Part shown: piece by piece, positions 1-64,000 of the stretch
How the letters are laid out: each line of letters begins with the position of its first letter
Numbering within the stretch: position 1 is the first letter of the stretch
Assembly (NCBI GenBank): GCA_002269645.1
Contig: NIVC01000137.1
Span: forward strand, 310,001 to 374,000
DNA length: 64,000 bases
Direction: 5' to 3'
Source: Macrostomum lignano
Lineage: Eukaryota
The notes under the pieces: model-generated
Told to the model about the DNA's origin: nothing
What the model saw: only the letters and a program-made list of their open reading frames with translations
The model's database searches: none
Program-made: the position numbers and the translations under genes

Positions 1-132
1 AAAAGTAGAAGAGATTCTTAGAATAGATTTATATAATTCAACACTCACAACCAAGTCAATTGAGTTAAAGTCACACGAAGCTGTCATGACATAATTAATT
101 TCTTAGGCTTGTCTCTATTAAAGTTAGCAAAT

Positions 133-433
133 CGAAATGAGTATCGAAGTTCATCTTCGGCTGATAAGCTATTGGAGGGCGAAGGCGTATGTCTGGCTTC
201 GCAGGCGGCGAGGAATCTGGCGCTGACGGAGAGGAAACGGTGAGACGCTCTTCGAGCATCCGGTGAAGAGAAGCCAAGGTTTGAGTTAGCAAGAGCTGCT
301 CACTAGGAGCTGGCGCAGCGGCAGCAGCTGCTCCTGCGAGCTGTTCGCCGGCATCGACTGCGTCCTGGCCTGGCCCGACGGCATCTCCGTCAGCCAATGA
401 CACTGCGGCGTGGTTTTCCCCGTTGTCGGACAT
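133..433 (-). pseudogene. gag: Gag N-terminal fragment (MSDNGENH...RPPIAYQPKMNFDTHF), truncated
   Basis: ORF 95..433. RPPIAYQPKMNF resembles RPNKYVPTQDF in the intact element's Gag. It runs into AT-rich host repeat at ~133. Confidence 0.55.
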
Positions 434-1051
434 TGTGCAAGATTGAGTGAGACGAATGAAACAAGCGTGAACGAAAATAAGGTTCCAGAGAAAACGAATT
501 GAGGTTGATGACGCGAGAGAGACGAGAGAGATTGCGTCCTACTAATAAAAATACGTGCCTGACAGGGGCAAACCACAAAAAGCCTAGAATAGGGGAGAGT
601 CCTATCACGCAAACCACCCAGACTAACTGTCAGGCAATAGTCCCTACAAACAATTAGCGCACGGCGTAACCTGGCGTGGCTTGGCACACGCAGCGGAGCT
701 ATTTTGGCAGAGCGTAAGCTCGAGCTCAACGCAGTTGGCAGCTTGCGTTGCTCAGGGCGACGACCAGCGCTGACTAGCGACGACAGCCCCTGACGTGGCA
801 CAGGCTCTCGCAGCCTTGCGGACCGACCCTCAGGCGTGGCACAGGCTCTCGCAGCCTTGCGGACCGACCCTCAGACGTGGCAGACCGGCACTCAGTCACA
901 AGCCGGCAGAGCTGGGCAGGAGTCTCGCTGGCGCTTGGTTGCGAGTTGGCAGGGCTGAGCAGAAGTCTTGATGGCGCTTGACGGCGAACTGGCAGTGCTG
1001 AGCATAAGTCTTGGTGGCGCTTAGTTGCAAGCCGGCAGTGCTGAGCAGGAG

Positions 1052-1068
1052 TCTCGGTGGGACCTCCA
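1052..1068 (-). promoter_or_regulatory. Primer-binding site complementary to tRNA-Gln 3' end
   Basis: Minus strand TGGAGGTCCCACCGAGA, matching the ...TCTCGGTGGGACCT-CCA 3' end of eukaryotic tRNA-Gln; 7 nt from the LTR end. Confidence 0.75.
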
Positions 1069-1075
1069 AAAATTA

Positions 1076-1783
1076 TGTCACGAGTTTTGTCGTGGTGAAG
1101 AAATACTAGTTAAGACAACACGGCGGTTTGTAGCGGTAGCACTGGCAATATCGCGGCAACAAGTTGACCGTAGGCTTGTTTATTTGAGTAGTAGTCGGAT
1201 TGCCACGAAGGTTAACAGTTCAATATAGTGGACTACTGTACTGGGCACTGGCGGCAGCGCAACAATAAGTTGAGTTAAGTTGAAGGCGGTTGAGCACGAT
1301 GAAGGTGATCCCAAGTGGCGAATGATGGCAGTGAGCAAACAGTGCGGTGGCACTAGAATAGACAGGCAGTGGAAAGGCGTAAACAGGTCTGGCTGGCGAG
1401 ACGGGCCCAGACAGGGTGGGACGTGGCGAGAGATAAGGAGAGAGAAGGAAAACGAAAGGCCACAAGGGGTGAGGAGGCCCCCAGCCCGCCGCCAGGCGGA
1501 GGTTAATAAAGAGCGCAGAAGGGTTGGCATAATACACGCGGAGAGTTTTCATTGGCTGGCGGGGAAAAAAAACAAAAACTTGAAATTATCGATCGTGCTA
1601 GATTTTACAGACGAACGCAAGGTTTACCAAATACACAGTGAATTAGCGATTGATACAGATTCGTTGGGCGCTACTACAAGTAAGCGTGAGAATAAACTAT
1701 TGGAGAATTTTAACCGAGAAATTGTAGTGAAATTGCAGTCCAACGGCCCTTTTACGGGACCCCCTTATGCTAGCAACGTCACA
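1076..1783 (-). repeat. 5' LTR of the truncated element (~708 bp)
   Basis: TG...CA termini with 6/7 inverted match, AATAAA on minus near 1180, adjacent PBS; no second LTR in the window. Confidence 0.6.
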
Positions 1784-2199
1784 GGGTTACGCAATATAAA
1801 TCAAGTGTTGTGCTATGCTTCCACACTGCGTTTTCAATACTGTGACGCAATTCAATTCAGTGTCAAAATTAAGCCAGTACACAGACGATAAATAAAAAGT
1901 CTATTGTGATGATGCAATCTATTTCAGAATCAGAATTCAACTAGTCAGTTTTTTCTCTAGCATTCTTACAATGCATTTCAAGTCGAAAAGTTAGCTTGAA
2001 ATTTGCAAAAAAGCATATTTTTCGAATATTTAATCCCTTTAGCATCCAGCAATTTCTTAGCCACGATGCATGTACCGTCACGAAAAAATTTCTGATCGAA
2101 TGGTGCAAGTTTGAACATAATCGGTTGAGCCATTCAGGAGATAATCGATTGCGCACAAGCAAACATACAAACAACTCATTTTTAGTATATTGGACTAGC

Positions 2200-3400
2200 C
2201 AATCTCAACCCCCGTTGGGGCTTTCCGTCCAAACTCCAACCACAGTTTTCCCCATCCACAAAATCCCCGATGCAAAGAATCTCACATGCAAGGAATTCCC
2301 CATCCAAAGAACCCCCATCAATAGAATCACCGATCCGAAGAATTCCCCATTCAATGAATCCTCTACTCAAGAAATCCACGATCTACAGAAGCCCCCTATC
2401 TAAAGAATCCCCATCCAAAGAGTCCCTCATCCACAGAATCCCCATCCAAAGGATCCCTCATCCACAGAATCCAAATATAAAGAATCCTCCATCCATCCCT
2501 ATTCAAAGAATCCCCCCATCCATCCCTATCCAAAGAATTTCCCCATCCATTTCTACCTAAAGAATCCCCCATCCATCCATACCCAAAGAATCCCCCCAAT
2601 GAATCTCCATCCAAATAATTCACATCATAATCCCAATCTAAATAAACCATAGATCTCCCATCTAGATAATCCCCATCAAAGAAATAATTGGCCAAAGAAT
2701 TCCCTCATCTAAAGAACCCCGTCCGAATAATCTCCATATAAAGAATCCAAAGAATATCCCATCCAAATAATCCCCCTATTATTAGAATTCTTGGCCAAAG
2801 AATCCCCTCATCTAAAGAACCCCCGTCCAAATGACCCCCATCTAACGAATCCTTCATCTAAAGAATCAACCATTTGAAAAAACCTTCATAAAAACAATGC
2901 CCCATCAAAAGAATTCCTTTATGAATCACCTATCCAAAAATCCCTCATCCATCCCTATTCAAAGAATCCCCCCATCCATCCCTATCCAAAGAATTTCCCC
3001 ATCCATTTCTACCTAAAGAATCCCCCATCCATCCATACCCAAAGAATCCCCCCCAGCATCCCTCAATTAAAAGCATCCCTCATCCAAAGAATCATCAATC
3101 CATAGAATTCCCCCCAAGACTTAACATCTCAGCAATTCCCCCAAGCCTCGACACTTCAGAAAATTCCCCCAAGCTTTGACATCTTACCAATTTCTCCCCG
3201 TCCGAAGCCTTGACATCTCAGCAGTCCTACAAGTAAGCCTCTATATCTCAGTTATTCCCTGAGTAAGCCTTTATATCTCAGTAACTCCCCTTGTAAGTCT
3301 TGACATCTTAGCAATTTCTCCCCGTCCAAAGCCTTGACATCTCAACAGTTCCCCATTAAGCCTTGAAATCTCAGCAATTCCCCTCCCCAAGACTTGACAT
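2200..3400. repeat. Degenerate AAGAATCCCCCATCC / CTTGACATCTCAGCAATTCCC repeat block, copy 1 (continues 12041-12310 after the Gypsy)
   Basis: Same motif order recurs at 12311-13755. Confidence 0.8.
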
Positions 3401-4100
3401 TGTTGAGTATCGGCCTAATGGCCGCTGGACGGGTCAAGGTTCGGGCCCTCCCCGCCTGAGACACCCCTGTCCCAGCCCTCACCCCGGCTATTCCTACCCT
3501 GTCTCACTCGGTTCGGCGAGAGTTCGCCTGACCGAACACCCTGGGATCGGCGAGAGTTCACCGTTCCCAGGTCCCTGCAGATCCCGGCCCCACGCGGCAA
3601 CCCAGAAGAACGAAAGCTCGAGCTCACCTCCTCTTGATATATCGAGTTACTAACGAAGCGTTTATTGGCCCGAAGCAGTTATTGGCACGCGAAGGCAGAG
3701 GTACGCCGATGAACGCAAAAACAGTAAGAACGAAGCGGACACCAATAGAGAGCAAACGTGGAGCGCAGCCCGCTCAGGGCTAGCATTTAAATAATACACA
3801 AAAAAGGGGGAGGGGTGGGGCAGAATGGAGACGGCGAGCCAAACCCTGGGGCCCAGCCGGCTTATCAGCCAGCCAGCCAATACGAGCAGCCCCAAGGTGA
3901 GGCGGGCAACGAGGGAGGGGGGGGCACCCAGATTGGACAGAGATTGGGCCGGGGGCTGGGTGCAAAGGGCTAGGCCAGGGTTGAGACTTACGCCTCTCAC
4001 AAACCCTGGCCCGGGCGCGAGACGGGGGACGGGGCGGGGTGGCATGAAAACTGAAAACAAAAGTACGAGTACATACACACTGGAAGGGCGCAGCCCAACA
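3401..4100 (-). repeat. 3' LTR
   Basis: Direct repeat of 11341-12040 (offset 7940); one mismatch seen (3895 A vs 11835 G). Confidence 0.98.
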
Positions 4101-4112
4101 TCCTCCCCCTCC
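4101..4112 (-). promoter_or_regulatory. Polypurine tract
   Basis: GGAGGGGGAGGA on minus, abutting the 3' LTR. Confidence 0.9.
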
Positions 4113-4339
4113 AAGAAAAAGAAGAGGAGAAAGGGGATGTCAAGCAAAAAGCAACGCATGAACAAGCAAGTCTGAAAAAAGTTAATTCAAAAAACGACGG
4201 CCGAAAAATAACAGAAAAACTTTGACGCGACGCGTGGATATCGCCGGCATTACAAAAAACAAAAACGAAAAAATGAAAACGGGACACAAACTATTGCGTA
4301 CGCAAAAATTGAAAACGGGCTTAAGAACGCAATTCTACT

Positions 4340-5782
4340 CTACAATCGGCCAAAAAATCTACTACAGTTGGTCGCAAACAGTCGAGTCCAGTACCTGCGA
4401 TCACATTCACTGTCCGCTAGGGCTTCCGGCACGAACTTGATGGCTGTCGGGTCCTTGGGGTCTCCACCAAACGGTGCGGCCGATGTCACTAGCAGGCGCT
4501 GCCGCGGGAGACGCTTAGCCCGTTGGACCGCTCGCGGGGATCCTCGGCACCGAGCGGACACCTCGAAGAAGACCCCGTGGCACTTGCTCACCAGCGCGGC
4601 CTCGACGGCCTCCGGCAAGTCCAGGTCCTCGGCCAGCATGACGCTCATCGCTTGAAACTCCGGCTGCCGGAGGAATCCTAGGGCGACCGCCCAGGCAGGT
4701 TCGCCGCCTTCAACTCGGAACAAAACCGGCAGGCCGAACTCCTTGGCAAGCAAGAACTGCTCCATCGCCGCCGTTAACTGGTCCTGGCGCTGCGACCTCT
4801 CAGCGTCCCAATTGAGCTCGACTTCGCCGACCGCCACGACACGCGGCCAGCTACCCGCTAGAAATCGTCGTACATCGTCTCGCAGCGATGGCCACCACGG
4901 TGCAGCACTGGCCTTCAGGCCCAGGGCGAACACGATCCGTCGGTCTTGCAGCAGTGGTCGGACAACGGGACATTCTAGACGCAGGCAGTACGGCGAGTTT
5001 ACAGCCGCTAGACATCGACGCACGCCACGAAGGTCCTCGGGCTGAATCGACCGGCCCAGCCTCGTTAGGTATGCCTTTGCATCGACGAGACGCTTAGCCG
5101 AGCTGACCTTGCGCTGATTCGGGTCGTCACGGGGGGAGACCTCCTGGACCGTGTCGGCCGGTCGTACTTGCTCGGGGTCGACACCCGTTAACTCTTCGGT
5201 CGCCAAGTCGCGCTGGGCCGTCAGCGGAGTCTGCGAAAGGTGCGGCCCGTCACTCCCCTCCTCCGGGCGCCGCGCGAGGCCAGGATCCACTAAGAGAGAC
5301 AGACCCCGGAGCCTCCCCAACAAGGGACCCCCCAACTCACACAGCTCAAAACCCCGCACAGCCAACAACACGCACTCAAACGCCGCCTGCAGCACCGAAG
5401 GCGGGACCCTCCGACACCTCCCGGAACCACCACCAGAACCTCTCTTCCGCCCATACTGATTGCACAGAAACGACACAGACACTGCTAAGAATCTAGACAA
5501 CTGCTCAGGCACACTCACACCAGCCCCATCAAGAAACCTCGCCACCTCCTGAACCACCAGGCAAGCTCCTTCACTATCCCCAGCCCTCAACCGCGCCAGC
5601 AGCGCACCCCTCAGCCGCCTACACTCAGCAAGCGCAGCCGGAGCCAATAACTCGGCTGGGATCTCCGCGTGAACTGGAGCTTCCCCTGCGGCGCTTCCCT
5701 TAAGACTAGCCAAAGCTAACCTGACCTGCTCGGGCAACTCAACGTCAGGGGGAGGATTGAAAAAGTAGGCGTACTTTAACAC
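4340..5782 (-). CDS. ORF3 main part: helical region plus C-terminal TatD-like TIM barrel (aa ~231-480) with most metal ligands substituted
   Basis: 480-codon ORF. Motifs LVDAKAYL, VFALGLKA, VVAVGEVELN, LAKEFGLPVLF, LPRQRLLVTSAAPF and TNCSRFF align in order with TatD IDxHxH, GxHP, AIGExGLD, LAxExxLPVxIH, IPxDRLLxETDxP and NxxRLF. Confidence 0.8.
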   Translation of the reverse strand: MLKYAYFFNPPPDVELPEQVRLALASLKGSAAGEAPVHAEIPAELLAPAALAECRRLRGALLARLRAGDSEGACLVVQEVARFLDGAGVSVPEQLSRFLAVSVSFLCNQYGRKRGSGGGSGRCRRVPPSVLQAAFECVLLAVRGFELCELGGPLLGRLRGLSLLVDPGLARRPEEGSDGPHLSQTPLTAQRDLATEELTGVDPEQVRPADTVQEVSPRDDPNQRKVSSAKRLVDAKAYLTRLGRSIQPEDLRGVRRCLAAVNSPYCLRLECPVVRPLLQDRRIVFALGLKASAAPWWPSLRDDVRRFLAGSWPRVVAVGEVELNWDAERSQRQDQLTAAMEQFLLAKEFGLPVLFRVEGGEPAWAVALGFLRQPEFQAMSVMLAEDLDLPEAVEAALVSKCHGVFFEVSARCRGSPRAVQRAKRLPRQRLLVTSAAPFGGDPKDPTAIKFVPEALADSECDRRYWTRLFATNCSRFFGRL

Positions 5783-6015
5783 CCCTTGACACGCTGCCTC
5801 CCAACCCGATCGTATACTTCCCGAAACACTGGGTCAGATAAAACGCACATCGCCATCACGTCTCGCTGAGACTCCGGAGACTCTACCTCGGCAGGACAGA
5901 CGCGGGGCCGCTTTGAGTACAGACGACTACACGCTGCCTCAATCTCCGCAGAGTTAGCAGTCCGACCCACGCCTAACACGCCATACAAATCAGTCGGTGT
6001 CGTTGGCGACGACAT
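5776..6015 (-). CDS. ORF3 N-terminal part: DnaJ/J-domain-like module without HPD; probably fused to 4340..5782 across a 1-nt break
   Basis: DLYGVLGVGRTANSAEIEAAC...VLSDPVFREVYDRVG matches J-domain helix I/II and helix IV patterns. ATG at 6015; overlaps the next ORF at a GGGG run. Confidence 0.7.
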   Translation of the reverse strand: MSSPTTPTDLYGVLGVGRTANSAEIEAACSRLYSKRPRVCPAEVESPESQRDVMAMCVLSDPVFREVYDRVGRQRVKGC

Positions 6016-6352
6016 GGTCCTCCTGCAATGATGACATTTAAACCCAATCACTACCTATGCCTTGCGGACTAGCAACTGTGACCCTGACCTGACCCATCCT
6101 ATGACATGTTTATTTTACAATACGATTGAGAACGCTTCTTGCCTAGCATACTTTGTAATTTTAATACATTTAATGTTTTTTACGTGCTTTCCATGCGTTC
6201 CATTTTATGATTTTTTTGTGCTTTGGGGTTGTATCATTTTTTTCATTTTAGGTTATTTTAGGCTTTCTACCATAGACAACAGCGTGGAGGCATTAATACA
6301 AGTGCATATTAAAAATCAATTTATGACGACCGCCTTGTGAGCCCACTGCGAA

Positions 6353-9300
6353 TTAACGATACAATACCGGATTCCCGTAATACGCTGGGGGCACACCCCG
6401 ACGCTCGCGCAGTCTGCGCGGAGACACGGCTGGCGCCGCTGGAGCCACCGGTGCGCATGGCGCAACTGGCGTTCCCGGCCCTACTATCCCATGCCGAGGC
6501 CCAACGGCAACTGGTGGCACCACATACGAGTAAAACTCCTCCTCCTCCTCAAGTTCCGGCTCTTTAGTCGCCGGCCCCGCGGGCTCCTGTCTGCACCCTG
6601 CCGGCTCAGGCGGATGCGCCGACCGGCGCTGCACTGCCGTATGCCTATTCATCAACCTGAACTGCTCAGGCCGCTCGGGTACTTTTCGCAAATTATTATA
6701 ATGCACTATTTTGCTCTTTCCCCTATTGGCGTGCTTTACCCGGTAATTCAAATCGGATATCTTCTCTAACACCTTCGCCGGCCCCTTCCAATTGCAATGG
6801 AACTTGGCTGCCTCCCCTGCCTGCAGCGCAGGCGAGTATTCTAGGACGGCATCCCCACTTCTATGGCCGGGCCTCGCACCCTTGAGTCGTACAGCACTTT
6901 CTGTTTCCTCTGGTACTGCTGCAGGTTGGTCCGCACCTGCGAATGAGCCTCAGCCAGACTATTACCTAATGACTGAACATACGCCGGAGCACTGGCAGGA
7001 ATGGACTCAGGCAAGGTTCCGATGTCCACTGGAAGCCGCATCTCCCTGGCGTACAGCATGTAGTACGGGGTGTACCCCGTGCCTCTGTGAACGCTGCTAC
7101 GGTACGCCATGAGAGACGGGTGGATCAGATCCTCCCAGTCTCCTTCGCCCACCGACTCACTCATCCTGCACTTGATCATTGACTTCAACGTCTTATTGAA
7201 ACTCTCAGCCTGACCATCAGCCATCGGGTGATAGGAGGACGTTCTGCATTTCTTAACGGCAAGCAACCGACACAACTGCTTCATCAAAGCCGACTCAAAA
7301 TTGGTGCCCTTATCGGTGACTAGAAATTCAGGACAACCAAAGTGCGCAATCCAGTGATCAAAAATCGCTCGCGCCACCGTCGGGGCTCGCTGATTCGACA
7401 AGGGCACCGCCACCGGCCACTTAGTAAAAGAATCCTGGATTGTCAGCACGAATCGATTGCCACCTCTGGACTTGGGCAACGGCCCGACAATGTCACTCAT
7501 GATCCTCTGGAAAGCTCCTTCCGAGCAGATTGGCTGCAAAGGCGCCCGGTTGCTGCGCCCAGGCTTCGCCTTCGCACAGTGGACACAGCTCCGGCAATAC
7601 TCTTCCACGGAACGACTCAGCCCCGGCCACCAGTATCTCGCCTTCACTTTCTCTTGTGTCTTCCTAACCCCAAGGTGCCCTCCTGCAACCCCATCATGAA
7701 GCTCACTGAGCACTTTCGGCAGCAAAGCCGGCGGCAGCAAGATCTTTTTCTGGCACCCACTCCCGGGACTCTGAAAATACAACAGATCAGACTCTACTCT
7801 TATCAGCTGCCGTTGTGCCCACAGCACACGCTCCTCCCACGACATCACTCTAGGCGCACTGGGGTTCGAACCCGGGTCCAGGGCATAGGAGCGGACAGCT
7901 GCAAGCTTCTTCTCGGCCACTTGCGCCTGCTGGACTTCCTTCGAAGACAGCCCACTGCCAAACACCGCGTTCACTACTGGCACATTCTCGCTAAACTGGC
8001 AGCTAGGGCAGCTCTCATGGCCAGCGTGTTTTCGGTACTTGCGAGACAGCGAATCAGCGTTGCCGTGCTCCTTGCCTGGCCTGTGAATGATCTCAAAGTC
8101 GAAGTTCTGGAGCGACTCAAGCCACCTTGCGCACTGACCCTCTACGTCCTTCAGACTGGCTAGCCACTGCAAAGCTTTGTGGTCTGAACGAACAGTGAAC
8201 TTTCTACCTAACAAATAGTACCTATACTTTTTGACGAAGTGCACGACGGCAAGCAACTCTAACCTGGTGGTGCAATAATTTTTCTCCGCCGCATGAATCA
8301 TCCTAGACCCGTAAGCGATCACCTTCTCACGGCCATCTGCTTGACGCTGTGACAGGACGGCTCCCAGCCCGACGCGCGAACTGGCGTCCGTGTCGAGGAT
8401 GAACTCCCCGGCACCAGGCGAAAAATCCGGGAATGCCATCACATTCGGTGAACACAAAGCGTCTTTCAGCCTGCAAAACGAACTCTCCTCTTCACTACCC
8501 CACTCAAACTTCACTCCGTCTGCGGTTAACCTATACAGCGGCGCTGCAATCTCCGAAAACTGCGGGATAAATGACTGATAGTAGGCGCACGTACCCAGGA
8601 ATGCCTGCACCTTCTTGGCGCTACATGGCCTCGGCCAATTCTGGATCTCCTCGCACTTGCTCGGGTCCGTTGCGATCCCCTCCTGAGAGACGATGTGGCC
8701 CAGAAACTTCACCCGCTCTGCGAGGAACACACACTTGGCGGGCTTCAGCTTGACATTGGCATCCCTCAGGCACTGGAAAACATGCTTCAATCGCTCGAGA
8801 TGCTGACCCACCGACTTGGCGAACACGACTATATCGTCAAAGTACACCAGGCACTCCTTCCAGTTAACCTCAGACAGGGCCATAGACATTAGCCTGGCGA
8901 ACGTAGCGGGAGCATTGCGCAAGCCAAAACTCATGCACTTCCAGGCGAACTGACCCCTGTTGGGTACCACGAACGCCGTTTTCAACTGGTCCTTCGGCTC
9001 AATCGGGCACTGATGATAGCCGGAGGCCAGATCCATCGTCGAGAAAACACAGTTCCCTCCTAGCGCATCAAGCGTCTCGTCCATCCGCGGCGGTGGGTAA
9101 GGATCTGGCACTGTGACCTCGTTAAGGCGCCGATAGTCTAGACACAACCTCAAGCTACCGTCGGCCTTTTTAACCGGCACGATCGGGCTCGCCCACGGAG
9201 AGTAGCAGGGATAGATGCGATCCTGCTGCAACAACTCATCAACCTGCTTATCAATTTCCTCCTTCCAGCGCGGTGGAATCCTACGCGCGGGCTGACTTAC

Positions 9301-10290
9301 TGGCTTGGCGTTGCCGGTGTCAATCTCATGCGCCATCAAGTGTGACTGTCCCAACTCCGAGCTATCCCTGGCAAAGACATCACGATTCCGAGCCATCAGG
9401 CGCTCAAACTCGTGCTTCTCATCGCCCGTCAGGCCACATCCTCCCCACTCCTTGACATCGCTGAGGGGGTTCCAGTCGTCTCGGACACTCTCCACCGAGT
9501 TCACCTGCCACCCAGCTGGCTGCTGGGCCGCCACTGGGGAGAACCAACCAATTCGGCTTCCCTTCCTTAATGACAGACTGCATCCTGACGTGTTCAACAC
9601 CCTGACAGCCAAGCGACCGTCCCCGTCAGGCATCTGTACCGATCTGGCCACCATCTGCTCGTTACTCACTCTCCTCTCAGACTCCACAATGCCTAGGAAC
9701 TGAACCCCAGAGGGAACCCTTCTCTGCAACCTGACGTGCACCACCTTCTCTTGACCTGCATTGAACTGCTCAGGCTGACTCAGCACCAGACGGCAAAGAC
9801 GCGGCTTATCTGCTGATAAGCGAAACGGATACACACAGGATGCAGTCTGCAAGCAATTCCTAGCAAAGTCAATCGCCATCCCGTGTCTCACGAAAAAGTC
9901 AGTGCCCAGAATACATGCCACAGCCAGTTCCTCGACCACAGCGAACTCGTGCAAAAACTCGGTGTCCCCAACAGAAAACTTCATCGTCACCATTCCATGT
10001 ACAGCAATCGGTTCCCCATTGGCAGCGAAAACGGAAAAATTCGGCAAATTCGGCAATAAGTCAATGTCGGCTTTTTTAGACTTCAGGAAACGGTTGCTTA
10101 ACAACGACACGGTGGCCCCGCTGTCAAGCAGACATGCAATCGGGGGCCCAAACCTAAACTGTGCATCCACATAGCCCAGTCCCTGCCGACTCAGCACACT
10201 CTGGGACAAGGCCGCGGCCCCCGATGCACCCGGATTCACTGACGCTGGGGCCCGGACGGGTGCCCCGGCCGAGCCCCCAATCCGTTTCCC
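6353..10290 (-). CDS. pol: Pol: aspartic protease, reverse transcriptase, RNase H, integrase; 1-nt break near 6855
   Basis: LLDSGATVS; LRLCLDYRRLN, YFDDIVVF; ILDTDAS, HGNADSLSR; GGHLG..C..C, DIVGPL, TDKGTNF. ORF 6841..10350 continues in ORF 6353..6772 (KFHCNWKGPAKVLEKISDLNYRV). Confidence 0.97.
10226..10290 (-). promoter_or_regulatory. -1 programmed ribosomal frameshift signal (G GGA AAC, 6-nt spacer, H-type pseudoknot)
   Basis: Heptamer 10284-10290 is in the gag frame and pol is in the -1 frame. Stem 1 GGGGCUCGG/CCGGGCCCC, stem 2 GCACCCG/CGGGUGC. Confidence 0.85.
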
Positions 10291-11216
10291 GAACCCGACT
10301 GGTCCCACCGACGATAGCAGCGGTTGCGCATGTGCCCTGACTGGCCACACTCCCGGCAGACCACTGCATTACGGCACCGAGCCGTAGTATGCCCTGTCTG
10401 CAGGCACCGACCACACTGCCTCTGCTGCTGACTCTGCTCAGGGGCTCGATGCTGCAAGCTCACTTTTGGCTGCTCAGACCTTGCTGTCGCCATCGGCGCA
10501 GTGGGCGCTGCAGCACTTGCTTTTAGCTGAGCCACTTCCGCTTTCAGAGCTGCTATCTCGGCGGCTGCCCTGGACTCCTGGCTGTTGCCAGCCGCTGCGG
10601 CCTGACCCCCCACCATGTGCACAGCTCGCTTGCCCTCGGGCTCCATCAGAGCCAACGATGCCCTCACTTGACGCACCCGCCTAATAGCGTCCTGGAGCGT
10701 CTCTGGCGCTTGCAGCAGCACGCTCTCCAGCACCCGGGCTGGCACCCGAATCCCCTTCAAAAACCTGTCTTTCACCAACTCTTCTCGCTGGGCCGCTGGC
10801 AGCATTGGGTACGATTTTCTCATAAGCTCCTTGAGCACGTCTGCATATTCTTCAATGGGCTCGCCATCTTTCTGATTCCTACTCTGGAACTCGGTCTTGT
10901 AATCTTGAGCAGTCCTATTCTCATCAAACCTAGCCTCTAGCTGCTCAACAAACTCATCATACGGCAAATCATCGGCCAACTCAAGATTCGCAACAGCCTT
11001 AAAAGCAGTATTAAAGTCAAGCAGACTGAGCAGCGCCTGCTTGCGCTGATCCCCTAGAATATGAGCCGCCTCACAATACCCTGTGAATTGTTGCATCCAA
11101 AGGGCAAAGTCCTGTGTGGGCACGTACTTATTTGGCCTCGGCACCCGCTGTGCCACATTAAGTTCGTTTTGCAGACGCGCCGTCAGGGCGTCAATCAGAT
11201 CGTCTAAATTGGCCAT
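10236..11216 (-). CDS. gag: Gag with two CCHC zinc knuckles
   Basis: ATG at 11216 (MANLDDLIDAL); CGRCLQTGHTTARC and CRECGQSGHMRNRC. Confidence 0.95.
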   Translation of the reverse strand: MANLDDLIDALTARLQNELNVAQRVPRPNKYVPTQDFALWMQQFTGYCEAAHILGDQRKQALLSLLDFNTAFKAVANLELADDLPYDEFVEQLEARFDENRTAQDYKTEFQSRNQKDGEPIEEYADVLKELMRKSYPMLPAAQREELVKDRFLKGIRVPARVLESVLLQAPETLQDAIRRVRQVRASLALMEPEGKRAVHMVGGQAAAAGNSQESRAAAEIAALKAEVAQLKASAAAPTAPMATARSEQPKVSLQHRAPEQSQQQRQCGRCLQTGHTTARCRNAVVCRECGQSGHMRNRCYRRWDQSGSGNGLGARPGHPSGPQRQ

Positions 11217-11320
11217 GGCTACAAAAACACAGAGACAACCGAAGCAAACAACACACAAATAAACTAGGCAACACACACAACCCTAAACACACGGCAGGAC
11301 AGCAGGGGAGAGGACCGCTG

Positions 11321-11338
11321 ATCCTGGTCACGGCACCA
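11321..11338 (-). promoter_or_regulatory. Primer-binding site complementary to tRNA-His(GUG)
   Basis: TGGTGCCGTGACCAGGAT, 2 nt from the 5' LTR; complementary to the ...ATCCTGGTCACGGCA-CCA end of invertebrate tRNA-His. Confidence 0.9.
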
Positions 11339-11340
11339 CT

Positions 11341-12040
11341 TGTTGAGTATCGGCCTAATGGCCGCTGGACGGGTCAAGGTTCGGGCCCTCCCCGCCTGAG
11401 ACACCCCTGTCCCAGCCCTCACCCCGGCTATTCCTACCCTGTCTCACTCGGTTCGGCGAGAGTTCGCCTGACCGAACACCCTGGGATCGGCGAGAGTTCA
11501 CCGTTCCCAGGTCCCTGCAGATCCCGGCCCCACGCGGCAACCCAGAAGAACGAAAGCTCGAGCTCACCTCCTCTTGATATATCGAGTTACTAACGAAGCG
11601 TTTATTGGCCCGAAGCAGTTATTGGCACGCGAAGGCAGAGGTACGCCGATGAACGCAAAAACAGTAAGAACGAAGCGGACACCAATAGAGAGCAAACGTG
11701 GAGCGCAGCCCGCTCAGGGCTAGCATTTAAATAATACACAAAAAAGGGGGAGGGGTGGGGCAGAATGGAGACGGCGAGCCAAACCCTGGGGCCCAGCCGG
11801 CTTATCAGCCAGCCAGCCAATACGAGCAGCCCCAGGGTGAGGCGGGCAACGAGGGAGGGGGGGGCACCCAGATTGGACAGAGATTGGGCCGGGGGCTGGG
11901 TGCAAAGGGCTAGGCCAGGGTTGAGACTTACGCCTCTCACAAACCCTGGCCCGGGCGCGAGACGGGGGACGGGGCGGGGTGGCATGAAAACTGAAAACAA
12001 AAGTACGAGTACATACACACTGGAAGGGCGCAGCCCAACA
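11341..12040 (-). repeat. 5' LTR
   Basis: Copy of 3401-4100. TATA-like TATTTAAAT at 11725-11733 and AATAAA at 11601-11606 on minus. Confidence 0.98.
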
Positions 12041-12310
12041 ACATCTTATAAATTCCCCCTTAAGCTTTGACATCTCAGCAATTCCCCCCCACAAGACTTG
12101 CATCTCAGCAAGTCCCTCTTAAGCCATCACATCTCATTAATTCCCCTAGGTAAGATTTTATACATGTATTTCAATAATTCCCCCTGTAAATCTTGACATC
12201 TTAGAATTCTCTTCCGAGCAAGCATCCCCCTAAGAGCAAGCGTCCTTCCGATAACAAGCATCCCCTGATAGAAAGTACTCCCACCAAGATTAGTGAAACG
12301 ATTTACTCAG

Positions 12311-13755
12311 CTAGCCAATTCCAAACCCCTTTGGGGCTATTCGTCCAAACTCCAACCACAGTTTTTCCAAGCAATAAAATTTCACCCAACTGAATCTCAA
12401 ATTTAAAGAATCCCCCTTCCAAACAATCCACCACCCATAGAATCTACGATACAAAGAATCTCACATGCAGAGAATCCACCATCCAAAAACCTCCCATCGA
12501 TAGAATCCCCGATCCGAAGAATTCCCCCTTCAATGAATCGTCCTATCTGAATAATTGCCCATCCATAGAATCTTCCATGCAGAGAATCCCCATCCAAAGA
12601 ACCCCCATCGATAAAATCCCCGATCGGAAGAATTCCTCTTCCAATGAATCCCCCATCGACAGAATCCCCTATCCAAAGAATCCACCCATCCATCCCTATC
12701 CAAAGAATCCCCCCATCCATCTCTATCCAAAGAATCCCCCATCCATCCCTATCAAAAGAATCCCCCCATCCATCCCTATCCAAAGAATCCCCCATCCATT
12801 CCTATCCAAAGAATCCCCCATCCATCCCTATCCAAAGAATCCCCCCATCAATCTCTATCCAAAAAATCCCCCTATCCATCCTTATACAAAGAATCCACGA
12901 CCTCCATCTATATCCAAAAAGTCCCCCTCCAAAGAATCCTAATCCAAATAATGCAAATATTCACTCATCCAAATAAACCTCCATCAAAAGAATCATTGAA
13001 TCTAAAGAATATGAATCTGAGTCCCCTCATCTAAAGAACCACGTTCAAATAATCCAAAGAATCTCCATCCAAAGAATCCAAAGAATCTCCATCCAAAGAA
13101 TCCAAAGAATCTCCATCCAAAGAATCCAAGGAATCTCTCATCCAAATAATACCCCATCAATAAAATCCTAGGCCAAAGAATCCCATCATCTAAAGAATCA
13201 CCGTCCAAACAATCTCATCAAATCCAAAGGATCCCTTTAACGAAAGAATCCTTCATCTAAAGAATCCCCCACATTAAAAGAGCCCTTCATCGAAAGAATC
13301 CCCCATCGATGGAATTTCCTAATGAATCACCTATCTAAAGATATCCATTAGAAGCAGCACTCATGGAAGGAATCCCCAATCCATAGAATTCCCCCCAAGA
13401 CTTGTCATCTCAACAATTCCCCCCGAGCCTTGAGACCTCAGTAATTCTCTCTTAAGCTTTTACATCTCAGCAATTCGCTCTCAAGACTTGAAATTTCAGG
13501 AATTCACCCGCCAAGACTTGACGTCTCATAAATTTTCCTTCGCTTTGACATCTTAGCAGTCTTCCAAGTAAGCCTTTATATCGCAGTAATTCCCCAGTAA
13601 GTCTGCATATCTAAATAATTCCCCAGTATGTCTTGACATCTTAGCGATCTCACCCGATCAAGCATCCCCTAACAGCAAGCGTCCTTTCGATAGCAAGCAT
13701 CCCCAGATAGAAAGTAACCCAAGCAAGATAGTGAAACAATTTACTCAGCTAGTAC
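12311..13755. repeat. Second diverged copy of the ~1.45-kb degenerate repeat block
   Basis: Shares start (ctagccaat...gtccaaactccaaccacag) and end (gatagaaagta...tttactcagctag) with copy 1. Confidence 0.8.
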
Positions 13756-14974
13756 AATAGTTAGTTTCTTATCAAGTGCAATAATCCTTTTCAAAATTCT
13801 AAGTTTAATAAAAATTTTTGAATATACTACATGAACGCTAGTAGCTTTTTCTCTTTTAACTGATTTACCGGACGTTTTTTACAGTTAAAATAAAAAACTT
13901 TTACTCTCTAAAAATTCGAACCCACGTCGCTTTATTAACAGTTCAGTCTGTTCACCTCTAGGCTAACTCTCATTGTTTCGATAACATGAATTGTAGCACT
14001 ATATATAATTCAACACTGAAAACTCCAAGAATAGTGTAGAAATCACTCGAAGCAAGTTATGACATAATCAATTTCTCAGGCAGTCTGCATCAGTTTCAAT
14101 TGAAGTCAACAAAATTGTTACGCAATCTAAATTTAAATACAATGGCGCTGGCTTGAATTGTGGAGTTGCGATAAAGTAGGGGTTTGCGATATGGAAGAGC
14201 GTACAATGAGTATATAAAGTAAAAAGTAAAGAAATCATCTTTTTAATGCTGTGCTCTTAATTTATTGAATCTCAGAAAACAAATTGTATTCCCGAACTCA
14301 GCGTTTCTAGCTCTTTCTAACAATACAAGGCTCTCTTGTGAAAGTGAAAAACCCGAAGCACAAACAGCGATTACACATTCCTGCTTGAAAGCATTGAAAT
14401 TAAATAGGTGTACATCCAGCGCCAGCTACAGTGAGAGGCCTGCAAGTTGATGCATTGAAATTAACAACCAAGCAATGCCTGGACAAATTGAATAGCGACA
14501 CCCTCCCCCAAATTTCAATAACTTAAAGGTGTTGCGCAACCTTTCAACGCTTGTAGCTTTCCACGCCAGTGTAGAGAACCAATGCTATAGTTGGCACTGA
14601 GTTATGATGCAATACAATTCCATTGGCAGTCAGAACGCTTCTCAATCGGAAAAAAACTGTTTGAACTTAAAAAAACGGGGCAAAAAATAGAGTTTTTTGA
14701 ATATTTAAGCCCGAAAAAATGAAGCAATTTCTTTGCAAAATTTTGTGTACCAGTGCACCATAAATACACATCGAATGCAGCAAACCCCACAAAATTCGGA
14801 CCACGCAAAGTCAAGTTAAACGAAGGTTCCTATAGATATATACTAGCAATCTTCGCCCCCCGTTGGGGGACATCTGTATAGAATCTCTGCTCTCTACAAG
14901 TAACAAAAAGATAGCCAAATAAAGCATTCACAAAGAAAACAGACAAAATACTTAAATGAAGTGCAATGCAAAAA

Positions 14975-15505
14975 GACAGCAAGCATCCCCCAGATAGCAA
15001 GCATCCCCCAGATTGCAAGCAAATCCCGGATAGCAAGCATCCCCCAGATAGCAAGCATCCCCCAGATAGCAAGCATCCCCCAGATAGCAAGCATCCCCCA
15101 GATAGCAAGCATCCCCCAGATAGCAAGCATCCCCCAGATAGCAAGCATCCCCCAGATAGCAAGCATCCCCCAGATAGCAAGCATCCCCCAGATAGCAAGC
15201 ATCCCCAGATAGATAGCATCCCCCAAATAGCAAGCATCCCCCAGATAGCAAGCATCCCCAGATAGATAGCATCCCCCAAATAGCAAGCATCCCCCAGATA
15301 GCAAGCATCCCCAAGGTAGCAAGCACCCCCAGATAGCAAGCATCCCCCAGATAGCAAGCACCCCCCAGATAGCAAGGATCCCCCAGAAAGCAAGCATCCC
15401 CAAGATAGCAAGCTTCCCCCAGATAGCAAGCATCCCCCAGATAGCAAGCATCTTCCAGAGAGCAAGCTCCCCCAGATAGATAGCATCCCCAAATAGCAAG
15501 CATCC
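14975..15505. repeat. 18-bp minisatellite GATAGCAAGCATCCCCCA
   Basis: Direct tandem copies. Confidence 0.95.
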
Positions 15506-15599
15506 ACCAGACAATAAGTAGCTAGTGCGACAATTTCCTTAGCATTATAGTGGCTCCTTTAAAATACGCTTACTTTTACGTTTGAAATTGTGTATCTTT

Positions 15600-18140
15600 T
15601 ATGTTTGGCATGGTGGCTCTTTAATGTTTGACATGGTGGCTCTTTTATGTTGACATGGTGGCTCTTTTATACTTGACATGGTGGCTCTTTACTGTTCGAA
15701 ATGGTGGCTCTTTTATGTTTGACATGGTGGCTCTTTTAGGTTTGACATGATGGCACTATTATGTTTTGACATACTGGCTCTTTAATGTTTGACATGGTAG
15801 CTCTTAAATGTTTGACATGGTAGCTCTTAAATGTTTGACATGGTAGCTCTTTTATGTTTGACATGGTGGCTCTTTATTGTTTGACATGGTGGCTCTTTAA
15901 TGTTTAACCTGGTGGCTCTTTTATGTTTGACACGGTGGCTTTTATTGTCTGACATGGTGGCTCTTTTATGTTTTACATGGTGGCTCTTTATTGTTTGACA
16001 TGGTGGCTCTTTAATGTTTAACCTGGTGGCTCCTTATGTTTGACACGGCGGCTCTCTAATGTTTGACATAGTGGCTATTTAATGTTCGAAATGGTGGCTC
16101 TTTAAAGTTTGACATAAAGTCACAAATATGTTTGAGATGGTGGCTCTTAAATGTTTGACATGGTGGCTCTTTAATGTTCTTCATGGTGGCTCTTCAATAT
16201 TCTACATGGTGGCTCTTTTATGTTCGACATGGTGGTTTTTAATGTTTGACATGGTGGCTCTTTTATGTTTGACATGGTGGCTCTTTACTGTTTGAAATGG
16301 TGGCTCTTTAATGTTCTACATGGTAACTCTTTTATGTTTGATACGGTGGCTTTTTAATGTTTGACATGGTGGCTCTTAAATGTTTGACATGGTGGCTCTT
16401 CTATGTTTAACATGGTGGCTCTTAAATGTTTGACATGGTGGCTCTTTAATATTCTACATGGTAACCCTTTTATGTTTGATACGGTGGCTTTTTAATGTCT
16501 GACATGATGGCTATTTTATGTTTGAAATGGTGGCTCTTTTATGTTTGACATGGTGGCTTTTTAATGTTTGACATGTTGGCTCTTTAATGTTAGACAAAGT
16601 GGCTTTTTAATGTTTGACATGGTGGCTCTTTTATGTTCGACATGGTGGCTTTTTACTGTTTGAAATGGTGGCTCTTTAATGTTCTACATGGTAACTCTTT
16701 TATGTTTGATACGGTGGCTTTTTAATGTCTGACATGGTGGCTATTTTATGTTTGACATGGTGGCTCTTCTATGTTTAACATGGTGGATCTTAAATGTTAG
16801 ACACGGTGACTCTATAATGTTCAACATGGTGGCTCTTTAATTAATATTCTATATGGTGGCTCTTTTTTGTTCGACATAGTGGCTTTTTTGTTCTACATGG
16901 TAACTCTTTTATGTTTGATACGGTGGCTTTTTAATGTCTGACATGGTGGCTCTTAAATGTCTGACATGGTGGCTCTTAAATGTTTGACATGGTGGCTTTT
17001 TAATGTTTGACATGGTGGCTCTTTACTGTTTGAAATGATGGCTCTTTAATGTTCGAAATGGTGGCTCTTTTATGTTTGACATGGTGGCTCTTTACTGTTT
17101 GAAATGATGGCTCTTTAATGTTCGAAATGGTGGCTCTTTTATGTTTGACATGGTGGCTCTTTTAGGTTTGACATGATGGCACTTTTATGTTTTGACATAG
17201 TGGCTCTTTAATGTTTGACATGGTAGCTCTTAAATGTTTGACATGGTAGCTCTTAAATGTTTGACATGGTAGCTCTTAAATGTTTGACATGGTAGCTCTT
17301 TTATGTTCAACATGGTGGCTCTTTATTGTTTGACATGGTGGCTCTTTAATGTTTAACCTGGTGGCTCTTTTATGTTTGACACGGTGGCTTTTATTGTCTG
17401 ACATGATGGCACTTTTATGTTTTGACATAGTGGCTCTTTAATGTTTGACATGGTGGCTCTTAAATGTTTAACCTGGTGACTCTTTTATGTTTGACATGGC
17501 GGCTCTCTAATGTTTGACAAAGTGGCTATTTAATGTTCGAAATGGTGGCTCTTGAAAGTTTGACATAAAGTCACATATATGTTTGAGATGGTGGCTCTTA
17601 AATGTTTGACATGGTGGCTCCTAAATGTTTGACATGGTGGCTCTTTACTGTTTGAAATGGTGGCTCTTTAATGTTCTACATGGTAACTCTTTTATGTTCG
17701 ACATGGTGGCTTTTTAATGTCTGACATGGTGGCTCCCAAATGTTTGACCTGGTGGCTCTTTAATGTTCTTCATGGTGGCTCTTTAATATTCTACATGGTG
17801 GCTCTTTTATGTTTGATACGGTGGCTTTTTAATGTCTGACATGGTGGCTATTTTATGTTTGACATGGTGGCTCTTCTATGTTTAACATGGTGGCTCTTTT
17901 ATGTTTGACACGGTGGCTCTTTAATGTTCGACAAAGTGGCTATTTGATGTTTGATATGGTGACACTTAAATGTTTGACATAAAGTCACATAAATGTTAGA
18001 CGTGGTGGCTCGTTTAGTTTTGACATGGTGGCTTTTTAATCGTTGACATGGAGTCACGTATATGTTTGACATAGTGCTTATTTTATGTTTGGCATGGTGG
18101 CTCTTTTATGTTTGACATGGTGGCTCTTCTATGTTTGACA
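15600..18140. repeat. 23-bp satellite TTTGACATGGTGGCTCTTTTATG (~110 copies)
   Basis: Direct tandem copies with point variants. Confidence 0.95.
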
Positions 18141-19022
18141 TTCCGCTTCTATTATGTTTAGCAGTTTTGTGTTTTTAAGGTGTTTTGATAAAAAAATCTT
18201 TTTGCACTACTAAGATTCGAACCCAGGTCGCTACATTAGCATTCCAGTCTGTTTGCATCTTGGCTATCTATTTTCAATTGGAGAACATGAATTGTGGCCC
18301 TTATAATTCAATTCTTACAGCAAGTCAATTGGAGTAAAAAGTTATGACATAATCAATTTCTCAGTCAGCCAGTATCAGTCTCAATTTGAGTTAGCAATAT
18401 GGTTACGAAATTTCATTCAAGTCGTGTGTGCATTTCTTCGGCACTGTTTTCAACTTGTTGTGATGCAATCTTTATCACAATCGGAATTCAGCCAGTCAGT
18501 TTTTTCTCTAGCATTCTTACAATGAATTTTAGGTCGAAAGAGCTGCTTGACCTTTGCAAAAAAGCATGTTTTTCGAATATTTAATCCCTTTAACATTGAG
18601 AAATTTCTTAGCCAGGATGCATGTACCGTCCCAGGAAAATTTCCGATCGAATGGTGCAAGTTTGAAGAAAATCGGTTGAGCCGTTTTTTCTGGAATCTAT
18701 CTCACACATACACACAGACATTTCATTTTTAGTATATAGGAAGATAGGTAGATAGGTAGGTACATAGTTTTGATTTTTAGTATATTGGATAGATAGGTAG
18801 GTACATAGTTTTGATTTTTAGTATATTGGAAATAGATATATAGATAGGTAGATAGGTAGGTACATAGTTTTGATTTTTAGTATATTCGAAATCGTTGAAT
18901 TGTGTGGCTGTTCTACTAGAGGAATATCATAGGAGGTAAGTCATCTATTTGTTGTGAGCTGCGCCTCGCAATGCCTTTGCCCTGACCTCTTCGCTCTTCG
19001 CCCCTCCTCTCCCTGTCACTGG

Positions 19023-19795
19023 TGTTTCTGGCTTGCCCCCTCCGTCTAAAGCTGCTATTCATTTTTTGTTCTAATTTTCATCAGCCCAAATTTTCATTGG
19101 CTAGCAAATTTAATCTCTCTCTCGCGTGGGCTACTCCAATCATGTGTCTCGCCGCGGAGGCACCTGATTGGCTAGCCTTCCCATTCGCCCTTCAACTCTG
19201 TGAGTTTTGCCCCACCCCCAGCCCTGCGTGGCTAAGCCCACCCCAGTCCCCTGCTCAGTGCTCACCCAGTATTTATGTGCGCGCGTGGCCCTCGCCCGAC
19301 TCTCGCCCTCCTGCTCTCTCTCTACAACTCTAGCTCTACGCGTGTTTGAGTGAAAGTGAAGCTTGAAATTGAAATACAGTCAAATGAGGCTGATTTAGAG
19401 GCCACGCCTGCATGAGCGCGACAAATGACCCCCCCCCCCGGTAAGACAGCGTTCGCTTTCGTTAATTTGTCCCGTCTTCATTATTCAACTCTCTCGCCAC
19501 CGTCTTCCTTCGGGTCTGCGAAGTGTCTGTACGCCTCCAGACAGGTGCTCACCTTTGCTGCGGCTGCTGAGTGGCTACCTGCTCACAGCCTCCTCATCTG
19601 CATCTCCCTCTCCCCGTGGGGCTGGCCGTGTGTCTGTACGCTCCCAGCCTCGCCACCTCCACCTCAAAGTGTCCGTACGCCTCGGGGGTCGCCACTCTCT
19701 CGCCTATCCTACCCGGCAAGCTCTGGGCAGTCCAGTACCCGAACCCCTGATCACCCCGTCTGCGGTCCGCACGGACGGAAGCAGAAAATACAACA
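19023..19795 (+). repeat. Possible diverged solo LTR
   Basis: TGTT...CAACA ends and patchy resemblance to the intact Gypsy LTR; no TSD found. Confidence 0.3.
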
Positions 19796-20299
19796 TATTA
19801 AGTCTAAATCTGCTATCGAATTTTCTACTCCAAATTATAGGAGTACTGCTTCTGTTGCTGGGAGGAGTGCTGCTGGTGCTGCTGGGAGGAGTGCTGCTTC
19901 TGTTGCTGGTAGGAGCAGCCTGATCGCTCTCTTTTGTCATTTCATAGGTGCTCTAGAAAGATTTGAGAAGAAAAAGAGCTGGATTTCAAATTCCTACGGT
20001 AAATTATACTTTGCCGACGCAAAATCACGTTTATCAAAAAGAGGAAAGAGAGTGCGCACGACAGGCTTTGTTGAGATGCAGCTGAAGTACTTGAAGTCTC
20101 GCATATCTGGCTTCAATATATTTAGCAATACTGGAAAAGCTACATTGTCAGGACGAAAGAAAAAGCGTGAGGACATTTTTATCATGCCAGGAGAAGTCGA
20201 AAAAACGTGAATGAAATACCCGCTCAAAATATAAGCGGCAGAAAACAAGTCAAAAAGCCAACTGTACCAACCCAATGACATCTGGTCCATCAGCCACTT

Positions 20300-20650
20300 T
20301 TGACTAAAGAAGAATCAAAGGTTTGGAACACTCGGGCGGGAGACTTTCTGAGCAGGTACGACAAAGATTATTTAGCACCAGGACAATGGCTGTCCATCGG
20401 AACCGTAAATGCTTTTATCCATCTTCTCTGCGTTAGCAACCCGGATCGTGAAGTTAGTCACTTGCCGTCCAGCTTCTCCAATTGTATCAGAAACTTAGAT
20501 TCGAATGATGCACTTAAGATGCGACAGAATTCAGTTTCAACCAGTTGCAAGCGCCTAATGAGTCTCATTTTAGAAAACGACCACTTTCACTTAGTCTACA
20601 TTGATTTGACCACCAAACAACTTAAAGTCTTAGACACAGGGCCAATTAGG
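20300..20650 (+). pseudogene. Ulp1/SENP (C48) protease-like fragment, truncated before the catalytic Cys
   Basis: YLAPGQWLSIGTVNAFIHLL ... LILENDHFHLVYIDLTTKQLKVLDT matches the C48 LxPxxWLxDxVIN ... HWxLxxID ...xxYDS pattern. Confidence 0.55.
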
Positions 20651-20664
20651 GACAGAAACATAAC

Positions 20665-21460
20665 AAACCAGCGAATTGGGTCCTGTACACGGACGTCTCA
20701 GTTGCAGGATGCTCGGACGGAGGCGCAGCCTGTATCGTCACCAGAGGCGACCCGGCCGCCACCGAGGTCCTGGAAGTCGTCACAGCCCGCGGAGCCTCGC
20801 CTACTTGTAGCTTCGATGAAGAAAGGCGCGCGCTCGGACTGGCTATAAGCTGGCTCAACGTCCACTGAGCATCCGACAGCGTCCTTATCTGCACGGACAG
20901 CAGGACATTGCTAGATGCTCTCCTGAGCCACCACCGGAACTGCCTGCTACCGGACCTTTGCAGCCCTACCACGTGTATCGCACTTTAATGGGTGCCCGCG
21001 CACTGCGGACGCAGCCGCCAAGGCCGCCGCTGCTGACGTCACTGCCGCAACCGGGGCGGCCTTCATCTACTGCAGCGCAACGGCATCGATCAGACGGACG
21101 ATCGGCGACCCTCTCTGTCCCACGCCAGCGCGCTGAACTGTCAACGTGACCGGGATGAGCTGCAGAACCGTCAGGACGTGGTGGTTTTGGCGAGGCTCCG
21201 CGCTGGCCATTGCAGTCTGCTCTGCGCCTACAGCAGCATCGTTAACCCGGCTGTCAATCCCGTTTGTCAACGCTGCATGGAGGGTCAGGAAGACCTCGAG
21301 CACTGGCTCGGTTGCCCGGCCCTCCAGCACTTGAGGCTTCTATTATTTGATGAGGACAACCTGGACCTCGAGGTCCTGACCGCCCCAGCGAGGTCGGTGG
21401 CGCTGGCGAGGCGTAGTCTCTGACTGCCCTTAGCGCTTCTGCCTCTACAACAACAGCAAC
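20665..21460 (+). mobile_element. 5'-truncated non-LTR retrotransposon 3' end: RNase H, C-terminal CCHC, (CAA)n-like tail
   Basis: LYTDVS..GGAACIV, ICTDSRTLLDALL, WVPAHC, and RLRAGH...CQRC..EDLEHWLGCP; tail acaacaacagcaaca; several breaks. Confidence 0.7.
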
Positions 21461-21479
21461 AGAGACGCGGATGGCGTGC

Positions 21480-22290
21480 TAGAACCACCGAGCTCATGCT
21501 GGAATGCAGCATCAGCCCTGATAAAAGGAGGACGTGATGCCACCCGAACTCTGGTCTGACAGCGAAGAGTCGGGTCATCATCTTCGGCCCGAAGACCACG
21601 CTGACGAAAGAGAACCGCCAAAAATATGATCGAAAAGAAGCCATCAATATGATCGGTCCGTTCAACTTTATCATACACGCGGGGGGGGCTCTGTAACCGG
21701 TTACTGCGGTAGCAGAACGAGGACGGTCCAGAAGGCCTGTCCAACATGCTTAAACAGCTCCGCTGTGCAGCTGGCAATCCCTGCTCGTCTATGCAAGCAG
21801 AACTCAGCACTTTAGCTAGGCACCCGTTGGTAGATGGATCAGACAGAGCCTTGGACGGCGGCGGCCATCTTCAGCGACAGTCAGAACAGCCTCCATTTGC
21901 TCTAGGGGCTGCATCGCTAACCCGATAGCCGCTGACATCATAACCTGTATCCGTTACCTCGAGAGCAAAGGTCACGTAGTGCACATGTTCTGGGTTCCCG
22001 CGCACTGTGGTCTGTTGGGCAATGACATGGTCGATGATCTCGCCAAACTAGCGACTGAGGAGCCACAGGAGGGCGTTGAATGCTTGCTCTCGACGTGCAA
22101 AGTAAAAATCCGCCGTGAAATCAGAGCACAGGTCACCCGGTCCCATGGAAGGAGCATTGAGATGGCCCCGCCGGCCTTGCCAAGCAAACGAGGTACGATA
22201 GCCGGGCAGAGGCAGACAGCTTCAAAAGGTTTAGAACTGGACACTCCCTGGACCTGGCCGCATACCGCCATCGCATTGGCACACTAATGT
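21480..22290 (+). mobile_element. Second degenerate non-LTR RNase H fragment
   Basis: QAELST, IFSDSQNSLHLL, MFWVPAHCGLLGNDMVDDLAKLA. Confidence 0.65.
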
Positions 22291-22561
22291 CACAACAAGC
22301 TTCCTCTGAATAAGTAAAAGGGGAGGTAAAGAAGTTTGTTATTTTACTTTTTTTAGTCGTCGACCTTAACCAGTTTTTCCCAACAGAGAACTGCAGTGAT
22401 TGCACTTTTTGTTGTTACGTTAGTAAGTTTGTGAGAACGCTGCATCCGCCAGTCAGCCGATAAGAGCTCTCATGGAGTTTTATTTGCTGTGTTGATAGAC
22501 TGGACACTAACTTAGTCCAAGATGTGATATTTAGACGCGGAATTGATATTAGTAATGTACA

Positions 22562-24956
22562 TTGAAATGCAGCACTGTACAGTGGGCGAGAAGGGGCAGG
22601 AAGGGAAAAGATCCAAAAGTTAAAGATCCTAGGATTAATCTAACCTTTAGAGTAACCAGAGACAACAGGGCTGGCTGCACACCTCCTGAACTGGCCAACC
22701 CGAGCGTTAGACCGCCAGACGAGGCTATCACGTGCGACCTCGACAACGAGGATTCAATTCGTCGCAGAGCCAGTCAGGATGCTGCCAATCTGGAAAAAAT
22801 TAGATCAAGGTCGAACAGCAAAACTAGGCAACTAAACTCTACTAACGCACAACAAACTACTGAGCAATCAAACTCTGCTACTCAGCTTACTCAGCAGTCG
22901 CTACCAGACACCCAGCAAAATCAGCCAGAGTCTCAGCAGGCACAACCAATCACCCAGCAACACTCAAAAAACACTCAGAAAGCACACTCAGCCACTCAGC
23001 AACCAGACACACAGCAGCCAGCCACTCAGGCTAGCACTAAGCCAAAGCACTCAGACACTCAGCAACCACAAACAGACACTCAGCAGTCACAGCCAGCAAA
23101 CATGCAAGTTGCTAACAGGCAATCTAATCAGCCTAAGCAGACAGCTCAACCGACAGCTCAAGCTAGCCATCAACATGCTCAGGCATCTAGTCAATCCAAC
23201 ACAATACTTAAGCAACAAGCAATTGTCAGACACTCACACACAGAAGCCTAACAGCTACGAATTGCCGCAGCAAACAACTAACCAGCAATCAAACACTCAC
23301 TCACAGCAATCAAGCACTCGCACACAGCAGGCAAGCACACACACTCAGCAGTCACAAGCACGCACTCAGCAACAATCTAACAAATCTAAAATTGCACCGA
23401 TCATAATTGAAATGCCCATTGAGGCAAAGAACCCAATCAAGTTCGAGCAATTCTTGAAAAAATAATTTTCCAGAAACTCGCATAATTTCTGTCAAAGAGC
23501 TGTACCACAGCTCGGGGTACTATGTATTTGCCAGCACACAACAGGAAATGAACAAACTACTAACAGCACCACTAAGACTAACTGAAATCAATGGGCAAAC
23601 AGTATCCAGACGCCTGCCATCAAACAGACCGCGTCAACAGGCTGACGACAGACTGCGCAAGCCATAAAAGTCACCCAAGGTTCAATCCATCATAGTCAAG
23701 GGGTCCCTCTCGCTGTGGAAGTGGAGGAACTCTTGGCGTACCTTAGGGAAAACTATGCGCACCTGCAATTCAAAGGAGCTTTGAGAATAGTCTCCAAAGC
23801 AACGGGGCGACCTACGCCACTAATCAGACTTTTCTCGAACAGCAAAGGCACCGTTGAGTATGTTATACACGGCCACTCTCATTCTCTGCGCGGGCTATTT
23901 TATTCCAGATGCACATTGAGCTGATGTACGTGCAAGGTTGATTGTACGTGTAATGGGATGTACGTTTCTCTCGCATCGAACCCTTAGGTTGGCTCTTAAA
24001 TATATATATCGCAATCAATGCCCAAGTCGGGGCCGAAGTCTTACTCAGCAAATTATCTCTGTTTCGCGTCAGTCACTACAGAGTACTGCCTTGAGAATGG
24101 TATCCGGCTTGGAGCGCTTAGATTCCGATGCGAAGAATCTCACAACTTGCCTCCAGTCAAGGAGGTACAGTGCCAGCGCTGCCAAGGGCTGGGGCACACA
24201 GAGAATCGCTGCAGTGCCGACTTCGTTTGCAGCAAGTGCGCCGGTGCACACTTCTCAGGTGACTGCCCAGAGGACACGGCATTCAAGTGTGCCAACTGTG
24301 GCGGAAACCATCCGGCCTATTCCTTCAGATGTGAAAAGGTACGCACTGCTAGCAGGCTTGCCACGGAGAAAGAACACAGCCGCATCCAAGCACTTAAAGT
24401 TAAATTTAATCAGTCAAAACCAACTGAGCAATTAGGTACTAGTGATAGGATAGATAGTCAGTTCTTGGCCGAGACCTTCGGTGTGCCGGGGCCACTGACC
24501 TACGCCGACATGACAAGACCAAGACCAAGGCCTACTCTCAGCCCTATTGTCTACTCCAATCGTGCCGCTGCCGCTGCTGCTGCCCAACCGAACATGGTGA
24601 CCAATCAGACCGCGCTTCCTGCTGACAACGCCGTGCCGGCAATGAGCAAGCAGTCTGCACTACCGACCAGCAGCGCTGAGCCAGCCCAAGCTGAACCAAT
24701 AACGGACAATGCTGCTCCCAACGTTGTAACCGGTGAGAGGGGCTTCACGCAGAATGATGTGCTCGGGGTGGTACTTGAGGCACTCAACCGGATCATGGAG
24801 ATTGAACCGGGGCGTCTGCTCACTGCCTGGGAAGCAAGCCAGCTTGCTATTCGGGTAGTGACGGAGGTCCTGGCGACCTTCTTGAATCCCGGAAGGGTGC
24901 CTGCTGCCAGGGCAGGTGAAGCCAAAGCCACTTCGGTGAGCGGAGGCGGATCCTAA
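22562..24956 (+). pseudogene. LINE ORF1 (Gln/Thr/Ser-rich N-terminus, PRE_C2HC-like region, 3 zinc knuckles), broken
   Basis: CQRCQGLGHTENRC, CSKCAGAHFSGDC, CANCGGNHPAYSFRC; split over ORFs 22562, 23109, 23715 and 24018. Confidence 0.8.
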
Positions 24957-24981
24957 GCACTGATAAATCTGAAAATTAATT

Positions 24982-26640
24982 ATGGCTTTCAATAGTAAAA
25001 ATTCCAATAGCGCACTGAAAATTGGTCACCTAAACTGCAATAAACTTAGCAACAAAATGCACGAGATTATTATGTGGTTGCACAATGACAATATAGACAT
25101 TGGTCTTTTCTCCGAAACTGATCTCAGAGATAAGGACAAGTTTTATGTACAAGGCTACGCTGTTATCAGATACGACACTCCTGACTGCAGGAGAGGTCTG
25201 GCAATTGCTAATAAAAATACCTTAAATGTTTCGAACGTTAACAAATTTTATGACAACTCTAACCATGAGTTTATTAGCCTCAATGTCACTCCGAACAATA
25301 ACCCCAGAAACACTCTCAGGATTTCCCTTATTTACAGAGCTCCAAATCCTGACCAAATCAGCACTGCACTGCTTGAGCAGCTGCTCTCCGAACCTAGATC
25401 CTTACTTATAGGAGATCTTAACTGTCGCCACTCTATGCTGGGCGGTGACAGTGTAGAAAACTTCCCAGGGAAACAACTGTATGAATGGTTTGATAACCAT
25501 CCGGATCCCCCCTTCATCCTAAACTCCTTTGGTGACTGCACCACGATTAATAATAGAGGGGGCAACATTATTGGTAATGTACTTGATCTAGGCATCTGCT
25601 CCCCTGACCTGATTAAACTTTGTCAGTGATGTCATTGTTGGCGATGATCTCGACAGTGACCACCTACCCATTATTGTTAAAGTTTTTATTGATCCCAACT
25701 CCAGGGCTAAACCAAAACCACCCAAAAGCTACTGGCACACGGATTGGGAGACCTTCAGATACGTTCTCCAAGACAAACTAGAAAACTGCAATATGACTCG
25801 ATCCCGTATCTCCACTCCCTATGAACTTGACAAAGTCGTTGATTGAAAACTCTTCAAACAAACCAGAATTGATGCTTTTAGAGTTAAAGCAAATCAAGCT
25901 GCTAAAGAGATCAGAAATGCTATTAAAATGCATAGATATAGAAAATTTGAAATTTTATGTAACAAAATTGCCAAAACTATTTATAGAAGAGAACCGCGTC
26001 AATTCTGGGTTGACATAAAAAAATGACTGGGCAAGCTATCCAACCTATCTCTCTTCCCGCCCTTAGTTACAATGGGGTTACTGCTGAGACAGAGCAAGAG
26101 ACTGCTAACTTATTTCAGGACTTCCTTAGAGACCAAATGCAGCCTCATCCCGATTCTGAGTCCTAACTTTATGATAAAGTCATCTCCAAGGAAGATCATG
26201 AGATCTTCAGACCCCACGATAGTATGGTCAGAGCCCTGACCTACCACCGTGATAGGGCTGACCCTAGTGACCTTGATAAGGAAGACATGGAGTCCGACAT
26301 CCTCAACAGGGAGCCCCAGGCCCCGATCAGATTCCTAATATTGTCCTAAAAAAGGGGCTTAGCCCGGACTCTGTTAAAACCATTGCCAAAATTTTCAATA
26401 GCTCGTACAAGCTTTCTTCTGGGCTACTTTCCCAAGGCCTGGAAGCGGGCAACTATTAAGATGATCCCGAAGCCAAAGAAAACGAGGCACGAAATTAATA
26501 ACTACAGACCTATCAGTTTAACCTCCTGCCTGGGAAAACTGTACGAAAAAGTAATTGCCAGAAATCTCAGAATGATTTTAGAAAACTAAGGTATTATTAA
26601 TGAAGACCAATGTGCGTACAGACAAGATCACCAAGTCATC
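24982..26640 (+). pseudogene. LINE ORF2: AP endonuclease and start of reverse transcriptase
   Basis: GHLNCN, FSETDL, IGDLNC, VLDLG, DSDHLPI; WKRATIKMIPKPKK, NYRPISLTSCLGKLYEKVI; ends before the YxDD motif. Confidence 0.85.
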
Positions 26641-26679
26641 TCCCTTTCCGACAAGCTAAAAAGCCATGTAGGAGATCAG

Positions 26680-27110
26680 TGCTGCAGATGTTGATTCTAT
26701 TCTCGATCCTTTGAGCGCTGACGAGCAGGGGTCCATCCAAAGTACGAGCACTACTGCCGATCTCCGGGTGACTGACTTCATCCTCTCACTCATACCTGTG
26801 GGCACGCTCAAGAAGGTAAATAGTAACTGGTCCAAGTTTCTATCTTGGATGTCGGAGTGGCGAGTCCAACTGGACTCTGGTCTCAATGTCTTCAAGGACA
26901 TTGAGGAGTGGAACAAAAGCTATCGGGACTTCGTCTTGCAAAACTTCATCATGGAGCTCAAGAAGATTAACGGTGATATGTATCCGGCAGCGACCATTAA
27001 GGGTTTCATCCAAGGCATTCAGTTTAAACTGCAGAACTTCATGAACAAGAACTGGTCGATCCTCACAGATGCCGACTTCATCCGGACTCGCCAGTGTATC
27101 GGAAGGACGG
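26680..27110 (+). pseudogene. Crypton/ZMYM/KIAA1958-type tyrosine recombinase N-terminal (core-binding) fragment
   Basis: TLKKVNSNWSKFLSW ... LQNFIMELKKINGDMYPAATIKGFIQGIQFKL ... ILTDADF resembles the region upstream of DUF3504; no catalytic domain follows. Confidence 0.55.
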
Positions 27111-27873
27111 CAGGTTCGGCATGCCGAATCTGCAGCAACTCGTGGAGATCGGAAGATCGGAGCAATTCATGCGAGCCTATCGAGTCGTTTCTGGCCAGAA
27201 GGGGCAACGCGTGACGGTATGTCTAGCAGTGATCCTAAAACTGGGAGTTATGCACTACTAATGCTACGACAAGGGAATGACGAGAGAACGATTCAGTAAA
27301 TATATTTCAATTGCAAATCGGCAACTATTAGCAGATGCACCGGATCAGCCTTGTAGCCTCGAGATTGATAACGTCAGCAGTAACAATGAGGCGGAAGACT
27401 ATGTGCTGCCTGGACTGGCTGAGATACTCATTAGGCGTCTATCTATGTATGTGCTATTTAAAAAAAGTTACGAGTGTAATACTTCTTCGAAGCGTTAAAT
27501 AATGAGCGTACAACAGTCGATAATCATTGGAGGTAGACAATGATTCGCCATGAGTGACTAAAATTAATCTTTGTCTATGATAAAACCATATGCACAAACA
27601 CATTGTCTCATGAATGTATTTTTAGTAACCTTAAATGATTCCGAAGCTTTGAATAAATCGGGTACAGCATGACACAATTATTTTTCACGAGTGGCGAAGC
27701 AAAGTTAATTATTGACTATGACAAAACATATGCACAAGAACATTGCCTCGTGAATATATTTTTAGTAGCCTTAAATAATGATTTCGAAGCGTTGAATAAT
27801 GAGCATACATTATGGGAAAATGCTACGTCTTTACGACTTTTTTCTGAAGCATACACAACCAAGAACAGACGTA

Positions 27874-29065
27874 CGAGGGGCACTGCAGAAGTTTTTAGCC
27901 ATGAGTATATAGAAGAAGTTCTGATTTACTCCATACTTCACACAAAATTTAGGGAAGCGTTCAAATCAATTTTCACGAAAATAGATTACATAGTCGCTCA
28001 GCTGCATTCAATTTCCCACCACACGGTGAGCATTTGCTTTAATTGAACCATGTAACTAAATAGCGAGCATTTACAATCTACGATTATAAATCTGGTTTAG
28101 GTTGCTACCAGTGCCATCAAAGACTGTAATCAGCTTTTTCAGACTCTGCTCCGTCTTTTGCAACCGTTACCAGCTTGTTTCACGAATTTCGGCGCGGGCA
28201 GGCAGACCGCCAACTGATACAACATTGGAAAACATTGCAGCTAAGCGCAACATTATTGAAGCTGATCGGCGAGTGACCTATCACGAGATAGAGGCGGCCC
28301 TGGGCATTCTGCGATCCAGCATATCCTGCAACATCCCATTAGCGTGCACAAGCTGACGAGCCGTTTAGTGCTGCACTTGCTCACAGCTGAGCAGAAGCAG
28401 GCCAGGTCAGATTGGTGCAAGCAAATGATCAGATAGTTCGAAAATGGCCAATCCAAGGCGGTTTCCGACATCCCCACGTGTGATAAGACGTAGATTTACT
28501 TCTATGAGCCGGAGCGAGTGTCAATCGGGTGTGTGGGCATTCACCGACGAGGCATCTTCAACCAAGGTTGTCCGAGGCAAGGTCACTGATAAGCTGATAC
28601 TGGCTGTTTTTCAGGAGATGTGGCCATGTCGCAAAGGTGAAGCTGCAGCAGCAGCGCACAATCACAGCTGCCCGGTACATAGGCATTTGCCTGTCTGAGG
28701 CGTTCGCCAGTATCAAGAAATCGCAACCGAAGACAAGAGTGCGCATGCAAAGCAGGATTTTCTGAGGTCCAGCGAAGTTTCTCTGATGAGCCACCTGCCC
28801 TATTCACCTGAACTCGACCCGCGCGAATTTTTTTGTTCCCAAAAGTCAAAGATCGCGTGCATGCGAGGCAAGCCTGAGGACGCTGCCGATGCCTTCGAGG
28901 AATTGGTTTCACACATGTCTGATGCTCAGTGGCGCCGTTGCTTTTCTGTTTGGTTTGAGCGCATGAAAATTTGTGTGCAAGTGTGTATTTTGAGAAGCTG
29001 TGATAGTTTCTTAATAATAGCTTGTTCTGACTGGGCATTGCTATAACCTTCTGCAGTGCCCCTCG
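27874..29065 (+). mobile_element. Mariner DNA transposon with intact TIRs and a dead transposase
   Basis: Perfect inverted repeat TACGAGGGGCACTGCAGAAG (27872-27891) / CTTCTGCAGTGCCCCTCGTA (29048-29067), including the TA TSD. Remnants GRP, DRRVT..EI, HLPYSPEL.P.EF and YFEKL. Confidence 0.9.
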
Positions 29066-29699
29066 TAATAAGGTAGCAGTCAAAATTGATTGTAAACTGT
29101 TCAATATAAGGTGTTGTCAAAAATGAAGCAGACTTCTTGGGTATTAAAACAGTTTGGGTAGTGTCAGCTTTGAAGAAACCTGTCAAAATAGAATCGGACC
29201 TTGCAGCCCAATTAGTCATGTGTGCGATGTGTGTGACTTTTGTTCAGCCGACGTGGACTTCCACTGTTGAGCGAACTATTCATCCCTCAGTGCGGGTGCA
29301 GCCGTCATTGCAAATTTCCCTCACATCCACGCCACCCACTTCACTGTTAGTCTGAGCCAGCCGGTTTTGGCTAGCTGTGGACACTAGCGCGTCCCCTTCG
29401 CTTGCCTTGCGATTAGCTAGCGCCCAGTCAATCATTTAGAAACTTTTTTCCTCCAATCGCGACCCCTTCGCGCTTTGTAATTTGCGAGACTTGTCATTTT
29501 GGCTAGCTGGGCCTGGGGTAGCAATACCCCAGGGCTTAACCAGTTAGCGCAAATATATATTGATATATATTCAATGTACTGGCCCGTACTGTAGCTCCCT
29601 CTCTCTCCTCCATCTGCCAACCCTCCCCACCCCTTCCATGCTCGCAACTTTTTGTTAACTATTTTTATTATGTACTTTACTGTATTTTGGTGACACTGC

Positions 29700-30800
29700 A
29701 CTAGAGCTATCTTATTGATTTATCTTATTTATTATTGAAGTTTATTTATTTACCCAGCCATTTTCTGTGATTTCGCACCACGGATTATGGTTAGCCCTCA
29801 CCCCGTGCCCTCTTATTGGCTGTCGCTGTCATCTCTTATTATTGTTTCGTAACCCTTTTTGCTTTCTGCGTGGCTGCAGCCAATCCCCTCTCGCTCTCTG
29901 CCCCAACCGCTGTTTCTCTTACCATGCAGCTTTAACCCCACTCCATTTTGAGCTGACGTATTTATTGGCGTGCGTGCCGCCCTCCTGTCTCACGCGTGTG
30001 TTGTTTTCCCCGTTCTGATTCGCTTCTACTAGTTACCCTCTCAACTCCCGAGTGCCAAAACTGCGCAACTTTCTTTCTTTTGGGGTTCTGTGCTTCGGAT
30101 CTTTTCAACAGGGCCTGTGCGTTCGCTGCGACCCTAGTTGCCGGCCTACTGCCTGCGCGTTAGTGTGACAGCGGGTTGGCAAGCAGCAGGACTGGGTGCA
30201 GAGTCTCCCTGCTCGTATAGAGCGCGAGACGAAGCCGGTTGGTCTGTCTCGGGACACTCGGGGTCTCGGGACGTCTTGTATTCAAACTGTCCATAGTAGT
30301 CTGCGCTGGCTGCATTCGTTCAAGAATGTTAAAGGTCAAGCTGCGAGATGGCTGTAGCAGCTAGTCTGCTTCGACTACACGATGGTCTATCGAGCAGTCC
30401 GGGACCACGGGAATGCCGATGGGTTATCACGAAGGCCGAGGAGCCACTTTAGAGCAACCACGTGCCTGTCCTGCAATGAACAGCCCGAGATCAGTGCAGT
30501 CATAATCGAGTCAGAACTCCAACAGCGTGTCCGTGAAGCACAGCTCAAGCATCCTAAACTGCTTCCGCTAAGACAGGCAGTACAGACAGGGCAACTAGAT
30601 TCGCTTGGAACTGGGCACCGGTCACCAGAAACGCCCTTCTGGAAGGCGCTGATGGCCAGAAAAGATGAACTGTGCATGGTCAATGACCTGTGCGTCAGGA
30701 CAGAGAAGAAGTTCAAAGTTGAACTTCCCGAACAAGGTGCCGCGGAATCTGAGGCGGGTAGTCGCTCTGCGGCTGGGGCAGCGCAGAGGGGCGCACGGGC
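29700..30800 (+). mobile_element. Decayed Gypsy piece (LTR-like segment plus RNase H/integrase linker) related to the intact element
   Basis: 30382+: YRAVRDHGNADGLSRRPRSH..TCLSC vs intact Pol HRPGKEHGNADSLSRKYRKH..SCPSC. Confidence 0.65.
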
Positions 30801-31308
30801 AGACCGGAATCTGCGATGGAAATGAGTTGGCTGGCCATGTCACATCATCGAGTTGTCGTTGACCCCGTGGAAGGCCTCTGCAGTGATGACGTCCTGATGA
30901 TGCTGGCCGGACTTCGGAATGGTAGTAGCTGCTGGAGGAAAATACGCGGTGACGCTGGATTGCTGATGCACATGGAACTCTGTAGAACGGCCTTGGTTAG
31001 CCCGTGTTGGCATGTTAGAAGTCAGTCGTCGACAGAGTCCTGTGTTGCACTACGGAAGAAATTCGGCAATAGGCGCATGGTGATAACTTCTTCGGTTGGT
31101 GTTGGGCGATTCGACCTGTTGATGACGACGGTGGTGATGTGCTCGGATGACGATGCTTCTTTTGTGTTAATGGCTGTGACGACGGAGGCGATGGAGGTGG
31201 TGATGCTGGCTAATTATTTACAGTAATGCTGATGCTCCATGATGCTGTCGCTGGCGGGGCGTGTGCCCCCCGATCCAAGATATGCTGACGGCGCCTCACC
31301 GGACCAGT

Positions 31309-31733
31309 TGTAAAGGTTTAATGTAAATTAAGGGAAGGAAAAGAGCTAGGCGGTGGTTCTTATTTTATGTGGTTAAAAGACAGCGGAGTAAGAAGTAAGG
31401 AAGTAAAGATTATCCGCTGTGGGCACCGTATATTTATAGCCATCAGGAGCATCGCCGGAAACTTCTAGAAAATTCTAAGTATTACAAAAAAACAAATATT
31501 AATTATTGATTCCTATTAGATTTGCATTAATTGTAGTACTGCCTTACTGTAATAAATTATACATTGAATATTTATAAATGCGAGTATTAGAATTAGTTAC
31601 TGTGAGAAGAAATTTCGAGAATTTAATTTGTACTCTACGGGGAAATTTCTAGAAATTAAATAATTCAAATGCATCGAACTTTCGCGAAGGTCACTACAGT
31701 ACCACAACCTGTATCATTCCCATTATCATTACA
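31309..31733 (-). repeat. Possible LTR of another element
   Basis: TGTAA...TTACA termini, with TGGTCC.. 2 nt beyond the left end on minus; no tRNA match recognised. Confidence 0.3.
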
Positions 31734-32195
31734 TGTAATGCGAGATTACTTTAACCCGGAAAGCCCTCCCCGGGGAGCCCGAAAAAGTTAGGGTTTTTTT
31801 ACCCCTTGGTAGTTTTTGGCACCAGAATTATGAATGATATAGTAGTTTCGAGAAGTTTTTAATAAATTCACCATGGTACATGTTTATATCCATGTAAACG
31901 TTGCTGCAACATATTTTACAAAAAAATTTGAGTTAGAACTAATTTTTGACTCAAATTTACCGCGCCGCAGCAGATCAGAGAGCATTTTCGATCGACTCTG
32001 TCTAACAAAGGTGAATTCACACGATTCAGCGATAAACGCAATAAAAAGTTGACTGCAGTGTGCTGTCTGTCTGCGTAGTACATGTAATTCAATCGTTGAC
32101 AGTATAGCATCGTGACCTTCAAATTGCCTGCAGACTGTGATTCTAACAGCAGCAATTCTGCCGACGAAGTAGACTTGACAGACAGAAAGACACTC

Positions 32196-32248
<53 letters not shown>

Positions 32249-32885
32249 CTTTGACAGATAGACAAATAGACAGACACTAAGTATCTGCTGATATATACAT
32301 GTATAGATATTAAAGAAAAAAAACCGAATTTCCTTAATGAAATAAATTATATTTTAATCAATTTGTAAGCCGGTCTCAATCAATAGATGGTATAACTTTT
32401 ATCAGGAATGGGAAAGTCTCATTCAAGAATGGGAAGGCTTAAGGGATGGTAAAGCTTTGAATATAGAAAAATTGTATAGATGTGGAAGTTTTTCAGTCGG
32501 GGTGGGAGAGTTTAAAAAAATTAAAGCAATTAGTTCATGAGCTATAAAAAAGCAATGCTGAGGCTGCAAAACGGTATCTCAATTCTCAAATGTCTATGGC
32601 AGAGAGCTGCTCTCACAGCGCGAGCGCTTCACAACCTTTCGTATTATTGTAAAACAAAAATTGAATTTAATAGCAGACTGGAATACAGCTGCTTCAGTGA
32701 CGCAATGCTCCGATTTTTCCGCAAGCGATGGAACAGGGTAAGAAGCAGCGCCACTGTACCCCACGACAACAAGATGAAGCGAAAGAAATTGCAAAGACTG
32801 ACGCAAGCGGGCGAAGATTCTAAGAAAAATTCTAAATCTGCTGACGTTCAAATGGTAAGTCCGACAGTCCGATAGTATGTCCGAT

Positions 32886-33149
32886 AATTGATTACACCTG
32901 CCCTATTGGCCAGATGTGCAACCGACAGCTCAGCCGCAGCTATTGCGCGGCGCATCTGAAGGCTGCGTGCGGCTGTTCAGTCCAAGGACTGGGGGGTCGC
33001 CACACACCCCAGCTACATGTAATTCTGGCACCCAAGCAATGCAGAGTTGAGTGTCTTGCTCAAGGGCACAATTTGTTCCAGTGGTATCGGGAATCGAACC
33101 CCCGACCTTCAAGTCGCGAGTCCAAACGCTCTAACCACTAGGCTAGAAC
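32886..33149 (-). mobile_element. tRNA-derived CORE-like SINE, copy 1
   Basis: Reverse complement of the family at 36861 and 39048. Confidence 0.85.
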
Positions 33150-33244
33150 TCCAGCGGAGTCAGCGGAATGGCAGAAATACTCGTAGCTACTGGTGTGCAG
33201 TCATCATTGCAACAAACCAGCGCTTTTCTTCCCGACTCTCACAG

Positions 33245-36200
33245 GCAGTTTCCCAAACGGCACCGAAAAGATCGCGCAGCGTCAGCGTCAGCAGCGCCTG
33301 CCAGACCGACTGTCCGCACCTGTGCAGTTGCGGCTGCTCTGCAGGAGAAGCCAGCGGCCTCAGCAATTCCAGCTTTGAGCGAAATGAGAAAACTTGCGAT
33401 TTAGTGGAGAGAATGCTTCAGGTGAAAACTGGGAAAGCCATATTCCTGTACATCAATATTGTGTCTGTGTACATCACTCGTGTGTGTCTGTGTACATCAA
33501 TATTGTGTCTGTGTACATCACTCATCACTCGTGTGTGTCTGTGTACATCAATATTGTGTCTGTGTACATCAATCGTGTGTGTCTGTGTACATCACTCGTG
33601 TGTGTCTGTGTACATCAATATTGTGTCTGTGTACATCACTCGTGTGTGTCTGTGTACATCAATTGTGTGTGTCTGTGTACATCAATCGTGTGTGTCTGTG
33701 TACATCAATCGTGTGTGTCTGTGTACATCAATCGTGTGTGTCTGTGTACATCAATCGTGTGTGTCTGTGTACATCAATCGTGTGTGTCTGTGTACATCAA
33801 TCATGTGTGTCTGTGTACATCAATCGTGTGTGTCTGTGTACATCAATCGTGTGTCTGTGTACATCAATCGTGTGTGTCTGTGTACATCAATTGTGTGTCT
33901 GTGTACATCAATCGTGTGTGTCTGTGTACATCAATCGTGTGTGTCTGTGTACATCAATCGTGTGTGTCTGTGTACATCAATCGTGTGTCTGTGTACATCA
34001 ATCGTGTGTGTCTGTGTACATCAATTGTGTGTCTGTGTACATCAATCGTGTGTGTCTGTGTACATCAATCGTGTGTCTGTGTACACCAATCGTGTGTGTC
34101 TGTGTACATCAATCTTGTGTGTCTGTGTACATCAATCGTGTGTCTGTGTACATCACTCGTGTGTGTCTGTGTACATCAATTGTGTGTGTCTGTGTACATC
34201 AATCGTGTGTGTCTGTGTACATCAATTGTGTGTCTGTGTACATCAATCGTGTGTGTCTGTGTACATCAATCGTGTGTGTCTGTGTACATCAATCGTGTGT
34301 GTCTGTGTACATCAATCGTGTGTGTCTGTGTACATCAATATTGTGTCTGTGTACATCAATCGTGTGTGTCTGTGTACATCAATCGTGTGTGTCTGTGTAC
34401 ATCAATCGTGTGTGTCTGTGTACATCAATCGTGTGTCTGTGTACATCAATCGTGTGTGTCTGTGTACATCAATTGTGTGTCTGTGTACACCAATCGTGTG
34501 TGTCTGTGTACATCAATCTTGTGTGTCTGTGTACATCAATCGTGTGTCTGTGTACATCACTCGTGTGTGTCTGTGTACATCAATTGTGTGTGTCTGTGTA
34601 CATCAATCGTGTGTGTCTGTGTACATCAATCGTGTGTGTCTGTGTACATCAATCGTGTGTGTCTGTGTACATCAATCGTGTGTCTGTGTACACCAATCGT
34701 GTGTGTCTGTGTACATCAATCTTGTGTGTCTGTGTACATCAATCGTGTGTCTGTGTACATCACTCGTGTGTGTCTGTGTACATCAATTGTGTGTGTCTGT
34801 GTACATCAATCGTGTGTGTCTGTGTACATCAATCGTGTGTGTCTGTGTACATCAATCGTGTGTGTCTGTGTACATCAATCGTGTGTCTGTGTACATCAAT
34901 CGTGTGTGTCTGTGTACATCAATTGTGTGTCTGTGTACATCAATCGTGTGTGTCTGTGTACATCAATCGTGTGTGTCTGTGTACATCAATCGTGTGTGTG
35001 TCTGTGTACATCAATCGTGTGTGTCTGTGTACATCAATTGTGTGTCTGTGTACATCAATCGTGTGTGTCTGTGTACATCAATCGTGTGTGTCTGTGTACA
35101 TCAATTGTGTGTCTGTGTACATCAATCGTGTGTGTCTGTGTACATCAATCGTGTGTGTCTGTGTACATCAATCGTGTGTGTGTCTGTGTACATCAATCGT
35201 GTGTGTCTGTGTACATCAATCGTGTGTGTCTGTGTACATCAATCGTGTGTCTGTGTACATCAATCGTGTGTGTCTGTGTACATCAATTGTGTGTCTGTGT
35301 ACATCAATCGTGTGTGTCTGTGTACATCAATCGTGTGTGTCTGTGTACATCAATCGTGTGTCTGTGTACATCAATTGTGTGTCTGTGTACATCAATCGTG
35401 TGTGTCTGTGTACATCAATTGTGTGTCTGTGTACATCAATCGTGTCTGTCTGTGTACATCAATCGTGTGTCGTGTGTCGTGTGAACACGTACATCACTCG
35501 TGTCTGGGTGTACATCACTCGTTTCTGGGTGTACATCACTCGTGTCTGGATGTACATCACTCGTGTCTGGGTGTACATCACTCGTGTCTGGGTGTACATC
35601 ACTCGTGTCTGGATGTACATCACTCGTGTCTGGGTGTACATCACTCGTGTCTGGATGTACATCACTCGTGTCTGGGTGTACATTACTCGTTTCTGGGTGT
35701 ACATCACTCGTGTCTGGGTGTACATCACTCGTGTCTGGGCGTACATCACTCGTGTCTGGGTGTACATCACTCGTGTCTGGGCGTACATCACTCGTGTCTG
35801 GGTGTACATCACTCGTGTCTGGGCGTACATCACTCGTGTCTGGGTGTACATCACTCGTGTCTGGGCGTACATCACTCGTGTCTGGGTGTACATCACTCGT
35901 GTCTGGGCGTACATCACTCGTGTCTGGGTGTACATCACTCGTGTCTGGGTGTACATCACTCGTGTCTGGGTGTACATCACTCGTGTCTGGGTGTACATCA
36001 CTCGTGTCTGGGTGTACATCACTCGTGTCTGGGTGTACATCACTCGTGTCTGGGTGTACATCACTCGTGTCTGGGTGTACATCACTCGTGTCTGGGTGTA
36101 CAGGCACAAGAATCCGGTACCCAAGCTGTACACAGCAGTAACCCAAGTCACGCTGTCGGCATTCCACAGGCCCAGCATCCAGACGATATCGAAGCGGCAG

Positions 36201-36352
36201 TCAAGGCTCTGGCGTCTGCGGCAGCCACGGCGCCTGACGCTGTCGCTGCCGCCTTTGCCGAAGAATTCGGTGACAGTGACGTCGCTGGTGGGGACGGCGT
36301 TAACAACCAGATGAAATCCAAGGCGATGATCGCTGCTGCCGACTGTGGACTG
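33245..36352 (+). CDS. Two putative exons (33245-33421, 36104-36352) of an unidentified gene
   Basis: ctctcacag| ... cag|gtgaaa and tacag| ... ctg|gtgagt; both phase 0 and in frame; no recognisable domain. Confidence 0.45.
33447..36103. repeat. Compound intronic minisatellite: 23/21-bp AATCGTGTGTGTCTGTGTACATC then 21-bp GTACATCACTCGTGTCTGGGT
   Basis: Direct tandem copies; switch at ~35485. Confidence 0.95.
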
Positions 36353-36357
36353 GTGAG

Positions 36358-36840
36358 TCTCTGGCGCTCATTAATTTGGGCTGGGAGTGAAGTCGGAGTG
36401 ACTCATGGCGCTCATTAATTTGGGCTGGGAGTGAAGTCGGAGTGACTCATGGCGCTCATTAATTTGGGCTGGGAGTGAAGTCGGAGTGACTCATGGCGCT
36501 CATTAATTTGGGCTGGGAGTGAAGTCGGAGTGACTCATGGCGCTCATTAATTTGGGCTTGGAGTGAAGTCGGAGTGACTGGCGCTCATTAATTTGGGCTG
36601 GGAGTGAAGTCGGAGTGACTGGCGCTCATTAATTTGGGCTGGGAGTGAAGTCGGAGTGACTGGCGCTCATTAATTTGGGCTTGGAGTGAAGTCGGAGTGA
36701 CTCATGGCGCTCATTAATTTGGGCTGGGAGTGAAGTCGGAGTGACTGGCGCTCATTAATTTGGGCTTGGAGTGAAGTCGGAGTGACTGGCGCTCATTAAT
36801 TTGGGCTGGGAGTGAAGTCGGAGTGACTCATGGCGCTCAT
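36358..36840. repeat. 44/41-bp tandem repeat GGCGCTCATTAATTTGGGCTGGGAGTGAAGTCGGAGTGACT(CAT)
   Basis: About 11 direct copies. Confidence 0.95.
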
Positions 36841-36860
36841 TATCAGTGTTGAGGAAACCG

Positions 36861-37146
36861 GGTTTTAGCCCAGTGGTTAGAGCGTCGGACTTACGACTTG
36901 AAGGTCGGGGGTTCGATTCTCGACGACCCACTCGGAAAAATTTGTGTCCTTGATCAAGACACTTAACTCTGCATTGCTGCAGTTCACTCAGCGATAAAAT
37001 GGGTGCCAGCATTAGCTGGGGTAATTGAGGGCCTGTGTGGTGACCCCCCAGTCCTTGGACTGAACAGCCGTACGCAGCAATAGATGCGCCGCGCAATAGC
37101 TGCGGCTGAGCTGTCGGTTGCACATCTGGCCCAATTGAGGCAGGTG
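36861..37146 (+). mobile_element. tRNA-derived CORE-like SINE, copy 2
   Basis: A box TAGCCCAGTGG, B box GGTTCGATTC, CORE-like GTCCTTGATCAAGACACTTAAC...CAGTTCAC..TAAAATGGG. Confidence 0.85.
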
Positions 37147-37623
37147 CTGACAGTGGGACGAGTGAGTGGCACCTGTTTTGGTGTCATTTAAAGAAGACTT
37201 TTAATGAAAATTTACATAAACTTCCTATTGCGAGGAACTCTTGATAAAATTAATTTTTTCAAGTTTTCAATAATGTTACAAGATAGCATAAAATGCAAGT
37301 TTTGCTTTCATAATATTCGCTAATTGAAGTTATTTCAAGACTTAAGTAGAAGCAGTATCGCAAAAATCAACTGTTTCGTATTGAAATAACAAACTGCACA
37401 AGTTAACGATTTTAAAAAAATGTTTAAAACGAAAGGAATGCCTTATGCAACAAACTATTTTACCAAGAAATTCCAATCTATTTTTTTCGGGGGCTTGTGA
37501 AGTTTGAAGAAAATTTTTAAATACAAAAGCGGCAACCGTCTCAATTAGAACAACATGGAAATAACAACGATATTATCGAGTATTGTTTGCTACTGAGATC
37601 GTTTAACCCAAACTAAAGCTATA

Positions 37624-39764
<2,141 letters not shown>

Positions 39765-40089
39765 TTGCCCGCAGTCTGTGTACTTGACTGAAAATTCAAA
39801 TTGACGCCCAACGCGCCGATTCGAATTTATTTGATTTAAACAAATTTTATCGATAACACTGTCATCTGATTATAAATAAACAAACAAACAGAGTTAGGCA
39901 AATTGTTTCTTGAGAGGAATGCATTATGTGCGAATGACTTCATGCTTAGACTCTGGTGTGTTAATCCACCAGGATTATCGATAGACGCGATTTAAATATT
40001 AATAACTCATGCACACGGTCACACGGTGTGTACAGCGGCACTATGACTGTCTTAAAGCCCTTCAAATGAGTGTGCCGCGCACGGAATCG

Positions 40090-40570
40090 AACCAGGGGGA
40101 CCTGGGGAACCAGGGGAACAGGGAGAACCAGGGGGACCAGGGGGGACCAAGGGAATCAGGGGAAGCAGGGGAACCAGGGGAACCAGGGGGACAGGGAGAA
40201 CCAGGAGAACCATGGGAACCAGGGGAACCAGGGGGGACCAAGGGAATCAGGGGAACCAGGAGAACCAGGGGAACCAGGGGAACCAGGAAAAACCAGGGGG
40301 ACAGGGAGAACCAGGAGAACCATGGGAACCAGGGGGACCAGGAGAACCAGGGGAACCAGGGGGACCAGGAGAACCAGGAGAACCAGGAAAACCATGGGAA
40401 CCAGGGGGACCAGGAGAACCAGGGGAACCAGGGGGACCAGGGGAACCAGGGAAACCAGGAGAACCAGGGGAACCAGGGGGACCAGGGGAACCAGGGGGGA
40501 CCAGGGAAACCAGGGGAACCAGGGGAACCAGGGGAACCAGGGGAACCAGGGGTTCCAGGGCAACCAGGAT
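40090..40570. repeat. 9-bp GGGGAACCA minisatellite
   Basis: Direct tandem copies with indels. Confidence 0.9.
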
Positions 40571-40842
40571 AACTATGGGTCAATGTTTAACTCGATAATT
40601 TCAATAACAAGCGACCTCTTGGATAACCGGTTTGACTGCAGTTTTAAGTATATGTTGTTAGACAAAAATTGTTACAACAATTAACTACTAGATAAAGGGT
40701 TTTTAGTGATTCAGTTATTGATCTGTCTGTGCTAGAACGTGTTAGATAAGAGATGATGGGTGATGAGGATAAAGTACGTGTTAGACAAATGTCAAATCTA
40801 AAACGGCGCATAAATTTCCCCTGCTGTATACTCGCCAATCAG

Positions 40843-43342
40843 GTGCCAAACGGTGATCGCGAGTTCGAATCTGCCGCGCAGCCGCTGTCGAGTCTCCTGC
40901 CGCAGCCTCTGAAGCCCCTGACGCCGCCGCGGCCGACATCTTCGCCTCCAGCTGTGCCGGCTGTCTCGGCCCTCGGTCTCAGCCTCGCCGTCGGATTTCA
41001 ATGCGGCGGCCTTCGACACGGCTGGTCGGCTCTGGTGACCGCGGTGCCAGCCGCTCAGGGCCAGCCACCCGCCTCGACTTCGCCGCAGTTCGACTGGTGC
41101 TCTAGCGGGGACACCAGCTTGGAGTGAGTGCTGAGATGCGAAGGCATTGCTCGGGTCGTAAAAGGCCTCGATGAGGTTGCGAGGTACTGCGAGGGAGCCA
41201 GAGAACCTAACTGGCCTTTCTCAGTTCAAGAGGTGTCACTGAACTCATATACACACTCACACACACGCTCACACAGGGTGTACATGTACAGCGGCCCTTT
41301 GACTTTCTAATCGTCAGGCCATGTACACTCTCTTTGCCTTTGGGGTTGGCCCAGCTCATAGCTGCATGTAGATCGCACGACAAGCCCCCCCCCATTGGCC
41401 CAAGTCAACGAGAAACAGATCATTGGTATCTACAACCAATAAAGCCAAGCCAGACTTATTCAGCACCCCACACTGCAACCAACAGCTACTTGGTGATGGC
41501 AACATTTTCGAGCGAGTCACCGCAGCAGCAGCAACTTGAAGGCGGCGAGAGAAGCAGGAAAAAGCGCTTCATCACTTTGACCAAATATCCGCTCAAAGGG
41601 CAGCCTGTGCAGCTGCCACCAGCTTCCTCGAGCGGCAATCGAAAGAAACAATCCTCGATCCCATCAGCGTCCGAGGTTCGAATCTTGACTGCTCAAGCTG
41701 AAACGTCCGTGGCCTGCAACGGCAGACTGATAGGACTCTACTGCACCGCTGGCTACGTTGCCATGGCAATTCGTCAGCGAGACAATAATATTAAAATTCG
41801 AGTTTACAATTGCGACCTGTGGCCAATCAGCTCGGAGCAGCTGCTGCGAAATCCCAGCTTAGTCAGGGAAGCCACCGAGGCAGGCGACATTGTCAACGAG
41901 AAAGTGCAGTGCCTCACTGTTGACAAAGCCGAGCAGACTCTGATGTACTTTCACACCTACAGGCTGATCAGCGCTGGGAACAAGCAGATGCGAAGGTATG
42001 GGGAACAGTGTGTGTGGGGTGTGGGAACAGTGTGTGTGAGGTATGGGGAACAGTGTGTGTGGGGTATGGGGAACAGTGTGTGTGGGGTATGGGGAACAGT
42101 GTGTGTGGGGTATGGGGAACAGTGTGTGTGGGGTATGGGGAACAGTGTGTGTGGGGTATGGGGAACAGTGTGTGTGGGGTATGGGGAACAGTGTGTGTGG
42201 GGTATGGGGAACAGTGTGTGTGGGGTATGGGGAACAGTGTGTGTGGGGTATGGGGAACAGTGTGTGTGGGGTATGGGGAACAGTGTGTGTGAGGTATGGG
42301 GAACAGTGTGTGTGGGGTATGGGGAACAGTGTGTGTGGGTTATGGGGAACAGTCTGTGGGTGGTATGGGAACAGTGTGTGTGGGGTATGGGGAACAGTGT
42401 GTGTGGGGTGTGGGGAACAGTGTGTGGGGTGTGGGGAACTGTGTGTGGGGTATGGGGAACAGTCTGTGGGTGGTATGGGATACAGTTCATACCAATATAA
42501 CACAGTGGCACAGTGGTACTGGGGAACAGTTATTGCATATTTACCGAACGCGGATCCCCATCCCATGCAGGCTCTGCAGCATCAGCCTGCCCGACCTGCA
42601 GGTCCATCGCCGTCTCCAGCTAAAAGACGACGTCAAATCAATCAAAGTTGGCAGCAAATTTTTTGCACTGTACTTTCGCGACTGCCGCCTGGCCGTGTAC
42701 TGCAAATCCAGCCGGTCGGTTGTGTTTGAATTCTCCGCGCAGAAGCTCGGCTGCCTGTTCCTACCTGGCGACACATTCGAGCTGGACAGTCAGGACAGGC
42801 TGGTGGAGGTCTCAGAGAAGCGGGTCCGCAGCCTGTTCTACAACGGCGTCACCTACCGGGACTGCGACTGCGCCAACCTGCAGGAGCTCATCAGCGGCGG
42901 CAGGCGGCGGCTGATTGGTCGGCGAGCGGAGTTCTACGAAGCACTGCAGTGCCACTTAGCCACCCTGCGCCTCGGGCAGCAGCAGCAGCAACAGCAGCAA
43001 CATCACCAGCCCCAGAGTCTGCAACACCAGCAGCACCAGCCAACAATTCACACTGCAGGCAATAGCGGAGGCGGCTGCAGCAGGCGGGCCTGCACAATGA
43101 AAACCCGGATGCGGGTGAACACGAAACTACTGCGCAGGGTTGAGCAGCATCTGTGCACCGCCGCGATCGAGCAGCAGAGAAGACCGACGGCTCTGCCAAT
43201 ACTGGTGTGCGAGGATGCCTTCTGGCTGGAGGCAGTGGTGGCTGGAGCTGCTGACCCGGTGGGAATTCATCAGACAGCCCCTGATTCCCAGCAGCAGCAG
43301 CAGCAAAAGCTAGCAAAACAGCCATTAAAGAAGCGCAGTTGA
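40843..43342 (+). CDS. Unidentified multi-exon gene (exons ~40843-41123, ~41486-41995, 42571-43342); beta-strand-rich, possibly propeller-like, with polyQ
   Basis: Phase-consistent GT-AG sites (ttgga|gtgagt, cgaag|gtatgg, catgcag|g). Long non-repetitive open frames; stop at 43342; 5' exons not found. Confidence 0.6.
41996..42480. repeat. 23-bp intronic repeat GTATGGGGAACAGTGTGTGTGGG starting at the splice donor
   Basis: Direct tandem copies. Confidence 0.95.
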
Positions 43343-44488
43343 AACAAACTCGTCTTTCAGTAAGATAAAACTAATTAGAGTTGCAGCAAGTTCAAAGAGT
43401 ACTTTTATTTACTAGATTCAGTTTCATTTGGCACCTTATTAAACTCTTCTTTACAGAAGTATATTGCATAAAAATATAAGCAAAGAGAGATATTATATTG
43501 GCTGAAATAAGCGGTGCAACTTTAAGTACCAATTAACCAATTAAGTTATTAAGGACTAACTTTTAATGCTTTAGTTTAGCTACAGGAAAGTAAAAATAGT
43601 ATAAATTAGTTTCTATTTGCAAATATAGTCTTTGTGAATACTAAGGTTTTATAAGGCTACTCTTAGACAATTAGTGAAATATTTAAAGTAGCAGAACACG
43701 AACTGGTGTCTTAATGCCTTTTTAATTTATTATTTAAATATTTAAACACGACCGCTCCTTTTAATTAGCAGAAGTTTTTGAATCGGTGCCGAAGAATAGG
43801 TAAAAAGTATTTTTTTTAAACAAAAACTATGAGAAGAAAATGAGTTTAATAGAAATGCTACTTAGAAAAAGTTTTCCATTAAGTAGTATATGGATCGGAA
43901 ATAAATATAAACACTAAATATACTATCAGCGTAATATAAATGTAAAAAAATTTAACTAAATAATTGGAAATAGAAGAAATAGGTGACTTTAAAAGTTACT
44001 TGATTGGTTAAAACTTAACAAGTCAACCGGAATATAAGTCGGGGTGAACACTTTGATTTATGGTATGGAAAAATATTATAAAGATTATTATTTGCTAGCT
44101 CAATTATTGATAACTTTAAAGAGCAAGCAAGTTGTATTGAAATCAATAAATTTGTGCGGCAATAAGAGGAAAAATAGAAACCATGCACTTTAATTTTTCT
44201 GTAACAAAAATATCCGTATAAACTACTTAAAGATTGCGTCATCACTAGTAGCTAAGAAAGTGTTTTGAAACCCATTTTGATAAATAAGACTAACTTGTGC
44301 TGTCTAAATAAATACTTGTGAGTCGATTTTTATTGGTTTTTATCATTTTTAGAGATTTTTATCAACACAGTCGTAAGCGCAGTAAAAAGTAAAATTAATT
44401 TCCTTCAAACTACTTAGATGATTGCGTCATTATAAGTAGTAAACTAAGAGTTTCACAATCGATATTAATTATGAAATGAAAAAACTGC

Positions 44489-44871
44489 TCAGAGATCCGG
44501 CTGCCAGCCGCCGTAGGTTCGAGCCAGTAAGGCGGGGTCGGTTGCCATGTCAACCAGTAGCTCGGCCTGCTGCATAGGCACCAGCCTCTCAGCTGCATCT
44601 CCACCGCCGACACTGATTCTTCGCCGATCGATAACAGCCAGCATGCCGGACGTGTAGGGCTTGCCTCGGTGCCGGTCTAACAGCAGCTCCGACTTCAGTG
44701 TCTGGCAAGGATGCGCGCCGGACAGTTTCTGGCGAACCACCTGCAGCTTCTCGGTGCTGAACCAGCGTTCGGGACAGGAGAAGCTGGCGATTGAGCCGCT
44801 GCCGCCGGCTGCCGCAGATGAGGCTGAAGCTGACTTGGAGCCCGCGCGATGTTCGCTGGTGTCCCAGGCGG
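44489..44871 (-). CDS. PRKDC: DNA-PKcs last exon (FATC domain)
   Basis: WFSTEKLQVVRQKLSGAHP ... DMATDPALLARTYGGWQPDL*. Confidence 0.93.
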
Positions 44872-47800
44872 CTGTTGGTTTTGAAATTGGATTTGAATAA
44901 TTTCTAGCATTTTTATGGGATATTCTAGCATGGGATTATTTAAGATTTTTTAGAATCTTTTACAAAAGGATTATTTAGGATTTTGGAATAACTTAGCAGG
45001 GAATTATTTGGGATCTTTTGGGATATTCTGGCATGGGATTATTTGGGATTTTTAAGGATATTCTAGCATGGGATTATTTGGGATTTTTAGGGATATTCTG
45101 GCATGGGATAATTCAATATTTTTAGGGATATTCTAGCATGGGATTATTTGGGATTTTTAGGGATATTCTAGCATGGGATAATTCAAAGGGATATTCTAGC
45201 ATGGGATTATTTAGGATTTTTAGGGATATTCTAACATGGGATTATTTGGAATTTTTAGGGATATTCTACTCGTAGCATGGGATAATTAAATATTTCTGGG
45301 GATATTCTAGCAATCGATTATTTTAGCATCTTTTGATATTCTACAGCATAGGATAAAATGGGACGATTGTTACGATTTGGGGATAAAAAAAGAAAAGAAT
45401 CCTCACCAGATGACTCCCTGTGCGCGGCAGTCAGCATGCCAGCCAGCTGCTTCCAGTCAGCTGAAACGTCATTAATAAAGACCTGCAGGACTGACAGCAC
45501 CAGCTCCCGTTCGCGCCTGAGAGCAGCCAGGCAGTGACCCAGGCACCGCACGAAAGCCCCCTGACTGGGCGGCAGCGGCCCCATGGCGCCGCAGATCTGC
45601 CTTGTCAGCCGGAACGGCACCAGCTCCGGGGTGGGCAGAAATGTGATCGCAGTGCCAAAGGCGTAACCGAAATCAATGCCAATCATTTTACCGCTGTCCA
45701 GACACAGCATATAGTTGGACATGTGCCTGTCGCCTACTGACAGTAGCCAGTGTGCGCCGCACATTGCCGCGTGACTTCTCACCAGGGTGTCACGCATAGC
45801 GTAATAGGCCTCCCAGCTGCTGGATAACTGACGGAGACCTCTGGCAAGCAGGCAGTCAGGTACACAGTCCAGCAGCGGTTGGAAATTTCGTTGAACAACT
45901 TGCTGATCTGACAGGGTGTACAACTTGCAGTGATCATTAGATACGAACTTGCAGTAGTCAAGAGACTGTTTGGAGTGACTTCGCTGCTCAGCTGCGGACA
46001 TCTGGTGCACCAGAAAGTCTTTGTAAGGCTGAGTGCGCTCGAGCCATTCAAGGATGCCCAGGTCGGGACTGAGGGGCACCACCTGCGGGCATTGGTCGGT
46101 TGGGTTGGTGGGTTTTAATCTCATAATTGAGAATCCCCAAAAATCAATATAAATCCCATAATTGAGAATCCCCAGAAATCAATATAAATCCCATAATTGA
46201 GAATCCCCAGAAATCAATAGAAGTCCAATAATTGAAAATCCCAAAAATTAATAAAAATCACACAACTAAGAATCCCTCGAAATCAATAGAAATCCCATAA
46301 CTAAGAATCCCCATAAAAATCAATAGAAATCCCTAATCCCTAAATTAATAATCCCAAAAATAACAGAAATCCCATAGAAATCCCATAATAAATAATCCCA
46401 AAAAATCAATAGAAATCCAATGATTGAGCATCGCACCTGATAGGTGACCAGACTCAGCCGCCGCAGCCGGCACTGGATGTCCCTCTGCAGCAGGGAGTTG
46501 AACAGTCCCAGAGCCTGCTGGATTCGCTGGTCCTGTCGAAGGTCCTCGCCGGCCTTCACCAGGTATGGCCGGTCCCGCTGGTCGTTGCCGCGGATCGTCA
46601 GCCGGTGCGGCCGACGCAGAGACGACATCACTCGGACTGTGTCGCCGAAGCCGGCGATGCGAGTGTGCAGCTCCGGCTGCGGCTTCGCCAGGGAGGCCGT
46701 CAGGCTGTCCCGGCACTGACGGGGGGGCGAGGGCGACAGGGGTGATATGGTGAAGACTGGCCTGCTTACCCTGCGATTCACCAACTCACTCACTTGCTTA
46801 ATTACTCACTCACTCAATCACTCACTCACTCACTCACTCACTCACCCACTCACTCACTCACTCACTCACTCACTCAATCACTCACTCACCCACTCACTCA
46901 CTCACTCACTCATTCACTCAATCACTCACTCACTTAATCACTCACTCACTCAATCACTCACTCACTCACTCACTTACTCACTCACTCAATCACTCACTCA
47001 CTCACTCACTCACTCACTCACTCAATCACTCACTGACTCACCCACTCACTCACTCACTCACTCACTCACTCACTGACTCACCCACTCACTCACTCACTCA
47101 CTCATTCACTCAATCACTCACTCACTCAATCACTCACTCACTCACTCACTCACTCACTCACTCACTCACTCACTCACTGACTCACCCACTCACTCACTCA
47201 CTCACTCACTCACTCACTCACTCACTCACTCACTCACTCACTCACTCACTCACTCACTCACTCACTCACTCACTCACTCACTCACCTGATACTGTCCAGG
47301 GACCTCCAGATAAGCGTCGCCGTGCTCGGTCGCAGCGAACTCGGCCAGCCAGGTGCTGAAGTCGGCCAGCCGGGCAGTGGCAACGCTGGACGAGTCGCGC
47401 TCGTCTCGAACCCGCTTCCACAGCTTGCCAACAGCGCGCTGCAGCTCCGCCTCCGACCGGATGCCGACCAGCCGGTCAGCGGTCGGCAGGGCGGCCAGAA
47501 ACTCGCGCCGATGGCGGGCGGCAAACTCCCGACGTAGCCGGCCGTGACTGCCGGCTTGCGGGCCGTCGGGGTCGAAGAACAGCTGGTCGATGGCCTCGGC
47601 GTGCAGTTCGCGAAGGCGCTCAGTCTGACCGATGGAGCGCTTGGCGCTGGACAGCCAGTCCAGGGCTGTGCAGGCGGGCAGGCACACCTGCCGCAGGCGT
47701 AAGGAGAGGCGAGTTTTCTTGTCACTCTCTTGGGGATAACAGTGAGTGACAGTTACTTCTAGTCACTCTGGGGACAACATAAAAAGAGTTTTCTAGTCAC

Positions 47801-50800
47801 TCTGGAGACAACACAACAATGACCGAGTTTTCTAGTCACTCTGGAGACAACACAACAATGACCGAGTTTTCTAGTCACTCTGGAGACAGCACAGCAATGA
47901 CCGAGTTTTCTAGTCACCCTGGAGACAGCACAGCAATGACCGGATTTTCTAGTCACTCTGGAGACAGCAATGACCGGATTTTCTAGTCACTCTGGAGACA
48001 GCAATGACCGGATTTTCTAGTCACTCTGGAGACAGCAATGACCGGATTTTCTAGTCACTCTGGAGACAGCAATGACCGGATTTCCTTGTCACTCTGGAGA
48101 CAGCAATGACCGGATTTCCTTGTCACTCTGGAGACAGCAATGACCGGATTCTCTAGTCACTCTGGAGACAGCAATGGCCGGATTTCCTGGTCACTCTGGA
48201 GACAGCAATGACCGGATTTTCTAGTCACTCTGGAGACAGCAATGACCTAATTTTCTAGTCACTCACCTCTCCCATCTGGGCGATGAACTCCTCAACCAGC
48301 GGCAGTCGCCTCAGCCGTTGCCACAGCCGTTCAGCCGCCTGCCGAGCGCCCGAGTCGCCGGTCTCGAATCGATAATTGGCCCTGGCCAATCGGAACGGAT
48401 AGACCAGAGCGGCTGGATAGATATCGCACACTGACTCGAGCAGAGGCAGCACTGCCGAGCCGCCCTGGTCCGGTTTGTCCAGCAGCGACACCAGCTGCGG
48501 CAGCCAGGGCAGGGACAGCCACACCGGCACCGACGCCATCTGACGGCTGAACCGCGAGGACAAAGACTCGTCAGCGGGATTCTGGGATGCCTCATCATCA
48601 GCTGACTCGCCTAGAAGGCAGAGCAGCCTGGGGAATCTGATTGAGGCCTCTTGACTGCCGCAGCGCATTGCCGAGGTCACCGAGTCCACGGCTTGGGCGC
48701 GGAGAGCGGCTCGGAACTGCTGCGGCTGCTGGTTGGGCGCTGCTTCTAGTAGACAGGAGTCGCAGAAACGGATCTGCGAGTGGAGAAAAACAACTATATA
48801 AAACTTTCAAAACAGAGGAGTTCGAGGATAGCAGAAGCAGAAAGGGCCCACAGTTGACTGCCCAAACCCTACACTAACCCTAAGCCCCACCCTAACCCAA
48901 ACCCTAAGCCCCACCCTAACCCAAACCCTAAACCATACCCTAACCCAAACCCTAAGCCCCACCCACCCAAACCCTAAACCTTACCTTAACCCAAACCCTA
49001 AACCTTACCTTAACCCAAACCCTAAACCTTACCCTAACCCAAAACCAAAACCCTACCCTAATCCGAACCCCAAACCCCACCCTAACCCAAACCCTAAACC
49101 CTACCCTAAACCATACCCTAACCCAAATCCTAAACCCTACCTTAACTTATCCTAAATCCTACCTTAACCCAAACTCTACCACTAACTCTAATCTAACTAA
49201 TAAAATTCGTAATATCTATTCTAGATTTTCTACGAAACTCCGAGAGGATAAAGAGTAGAAAAACAAATAAAACAAAATCCATTCATGTTGTAACAGGAAA
49301 TACCTGCATAGACTGCCAATAAATATTTTTTAAATCTTTTTTGACAGCGGTAAACTTGTAACGGAGAAATAAAAACAAATAAAAAAACCCGAAAAAAATC
49401 CCGAGGCCTCACCAGCTCCAAGTGGCACTGTAGACTCGAGCTGCCGACATCCGCAAAGCCTACGCCATCTGCTTTAGAAGCAGCCGATTGCAAATTACTC
49501 AAAGCCGATTTATCGAACGCCTCAGCTTCCGCTCTCATGTTTGCCTGCCCAGTCGATGGCGGTGATGACGCCAATTGAATCCTCAGCAGCGCGGCCGACG
49601 CTCTGTCGCAGAGTCCCGCCGCCAGCAGCTCCTCCCAGGTCGGCGACGGCGAGATGAGCTGGAATTGAGGATTTTTTATGTAATTTTGTCGCTTAATACG
49701 AGTCGTACATGTCGGTTTATGTCGTTCAATGTGTTGGTCAATGTGTCGCTTAAATACGTCGGTCAATGTGTCGCTTATAGTGTCGGTCAATGTGTCGCTT
49801 ATAGTGTCGGTCAATGTGTCACTTATAGTGTCGGTCAATGTGTCGCTTATAGTGTCGGTCAATGTGTCGCTTATATTGTCGGTCAATGTGTCGCTTATAG
49901 TGTCGGTCAATGTGTCGCTTATAGTGTCGGTCAATGTGTCGCTTATATTGTCGGTCAATGTGTCACTTATAGTGTCGGTCAATGTGTCGCTTATAGTGTC
50001 GGTCAACGTGTCGCTTATAGTGTCGGTCAATGTGTCGCCTAAATTGTCGGTCAATGTGTCACTTATAGTGTCGGTCAATGTGTCGCTTATAGTGTCGCTT
50101 ATAGTGTCGGTCAATGTGTCGCCTAAATTGTCGGTCAATGTGTCGCTTATAGTGTCGCTTATAGTGTCGGTCAATGTGTCACTTATAGTGTCGGTCAATG
50201 TGTCACTTATAGTGTCGGTCAATGTTTCGCTTATAGTGTCGGTCAATGTGTCGCTTATAGTGTCGGTCAATGTGTCGGTCAATGTGTCGCTTATAGTGTC
50301 GGTCAATGTGTCGCTTATAGTGTCGCTTATAGTGTCGGTCAATGTGTCGCTTATAGTGTCGGTCACTGTGTCACTTATAGTGTCGGTCAATGTGTCGCTT
50401 ATAGTGTCGCTTATAGTGTCGGTCAATGTGTCGCTTAAATTGTCGGTCAATGTGTCGGTCAATGTGTCGCTTAAATTGTCGGTCAATGTGTCGGTCAATG
50501 TGTCGCTTATAGTGTCGGTCAATGTGTCGCTTATGGTGTCGCTTATAGTGTCGGTCAATGTGTCGCTTAAATTGTCGGTCAATGTGTCGGTCAATGTGTC
50601 GCTTATAGTGTCGGTCAATGTGTCGCTTATAGTGTCGCTTATAGTGTCGGTCAATGTGTCGCTTATAGTGTCGGTCACTGTGTCACTTATAGTGTCGGTC
50701 AATGTGTCGCTTATAGTGTCGCTTATAGTGTCGGTCAATGTGTCGCTTAAATTGTCGGTCAATGTGTCGGTCAATGTGTCGCTTAAATTGTCGGTCAATG

Positions 50801-53800
50801 TGTCGGTCAATGTGTCGCTTATAGTGTCGGTCAATGTGTCGCTTATGGTGTCGCTTATAGTGTCGGTCAATGTGTCGCTTATAGTGTCGGTCAATGTGTC
50901 GCTTATAGTGTCGGTCAATGTGTCACTTATAGTGTCGGCCAATGTGTCGCTTAAATTGTCGGTTTAATGCGTCACTCTAATTGTCGATATAATTTGTCGC
51001 TTTAATTGTCGCTAAATGTCGATAAAATTGTCGATAACAAAGCTTACCTGCCGTCGAACCTTGGCAACCTTTTCGGCTACGGACATGGCGTCGAAATTTC
51101 GGTCTGTGTCCAACGACAACGCGGCGGTGGTCCAAGCTTTGGCGCAGGCGGCCCGCCAAGCCACAGAAGTCGGGGAGGAGCCTCTGGTGGAGGTCGCCGA
51201 TGTTTGGGTGCAATATTTTCTAGCCCGACCGAGATGGATCAACGCCACGGCGGGCTGCGACTGCAGGCAAGCCGCTTCAGCAAGGAGCAGCAGCTGCTCA
51301 CCAGCAAATGCGTTGAAACGGCGTTTGCCAGCAGCGAGGTCGTCTGAGGTGGGATGAGGAGGGCGATTAGGAAAGAGAATTAAATGCTTTGGTTAGGTAT
51401 CCTATTAGATAGTCTGTTGGTTAAATAGGTAAGCTATTAGGTGGTTTATTAGGTAGGCTATTAGGATGTTTATTGGGTAGGCTATTAAGTGGTTGATTAG
51501 GTAATATTTTAGGTGGTTGATTAGGTAGTCTATTAAGCGGTTGATTAGGTAGTCTATTAGGCAGTTGATTAGGCAGTCTATTAGGCACTTGATCAGGTAG
51601 TTTATTAGGTTGTTGATTAGACGGTCTATTAGGTGGTTCATTAGGCAGTCTATTAGGCACTTGATCAGGTAGTTTATTAGGTTGTTGATTAGACGATCTA
51701 TTAGGTGGTTCATTAGGCAGTCTATTAGGCAGTCTATTAGGCTACATCAAGCGTTCCAGTGATAACTTGTCACTCAGTCCCAATTTTTTCGCTCATTAGC
51801 TACAGACAACTTGTTGAATTGGTTGACAATTCATGGAAGTAAAAAATTCGAGCTATTTCACAAGTAGCTATAGTTCCAAAGTTCCTAAATATGGTCTAGC
51901 GCAATTATTTGAAGTTTACCGCCCGAGTTCACGGATTCAGGTAGATGCAGTGAAAGGAGCTTTTTATGAAGCTTTAAAAATATGAATCTTTTCCAACGAC
52001 ACCTGAATAGGTAGAGGTTCCGAAGTAGCAATTGACAATTGTCAATGACGATGGATAATGATGATGATTTTCAAGCAGCCTTCATACATAAAAAGGCGAC
52101 ATCAATGGAAAATAATGTCTCAAAGATTTTGCTAAATTTGATAAGTCTGCCCCAATTCTACCAGCGCTGTTTCTATTGCTAACTCTAACCGTTGACAACG
52201 TAGCATCCTGCGATTCTAATACGCTCGTAGAGCTGACTTCAAACCGACCTCTGGCGCTGACTGCGTTCGTCCTGAGTTCACCAAGATTGTGCCGGGGTTC
52301 TGCGACCTGCTGTCATGTGGTTACCTGTGCGCCAAGACTCTCAAGTGCCAAGCCTTCAGACTACCCTCTGGCGACATCTCGAGTGTATCAGGAACGGACT
52401 TATACCTTGGAGGCTACCAGATGTCGGGCTCAAGAGGCAGCACAGCATGCAACGAGAGCATCCAAGCCGACATGTGGGAGCCGCAACAGCCTAACAATAA
52501 TAAGGGCAATCAGGACTGCGACCACCAGTTAAAGTACATTTGCGAATGTCTCGTGGTGTTTTAACGCGGTTGAATATGAATTACCAATGCAGTAAAAATC
52601 GTTGAATTTCGTTGAGATATTTTGAAAATAAATAGTTTGGAGATAAGCTAGAAGCTTAATCCTGTTGGTCTTACCCTGTTGAAGCATCATCTGTTGCAGT
52701 TTGCACGATCATATATCTTGATCTTGAAGGTCGGGGGTTCGATTCCCGATCCCATCCTTGCGTCCTTGAGCAAGACACTTAACTCACACTTAGAATTGCT
52801 TCAGTTCACCCAGCTGTAAAATGGGCGCCAGCATTAGCTGAGGGGGACCCCCCCCCAGTCCTTGGACTGAACAGCCGTACGCAGCAATAGCTGCGGCTGA
52901 GCTGTCGGTTGCACATTTGGCCCAATTGGGGCAGGTGTAATCAATTATATCATTAATAGATTAGTATTATAAAAGGCAGTCTCTAATTAGGCTTCTTAGA
53001 CATTAGTATTAGATGCTTGATTAGTCTGATAATTAGGAGATAAAAGGGCCAATTAGGCGTGCAGGTAATTATTAACAAAACCAACCTAATCCGTCTACGA
53101 GCAGCATCTTATTGGCGCATAGCAACCGCACAGCAACGGTCCGCTCCCAACTGTCGCAGGCGTCCCGAATGAAATCGGGTCTTCTCTGTCGCCATTTCGC
53201 CAGCAGGTCGGCAGTCGACGAGACAACATCTTGACGGCGCCGGTCGCCAGTCAGCAGGGTGAGGCTCTCGCGCAGCTCCGTCAAGCGATGGACGCTGGCC
53301 ATGTTGGACAGGTGAAACTGGCGCTGAAGGGCCGGCACCGAGGACACGTTCTGCGGAGCAGTGAGCGTCATTATTATGATGATGGCTTTTATGATCATTG
53401 AATGATCATAGAGAGTGCTATTATCAACTCTCTATGCTCTATGCTATAATCCCTCTCTATGCTTTTTAATTTATAACTAAGTTATGATCATGAAGAGTGC
53501 TATGACCAATCGAAGGATAATGGAGAGTGCTATGACCAATCGAAGGATAATGGAGAGTGCTATGACCAATCGAAGGATAATGGAGAGTGCTATGACCAAT
53601 CGAAGGATAATGAAGAGTGCTATGACCAATCGAAGGATAATGGAGAGTGCTGACCCAACTAAAGGATAATGGAGAGTGCTATGACCAATCGAAGGATAAT
53701 GGAGAGTGCTATGACCAATCGAAGGATAATGGAGAGTGCTGACCCAACTGAAGGATAATGGAGAGTGCTATGACCAATCGAAGGATAATGGAGAGTGCTG

Positions 53801-54410
53801 ACCAATCGAAGGATAATGGAGAGTGCTGACCCAACTGAAGGATAATGGAGAGTGCTATGACCAATCGAAGGATAATGGAGAGTGCTGACCAATCGAAGGA
53901 TAATGGAGAGTGCTATGACCAATCGAAGGATAATGAAGAGTGCTATGACCAATCGAAGGATAATGGACGGTGCTATGACCAATCGAAGGATAATGGAGAG
54001 TGCTATGACCAATCGAAGGATAATGGAGAGTGCTATGACTAATTGAAGGATCATAGTGTTATGACCAATTGCAGCATCATAGAGTGTTATGAACAATTAA
54101 AGAATCATGGAGAGTGCTATGACCAACTGACGAATCAAAGCGAGTATCATTGATCCCTATATGGAGACATTTACAAGTTATTATCCAGGTACAATTGGAC
54201 ACTAAAGTACTAAATTTCTTGTCCAATAATATACTTCTGCTCACATTGAGCACTCGATCCAGAGCTGAGTCCACGTAGGCCATTGCATTGTGATATTTTC
54301 CTGTTTTGATTAGCACCGATGCAAGCAGTTCGGCGTGCTCGCTCTGCAAAACAAGGTGAGTTCGAAAATATACTACCACTTCTACCACTACCACTACTAC
54401 TACTACTACT

Positions 54411-54447
<37 letters not shown>

Positions 54448-54534
54448 CACTCTACTACTACTACCACTCTACTACTACTACTACTACTACTACCTCTACT
54501 ACTACTACTACTACCACTACTACTACTACTACTA

Positions 54535-54573
<39 letters not shown>

Positions 54574-55111
54574 TACTACTACTACTACTATAGGTTTTGT
54601 CAGCCTAACTGAGAATAAATCCATCCAAAGTGAGAATCCTGCCTACGCTGACTGCGAAGGGCCTGGCTGCGTGCAGCCTTAGTCTATGGGCCATAGACTA
54701 TAAAGGATAAGCAAAGTGATAAAAAGCCATCCAATGTGAGAATCCTGCCTACGCTGAATACGAAGGGCCTAGCTGCGTCCAGCCTAGTCTATGAGCCATA
54801 GACTATAAAGGACAAGCAAAGTTTTAAAAAGACATCATCCAGTGTGTTCCTGTTTCCGTTATTCCGTTCAAGCTATTGGCTAGTCATATGGCTCAGAAGG
54901 TATAAAAATAAAAGAATCCGACGCATAGACCAATCGATTCTCACATTGGATGGCTTTTTATCACTTTGCTTGTCCTTTATTGTCTATGGCCCATAGACTA
55001 AGGCTGCACGCAGCCAGGCCCTTCGCAGTCAGCGTAGGCAGGATTCTCACTTTGGGTGGCTTTATTCTCAGTTAGGCTGACAAAAGCAATACCACCACTA
55101 CTACTACTACT

Positions 55112-55158
<47 letters not shown>

Positions 55159-55193
55159 TACTACTACTACTACCACCACTACTACTACTACTA

Positions 55194-55239
<46 letters not shown>

Positions 55240-58200
55240 CACTACTACTATTACTACTACTACTAATAATAATAATACTAATTGCTACTAATACTACTGA
55301 ATACTACTCGTTCTGTTACTACTACTACTAATCGGCACTAGACCTCACCTCAAATTGAGTTCTAACAGAATCATTGTCTGTTGTACAACGCAAAAAGTCC
55401 ATAAATTCGGCAGATTCTGAGTCTGAACCAATAGCAGATTCTGGTTTGTCGCAGACAAGGCGTGTTGAGCTCAGCATGTAGGAGGACAGGGCATTCTGAG
55501 GGTGCGAGGGGATATTGGGGTGACTATGGACGAAACTGCAGTGTCATTTAATGATGTAATAAAGTCTTGATAATTGACGCATACAATGACTCATTTACTT
55601 AACATTCTGGGTCAACAATCGATGACCCATTTACGTACCATTCTGGGTCAACAATCGATGACCCATTTATGTAGCATTTTGGGTCAACAATCGATGACCC
55701 ATTTATGTAGCATTTTGGGTCAACAATCGATTACCCATTTATGTAGCATTCTGGGTCAACAATCGATTACCCATTTATGTAGCATTCTGGGTCAACAATC
55801 GATGACCAATTTACGTAGCATTCTGGGTCAACAATCGATGACCAATTTACGTAGCATTCTGGGTAAACAATCGATGACCCATTTACGTACCATTCTGGGT
55901 CAACAATCGATGACCCATTTATGTAGCATTCTGGGTCAACAATCGATGACCCATTTACGTACCATTCTGGGTCAACAATCGATGACCCATTTATGTAGCA
56001 TTTTGGGTCAAAAATCGATGATCCATTTATGTAGCATTTTGGGTCAACAATCGTGACCCATTTATGTAGCATTCTGGGTCAACAATCGATGATCCATTTA
56101 CGTACCATTCTGGGTCAACAATCGATGACCAATTTACGTACCATTCTGGGTCAACAATCGATGACCAATTTACGTAGCATTCTGGGTCAACAATCGATGA
56201 CTCATTTACGTAGCATTTTGGGTCAACAATCGATGACTCATTTAAGATTCTGGGTCAACAAATTATGACTAATTGAGGATTCTGGGTCAACAATTTAGGA
56301 TCAGTTTAGGGTTGTGGGTCAACAATATAGAACCCATTTATTATTCTGTGTCAACAATTGATGACCCATTGATTATCCTAGGTCAGTTGACAATTTATGA
56401 CCCATTTAGGATTCAATTAACGACCCATTTGATTCCGTGTCAACATTTGATGACTCATTTAGGATTCCAGGTCAATGATCGATGACACATCCATGATTCA
56501 GGGTCAACAATTTATGACCCGTTTAGTATCCTGGGCCAACAACTGATGACCCATTTACGGTTGTAGGAAATATAGGATCAGTTTAGGGTTGTGGGTCAAC
56601 AATTTAGGATTAGTTTAGGTTTGTGGGTCAACAATTTAGGATTAGTTTAGGTTTTGGGTCAAAACTCACCTTGCAAACATTCTGCACCCCGACTCGGCTC
56701 CACAGCCGGTCAGCTAGTCCGCTGCCTTCTTCTCCATCAGCCGGGGTCAGCAGCAGCTTCTTGGACACGCCGCTCAGCCTACTCCAATCGGCTAGTCGAG
56801 TCAGACAGTCCAGCCTAGCCAGTTGGCAAGCATTATTCACGGCTGTTGCAGAATCTGCAGCAGCAGAAGCAGACTCTGTGCCGCTTTCATCAGCCTGTCG
56901 AAATAGTCGATCAAATGTCGCTAACGCTAGTTGAACATCGCCGCTGAGGCACCAGTCGAGAGCGTTAAAACGTTCTTCATCATCGTTATTGTCGACGCCT
57001 TCCTGGCCGTTATGTCGCGATCGACATCGACGCAGGGCGCCAAGCTGCTGGTCGGGCTCGCCCATGTCGCGGTAGAGCCGGGCCAGAGCCAGCCAGTAGG
57101 CTTCCTCGTGCCTGTCGGCGTGGCCAGTCCCGACATCGGCGCTGTTATCGTCATTGGACTGGTAAATGGAATGTTTTTTGAAACATTATCAATTAGTGAA
57201 GTGATAGATAATAAGATGTCGGTGAGATGTGTCGCTAGCATATGTCGCTCAGATGTGTCGCTAGAACATGTCGCTAAGATGTGTCGGTGAGATGTGTCGC
57301 TAAGATGTGTCGGTGAGATGTGTCGCTAAAACATGTCGCTAAGATGTGTCGATGAGATGTGTCGCTAAAACATGTCGCTAAAATATGTCGGTGAGATATG
57401 TCGCTAAGATGTGTTGGTGAGATATGTCGCTGAAACATGTCGCTAAGATGTGCCACTTGACCATTACGCTAAGATTCGTCGGTAGAATGTATTGCTAAAA
57501 CATGCTGCTAAAATTTGTCCGTGAAATGTTTCGCTAAGAAATGTCGCTAAGATGTGTCGGTGGGATGTGTCGCTAAAACATGTCGCTGAAGTTTACTGAT
57601 AAAGCATGCCGGTCAATTTTTTTCTACACTGTGCCAATAAAACATTTTGCTAAATTATGTCGCAAATGTATGTCGCTAAGGTGCATGGTTTACAAATTTC
57701 TCCATTTCAACAAAAACCTAAAATGTTACCTCCTGACTTCCAGCCTCCATTCGTCGGCGCTTAGCAGCAGTCGGAAGCTGCTCCGTCGTAGCCTTGGCGG
57801 CTCTGCCTCGGTGTCGACCCGGCTCGTCACGTGACTGCTGTTGCACGCCAGGCCGCCCCTGCCAAGCATACAAAAGTTCCAACGCCAAAGCGCCAAGCGT
57901 TGGCAGGTGAGCGGCCGACGCCGCCGCAGCCACTAATCCGTAGTCGCTAGGTCGGATAATGGCGCCGACGTCAACAACGCCGACTCCTCCGTCGCCGCAG
58001 GCGCTCGAAGCTACAGCGCAGAGCGAGTCGAGCGCGCAGCCAATCAGAGCCGGATCGTTTGTTGCCGCTGTCACCGCCGACAAACCGTTCCGCCGCTTCC
58101 CGTCGAAAGGCGACGTCGGGATCAGGACGCCCAGCCAAGCGGCGGCAAGTCGGCGACACATGTCGGCCACGTCGTCTTCGGATAGAGCGGAGGCAGCCCA

Positions 58201-59898
58201 GTCCACCATGGACTGCGAGAGCTGATTTTTTTCAAGGGAGGGATGAGAGATGATATGAGACGATTATGGATCACAGGGGATGATATGACTCATTCTAAAA
58301 TGATTATATAGGATGATATGGCCCATTTTGAAAGGATCATGGAGAATGATATGCCACATTCTAAAAGATCATAAAGGATAATGTGACCCATTTTAAAAAG
58401 ACAATAAATGATGATATAACCCATTCTAAAATGATCATAGGGGATGATATGACCCATTCTAAAAGGATCATAGAGAATGATATGACCCATTCTAAAAGGA
58501 TCATAGAGGATGATATGACCCATTCTAAAAGGATCATAGAGGATGATATGACCCATTCTAAAAGGATCATAGAGGATGATATGACCCATTCTAAAAGGAT
58601 CATAGGGGAAGATATGACCATTCTAAAAGGATCATAGAGGATGATATGACCCATTCTAAAAGGATCATAGATGCTGATATGACCCATTCTAAAAGGTTCA
58701 TGGAGGATGATATGACCCATTCTAAAAGGATCATAGAGGATGATATGACCCATTCTAAAAGGATCATAGGGGAAGATATGACCATTCTAAAAGGATCATA
58801 GAGGATGATATGACCCATTCTAAAAGGATCATAGATGCTGATATGACCCATTCTAAACGGTTCATGGAGGATGATATGACCCATTCTAAAAGGATCATAG
58901 AGGATGATATGACCCATTCTAAAAGGATCATAGGGGAAGATATGACCATTCTAAAAGGATCATAGAGGATGATATGACCCATTCTAAAAGGATCATAGGA
59001 GAAGATATGACCATTCTAAAAGGATCATAGAGGATGATATGACCCATTCTAAAAGGATCATAGATGCTGATATGACCCATTCTAAAAGGTTCATGGAGGA
59101 TGATATGACCCATTCTAAAAGGATCATAGATGCTTATATGACCCATTCTAAAAGGTTCATGGAGGATGATTTGACCCATTCTAAAAGGATCATAGATGCT
59201 GATATGACCCATTCTAAAAGGTTCATGGAGGATGAGTTAAAAAATTCTTTTTATACCCGTCAATCATAAATCAAGTCTACAATGACATTCAAAAAAAGCT
59301 CACCTGAGCGCACAGCAGCCGACCAAACATTCGATCTTTCTGCGCCAGACCGGCCAAGGTGGTCACCAGGGCGCCCTGTTCCATCTGAACGTCGGGCAAG
59401 TCGCCAACTCGATAGCGACGTCGCAGAGTCACCCGGTGCTCGCGTTTCGCAGCCGCTTCGGCCGCTTCACGAGCCTGACGCCGGTGTCGCTCCACGCCGG
59501 CCTGAGCGAATGCCGAGTAGCTCGAGGAGGAGCCCTGAGTAGCCGGGGGCCCGTCAGAGCTGGAAGATGCAGCTGCTCCTGATGATGATGAAGCTGCCTG
59601 CTGCTGCTGCTGTTGCTGCAGAAACATTCGACGACGAAGTCGGTGAAGCTGCGCTGCTTGGCCAGCCATCTGGGGATTCGCGTCCGAGCCCAGAGCGGTG
59701 TGGTAGCCGGCCAGACCGCCCGCGGCCGACACTTCCAGGCCGGCGCCACCGCCGCCGCCTCCGGAGGAGCGAAATAGCAGCGAGGTGGAGACGGACAGGT
59801 CCTGGATGCGGGTCGGGTGAGAGCTGCTGATAGATAGGACAGGCAGAAAGACAGAGATTCGGACACACACACACACACACACACAGAAAGACAGACAC

Positions 59899-59945
<47 letters not shown>

Positions 59946-59988
59946 GGCAGACAGACAGACAGACAGACAGACAGAAAGACAGACAGAA

Positions 59989-60033
<45 letters not shown>

Positions 60034-60116
60034 GGCAGACAGACATACAGACAGACAGACAGACAGGCAGACAGGCAGACAGACAGACAGAAAGACAGAC
60101 AGAAAGACAGACAGAA

Positions 60117-60177
<61 letters not shown>

Positions 60178-60226
60178 GGCTGACAGGCAGACAGACAGAC
60201 AGGCAGACAGACAGGCAGACAGACAT

Positions 60227-60261
<35 letters not shown>

Positions 60262-63200
60262 GGCAGACACACAAACAGACAGACCTGGCTATCGGCAAGC
60301 AGGCCGGCCGTAGCCGCACTGGGATGCAGCTGAGTAGCCTCGAACATGCCCGGGCCAACTGCGGTAGCTCGCAGTGGCAACATTGAAGCGTCGGTTCCCA
60401 TGGCAACGGCAGCCGTAGCGCCGTCTCCATCCTGTAGCTGGCGCAGAGTCCCAGGCTCGACATCCGACGCTTTCTGCTGCTGCTGCTGTTGTTGCGTTTC
60501 TAAGAAAAGCGGCGTCATGAGGCCGCCGTGACGCCGTCGCCAGTCGGCGTCGATCCGGCACTCCCTAAATGGACAGTCGGCCAGCGGCCGGTCGAACATC
60601 GGCCGGCGGAAATCCGGGGTTGACGAGCAGGCGTCCAGCTGTACAGCTGAGCAGAATGCCGGCAGGACGGCTCCGGTTGACGCCGAGAATTCTTCGTCTC
60701 GGTTGCTATCCTCATCTGCGGTATTGTTGCCATGACAACGCGACAACAGGGCGAACCAACGAGCCGACGCTTCGGAGGGTAAGCCGGAGTTGCGAGACCA
60801 GAACTCCAGTAGCCAAGCTCGATTTGATTCGGCCGAATCTGTCAGGCCCGCCAGCAGAGCTGGGGCGCACAGATTCGGGTGGGTTGGGTACCAGGTGGCC
60901 AGGATCTGGTAGGCCTGGCGACGGGCCTGCGGTTTTGGGGTTGGGTTTAGAGGGATCAAAGGGGCATTGAGTGTACATTGGGGATAGAGAGAGATTGTTT
61001 TAACCGGCACAGAGTGTACATTGGGGATAGAGAGGGAAAGAATGTTCTAACGGGCACAGAGTGTACATTGGGGATAGAGAGAGATTGTTTTAACGGGAAC
61101 AGAGTGTACATTGGAGATAGAGAGAGATTGTTTTAACCGGCACAGAGTGTACATTGGGGATAGAGAGAATGTTTTAACGGGCACAGAGTGTACATTGGGG
61201 ATAGAGACAGAATGTTTTAACGGGCACAGAGTGTACATTGGGGATAGAGAGAGAATGTTTAACGGGCACAGGATGTACATTGGGGATAGAGAGAGAATGT
61301 TTTAACGGGCACAGAGTGTACATTGGGGATAGAGACAGAATGTTTTAACGGGCACAGAGTGTACATTGGGGATAGAGAGAGAATGTTTAACGGGCACAGG
61401 ATGTACATTGGGGATAGAGAGAGAATGTTTTAACGGGCACAGAGTGTACATTGGGGATAGAGAGAGAATGTTTTAACGGACACGGAGTGTACATTGGGGA
61501 TAGAGAGAGAATGTTTTAACGGGCACAGAGTGTACATTGGGGATAGAGAGAGAATGTTTTAACGGGCACAGAGTGTACATTGGGGATAGAGAGAGAATGT
61601 TTTAACGGGCACAGAGTGTACATTGGGGATAGAGAGAGAATGTTTTAACGGACACGGAGTGTACATTGGGGATAGAGAGAGAATGTTTAACGGGCACAGG
61701 ATGTACATTGGGGATAGAGAGAGAATGTTTTAACGGACACGGAGTGTACATTGGGGATAGAGAGAGAATGTTTAACGGGCACAGGATGTACATTGGGGAT
61801 AGAGAGAGATTGTTTTAACGGGCACAGAGTGTACATTGGGGATAGAGAGAGAATGTTTTAACGGGCACAGAGTGTACATTGGGGATAGAGAGAGATTGTT
61901 TTAACGGGCACAGAGTGTACATTGGGGATAGAGAGAGAATGTTTTAACGGGCACAGAGTGTACATTGGGGATAGTGAGAGAATGTTTTAACGGGCACAGA
62001 GTGTACATTGGGGATAGAGGGATCTAATGCAAAGATAGGAATGCACATATTGCATAGCAACTAGGTGTAAGAAGGCAGACTGTGAATAGTCCATACTATA
62101 TAGATGGACTATTTCTAATGCCTAGAAAAGCCATTAGTGTACACTGAGGCAAATTAAATACACTACAAAAATAGGTCAAACCTGCGGCAAAGTCAAAGCG
62201 GCAACGCTGCCAGCTCCAGCTCCGGTGGAAGCCAGGCACATCTCGCCGACAGCCGCCAGGAGCCAGACTCTCTGCTGTTTAATAGCCGCCTGCTCAGCGT
62301 CAGCCAGCCGCTCCTGCTGCTGCAACAACAGCAGAAGTCTTTCGCAGAGGGCCAGCGAATTCTGCGGCACCCGAGACTCGGCACTGACGCTGGCCGATCC
62401 GCCCGACGACAAAGCGAACAGCCGTTTTAGAGAGTCGAAAAAGCCGCGCTCTTTCAATTCGACAGCAGCGTTCGGCCACCGACAATTGTCGGAATCGACA
62501 GCGGCGGCGGTTGCGGCGGCCGCTAGACAGACCAGACAGTCAGCAAGGGAGTCGCCAGTCAGGTGGGGCAGCTGGAAGAGCAGGCGCTGACGGAATTCAA
62601 TGCAGGCCAGTCGGGGACAGCAGCGGCTGACCTGGGCGAGCGCGTGCAGGCCGGCGTCGGGGCGAGCGGTGAGCATCTTGCCGAGCTGCTCGGCGACCTG
62701 CTTGTAGAAGGCCGGCCTGCGATGGTGGCGAGGATAATCCGTGATTTCAAATGCTAGACACCTGGCTACTACCCAGACACCCGGTATCTACCCAGACACT
62801 CTAGTATCTACCCAGACACTCCAGTATCTACCCAGACACTCCAGTATCTACCCAGACACTCCAGTATCTACCCAGACACTCCAGTATTTACCCAGACACT
62901 CTAGTATCCACCCAGACACCCGGTATCTCCCCGGACACCCGGTATCTCCCCTGACACCCGGTATCTACCCAGACAGACACCCGGTATCTACTCAGACAGA
63001 CACCTGTTATCTCCCCAGATACCCGGCATCTACCCAGACACCCCAGTATCTACCCAGATACCCCAGTATCTACCCAGACACCCCAGTATCTACCCAGACA
63101 CCCCAGTATCTACCCAGACACCCCAGTATCTACCCAGACACTCCAGTATCTACCCAGACACCCCGGTATCTACCCAGATACCCCAGTATCTACCCAGACA

Positions 63201-63551
63201 CTCCAGTATCTACCCAGACAGCCTAAAAACCAACCCAGACATCCCCTATTCCCGCTCCAAAATTCTACATTCACCAAATCCGTACAAACTCACACAACAC
63301 TCTGAGCCGTGACCATCTGCCTGAGACACAGGCCGGTCACGCCGGCGCACGGAGAGTACACCTCCTTGCGCGAATGATTCAACAGGCGAACCAGGGCGGC
63401 CAGAATCTGTGGACTGTCGACTCCGCCAACGTTGACGCCCTGCTGTTCATTGAAATAAGGCAGCGCGTTCGACAAGTAGGCGTTGTACAGCTGAAGGCCG
63501 GCCGCGGCCGCTGTGTACTCCTCCGTCTGCTGGAGCAGGTCGAATATCCGC
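44489..63551 (-). CDS. PRKDC: DNA-dependent protein kinase catalytic subunit, C-terminal ~2070 aa in 16 exons (5' part beyond window)
   Basis: Exons 63294-63551, 62182-62716, 60285-60926, 59304-59801, 57730-58221, 56670-57158, 55349-55495, 54245-54343, 53086-53350, 51048-51343, 49413-49658, 48267-48773, 47286-47687, 46437-46715, 45407-46082, 44489-44871; GT-AG and phase-consistent. Hallmarks: YRVGDLPDVQ, MFDRPL.DC.F.E..ID.DWR, EVPGQY, LVKAGEDLRQDQR, GDRHMSN, IDFG.AFG, PELVPFRLTRQ, FATC ATDPALLARTYGGWQP. Confidence 0.97.
44905..45340. repeat. Intronic degenerate GGATATTCTAGCATGGGATTATTT repeat
   Basis: Direct copies. Confidence 0.85.
45407..46082 (-). CDS. PRKDC: DNA-PKcs kinase C-lobe exon
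   Basis: GDRHMSNYM, IGIDFGYAFG, PELVPFRLTRQ. Confidence 0.97.
46437..46715 (-). CDS. PRKDC: DNA-PKcs kinase N-lobe exon
   Basis: RIAGFGDTVRVMSSLRRPHRLTIRG..LVKAGEDLRQDQRI. Confidence 0.95.
46790..47285. repeat. (CTCA)n, i.e. (GAGT)n on the gene strand, filling a PRKDC intron
   Basis: Direct observation; begins at the donor. Confidence 0.95.
47286..47687 (-). CDS. PRKDC: DNA-PKcs FRB-like exon
   Basis: GRLRREFA..., LADFSTWLAEF...LEVPGQY. Confidence 0.9.
47705..48266. repeat. ~34-bp intronic repeat TTTTCTAGTCACTCTGGAGACAGCAATGACCGGA
   Basis: Direct copies; the last unit contains the donor. Confidence 0.92.
48267..48773 (-). CDS. PRKDC: DNA-PKcs FAT exon
   Basis: EASIRFPRLL..VPVWLSLPWLPQLVSLLDK..YPAALVYPF. 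Confidence 0.93.
48865..49195. repeat. Degenerate CCCTAA/CCCAAA telomere-like intronic repeat
   Basis: Many CCCTAA and CCCTAAA units. Confidence 0.7.
49740..50965. repeat. 12/24-bp intronic repeat TGTCGGTCAATG-TGTCGCTTATAG
   Basis: Two 12-mers in variable order. Confidence 0.95.
51405..51740. repeat. 12-bp intronic repeat TTAGG(T/C)xGTxxA
   Basis: Direct degenerate copies. Confidence 0.85.
52150..52564 (+). pseudogene. Degenerate secreted PAN/C-type-lectin-like remnant nested antisense in a PRKDC intron
   Basis: LLSCGYLCAKTLKCQAF; MWEPQQPNNNKGNQDC..LKYICE; signal-like ILPALFLLLTL in another frame. Confidence 0.4.
52723..52946 (+). mobile_element. 5'-truncated SINE, copy 4
   Basis: Starts at CTTGAAGGTCGGGGGTTCG; same CORE-like and 3' parts. 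Confidence 0.85.
53470..54130. repeat. 30-bp intronic repeat ATGGAGAGTGCTATGACCAATCGAAGGATA
   Basis: Direct copies. Confidence 0.95.
54593..55087. mobile_element. Foldback/MITE-like element with ~150-bp TIRs inserted in a (CTA)n microsatellite
   Basis: 54595-~54745 is the near-exact reverse complement of ~54937-55085; internal ~103-bp subrepeat; (CTA)n on both sides in the same orientation. Confidence 0.85.
55575..56660. repeat. 36-bp intronic repeat TTCTGGGTCAACAATCGATGACCCATTTATGTAGCA
   Basis: Direct copies decaying toward 56660. Confidence 0.93.
57215..57600. repeat. ~13-bp intronic repeat ATGTGTCGCTAAG
   Basis: Direct degenerate copies. Confidence 0.85.
58280..59235. repeat. 33-bp intronic repeat ATGATATGACCCATTCTAAAAGGATCATAGAGG
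   Basis: Direct copies. Confidence 0.95.
59304..60926 (-). CDS. PRKDC: DNA-PKcs exons 59304-59801 and 60285-60926 (ABCDE-cluster region)
   Basis: FWSRNSGLP, PDFRRPMFDRPLADCPF, TPLFLETQ, RLRRR, YRVGDLPDVQ. Confidence 0.93.
59862..60284. repeat. (CAGA)n intronic microsatellite
   Basis: Direct observation. Confidence 0.95.
60968..62015. repeat. 43-bp intronic repeat GAGTGTACATTGGGGATAGAGAGAGAATGTTTTAACGGGCACA
   Basis: Direct copies. Confidence 0.95.
62760..63222. repeat. 20-bp intronic repeat CCCCAGTATCTACCCAGACA
   Basis: Direct copies. Confidence 0.95.
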
Positions 63552-63619
63552 CTGCGGGTGATCGGTTACAGACAGGGTGACTGGTTTCCTTTCACCCGCT
63601 TCACATATCACTGCTTTAC

Positions 63620-64000
63620 ACAGTTCACCCTCTCCCCACAGTCTGTTTCACCCTCTCCCCACAGTCTGTTTCACCCTCTCCCTACTGTCTGTTTCACCCT
63701 CTCCCCACTGTCTGTTTCACCCTCTCCCTACTGTCTGTTTCACCCTCTCCCCACAGTCTGTTTCACCCTCTCCCCACAGTCTGTTTCACCCTCTCTCCAC
63801 AGTCTGTTTCACCCTCTCCCTACTGTCTGTTTCACCCTCTCCCCACTGTCTGTTTCACCCTCTCCCTACTGTCTGTTTCACCCTCTCCCCACAGTCTGTT
63901 TCACCCTCTCCCCACAGTCTGTTTCACCCTCTCCCCACAGTCTGTTTCACCCTCTCCCCACAGTCTGTTTCACCCTCTCCCTACTGTCTGTTTCACTCTC
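63620..64000. repeat. 23-bp intronic repeat CAGTCTGTTTCACCCTCTCCCCA
   Basis: Direct copies running to the window edge. Confidence 0.95.

What the first reader, a model, noticed from the sequence alone, without database searches (positions are those of the whole stretch)
4340..6015. Young Gypsy retrotransposon carries a J-domain-like / TatD-fold cargo gene where env would be
Seen: between the integrase stop (6353) and the PPT (4112), inside the LTRs, lie ~1.68 kb of sense-strand, GC-rich, stop-free coding sequence. It reads as a J-domain-like module (6015-5776), a ~230-aa helical/low-complexity region and a full TatD-like barrel (~5092-4340). It has no signal peptide, TM segment or furin site, so it is not an envelope gene. 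Known: Ty3/Gypsy ORF3s are typically env or small accessory genes; TatD proteins are metal-dependent nucleases and J-domains recruit Hsp70. Inference: the element captured and kept a chimeric host-derived gene that may act as a nucleic-acid-binding, anti-silencing or particle-assembly factor. I do not recall this cargo being described for LTR elements, but I cannot search to confirm novelty.
Basis: partly seen in the sequence, partly recalled or inferred. Interest (0 to 1): 0.92.

Follow-up and report, generated by a model that had tools for sequence, protein, structure and literature searches.

The report
Flatworm retrotransposons carrying chaperone-derived third gene
A group of jumping genes in a marine flatworm carries, where retroviruses keep their envelope gene, an extra gene built on a heat-shock co-chaperone domain, and the family in this window has added a disabled DNA-cutting enzyme fold to it, which suggests the elements make their own regulator to help them spread.

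Summary
The third ORF is real. It lies between integrase and the 3' LTR of a young Ty3/Gypsy element of Macrostomum lignano (LTRs differ at 1 of 700 bases). In this copy it is not stop-free: the frame breaks near 5800. However, 9 of 19 full-length copies read as one 558-codon frame, and dN/dS between subfamilies is about 0.3. The architecture is J-like domain, five-helix domain, TatD fold. Both recognisable domains look disabled here: there is no HPD, and only 1 of 3 essential TatD acids is kept. The larger finding is that this is a derived member of a clade-wide ORF3. At least five other Gypsy families carry a 283-328 aa ORF3 with an intact HPD J-domain, an acidic linker and the same helical domain, without TatD; one adds a chromodomain. 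TatD was appended once, in one sub-lineage. Splice acceptors before the start codons point to a spliced subgenomic mRNA, but no spliced read was seen. Best guess: a nuclear accessory regulator that recruits Hsp70 in most families and is a binding-only scaffold here. No function was shown. My literature searches found no description; Repbase, GyDB and Dfam could not be checked.

The parts
11341..12040 (-). 5' LTR, 700 bp, TG...CA, with TATA-like site at 11736 and AATAAA at 11606
   Evidence: 1 mismatch to the 3' LTR
11562..11570 (-). candidate splice donor in U5 (first intron base 11567)
   Evidence: best consensus match among 5 donor-like sites in LTR plus leader; the public automated gene model P0010 leaves the LTR here; no read shows the splice
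11321..11338 (-). primer-binding site, 2 nt after the LTR
   Evidence: resemblance to the complement of a tRNA-His 3' end is recalled, not tested
10236..11216 (-). gag, 326 aa, two CCHC knuckles; an acceptor-like site ends 2 nt before its ATG (11219)
6353..10368 (-). pol (protease-RT-RNase H-integrase), frame broken near 6850 in this copy
   Evidence: single frames of 1338-1341 codons in other copies
6023..6030 (-). candidate splice acceptor, 7 nt before the ORF3 ATG
   Evidence: three public gene models enter ORF3 here; acceptors sit before ORF3 in all 8 families or copies whose start could be located
5779..6015 (-). ORF3 N-terminal pseudo-J-domain (no HPD)
5282..5641 (-). ORF3 five-helix domain with an exposed basic loop; shared by all ORF3s of the clade; no family or fold assigned
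4340..5092 (-). ORF3 C-terminal TatD-fold domain, catalytic residues mostly lost
4101..4112 (-). polypurine tract
3401..4100 (-). 3' LTR; 4-bp target-site duplication at 3397-3400 and 12041-12044

Best explanation
ORF3 is a selected accessory gene of a Ty3/Gypsy clade in Macrostomum. SHOWN: it is a multi-family ORF3 with a core of J-domain + acidic linker + five-helix domain, under purifying selection; one family inserted a chromodomain, and one sub-lineage (this family and two relatives) appended a TatD fold that has lost its catalytic residues. INFERRED: it is translated from a subgenomic mRNA spliced from a donor in the 5' LTR to an acceptor just before its start, as env genes are. INFERRED mechanism: the protein acts in the nucleus on the element's own chromatin or RNA (raising transcription, or releasing or exporting unspliced genomic RNA). 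The helical domain and the added module (chromodomain or dead TatD barrel) bind the target. In HPD-bearing families the J-domain brings in Hsc70/Hsp70 to remodel the bound complex, as polyomavirus T antigen does. In the window's family, which lost HPD, the protein works as a binding scaffold or decoy without stimulating Hsp70. Odds: real selected gene about 0.93; spliced expression about 0.75; nuclear regulator role about 0.4.
For: One 558-aa frame in 9 of 19 full-length copies. dN/dS 0.34, 0.29 and 0.32 between three subfamily copies and 0.31 in family 2, all p<0.001. A homologous J+helical+TatD ORF3 in a second family whose pol is only 54% identical. Five further families with an ORF3 right after integrase and HPD invariant in 8 of 8 short ORF3s aligned, Pfam DnaJ 48-65 bits, all above cut-off. 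An ORF3 hit lies 0.8-4.5 kb downstream of 96 of 150 RT matches. TatD-bearing families form one clade in the integrase tree (100/100) and the ORF3 tree (100/98). YAG ends 0-1 nt before the ATG in 5 of 7 families against 6.5% of 694 ATGs (pattern chosen after seeing the data). Family 2 has no in-place ATG: its acceptor is followed by TG, and both of its unlike LTR types carry a donor preceded by A, so splicing would create the start codon. Pointers to the nucleus: chromodomain at 47.7 bits in one family; linkers 21-40% acidic; a conserved basic loop in a confidently folded domain (pLDDT 83.6).
Against: No spliced junction in 4 runs laid; all are contigs whose RNA status is a guess. ORF3 looks dispensable for some lineages: a sister family with 82-84% RT identity has no ORF3 hit at 0 of 9 loci (its DNA was not read, and the searches score only part of their candidates). 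All 6 family-2 loci read have a broken ORF3, including one with intact 1307-aa pol, 99.6% identical LTRs and most of ORF3 deleted. Within the window's family the TatD part alone is not significantly below neutrality (0.42, p 0.14; 0.36, p 0.056), nor is the J part in one of two comparisons; the method ignores transition bias and so reads low. The window's family has lost HPD and most of the acidic linker, so the Hsp70 step cannot be assumed for it. Nothing here measures location, partners or effect.
Confidence: 0.4

Rival explanations
1. ORF3 is a suppressor of small-RNA silencing: it diverts or blocks the Hsp70/Hsp90 machinery that loads Argonaute/PIWI proteins, and the dead TatD barrel shields RNA or cDNA ends. 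The HPD-less form would act as a competitive decoy.
For: [quoted passage not shown] Rapid divergence with domain gain and loss (long J+helical branch of this family) fits a host-element conflict. Pseudo-J-domains are discussed as possible competitors of working ones (PMC13254874).
Against: No direct evidence. The chromodomain insertion points to chromatin rather than cytoplasmic loading complexes. No heat-shock element in this element's LTRs.
Confidence: 0.22
2. ORF3 is a dedicated chaperone adaptor for the element's own particle: it targets Hsp70 to Gag or Pol for assembly, reverse transcription or uncoating.
For: Class C J-proteins target Hsp70 to specific clients, and phages and polyomaviruses encode them (PMC13254874 section 8). 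ORF3 and integrase trees agree on the one well-supported clade, consistent with descent alongside gag-pol.
Against: A sister family and some intact family-2 copies appear to lack a whole ORF3. Loss of HPD in a recently active family is hard to fit. A chromodomain is not needed for particle assembly.
Confidence: 0.2
3. The TatD domain is an active 3'-5' exonuclease that trims element RNA or cDNA ends, like the DEDDy ORF3s of bdelloid rotifers.
For: TatD fold recovered by sequence and structure; the glutamate matching E. coli E91 is kept in all three divergent versions.
Against: E. coli E91, E201 and D203 are each essential (PMC4176340). E201/D203 align to Thr/Ala here, Ala/Ser in family 2 and Ala/Gly in P0008; the conserved histidines are replaced too.
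Confidence: 0.05
4. ORF3 in this family is a passenger in slow decay, carried because the family is young; any function lies only in the HPD-bearing relatives.
For: Both recognisable domains are degenerate; 10 of 19 full-length copies are broken in the assembly; family-2 copies are all broken.
Against: dN/dS about 0.3 between subfamilies, and 0.29 (p 0.00075) for the TatD part in family 2. The three-domain frame persists across families 35-38% identical. A third version 51% identical exists outside this assembly. Breaks recur at a few codons as single-base length differences, and public contigs disagree with the window at its break.
Confidence: 0.08

Closest known systems
Bdelloid rotifer Juno/Vesta LTR retrotransposons with DEDDy exonuclease or GDSL esterase ORF3 (PMC5408684)
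   Same: Non-envelope, enzyme-derived ORF3 between pol and the 3' LTR of Ty3/Gypsy elements; function unshown.
   Different: Different folds (DEDDy, SGNH) with catalytic residues reported intact; here a TatD barrel with catalytic residues lost, fused behind a J-domain and a helical domain.
CERV of C. elegans Cer1 (PMC10309623, abstract only)
   Same: Accessory protein of an LTR retrotransposon from a spliced mRNA, nuclear, needed for export of unspliced genomic RNA: the closest functional model for my best explanation.
   Different: No J-domain or TatD is mentioned in the abstract; sequence likeness was not tested.
Virus-encoded J-domain proteins: polyomavirus T antigens, phage RB43 Rki, HPD-less HSV-1 ICP22 (PMC13254874 section 8)
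   Same: A mobile element encodes its own J-domain or J-mimic to direct host Hsp70.
   Different: These are DNA viruses; the section lists no retroelement. No likeness beyond the J-domain was found.
env ORF3 of errantiviruses (Drosophila gypsy)
   Same: Same position; acceptor before ORF3; start codon possibly made by splicing in family 2 (the gypsy precedent is recalled, from no call).
   Different: No signal peptide or membrane segment; no envelope homology in Pfam.
Gmr1/Osvaldo cluster of M. lignano LTR retrotransposons (PMC12801592: 40 families)
   Same: Same species and superfamily; RT motifs and domain order fit this cluster by my recall.
   Different: [quoted passage not shown] Cluster membership was not tested with reference sequences.
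Cellular TatD/TATDN nucleases and class B DnaJ proteins
   Same: Source families of the two recognisable domains (best solved J match DNAJB13, E 6e-5; best folds TATDN3, YjjV, TatD).
   Different: Intronless, inside LTRs, motifs degenerate; host TatD genes in the same genome keep their motifs and lie in several exons. The donor gene was not identified.

Membership tests
Ty3/Gypsy LTR retrotransposon (Metaviridae) | gag, then pol in the order protease-RT-RNase H-integrase | tested here: met
   Pfam hits in this order
Ty3/Gypsy LTR retrotransposon (Metaviridae) | TG...CA LTRs, PBS, PPT, short target-site duplication | tested here: met
Gmr1/Osvaldo cluster | RT groups with GyDB Osvaldo/Gmr1 references | not testable with these tools
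   no reference set held; assignment is inference from recalled RT motifs and the cluster list in PMC12801592
env-type ORF3 | signal peptide and transmembrane anchor | tested here: not met
   highest 19-residue hydropathy 1.49; no envelope family in Pfam
env-type ORF3 | spliced subgenomic mRNA | tested here: inconclusive
   signals conserved; no junction in 4 runs of contigs
J-domain protein (window family) | Pfam DnaJ above curated cut-off | tested here: not met
   23.8 bits alone, 18.3 in the 558-aa protein, cut-off 27.8; homology still clear
J-domain protein (window family) | HPD motif between helices II and III | tested here: not met
   absent in P0003 and P0004; pseudo- or type IV J-domain in the terms of PMC13254874
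J-domain protein (related ORF3s) | Pfam DnaJ above cut-off and HPD | tested here: met
   HPD in 8 of 8 short ORF3s and in family-2 copy L052; 48-69 bits; family-2 copy L053 has lost the His
J-domain protein (related ORF3s) | stimulates Hsp70 ATPase | not testable with these tools
   needs a bench assay
TatD nuclease | TatD-type TIM-barrel fold | tested here: met
   Foldseek best ranks are TatD-family structures, E 4e-5 to 1e-3, on a model of modest confidence (mean pLDDT 51.6)
TatD nuclease | Pfam TatD above curated cut-off | tested here: inconclusive
   window family 23.1-23.5 bits (under 27); family 2 35.3 bits (over)
TatD nuclease | catalytic acids E91, E201, D203 (E. coli numbering) | tested here: not met
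   only E91 kept (E398); E201 and D203 align to T511 and A513; H127 to R434
HSE-driven heat-induced LTR families of M. lignano | canonical heat-shock element in the LTR | tested here: not met
   no perfect three-unit HSE in this element; the induced family Mlig-id38 has a 338-bp LTR, this one 700 bp
known fold for the five-helix domain | structural match to a solved or viral predicted structure | tested here: inconclusive
   no Foldseek match at E<=0.001; best Z 7.8, rmsd 3.9 over 110 residues, within the range common for helical bundles

The most novel reading that the evidence does not exclude
A whole Gypsy clade encodes its own class C J-domain co-chaperone on an env-like spliced message and swaps targeting modules onto it (chromodomain, dead TatD barrel). 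It would be a retrotransposon counterpart of polyomavirus T antigen that aims host Hsp70 at silencing chromatin or RNA complexes, with this family's HPD-less, nuclease-dead version a double pseudo-enzyme decoy. I found no retroelement-encoded J-protein in the papers searched.
Probability: 0.35. Interest if true: 0.85.

Novelty: new variant of a known kind. Interest (0 to 1): 0.64.

Why it matters
Accessory genes of animal LTR retrotransposons other than env are few and mostly unexplained. A J-domain ORF3 kept across families with 43-56% integrase identity would be a direct way for a retroelement to steer the host Hsp70 system, so far described for DNA viruses and parasites. The clade supplies a natural series (HPD present or lost; with chromodomain, with TatD, with neither; ORF3 apparently absent) in a worm with RNAi and transgenesis, so the question is testable. 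It also matters for annotation: element copies inflate the apparent J-protein and TatD counts of this genome (10 of 21 TatD matches are element-borne), and several public 'J domain-containing protein' entries of M. lignano are these ORFs.

Tried and rejected
Word-index protein search with the 558-aa protein: none at E<=0.001 among 8000 candidates. ESM Atlas: no usable hit for the whole protein or the helical domain; neither shows novelty. No run was on record as RNA (no RNA holder listed). Two joints seen lack GT-AG ends and are not the predicted intron. Complex prediction of Gag (residues 1-219) with the helical domain: no support, score 0.01, no evidence either way. Fold searches of the helical domain gave no assignable match. 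A link to heat induction was sought and not found: no HSE in this element or in the partial LTRs of 14 related loci (one match lies inside pol of L055), and six short ORF3-start motifs were absent from the paper's consensus archive (weak test). P0054/P0155, a catalytically intact TatD with an unrelated N-terminus, was considered as a relative with an active site; it lacks the J and helical domains, so it is not this ORF3. The 3' region of the sister family (RT 82-84% identical) was not read, so its lack of ORF3 rests on missing search hits only. Earlier findings of this scan: three look-ups returned nothing. Rejected: envelope gene; host gene captured with the flank (it is inside both LTRs in many copies); chance ORF.

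Full report
OBSERVATION. [quoted passage not shown] Between the integrase stop (6353) and the PPT lies the reported ORF, 61.5% GC between 38% GC spacers. It is not stop-free in this copy: a 79-aa frame from the ATG at 6015 and a 497-aa frame ending at 4340 overlap, with the break near 5800. The assembly (764 Mb, 5269 contigs) has 22 DNA matches, 19 full length, and 9 of the 19 read as one 558-aa frame. The breaks in the others are single-base length differences recurring at a few codons. Contigs from public runs differ from the window at this break in 3 of 3 runs that cover it, and at the pol break in 4 of 4. The 558-aa product is therefore the family's normal form. Sixteen of the 19 copies align in one piece from integrase through ORF3 into the 3' LTR; the other three are cut by a deletion, a contig end or a rearrangement. 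Near-identical public proteins are named as Macrostomum lignano. The assembly is described as redundant (PMC12801592), so counts overstate insertions.

DOMAINS. Residues 9-69 match Pfam DnaJ and residues 359-535 match TatD_DNase, both under the curated cut-offs. The best solved J matches are class B proteins. A model of modest confidence (pLDDT 51.6) retrieves TatD-family structures first. Both domains look disabled. The J-domain has no HPD, and even conservative changes there abolish Hsp70 stimulation (PMC13254874 passages). Of the three acids essential in E. coli TatD (E91, E201, D203; PMC4176340 passages) only E91 is kept; the others align to T511 and A513, and the histidines are replaced. 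The same loss is seen in family 2 and in an outside relative, P0008. There is no membrane segment. The middle (126-245) is a real domain: five helices at pLDDT 83.6 with an exposed basic loop, with no Pfam family and no assignable fold.

SELECTION. Pairwise dN/dS over ORF3 is 0.34, 0.29 and 0.32 among three subfamily copies (first pair 27 synonymous, 26 non-synonymous, p 1.4e-4) and 0.31 between two family-2 copies; integrase gives 0.23 and 0.09. By domain, the helical part is lowest (0.14-0.25). The TatD part is 0.29 (p 0.00075) in family 2, but 0.42 and 0.36 (not significant) in this family. The method ignores transition bias and reads somewhat low.

THE WIDER FAMILY. A protein search of the genome found a second family, ORF3 33-39% and pol 54% identical, with the same three domains and, in one copy, an intact HPD. 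A profile search of 1.84 billion representatives returned, besides ordinary DnaJ and TatD proteins, a few true relatives: P0016, P0135 and P0022 (J + acidic linker + helical domain) and P0008 (TatD part). P0008, P0016 and P0022 were searched against this assembly and match at 51%, 50% and about 48% at best, so they probably come from other genomes; the organisms are unnamed, and P0135 was not searched. Searching with P0022 uncovered many more loci. Of 8 regions fetched, five hold an open 283-328 aa ORF3 directly after integrase, one holds a broken ORF3 with no pol match, one a decayed TatD-type family, and one a degenerate fragment. In the 8 short ORF3s aligned (5 from the genome, 3 outside) HPD is invariant; none has TatD; one has a chromodomain; linkers are 21-40% acidic. 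Of the 150 best RT matches, 96 have an ORF3 hit 0.8-4.5 kb downstream on the same strand: 20 of 20 at 96% identity or more, 0 of 2 at 92%, 0 of 9 at 82-84%, 10 of 14 at 66-72%, 66 of 86 at 54-61%, 0 of 19 at 52-53% (hit lists were capped, so misses are not proof of absence). The three TatD-bearing families group at 100/100 in an unrooted integrase tree of 8 rows, and the two with a readable N-terminus at 100/98 in an ORF3 tree of 11 rows. The simplest history, inferred without a root: J+helical ORF3 first, TatD appended once, HPD lost later on the long branch to this family.

EXPRESSION. A YAG ends 0-1 nt before the ORF3 ATG in 5 of 7 families and within 16 nt in 7 of 7; the background is 6.5% and 42.5% of 694 ATGs in the same loci (pattern noticed first, tested after; one degenerate locus, L063, had no locatable start and was left out). 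Family 2 has no in-place ATG: its acceptor is followed by TG, and its two unlike LTR types each carry a strong donor preceded by A, so splicing would build the start codon, as I recall for Drosophila gypsy env. In the window the best donor is at 11567, and an automated public gene model joins exactly this donor to the ORF3 acceptor; that is prediction, not evidence of a transcript. Four runs laid on the element cover it but show no such junction; all are contigs of guessed RNA status. Splicing is likely but not shown.

MECHANISM. Nothing here measures function. The conserved core is what a class C J-protein looks like: a J-domain to call Hsp70 and a private domain to pick the client. The modules added in separate lineages, a chromodomain and a dead nuclease barrel, both suggest chromatin or nucleic-acid binding, and the basic loop resembles a nuclear signal (recalled consensus). 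I therefore favour a nuclear regulator of the element's own transcription or RNA export (0.4), on the models of T antigen (PMC13254874 section 8) and Cer1 CERV (PMC10309623 abstract). Rivals are suppression of small-RNA loading (0.22), particle chaperoning (0.2), decaying passenger (0.08) and active nuclease (0.05). Against indispensability: the closest sister family shows no ORF3 hit, and all 6 family-2 loci read have a broken ORF3, one with intact pol and 99.6% identical LTRs; supply in trans or simple dispensability would both fit. No link to heat induction was found.

WHAT IS KNOWN. Ten full-text searches gave no listing describing a DnaJ or TatD ORF in an LTR retrotransposon; most hits I saw only as listings. 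Read more closely: PMC12801592 (parts 1-2 of 6, passages, supplement 1 whole, word searches of all five supplements), with no DnaJ, TatD or ORF in the main text and DnaJ only in host-transcript annotations; PMC5408684 (part 1 of 5 and passages), the nearest precedent for enzyme-derived ORF3s; passages of PMC13524379, PMC10410713, PMC6338049, PMC11125864 and PMC8775202. In those searched for DnaJ, TatD or retrotransposon links the words did not occur together. Not seen: Biryukov et al. 2020, the earlier classification of these very elements (not held); figures; one supplement store that gave no answer; Repbase, GyDB, Dfam; most subscription journals. Any of these could hold a prior mention.

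VERDICT. A real, selected, non-envelope ORF3. In this family it is a double pseudo-enzyme rather than a nuclease plus co-chaperone, and it is one offshoot of a clade-wide J-domain accessory gene. New variant of a known kind; interest 0.64; function open.

Noticed in passing
window 31458-31854: Five perfect and two near-perfect heat-shock-element matches cluster in an AT-rich stretch, beside a TATA-like site near 31430 and about 600 bp from a Gypsy pol fragment (30358-30825). It may be an HSE-bearing LTR or a heat-shock promoter. The window-wide count (17) equals chance (17.9); only the clustering stands out.
   Followed up: partly
window 95-870, minus strand: Start of what looks like a second LTR element's gag-like ORF with leader, cut by the window edge.
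   Followed up: no
L058:1303-2286 (G000 C330), public proteins P0157/P0160: ORF3 variant with a chromodomain (Pfam 47.7 bits) between the J and helical domains; about 20 near-identical loci; annotated in NCBI as stand-alone 328-aa M. lignano genes.
   Followed up: partly
window about 5522-5230 (inside ORF3): Two public gene models (P0005, P0006) skip most of the helical domain in frame through donor- and acceptor-like sites; may be a prediction artefact or an alternative isoform.
   Followed up: no
window 11219: An acceptor-like site also precedes the gag ATG, so the U5 donor could splice to gag and drop the primer-binding site from that message.
   Followed up: no
L052:3200-3700 and L013:4050-4677: L052 has ORF3 and 3' LTR of family 2 but unrelated sequence in place of pol; L013 has a second copy of the element starting right after the 3' LTR (tandem arrangement).
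   Followed up: no
G000 C575:335814, C1901:447, C3488:57828 and 89405, C1744:6568: Five near-identical DnaJ matches, four inside open frames of 1374-1449 codons; possibly another repeat family carrying a J-domain.
   Followed up: no
window 24000-25629, plus strand: Zinc-knuckle ORF followed by an endonuclease-like ORF: remains of a non-LTR retrotransposon by appearance.
   Followed up: no
window 14900-18500, 33400-36250, 46700-51800, 54400-62100: Many tandem-repeat arrays (units 8-43 bp); the element itself is inserted in a degenerate array.
   Followed up: no

What the first reader, a model, noticed from the sequence alone, without database searches (positions are those of the whole stretch)
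4340..5092. The TatD-like domain looks like a pseudo-enzyme
Seen: the N-terminal D-x-H-x-H is DAKAY, the GxHP loop is GLKA, the IH of strand 5 is LFR, the HCF position appears as LAED and ETD is TSA. Only the GE glutamate (VAVGEV) remains. Motif spacing and the C-terminal N..RFF helix are preserved, with no stops. Inference: the fold is selected while catalysis is lost. It could be a decoy, a dominant-negative for host TatD-family nucleases, or a protector of single-stranded RNA/cDNA intermediates.
Basis: partly seen in the sequence, partly recalled or inferred. Interest (0 to 1): 0.7.

Follow-up and report, generated by a model that had tools for sequence, protein, structure and literature searches.

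The report
Dead TatD nuclease in flatworm retrotransposon
A recently inserted jumping gene carries an extra gene whose DNA-cutting domain has lost nearly all the residues needed to cut, so it probably helps the element by binding something rather than as an enzyme.

Summary
Observation confirmed. The minus-strand stretch 4343-5092 is a TatD-fold domain (Pfam 7e-6). It keeps 1 of 8 active-site residues but 30 of 52 other TatD-conserved positions (p=0.02).

It ends a third ORF inside a young Ty3/Gypsy LTR retrotransposon (3401-12040; LTRs 699/700 identical; 4-bp target duplication). A 97% identical protein is labelled Macrostomum lignano. ORF3 is an HPD-less J-like domain, a four-helix bundle and the pseudo-TatD. 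In this copy a frame break separates the J part, and pol has another.

One diverged relative (about 50% identical) lacks the same ligands and is open, which favours selection on a non-catalytic fold.

Caveats: the retained Glu is the only residue whose single mutation clearly reduces both TATDN1 activities. An acidic trio (E161, D162, E183) shared with the relative could form a rewired site. The N-terminal motif lies in a poorly modelled part.

Best reading: a non-catalytic adaptor. Nothing supports the dominant-negative idea. Captured enzyme ORF3s are known from rotifer elements; seven literature searches found no TatD one. New variant of a known kind.

The parts
11341..12040 (-). 5' LTR (700 bp, TG...CA)
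   Evidence: 699 of 700 positions identical to the 3' LTR, mismatch at 3895; no canonical heat-shock element; splice-donor-like site near 11569
11322..11339 (-). primer-binding site, starting TGG one base inside the 5' LTR boundary
   Evidence: sequence shown; that it fits a tRNA-His 3' end is recalled, not tested
10236..11216 (-). gag with zinc knuckles
   Evidence: Pfam Retrotrans_gag 9.5e-5, zf-CCHC 0.025; ATG at 11216
6841..10368 (-). pol (PR-RT-RNase H-integrase), overlapping gag in another frame, with a slippery-type heptamer at 10290-10284
   Evidence: Pfam RVT_1 6.6e-33, RT_RNaseH 2e-33, rve 6e-8, protease 1.4e-6; heptamer located, its role in -1 frameshifting recalled
6353..6949 (-). 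integrase C-terminal part, in a different frame from pol (frame break near 6860)
   Evidence: Pfam Integrase_p58_C 2e-9; frames shown
6016..6352 (-). AT-rich spacer ending in a splice-acceptor-like AG (6024-6023), 7 nt before the ORF3 ATG
   Evidence: sequence; both database gene models P0001 and P0002 read as if they join an upstream exon here (my reading of their sequences)
5776..6015 (-). ORF3, first part: J-like domain with RPR in place of HPD; separated from the rest by a frame break near 5790-5800 in this copy
   Evidence: Pfam DnaJ 7.8e-5; 20 PDB sequences matched at E<=0.01, all DnaJ/Hsp40 proteins but one labelled only 'HCG3 gene', best 5.4e-6; P0001 and P0002 read J and the rest in one frame
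5297..5656 (-). ORF3, middle: predicted four-helix bundle, followed by a probably disordered linker to about 5110
   Evidence: single-sequence model, pLDDT about 45-70 over residues 49-168; structural matches are generic bundles, Z<=10; no Pfam or NCBIfam family
4340..5092 (-). ORF3, C-terminal TatD-fold domain lacking 7 of 8 active-site residues (the finding)
4101..4112 (-). polypurine tract
   Evidence: purine run directly before the 3' LTR
3401..4100 (-). 3' LTR; 4-bp target-site duplication ACAT at 3397-3400 and 12041-12044

Best explanation
The domain is a TatD-derived pseudo-nuclease that ends an accessory ORF3 of a Ty3/Gypsy LTR retrotransposon, probably of the flatworm Macrostomum lignano. 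Shown: its place between the LTRs, downstream of pol on the same strand; TatD ancestry; loss of 7 of 8 active-site residues; the same losses in a diverged open relative; a J-like domain without HPD in front. Inferred: ORF3 is made from a subgenomic message that uses the acceptor 7 nt before its ATG (cis-spliced from the LTR donor, or trans-spliced). It binds no catalytic metal pair and acts as an intracellular adaptor for the element. Lys, Lys and Arg stand where three His were and may replace the metal's charge, so that the pocket holds a phosphate or nucleic-acid end without cutting. The helix after strand 5, almost invariant between the two relatives, together with the bundle and the J-like domain, would bind proteins, either of the element's particle or a host restriction or silencing factor. 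The partner is unknown; I rate protein and nucleic-acid ligands about equally likely.
For: Ligand-specific loss: 1 of 8 against 30 of 52. In TATDN2, loss of the ETD Glu alone abolishes activity, and E. coli TatD E201A and D203A are reported defective (PMC10711561 passages). QatD E194A and D196A strongly reduce activity (PMC13434339 passages). Both residues are gone here. P0003 shares the Arg at the strand-5 His and lacks the other ligands. The neutral model gives P(no stop) about 0.015, and identity is enriched at fold positions. 13 of 14 columns of the segment after strand 5 are identical between window and P0003 while mostly unlike TatD. The N-terminal third has net charge +9, against 0 to -9 in the 8 TatDs that cover it. 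The second domain is degenerate too. Rotifer ORF3s are described as separate, typically spliced units (PMC5408684 passage). 38.8% of M. lignano genes are trans-spliced (PMC5730564 passage).
Against: No assay. The one kept ligand is the only TATDN1 residue whose single Ala mutant reduced both activities; the single His and Asp mutants had little or partial effect. E161, D162 and E183 are shared with P0003 and lie at strand ends; their geometry could not be measured. The C-terminal two-thirds is not more basic than ordinary TatDs (net -2 against -14 to +2). TATDN2's catalytic domain alone did not bind R-loops, and its E593A mutant bound weakly. Selection rests on one diverged fragment whose genomic setting is unknown; for P0003 alone the ligand test is not significant (1 of 5 against 26 of 45, p=0.17). 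The confident model was seeded with 9 TatD sequences; the single-sequence model gave no barrel (pLDDT 40). No expression data were seen, and this copy has frame breaks in ORF3 and pol.
Confidence: 0.55

Rival explanations
1. Rewired enzyme: the kept Glu plus new acidic residues at the ends of strands 5-7 form an all-carboxylate Mg/Ca site, and the domain still cuts nucleic acid or hydrolyses another substrate.
For: E96, E161, D162 and E183 are shared by the window and P0003, and position 134 is Glu or His. E96 is the essential bridging ligand, and single His or Asp losses are tolerated in TATDN1. TATDN2 needs only two acids. Rotifer ORF3 DEDDy and GDSL domains keep their catalytic residues.
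Against: All five His and both ETD acids are lost together. Arg at the strand-5 His position in both relatives would be expected to occupy the metal site (inference). E161 and D162 align to the two residues after the strand-6 His (Cys and Phe/Tyr in TatD), not to a ligand column.
Confidence: 0.17
2. Unselected relic: a captured host TatD gene that is decaying, with ligand loss a by-product of divergence.
For: Only 16-20% identity to solved TatDs. The N-terminal part models poorly. This copy has a frame break in ORF3. Very few relatives: 3 close hits among 1.84 billion representatives. Rotifer ORF3s showed no intragenomic departure from neutrality.
Against: Open frame of 497 codons. The diverged relative is open and conserved at fold positions. 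Ligands are lost more often than other conserved sites. A spacer, acceptor-like site and ATG are kept in front.
Confidence: 0.1
3. Decoy or dominant-negative aimed at host TATDN nucleases, which might otherwise degrade the element's RNA:DNA intermediates.
For: TATDN2 degrades the RNA strand of R-loops and is germ-cell expressed in medaka (PMC12709183 passages), so host TATDN could plausibly restrict a retroelement.
Against: Low identity makes surface mimicry unlikely. No call or passage read shows TatDs working as obligate oligomers or restricting retrotransposons. The most conserved surface segment mostly differs from TatD.
Confidence: 0.08
4. The J-like part and the TatD part are separate products, or the middle is a spliced-out intron, so the adaptor architecture is wrong.
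For: The two parts lie in different frames in this copy, and the J frame's own last residues align acceptably to DNAJB13. P0001 and P0002 skip about 95 codons of the middle at a strong donor-like site.
Against: Two database models with different flanks read J and the rest continuously without skipping residues. The skipped segment is in frame and free of stops. The gene models are unverified predictions.
Confidence: 0.1

Closest known systems
TatD/TATDN nucleases (Pfam PF01026; S. aureus 6L25/2GZX, E. coli YcfH 1YIX, YjjV 1ZZM, TatD 4PE8, human TATDN1 8EFG, TATDN3 2Y1H)
   Same: Same TIM-barrel fold: the top ten VIA-align rows include all these TatD-family entries, Z 16.6-22.4 (best Z 22.4, rmsd 2.9, 223 aligned); other amidohydrolases reach Z<=15. 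Motif spacing and the bridging Glu are kept.
   Different: Lacks the HxH or (G/A)xN motif, the loop His, both site-B His and the ETD acids. Fused behind a J-like domain and a bundle. Encoded by a retrotransposon.
Enzyme-derived ORF3s of bdelloid rotifer LTR retrotransposons Juno/Vesta (DEDDy exonuclease, GDSL esterase; PMC5408684)
   Same: Non-env ORF3 downstream of pol in a Ty3/Gypsy-type element, derived from a cellular hydrolase, in one case a 3'-5' exonuclease; function untested.
   Different: Different fold. The rotifer LTR ORF3s keep their catalytic residues (residue-less GDSL derivatives are reported only for the Penelope-like Athena-L family). TatD does not occur in that paper (0 occurrences).
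Inactive nucleases kept as binding modules (Maelstrom, EXD1; as described in PMC5408684)
   Same: Nuclease fold without catalytic residues, proposed to bind rather than cut.
   Different: Those are host piRNA-pathway proteins of the DEDD fold acting against transposons; this one is carried by the transposon.
M. lignano Ty3/Mdg4 families (Mag, CsRN1, Gmr1/Osvaldo, Mdg3/Micropia; PMC12801592)
   Same: Same superfamily and probably the same host (P0002 label).
   Different: The parts read (3 of 6) and the 5 supplements (0 hits for TatD) describe no TatD ORF. This element's LTR has no heat-shock element. Its clade was not determined here.

Membership tests
TatD nuclease family (PF01026) | TatD-type TIM-barrel and detectable homology | tested here: met
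   Pfam 7.2e-6 (26 bits, cut-off 27); profile against PDB best 3.1e-5; Foldseek and VIA-align top hits TatD (model seeded with TatD sequences)
TatD nuclease family (PF01026) | N-terminal HxH (class II) or (G/A)xN (class I) motif | tested here: not met
   K-x-Y in alignment A2; no His in residues 7-90. The register is uncertain (pLDDT <50 nearby).
TatD nuclease family (PF01026) | Bridging Glu at the end of strand 4 | tested here: met
   E96, 4825-4823, also in P0003
TatD nuclease family (PF01026) | His on strands 5 and 6, loop His, and E-T-D on strand 8 | tested here: not met
   R, A, K and T-S-A; strands placed consistently in the model at pLDDT >70 for most of residues 60-256
TatD nuclease family (PF01026) | Metal-dependent 3'-5' exonuclease / AP-endonuclease activity | not testable with these tools
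   needs purified protein
TATDN1 / TATDN2 / TATDN3 clades (donor) | Phylogenetic placement with eukaryotic paralogues | tested here: inconclusive
   No eukaryotic TATDN sequence was available for a tree. Class II chains scored above class I (3e-5 to 3e-3 against 0.02 to 0.18), which is weak; no TATDN2 chain appeared in that list.
Ty3/Gypsy LTR retrotransposon | LTRs TG..CA, target-site duplication, PBS, PPT, gag, pol in the order PR-RT-RH-INT | tested here: met
Ty3/Gypsy LTR retrotransposon | Clade (Mag, CsRN1, Gmr1/Osvaldo, ...) by RT phylogeny | not tested
   no reference RT set on hand
J-domain (Hsp40) co-chaperone | J-domain homology | tested here: met
   Pfam DnaJ 7.8e-5, below cut-off; PDB best 5.4e-6
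J-domain (Hsp40) co-chaperone | HPD motif (recalled as required to stimulate Hsp70) | tested here: not met
   RPR at that position; also in P0001 and P0002
env-type ORF3 | Envelope or fusion-protein homology | tested here: inconclusive
   No such Pfam match. Only 1 BFVD match at E<=0.001, an uncharacterised Yasminevirus protein. No membrane-segment predictor was run.

The most novel reading that the evidence does not exclude
Flatworm Ty3/Gypsy elements carry a dedicated counter-defence protein built from two disarmed host domains: an HPD-less J-domain and a TatD barrel whose metal ligands are replaced by Lys and Arg. It caps cDNA or RNA:DNA intermediates against TATDN-type nucleases, or jams an Hsp40/Hsp70-dependent step of small-RNA silencing. 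It would be a pseudo-enzyme anti-restriction factor of an animal LTR retrotransposon and would point to TATDN proteins as retroelement restriction factors.
Probability: 0.15. Interest if true: 0.8.

Novelty: new variant of a known kind. Interest (0 to 1): 0.48.

Why it matters
What non-env ORF3s do for animal LTR retrotransposons is an open question; the rotifer cases are untested. This adds a new captured fold and a case where selection seems to keep the fold while dropping catalysis in two domains of one protein, which argues for a binding role. If the host is M. lignano, which has RNA-seq data and transgenesis, expression and partners can be tested directly. It also offers a natural ligand-less TatD for asking which functions of the family need no metal. 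The family looks narrow (three close relatives found), which limits its generality.

Tried and rejected
Word-indexed search with residues 245-497: 0 of 3771 candidates passed. Profile searches gave 4 of 8000 (P0003 and three TatDs) and 1 of 8000 (P0002). Exhaustive phmmer gave 10 hits at E<=0.001, 3 of them close. A wide family could therefore not be shown; eukaryotic repeats are probably thinly covered by these protein sets (inference).

Cluster membership of the hits could not be looked up (query not made).

PHROGs and PADLOC gave no family for the domain or P0003. Phage tblastn gave 5 weak partial matches, none covering 80%; not followed.

Single-sequence folding of the 486-residue frame failed for the barrel. 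The middle domain has no distinctive fold match, and Atlas scores for J plus middle were <=0.83, leads only. The J row of the composition table was out of frame and is disregarded.

A link to the ligand-less P0006 was considered. Its profile score (57.4) is close to that of an ordinary TatD (52.4), so I treat it as convergence. Heat-shock control was rejected: no HSE in either LTR. No tree was built, since only unnamed or bacterial TatDs were on hand. No complex prediction was run, since no specific partner is claimed.

Literature: no paper held TatD+Gypsy+LTR. The listings showed no TatD-bearing retrotransposon (listings only; one search was too broad to be informative). Subscription journals, Repbase reports and the earlier M. 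lignano LTR survey cited in PMC12801592 were not searchable or not read. Long sequence runs in supplement 5 were shown cut.

Full report
Context. The stretch lies on the minus strand inside an LTR retrotransposon spanning 3401-12040. Its two 700-bp LTRs differ at one position and are flanked by a 4-bp duplication, so this copy is very young. Inside are a primer-binding site and polypurine tract, gag, and pol in the Ty3/Gypsy order PR-RT-RH-INT. The integrase tail lies in another frame (6353-6949). After an AT-rich spacer comes a third coding region: a J-like domain (6015-5776) and, overlapping it in another frame, a 497-codon open frame (5833-4340) that ends in the TatD-like domain. No second copy lies in the window. 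A 97% identical protein, P0002, is labelled Macrostomum lignano in UniRef, so the host is probably that flatworm (inference).

Observation. TatD ancestry is supported by four comparisons: Pfam 7.2e-6, TIGR00010 3.8e-5, a two-sequence profile against PDB whose 11 of 11 matches are TatD-family, and Atlas features. I took the eight active-site positions from the QatD and TATDN1 papers (passages and sections) and mapped them by motif onto alignment A2. The window has K, Y, K, E, R, A, T, A where 8 of 9 reference proteins keep all of H, H, H, E, H, H, E, D that they cover. One of 8 is kept, against 30 of 52 other conserved columns (p=0.024; p=0.048 under a stricter set). The N-terminal assignment is the weakest part: Pfam starts at residue 51, and model residues 13-50 are below pLDDT 50.

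Structure. The AlphaFold model (mean pLDDT 73) matches TatD structures best (Foldseek E 3e-7; Z up to 22.4, rmsd 2.9 over 223 residues). Its strands put R132, A160 and T209 at the ends of strands 5, 6 and 8, as the alignment does. This model was built with nine TatD sequences in its alignment, so it shows compatibility, not independent proof; without them the barrel did not form. By sequence, E161, D162 and E183 are candidates shared with P0003.

Is it dead? For: five His and both ETD acids are gone together. Loss of the ETD Glu alone abolishes TATDN2 activity, and the matching E. coli mutants are reported defective (PMC10711561, passages). QatD mutants at these two acids lose most activity (PMC13434339, passages). 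Against: in TATDN1 only the bridging Glu mutant reduced both activities, while single His and Asp mutants were largely tolerated (PMC10085689 section 15), and that Glu is the one kept here. Its retention has another reading, a salt bridge to the Arg that replaces the strand-5 His in both relatives (inference). I put loss of canonical nuclease activity at about 0.8.

Is it selected? An exhaustive search of 1.84 billion representatives gave 10 hits: two near-identical gene models, one 166-residue relative at about 50% (P0003), and seven distant TatD-family proteins. P0003 keeps the Glu and lacks the other four ligands it covers. At that divergence a simple neutral substitution model expects about 4 stops in 163 codons, P(no stop) about 0.015, ignoring indels. 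Identity is higher at TatD-conserved columns (30 of 45) than elsewhere (50 of 113; p=0.014). This favours purifying selection after the ligands were lost, but it rests on one fragment whose genomic setting is unknown. The young LTRs mean that the open frame in this copy is by itself weak evidence.

The rest of ORF3. The J-like domain has RPR where HPD stands (the need for HPD is recalled), so two domains are disarmed. P0001 and P0002 read it in one frame with the rest, and both appear to join an upstream exon at the AG 7 nt before the ATG. Both also skip about 95 in-frame codons of the middle; they are unverified predictions. The middle folds as a generic four-helix bundle. A donor-like site lies in the 5' LTR, and trans-splicing is common in M. 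lignano (PMC5730564, passages), so a subgenomic message is plausible but not shown.

Mechanism. The most likely reading (0.55) is a non-catalytic adaptor. For nucleic-acid binding: Lys, Lys and Arg replace three His, and the N-terminal third is basic (net +9 against 0 to -9). Against it: the rest is ordinary in charge, and TATDN2's catalytic domain alone did not bind R-loops. For protein binding: a segment after strand 5 is identical in 13 of 14 columns between the two relatives and mostly unlike TatD, and the other two domains are typical interaction modules (inference). Rivals are a rewired acidic site (0.17), a decaying relic (0.10), separate or differently spliced products (0.10) and a decoy against host TATDN (0.08).

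Comparison and novelty. By the defining residues it is not a member of the active TatD nucleases, though it descends from them. The donor paralogue is unresolved, with a weak lean to class II. The nearest known arrangement is the enzyme-derived ORF3s of rotifer LTR elements (PMC5408684: part 1 of 5 and passages), which keep their catalytic residues. The M. lignano LTR paper (PMC12801592: parts 1-3 of 6 and a term search of its 5 supplements) does not mention TatD there. Seven searches showed no TatD-bearing retrotransposon, within a library that lacks most subscription journals and Repbase. PMC6962438 (passages) lists a 'TATDN2' among transposon-like genes in the squid Hox cluster, a lead only. 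PMC12709183 was seen as passages. Ligand-less TatDs are not unique, since P0006 is another.

Verdict: a real feature and a new variant of a known kind, of moderate interest (0.48). Its function is inferred, not shown.

Noticed in passing
window about 31300-31698, minus strand: LTR-like stretch with five canonical heat-shock-element matches on each strand (31456-31690). Its first 23 bases equal the start of a Mlig-id55 CsRN1 LTR shown in supplement 5 of PMC12801592 and then diverge. Probably a related heat-inducible family; a pol-like remnant lies at 30280-30690 on the plus strand.
   Followed up: partly
window 6841-6949 and 5776-5833: Two frame breaks in an element whose LTRs differ at one base; assembly error or real mutation could not be told apart.
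   Followed up: partly
P0006: A second TatD-family protein lacking ligands (1 of 6 covered columns kept), apparently unrelated to the element; suggests that pseudo-TatDs arose more than once.
   Followed up: partly
window about 2200-3400 and 12040-13700: The element is inserted in a degenerate satellite-like repeat present on both flanks.
   Followed up: no
window 14900-18160, 33400-36100 and 49230-50963: Long tandem arrays that create spurious long ORFs.
   Followed up: no
window 21820-22287 and 24000-24956, plus strand: RNase H-like and zinc-knuckle gag-like fragments, resembling non-LTR retrotransposon remnants.
   Followed up: no
window 45318-46178 (minus) and 41211-42500 (plus): Open frames that look like host exons; the first resembles a PI3K-related kinase domain (by eye, recalled).
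   Followed up: no
BFVD A0A5K0U911: A giant-virus (Yasminevirus) uncharacterised protein is the only strong viral structural match to the TatD model.
   Followed up: no
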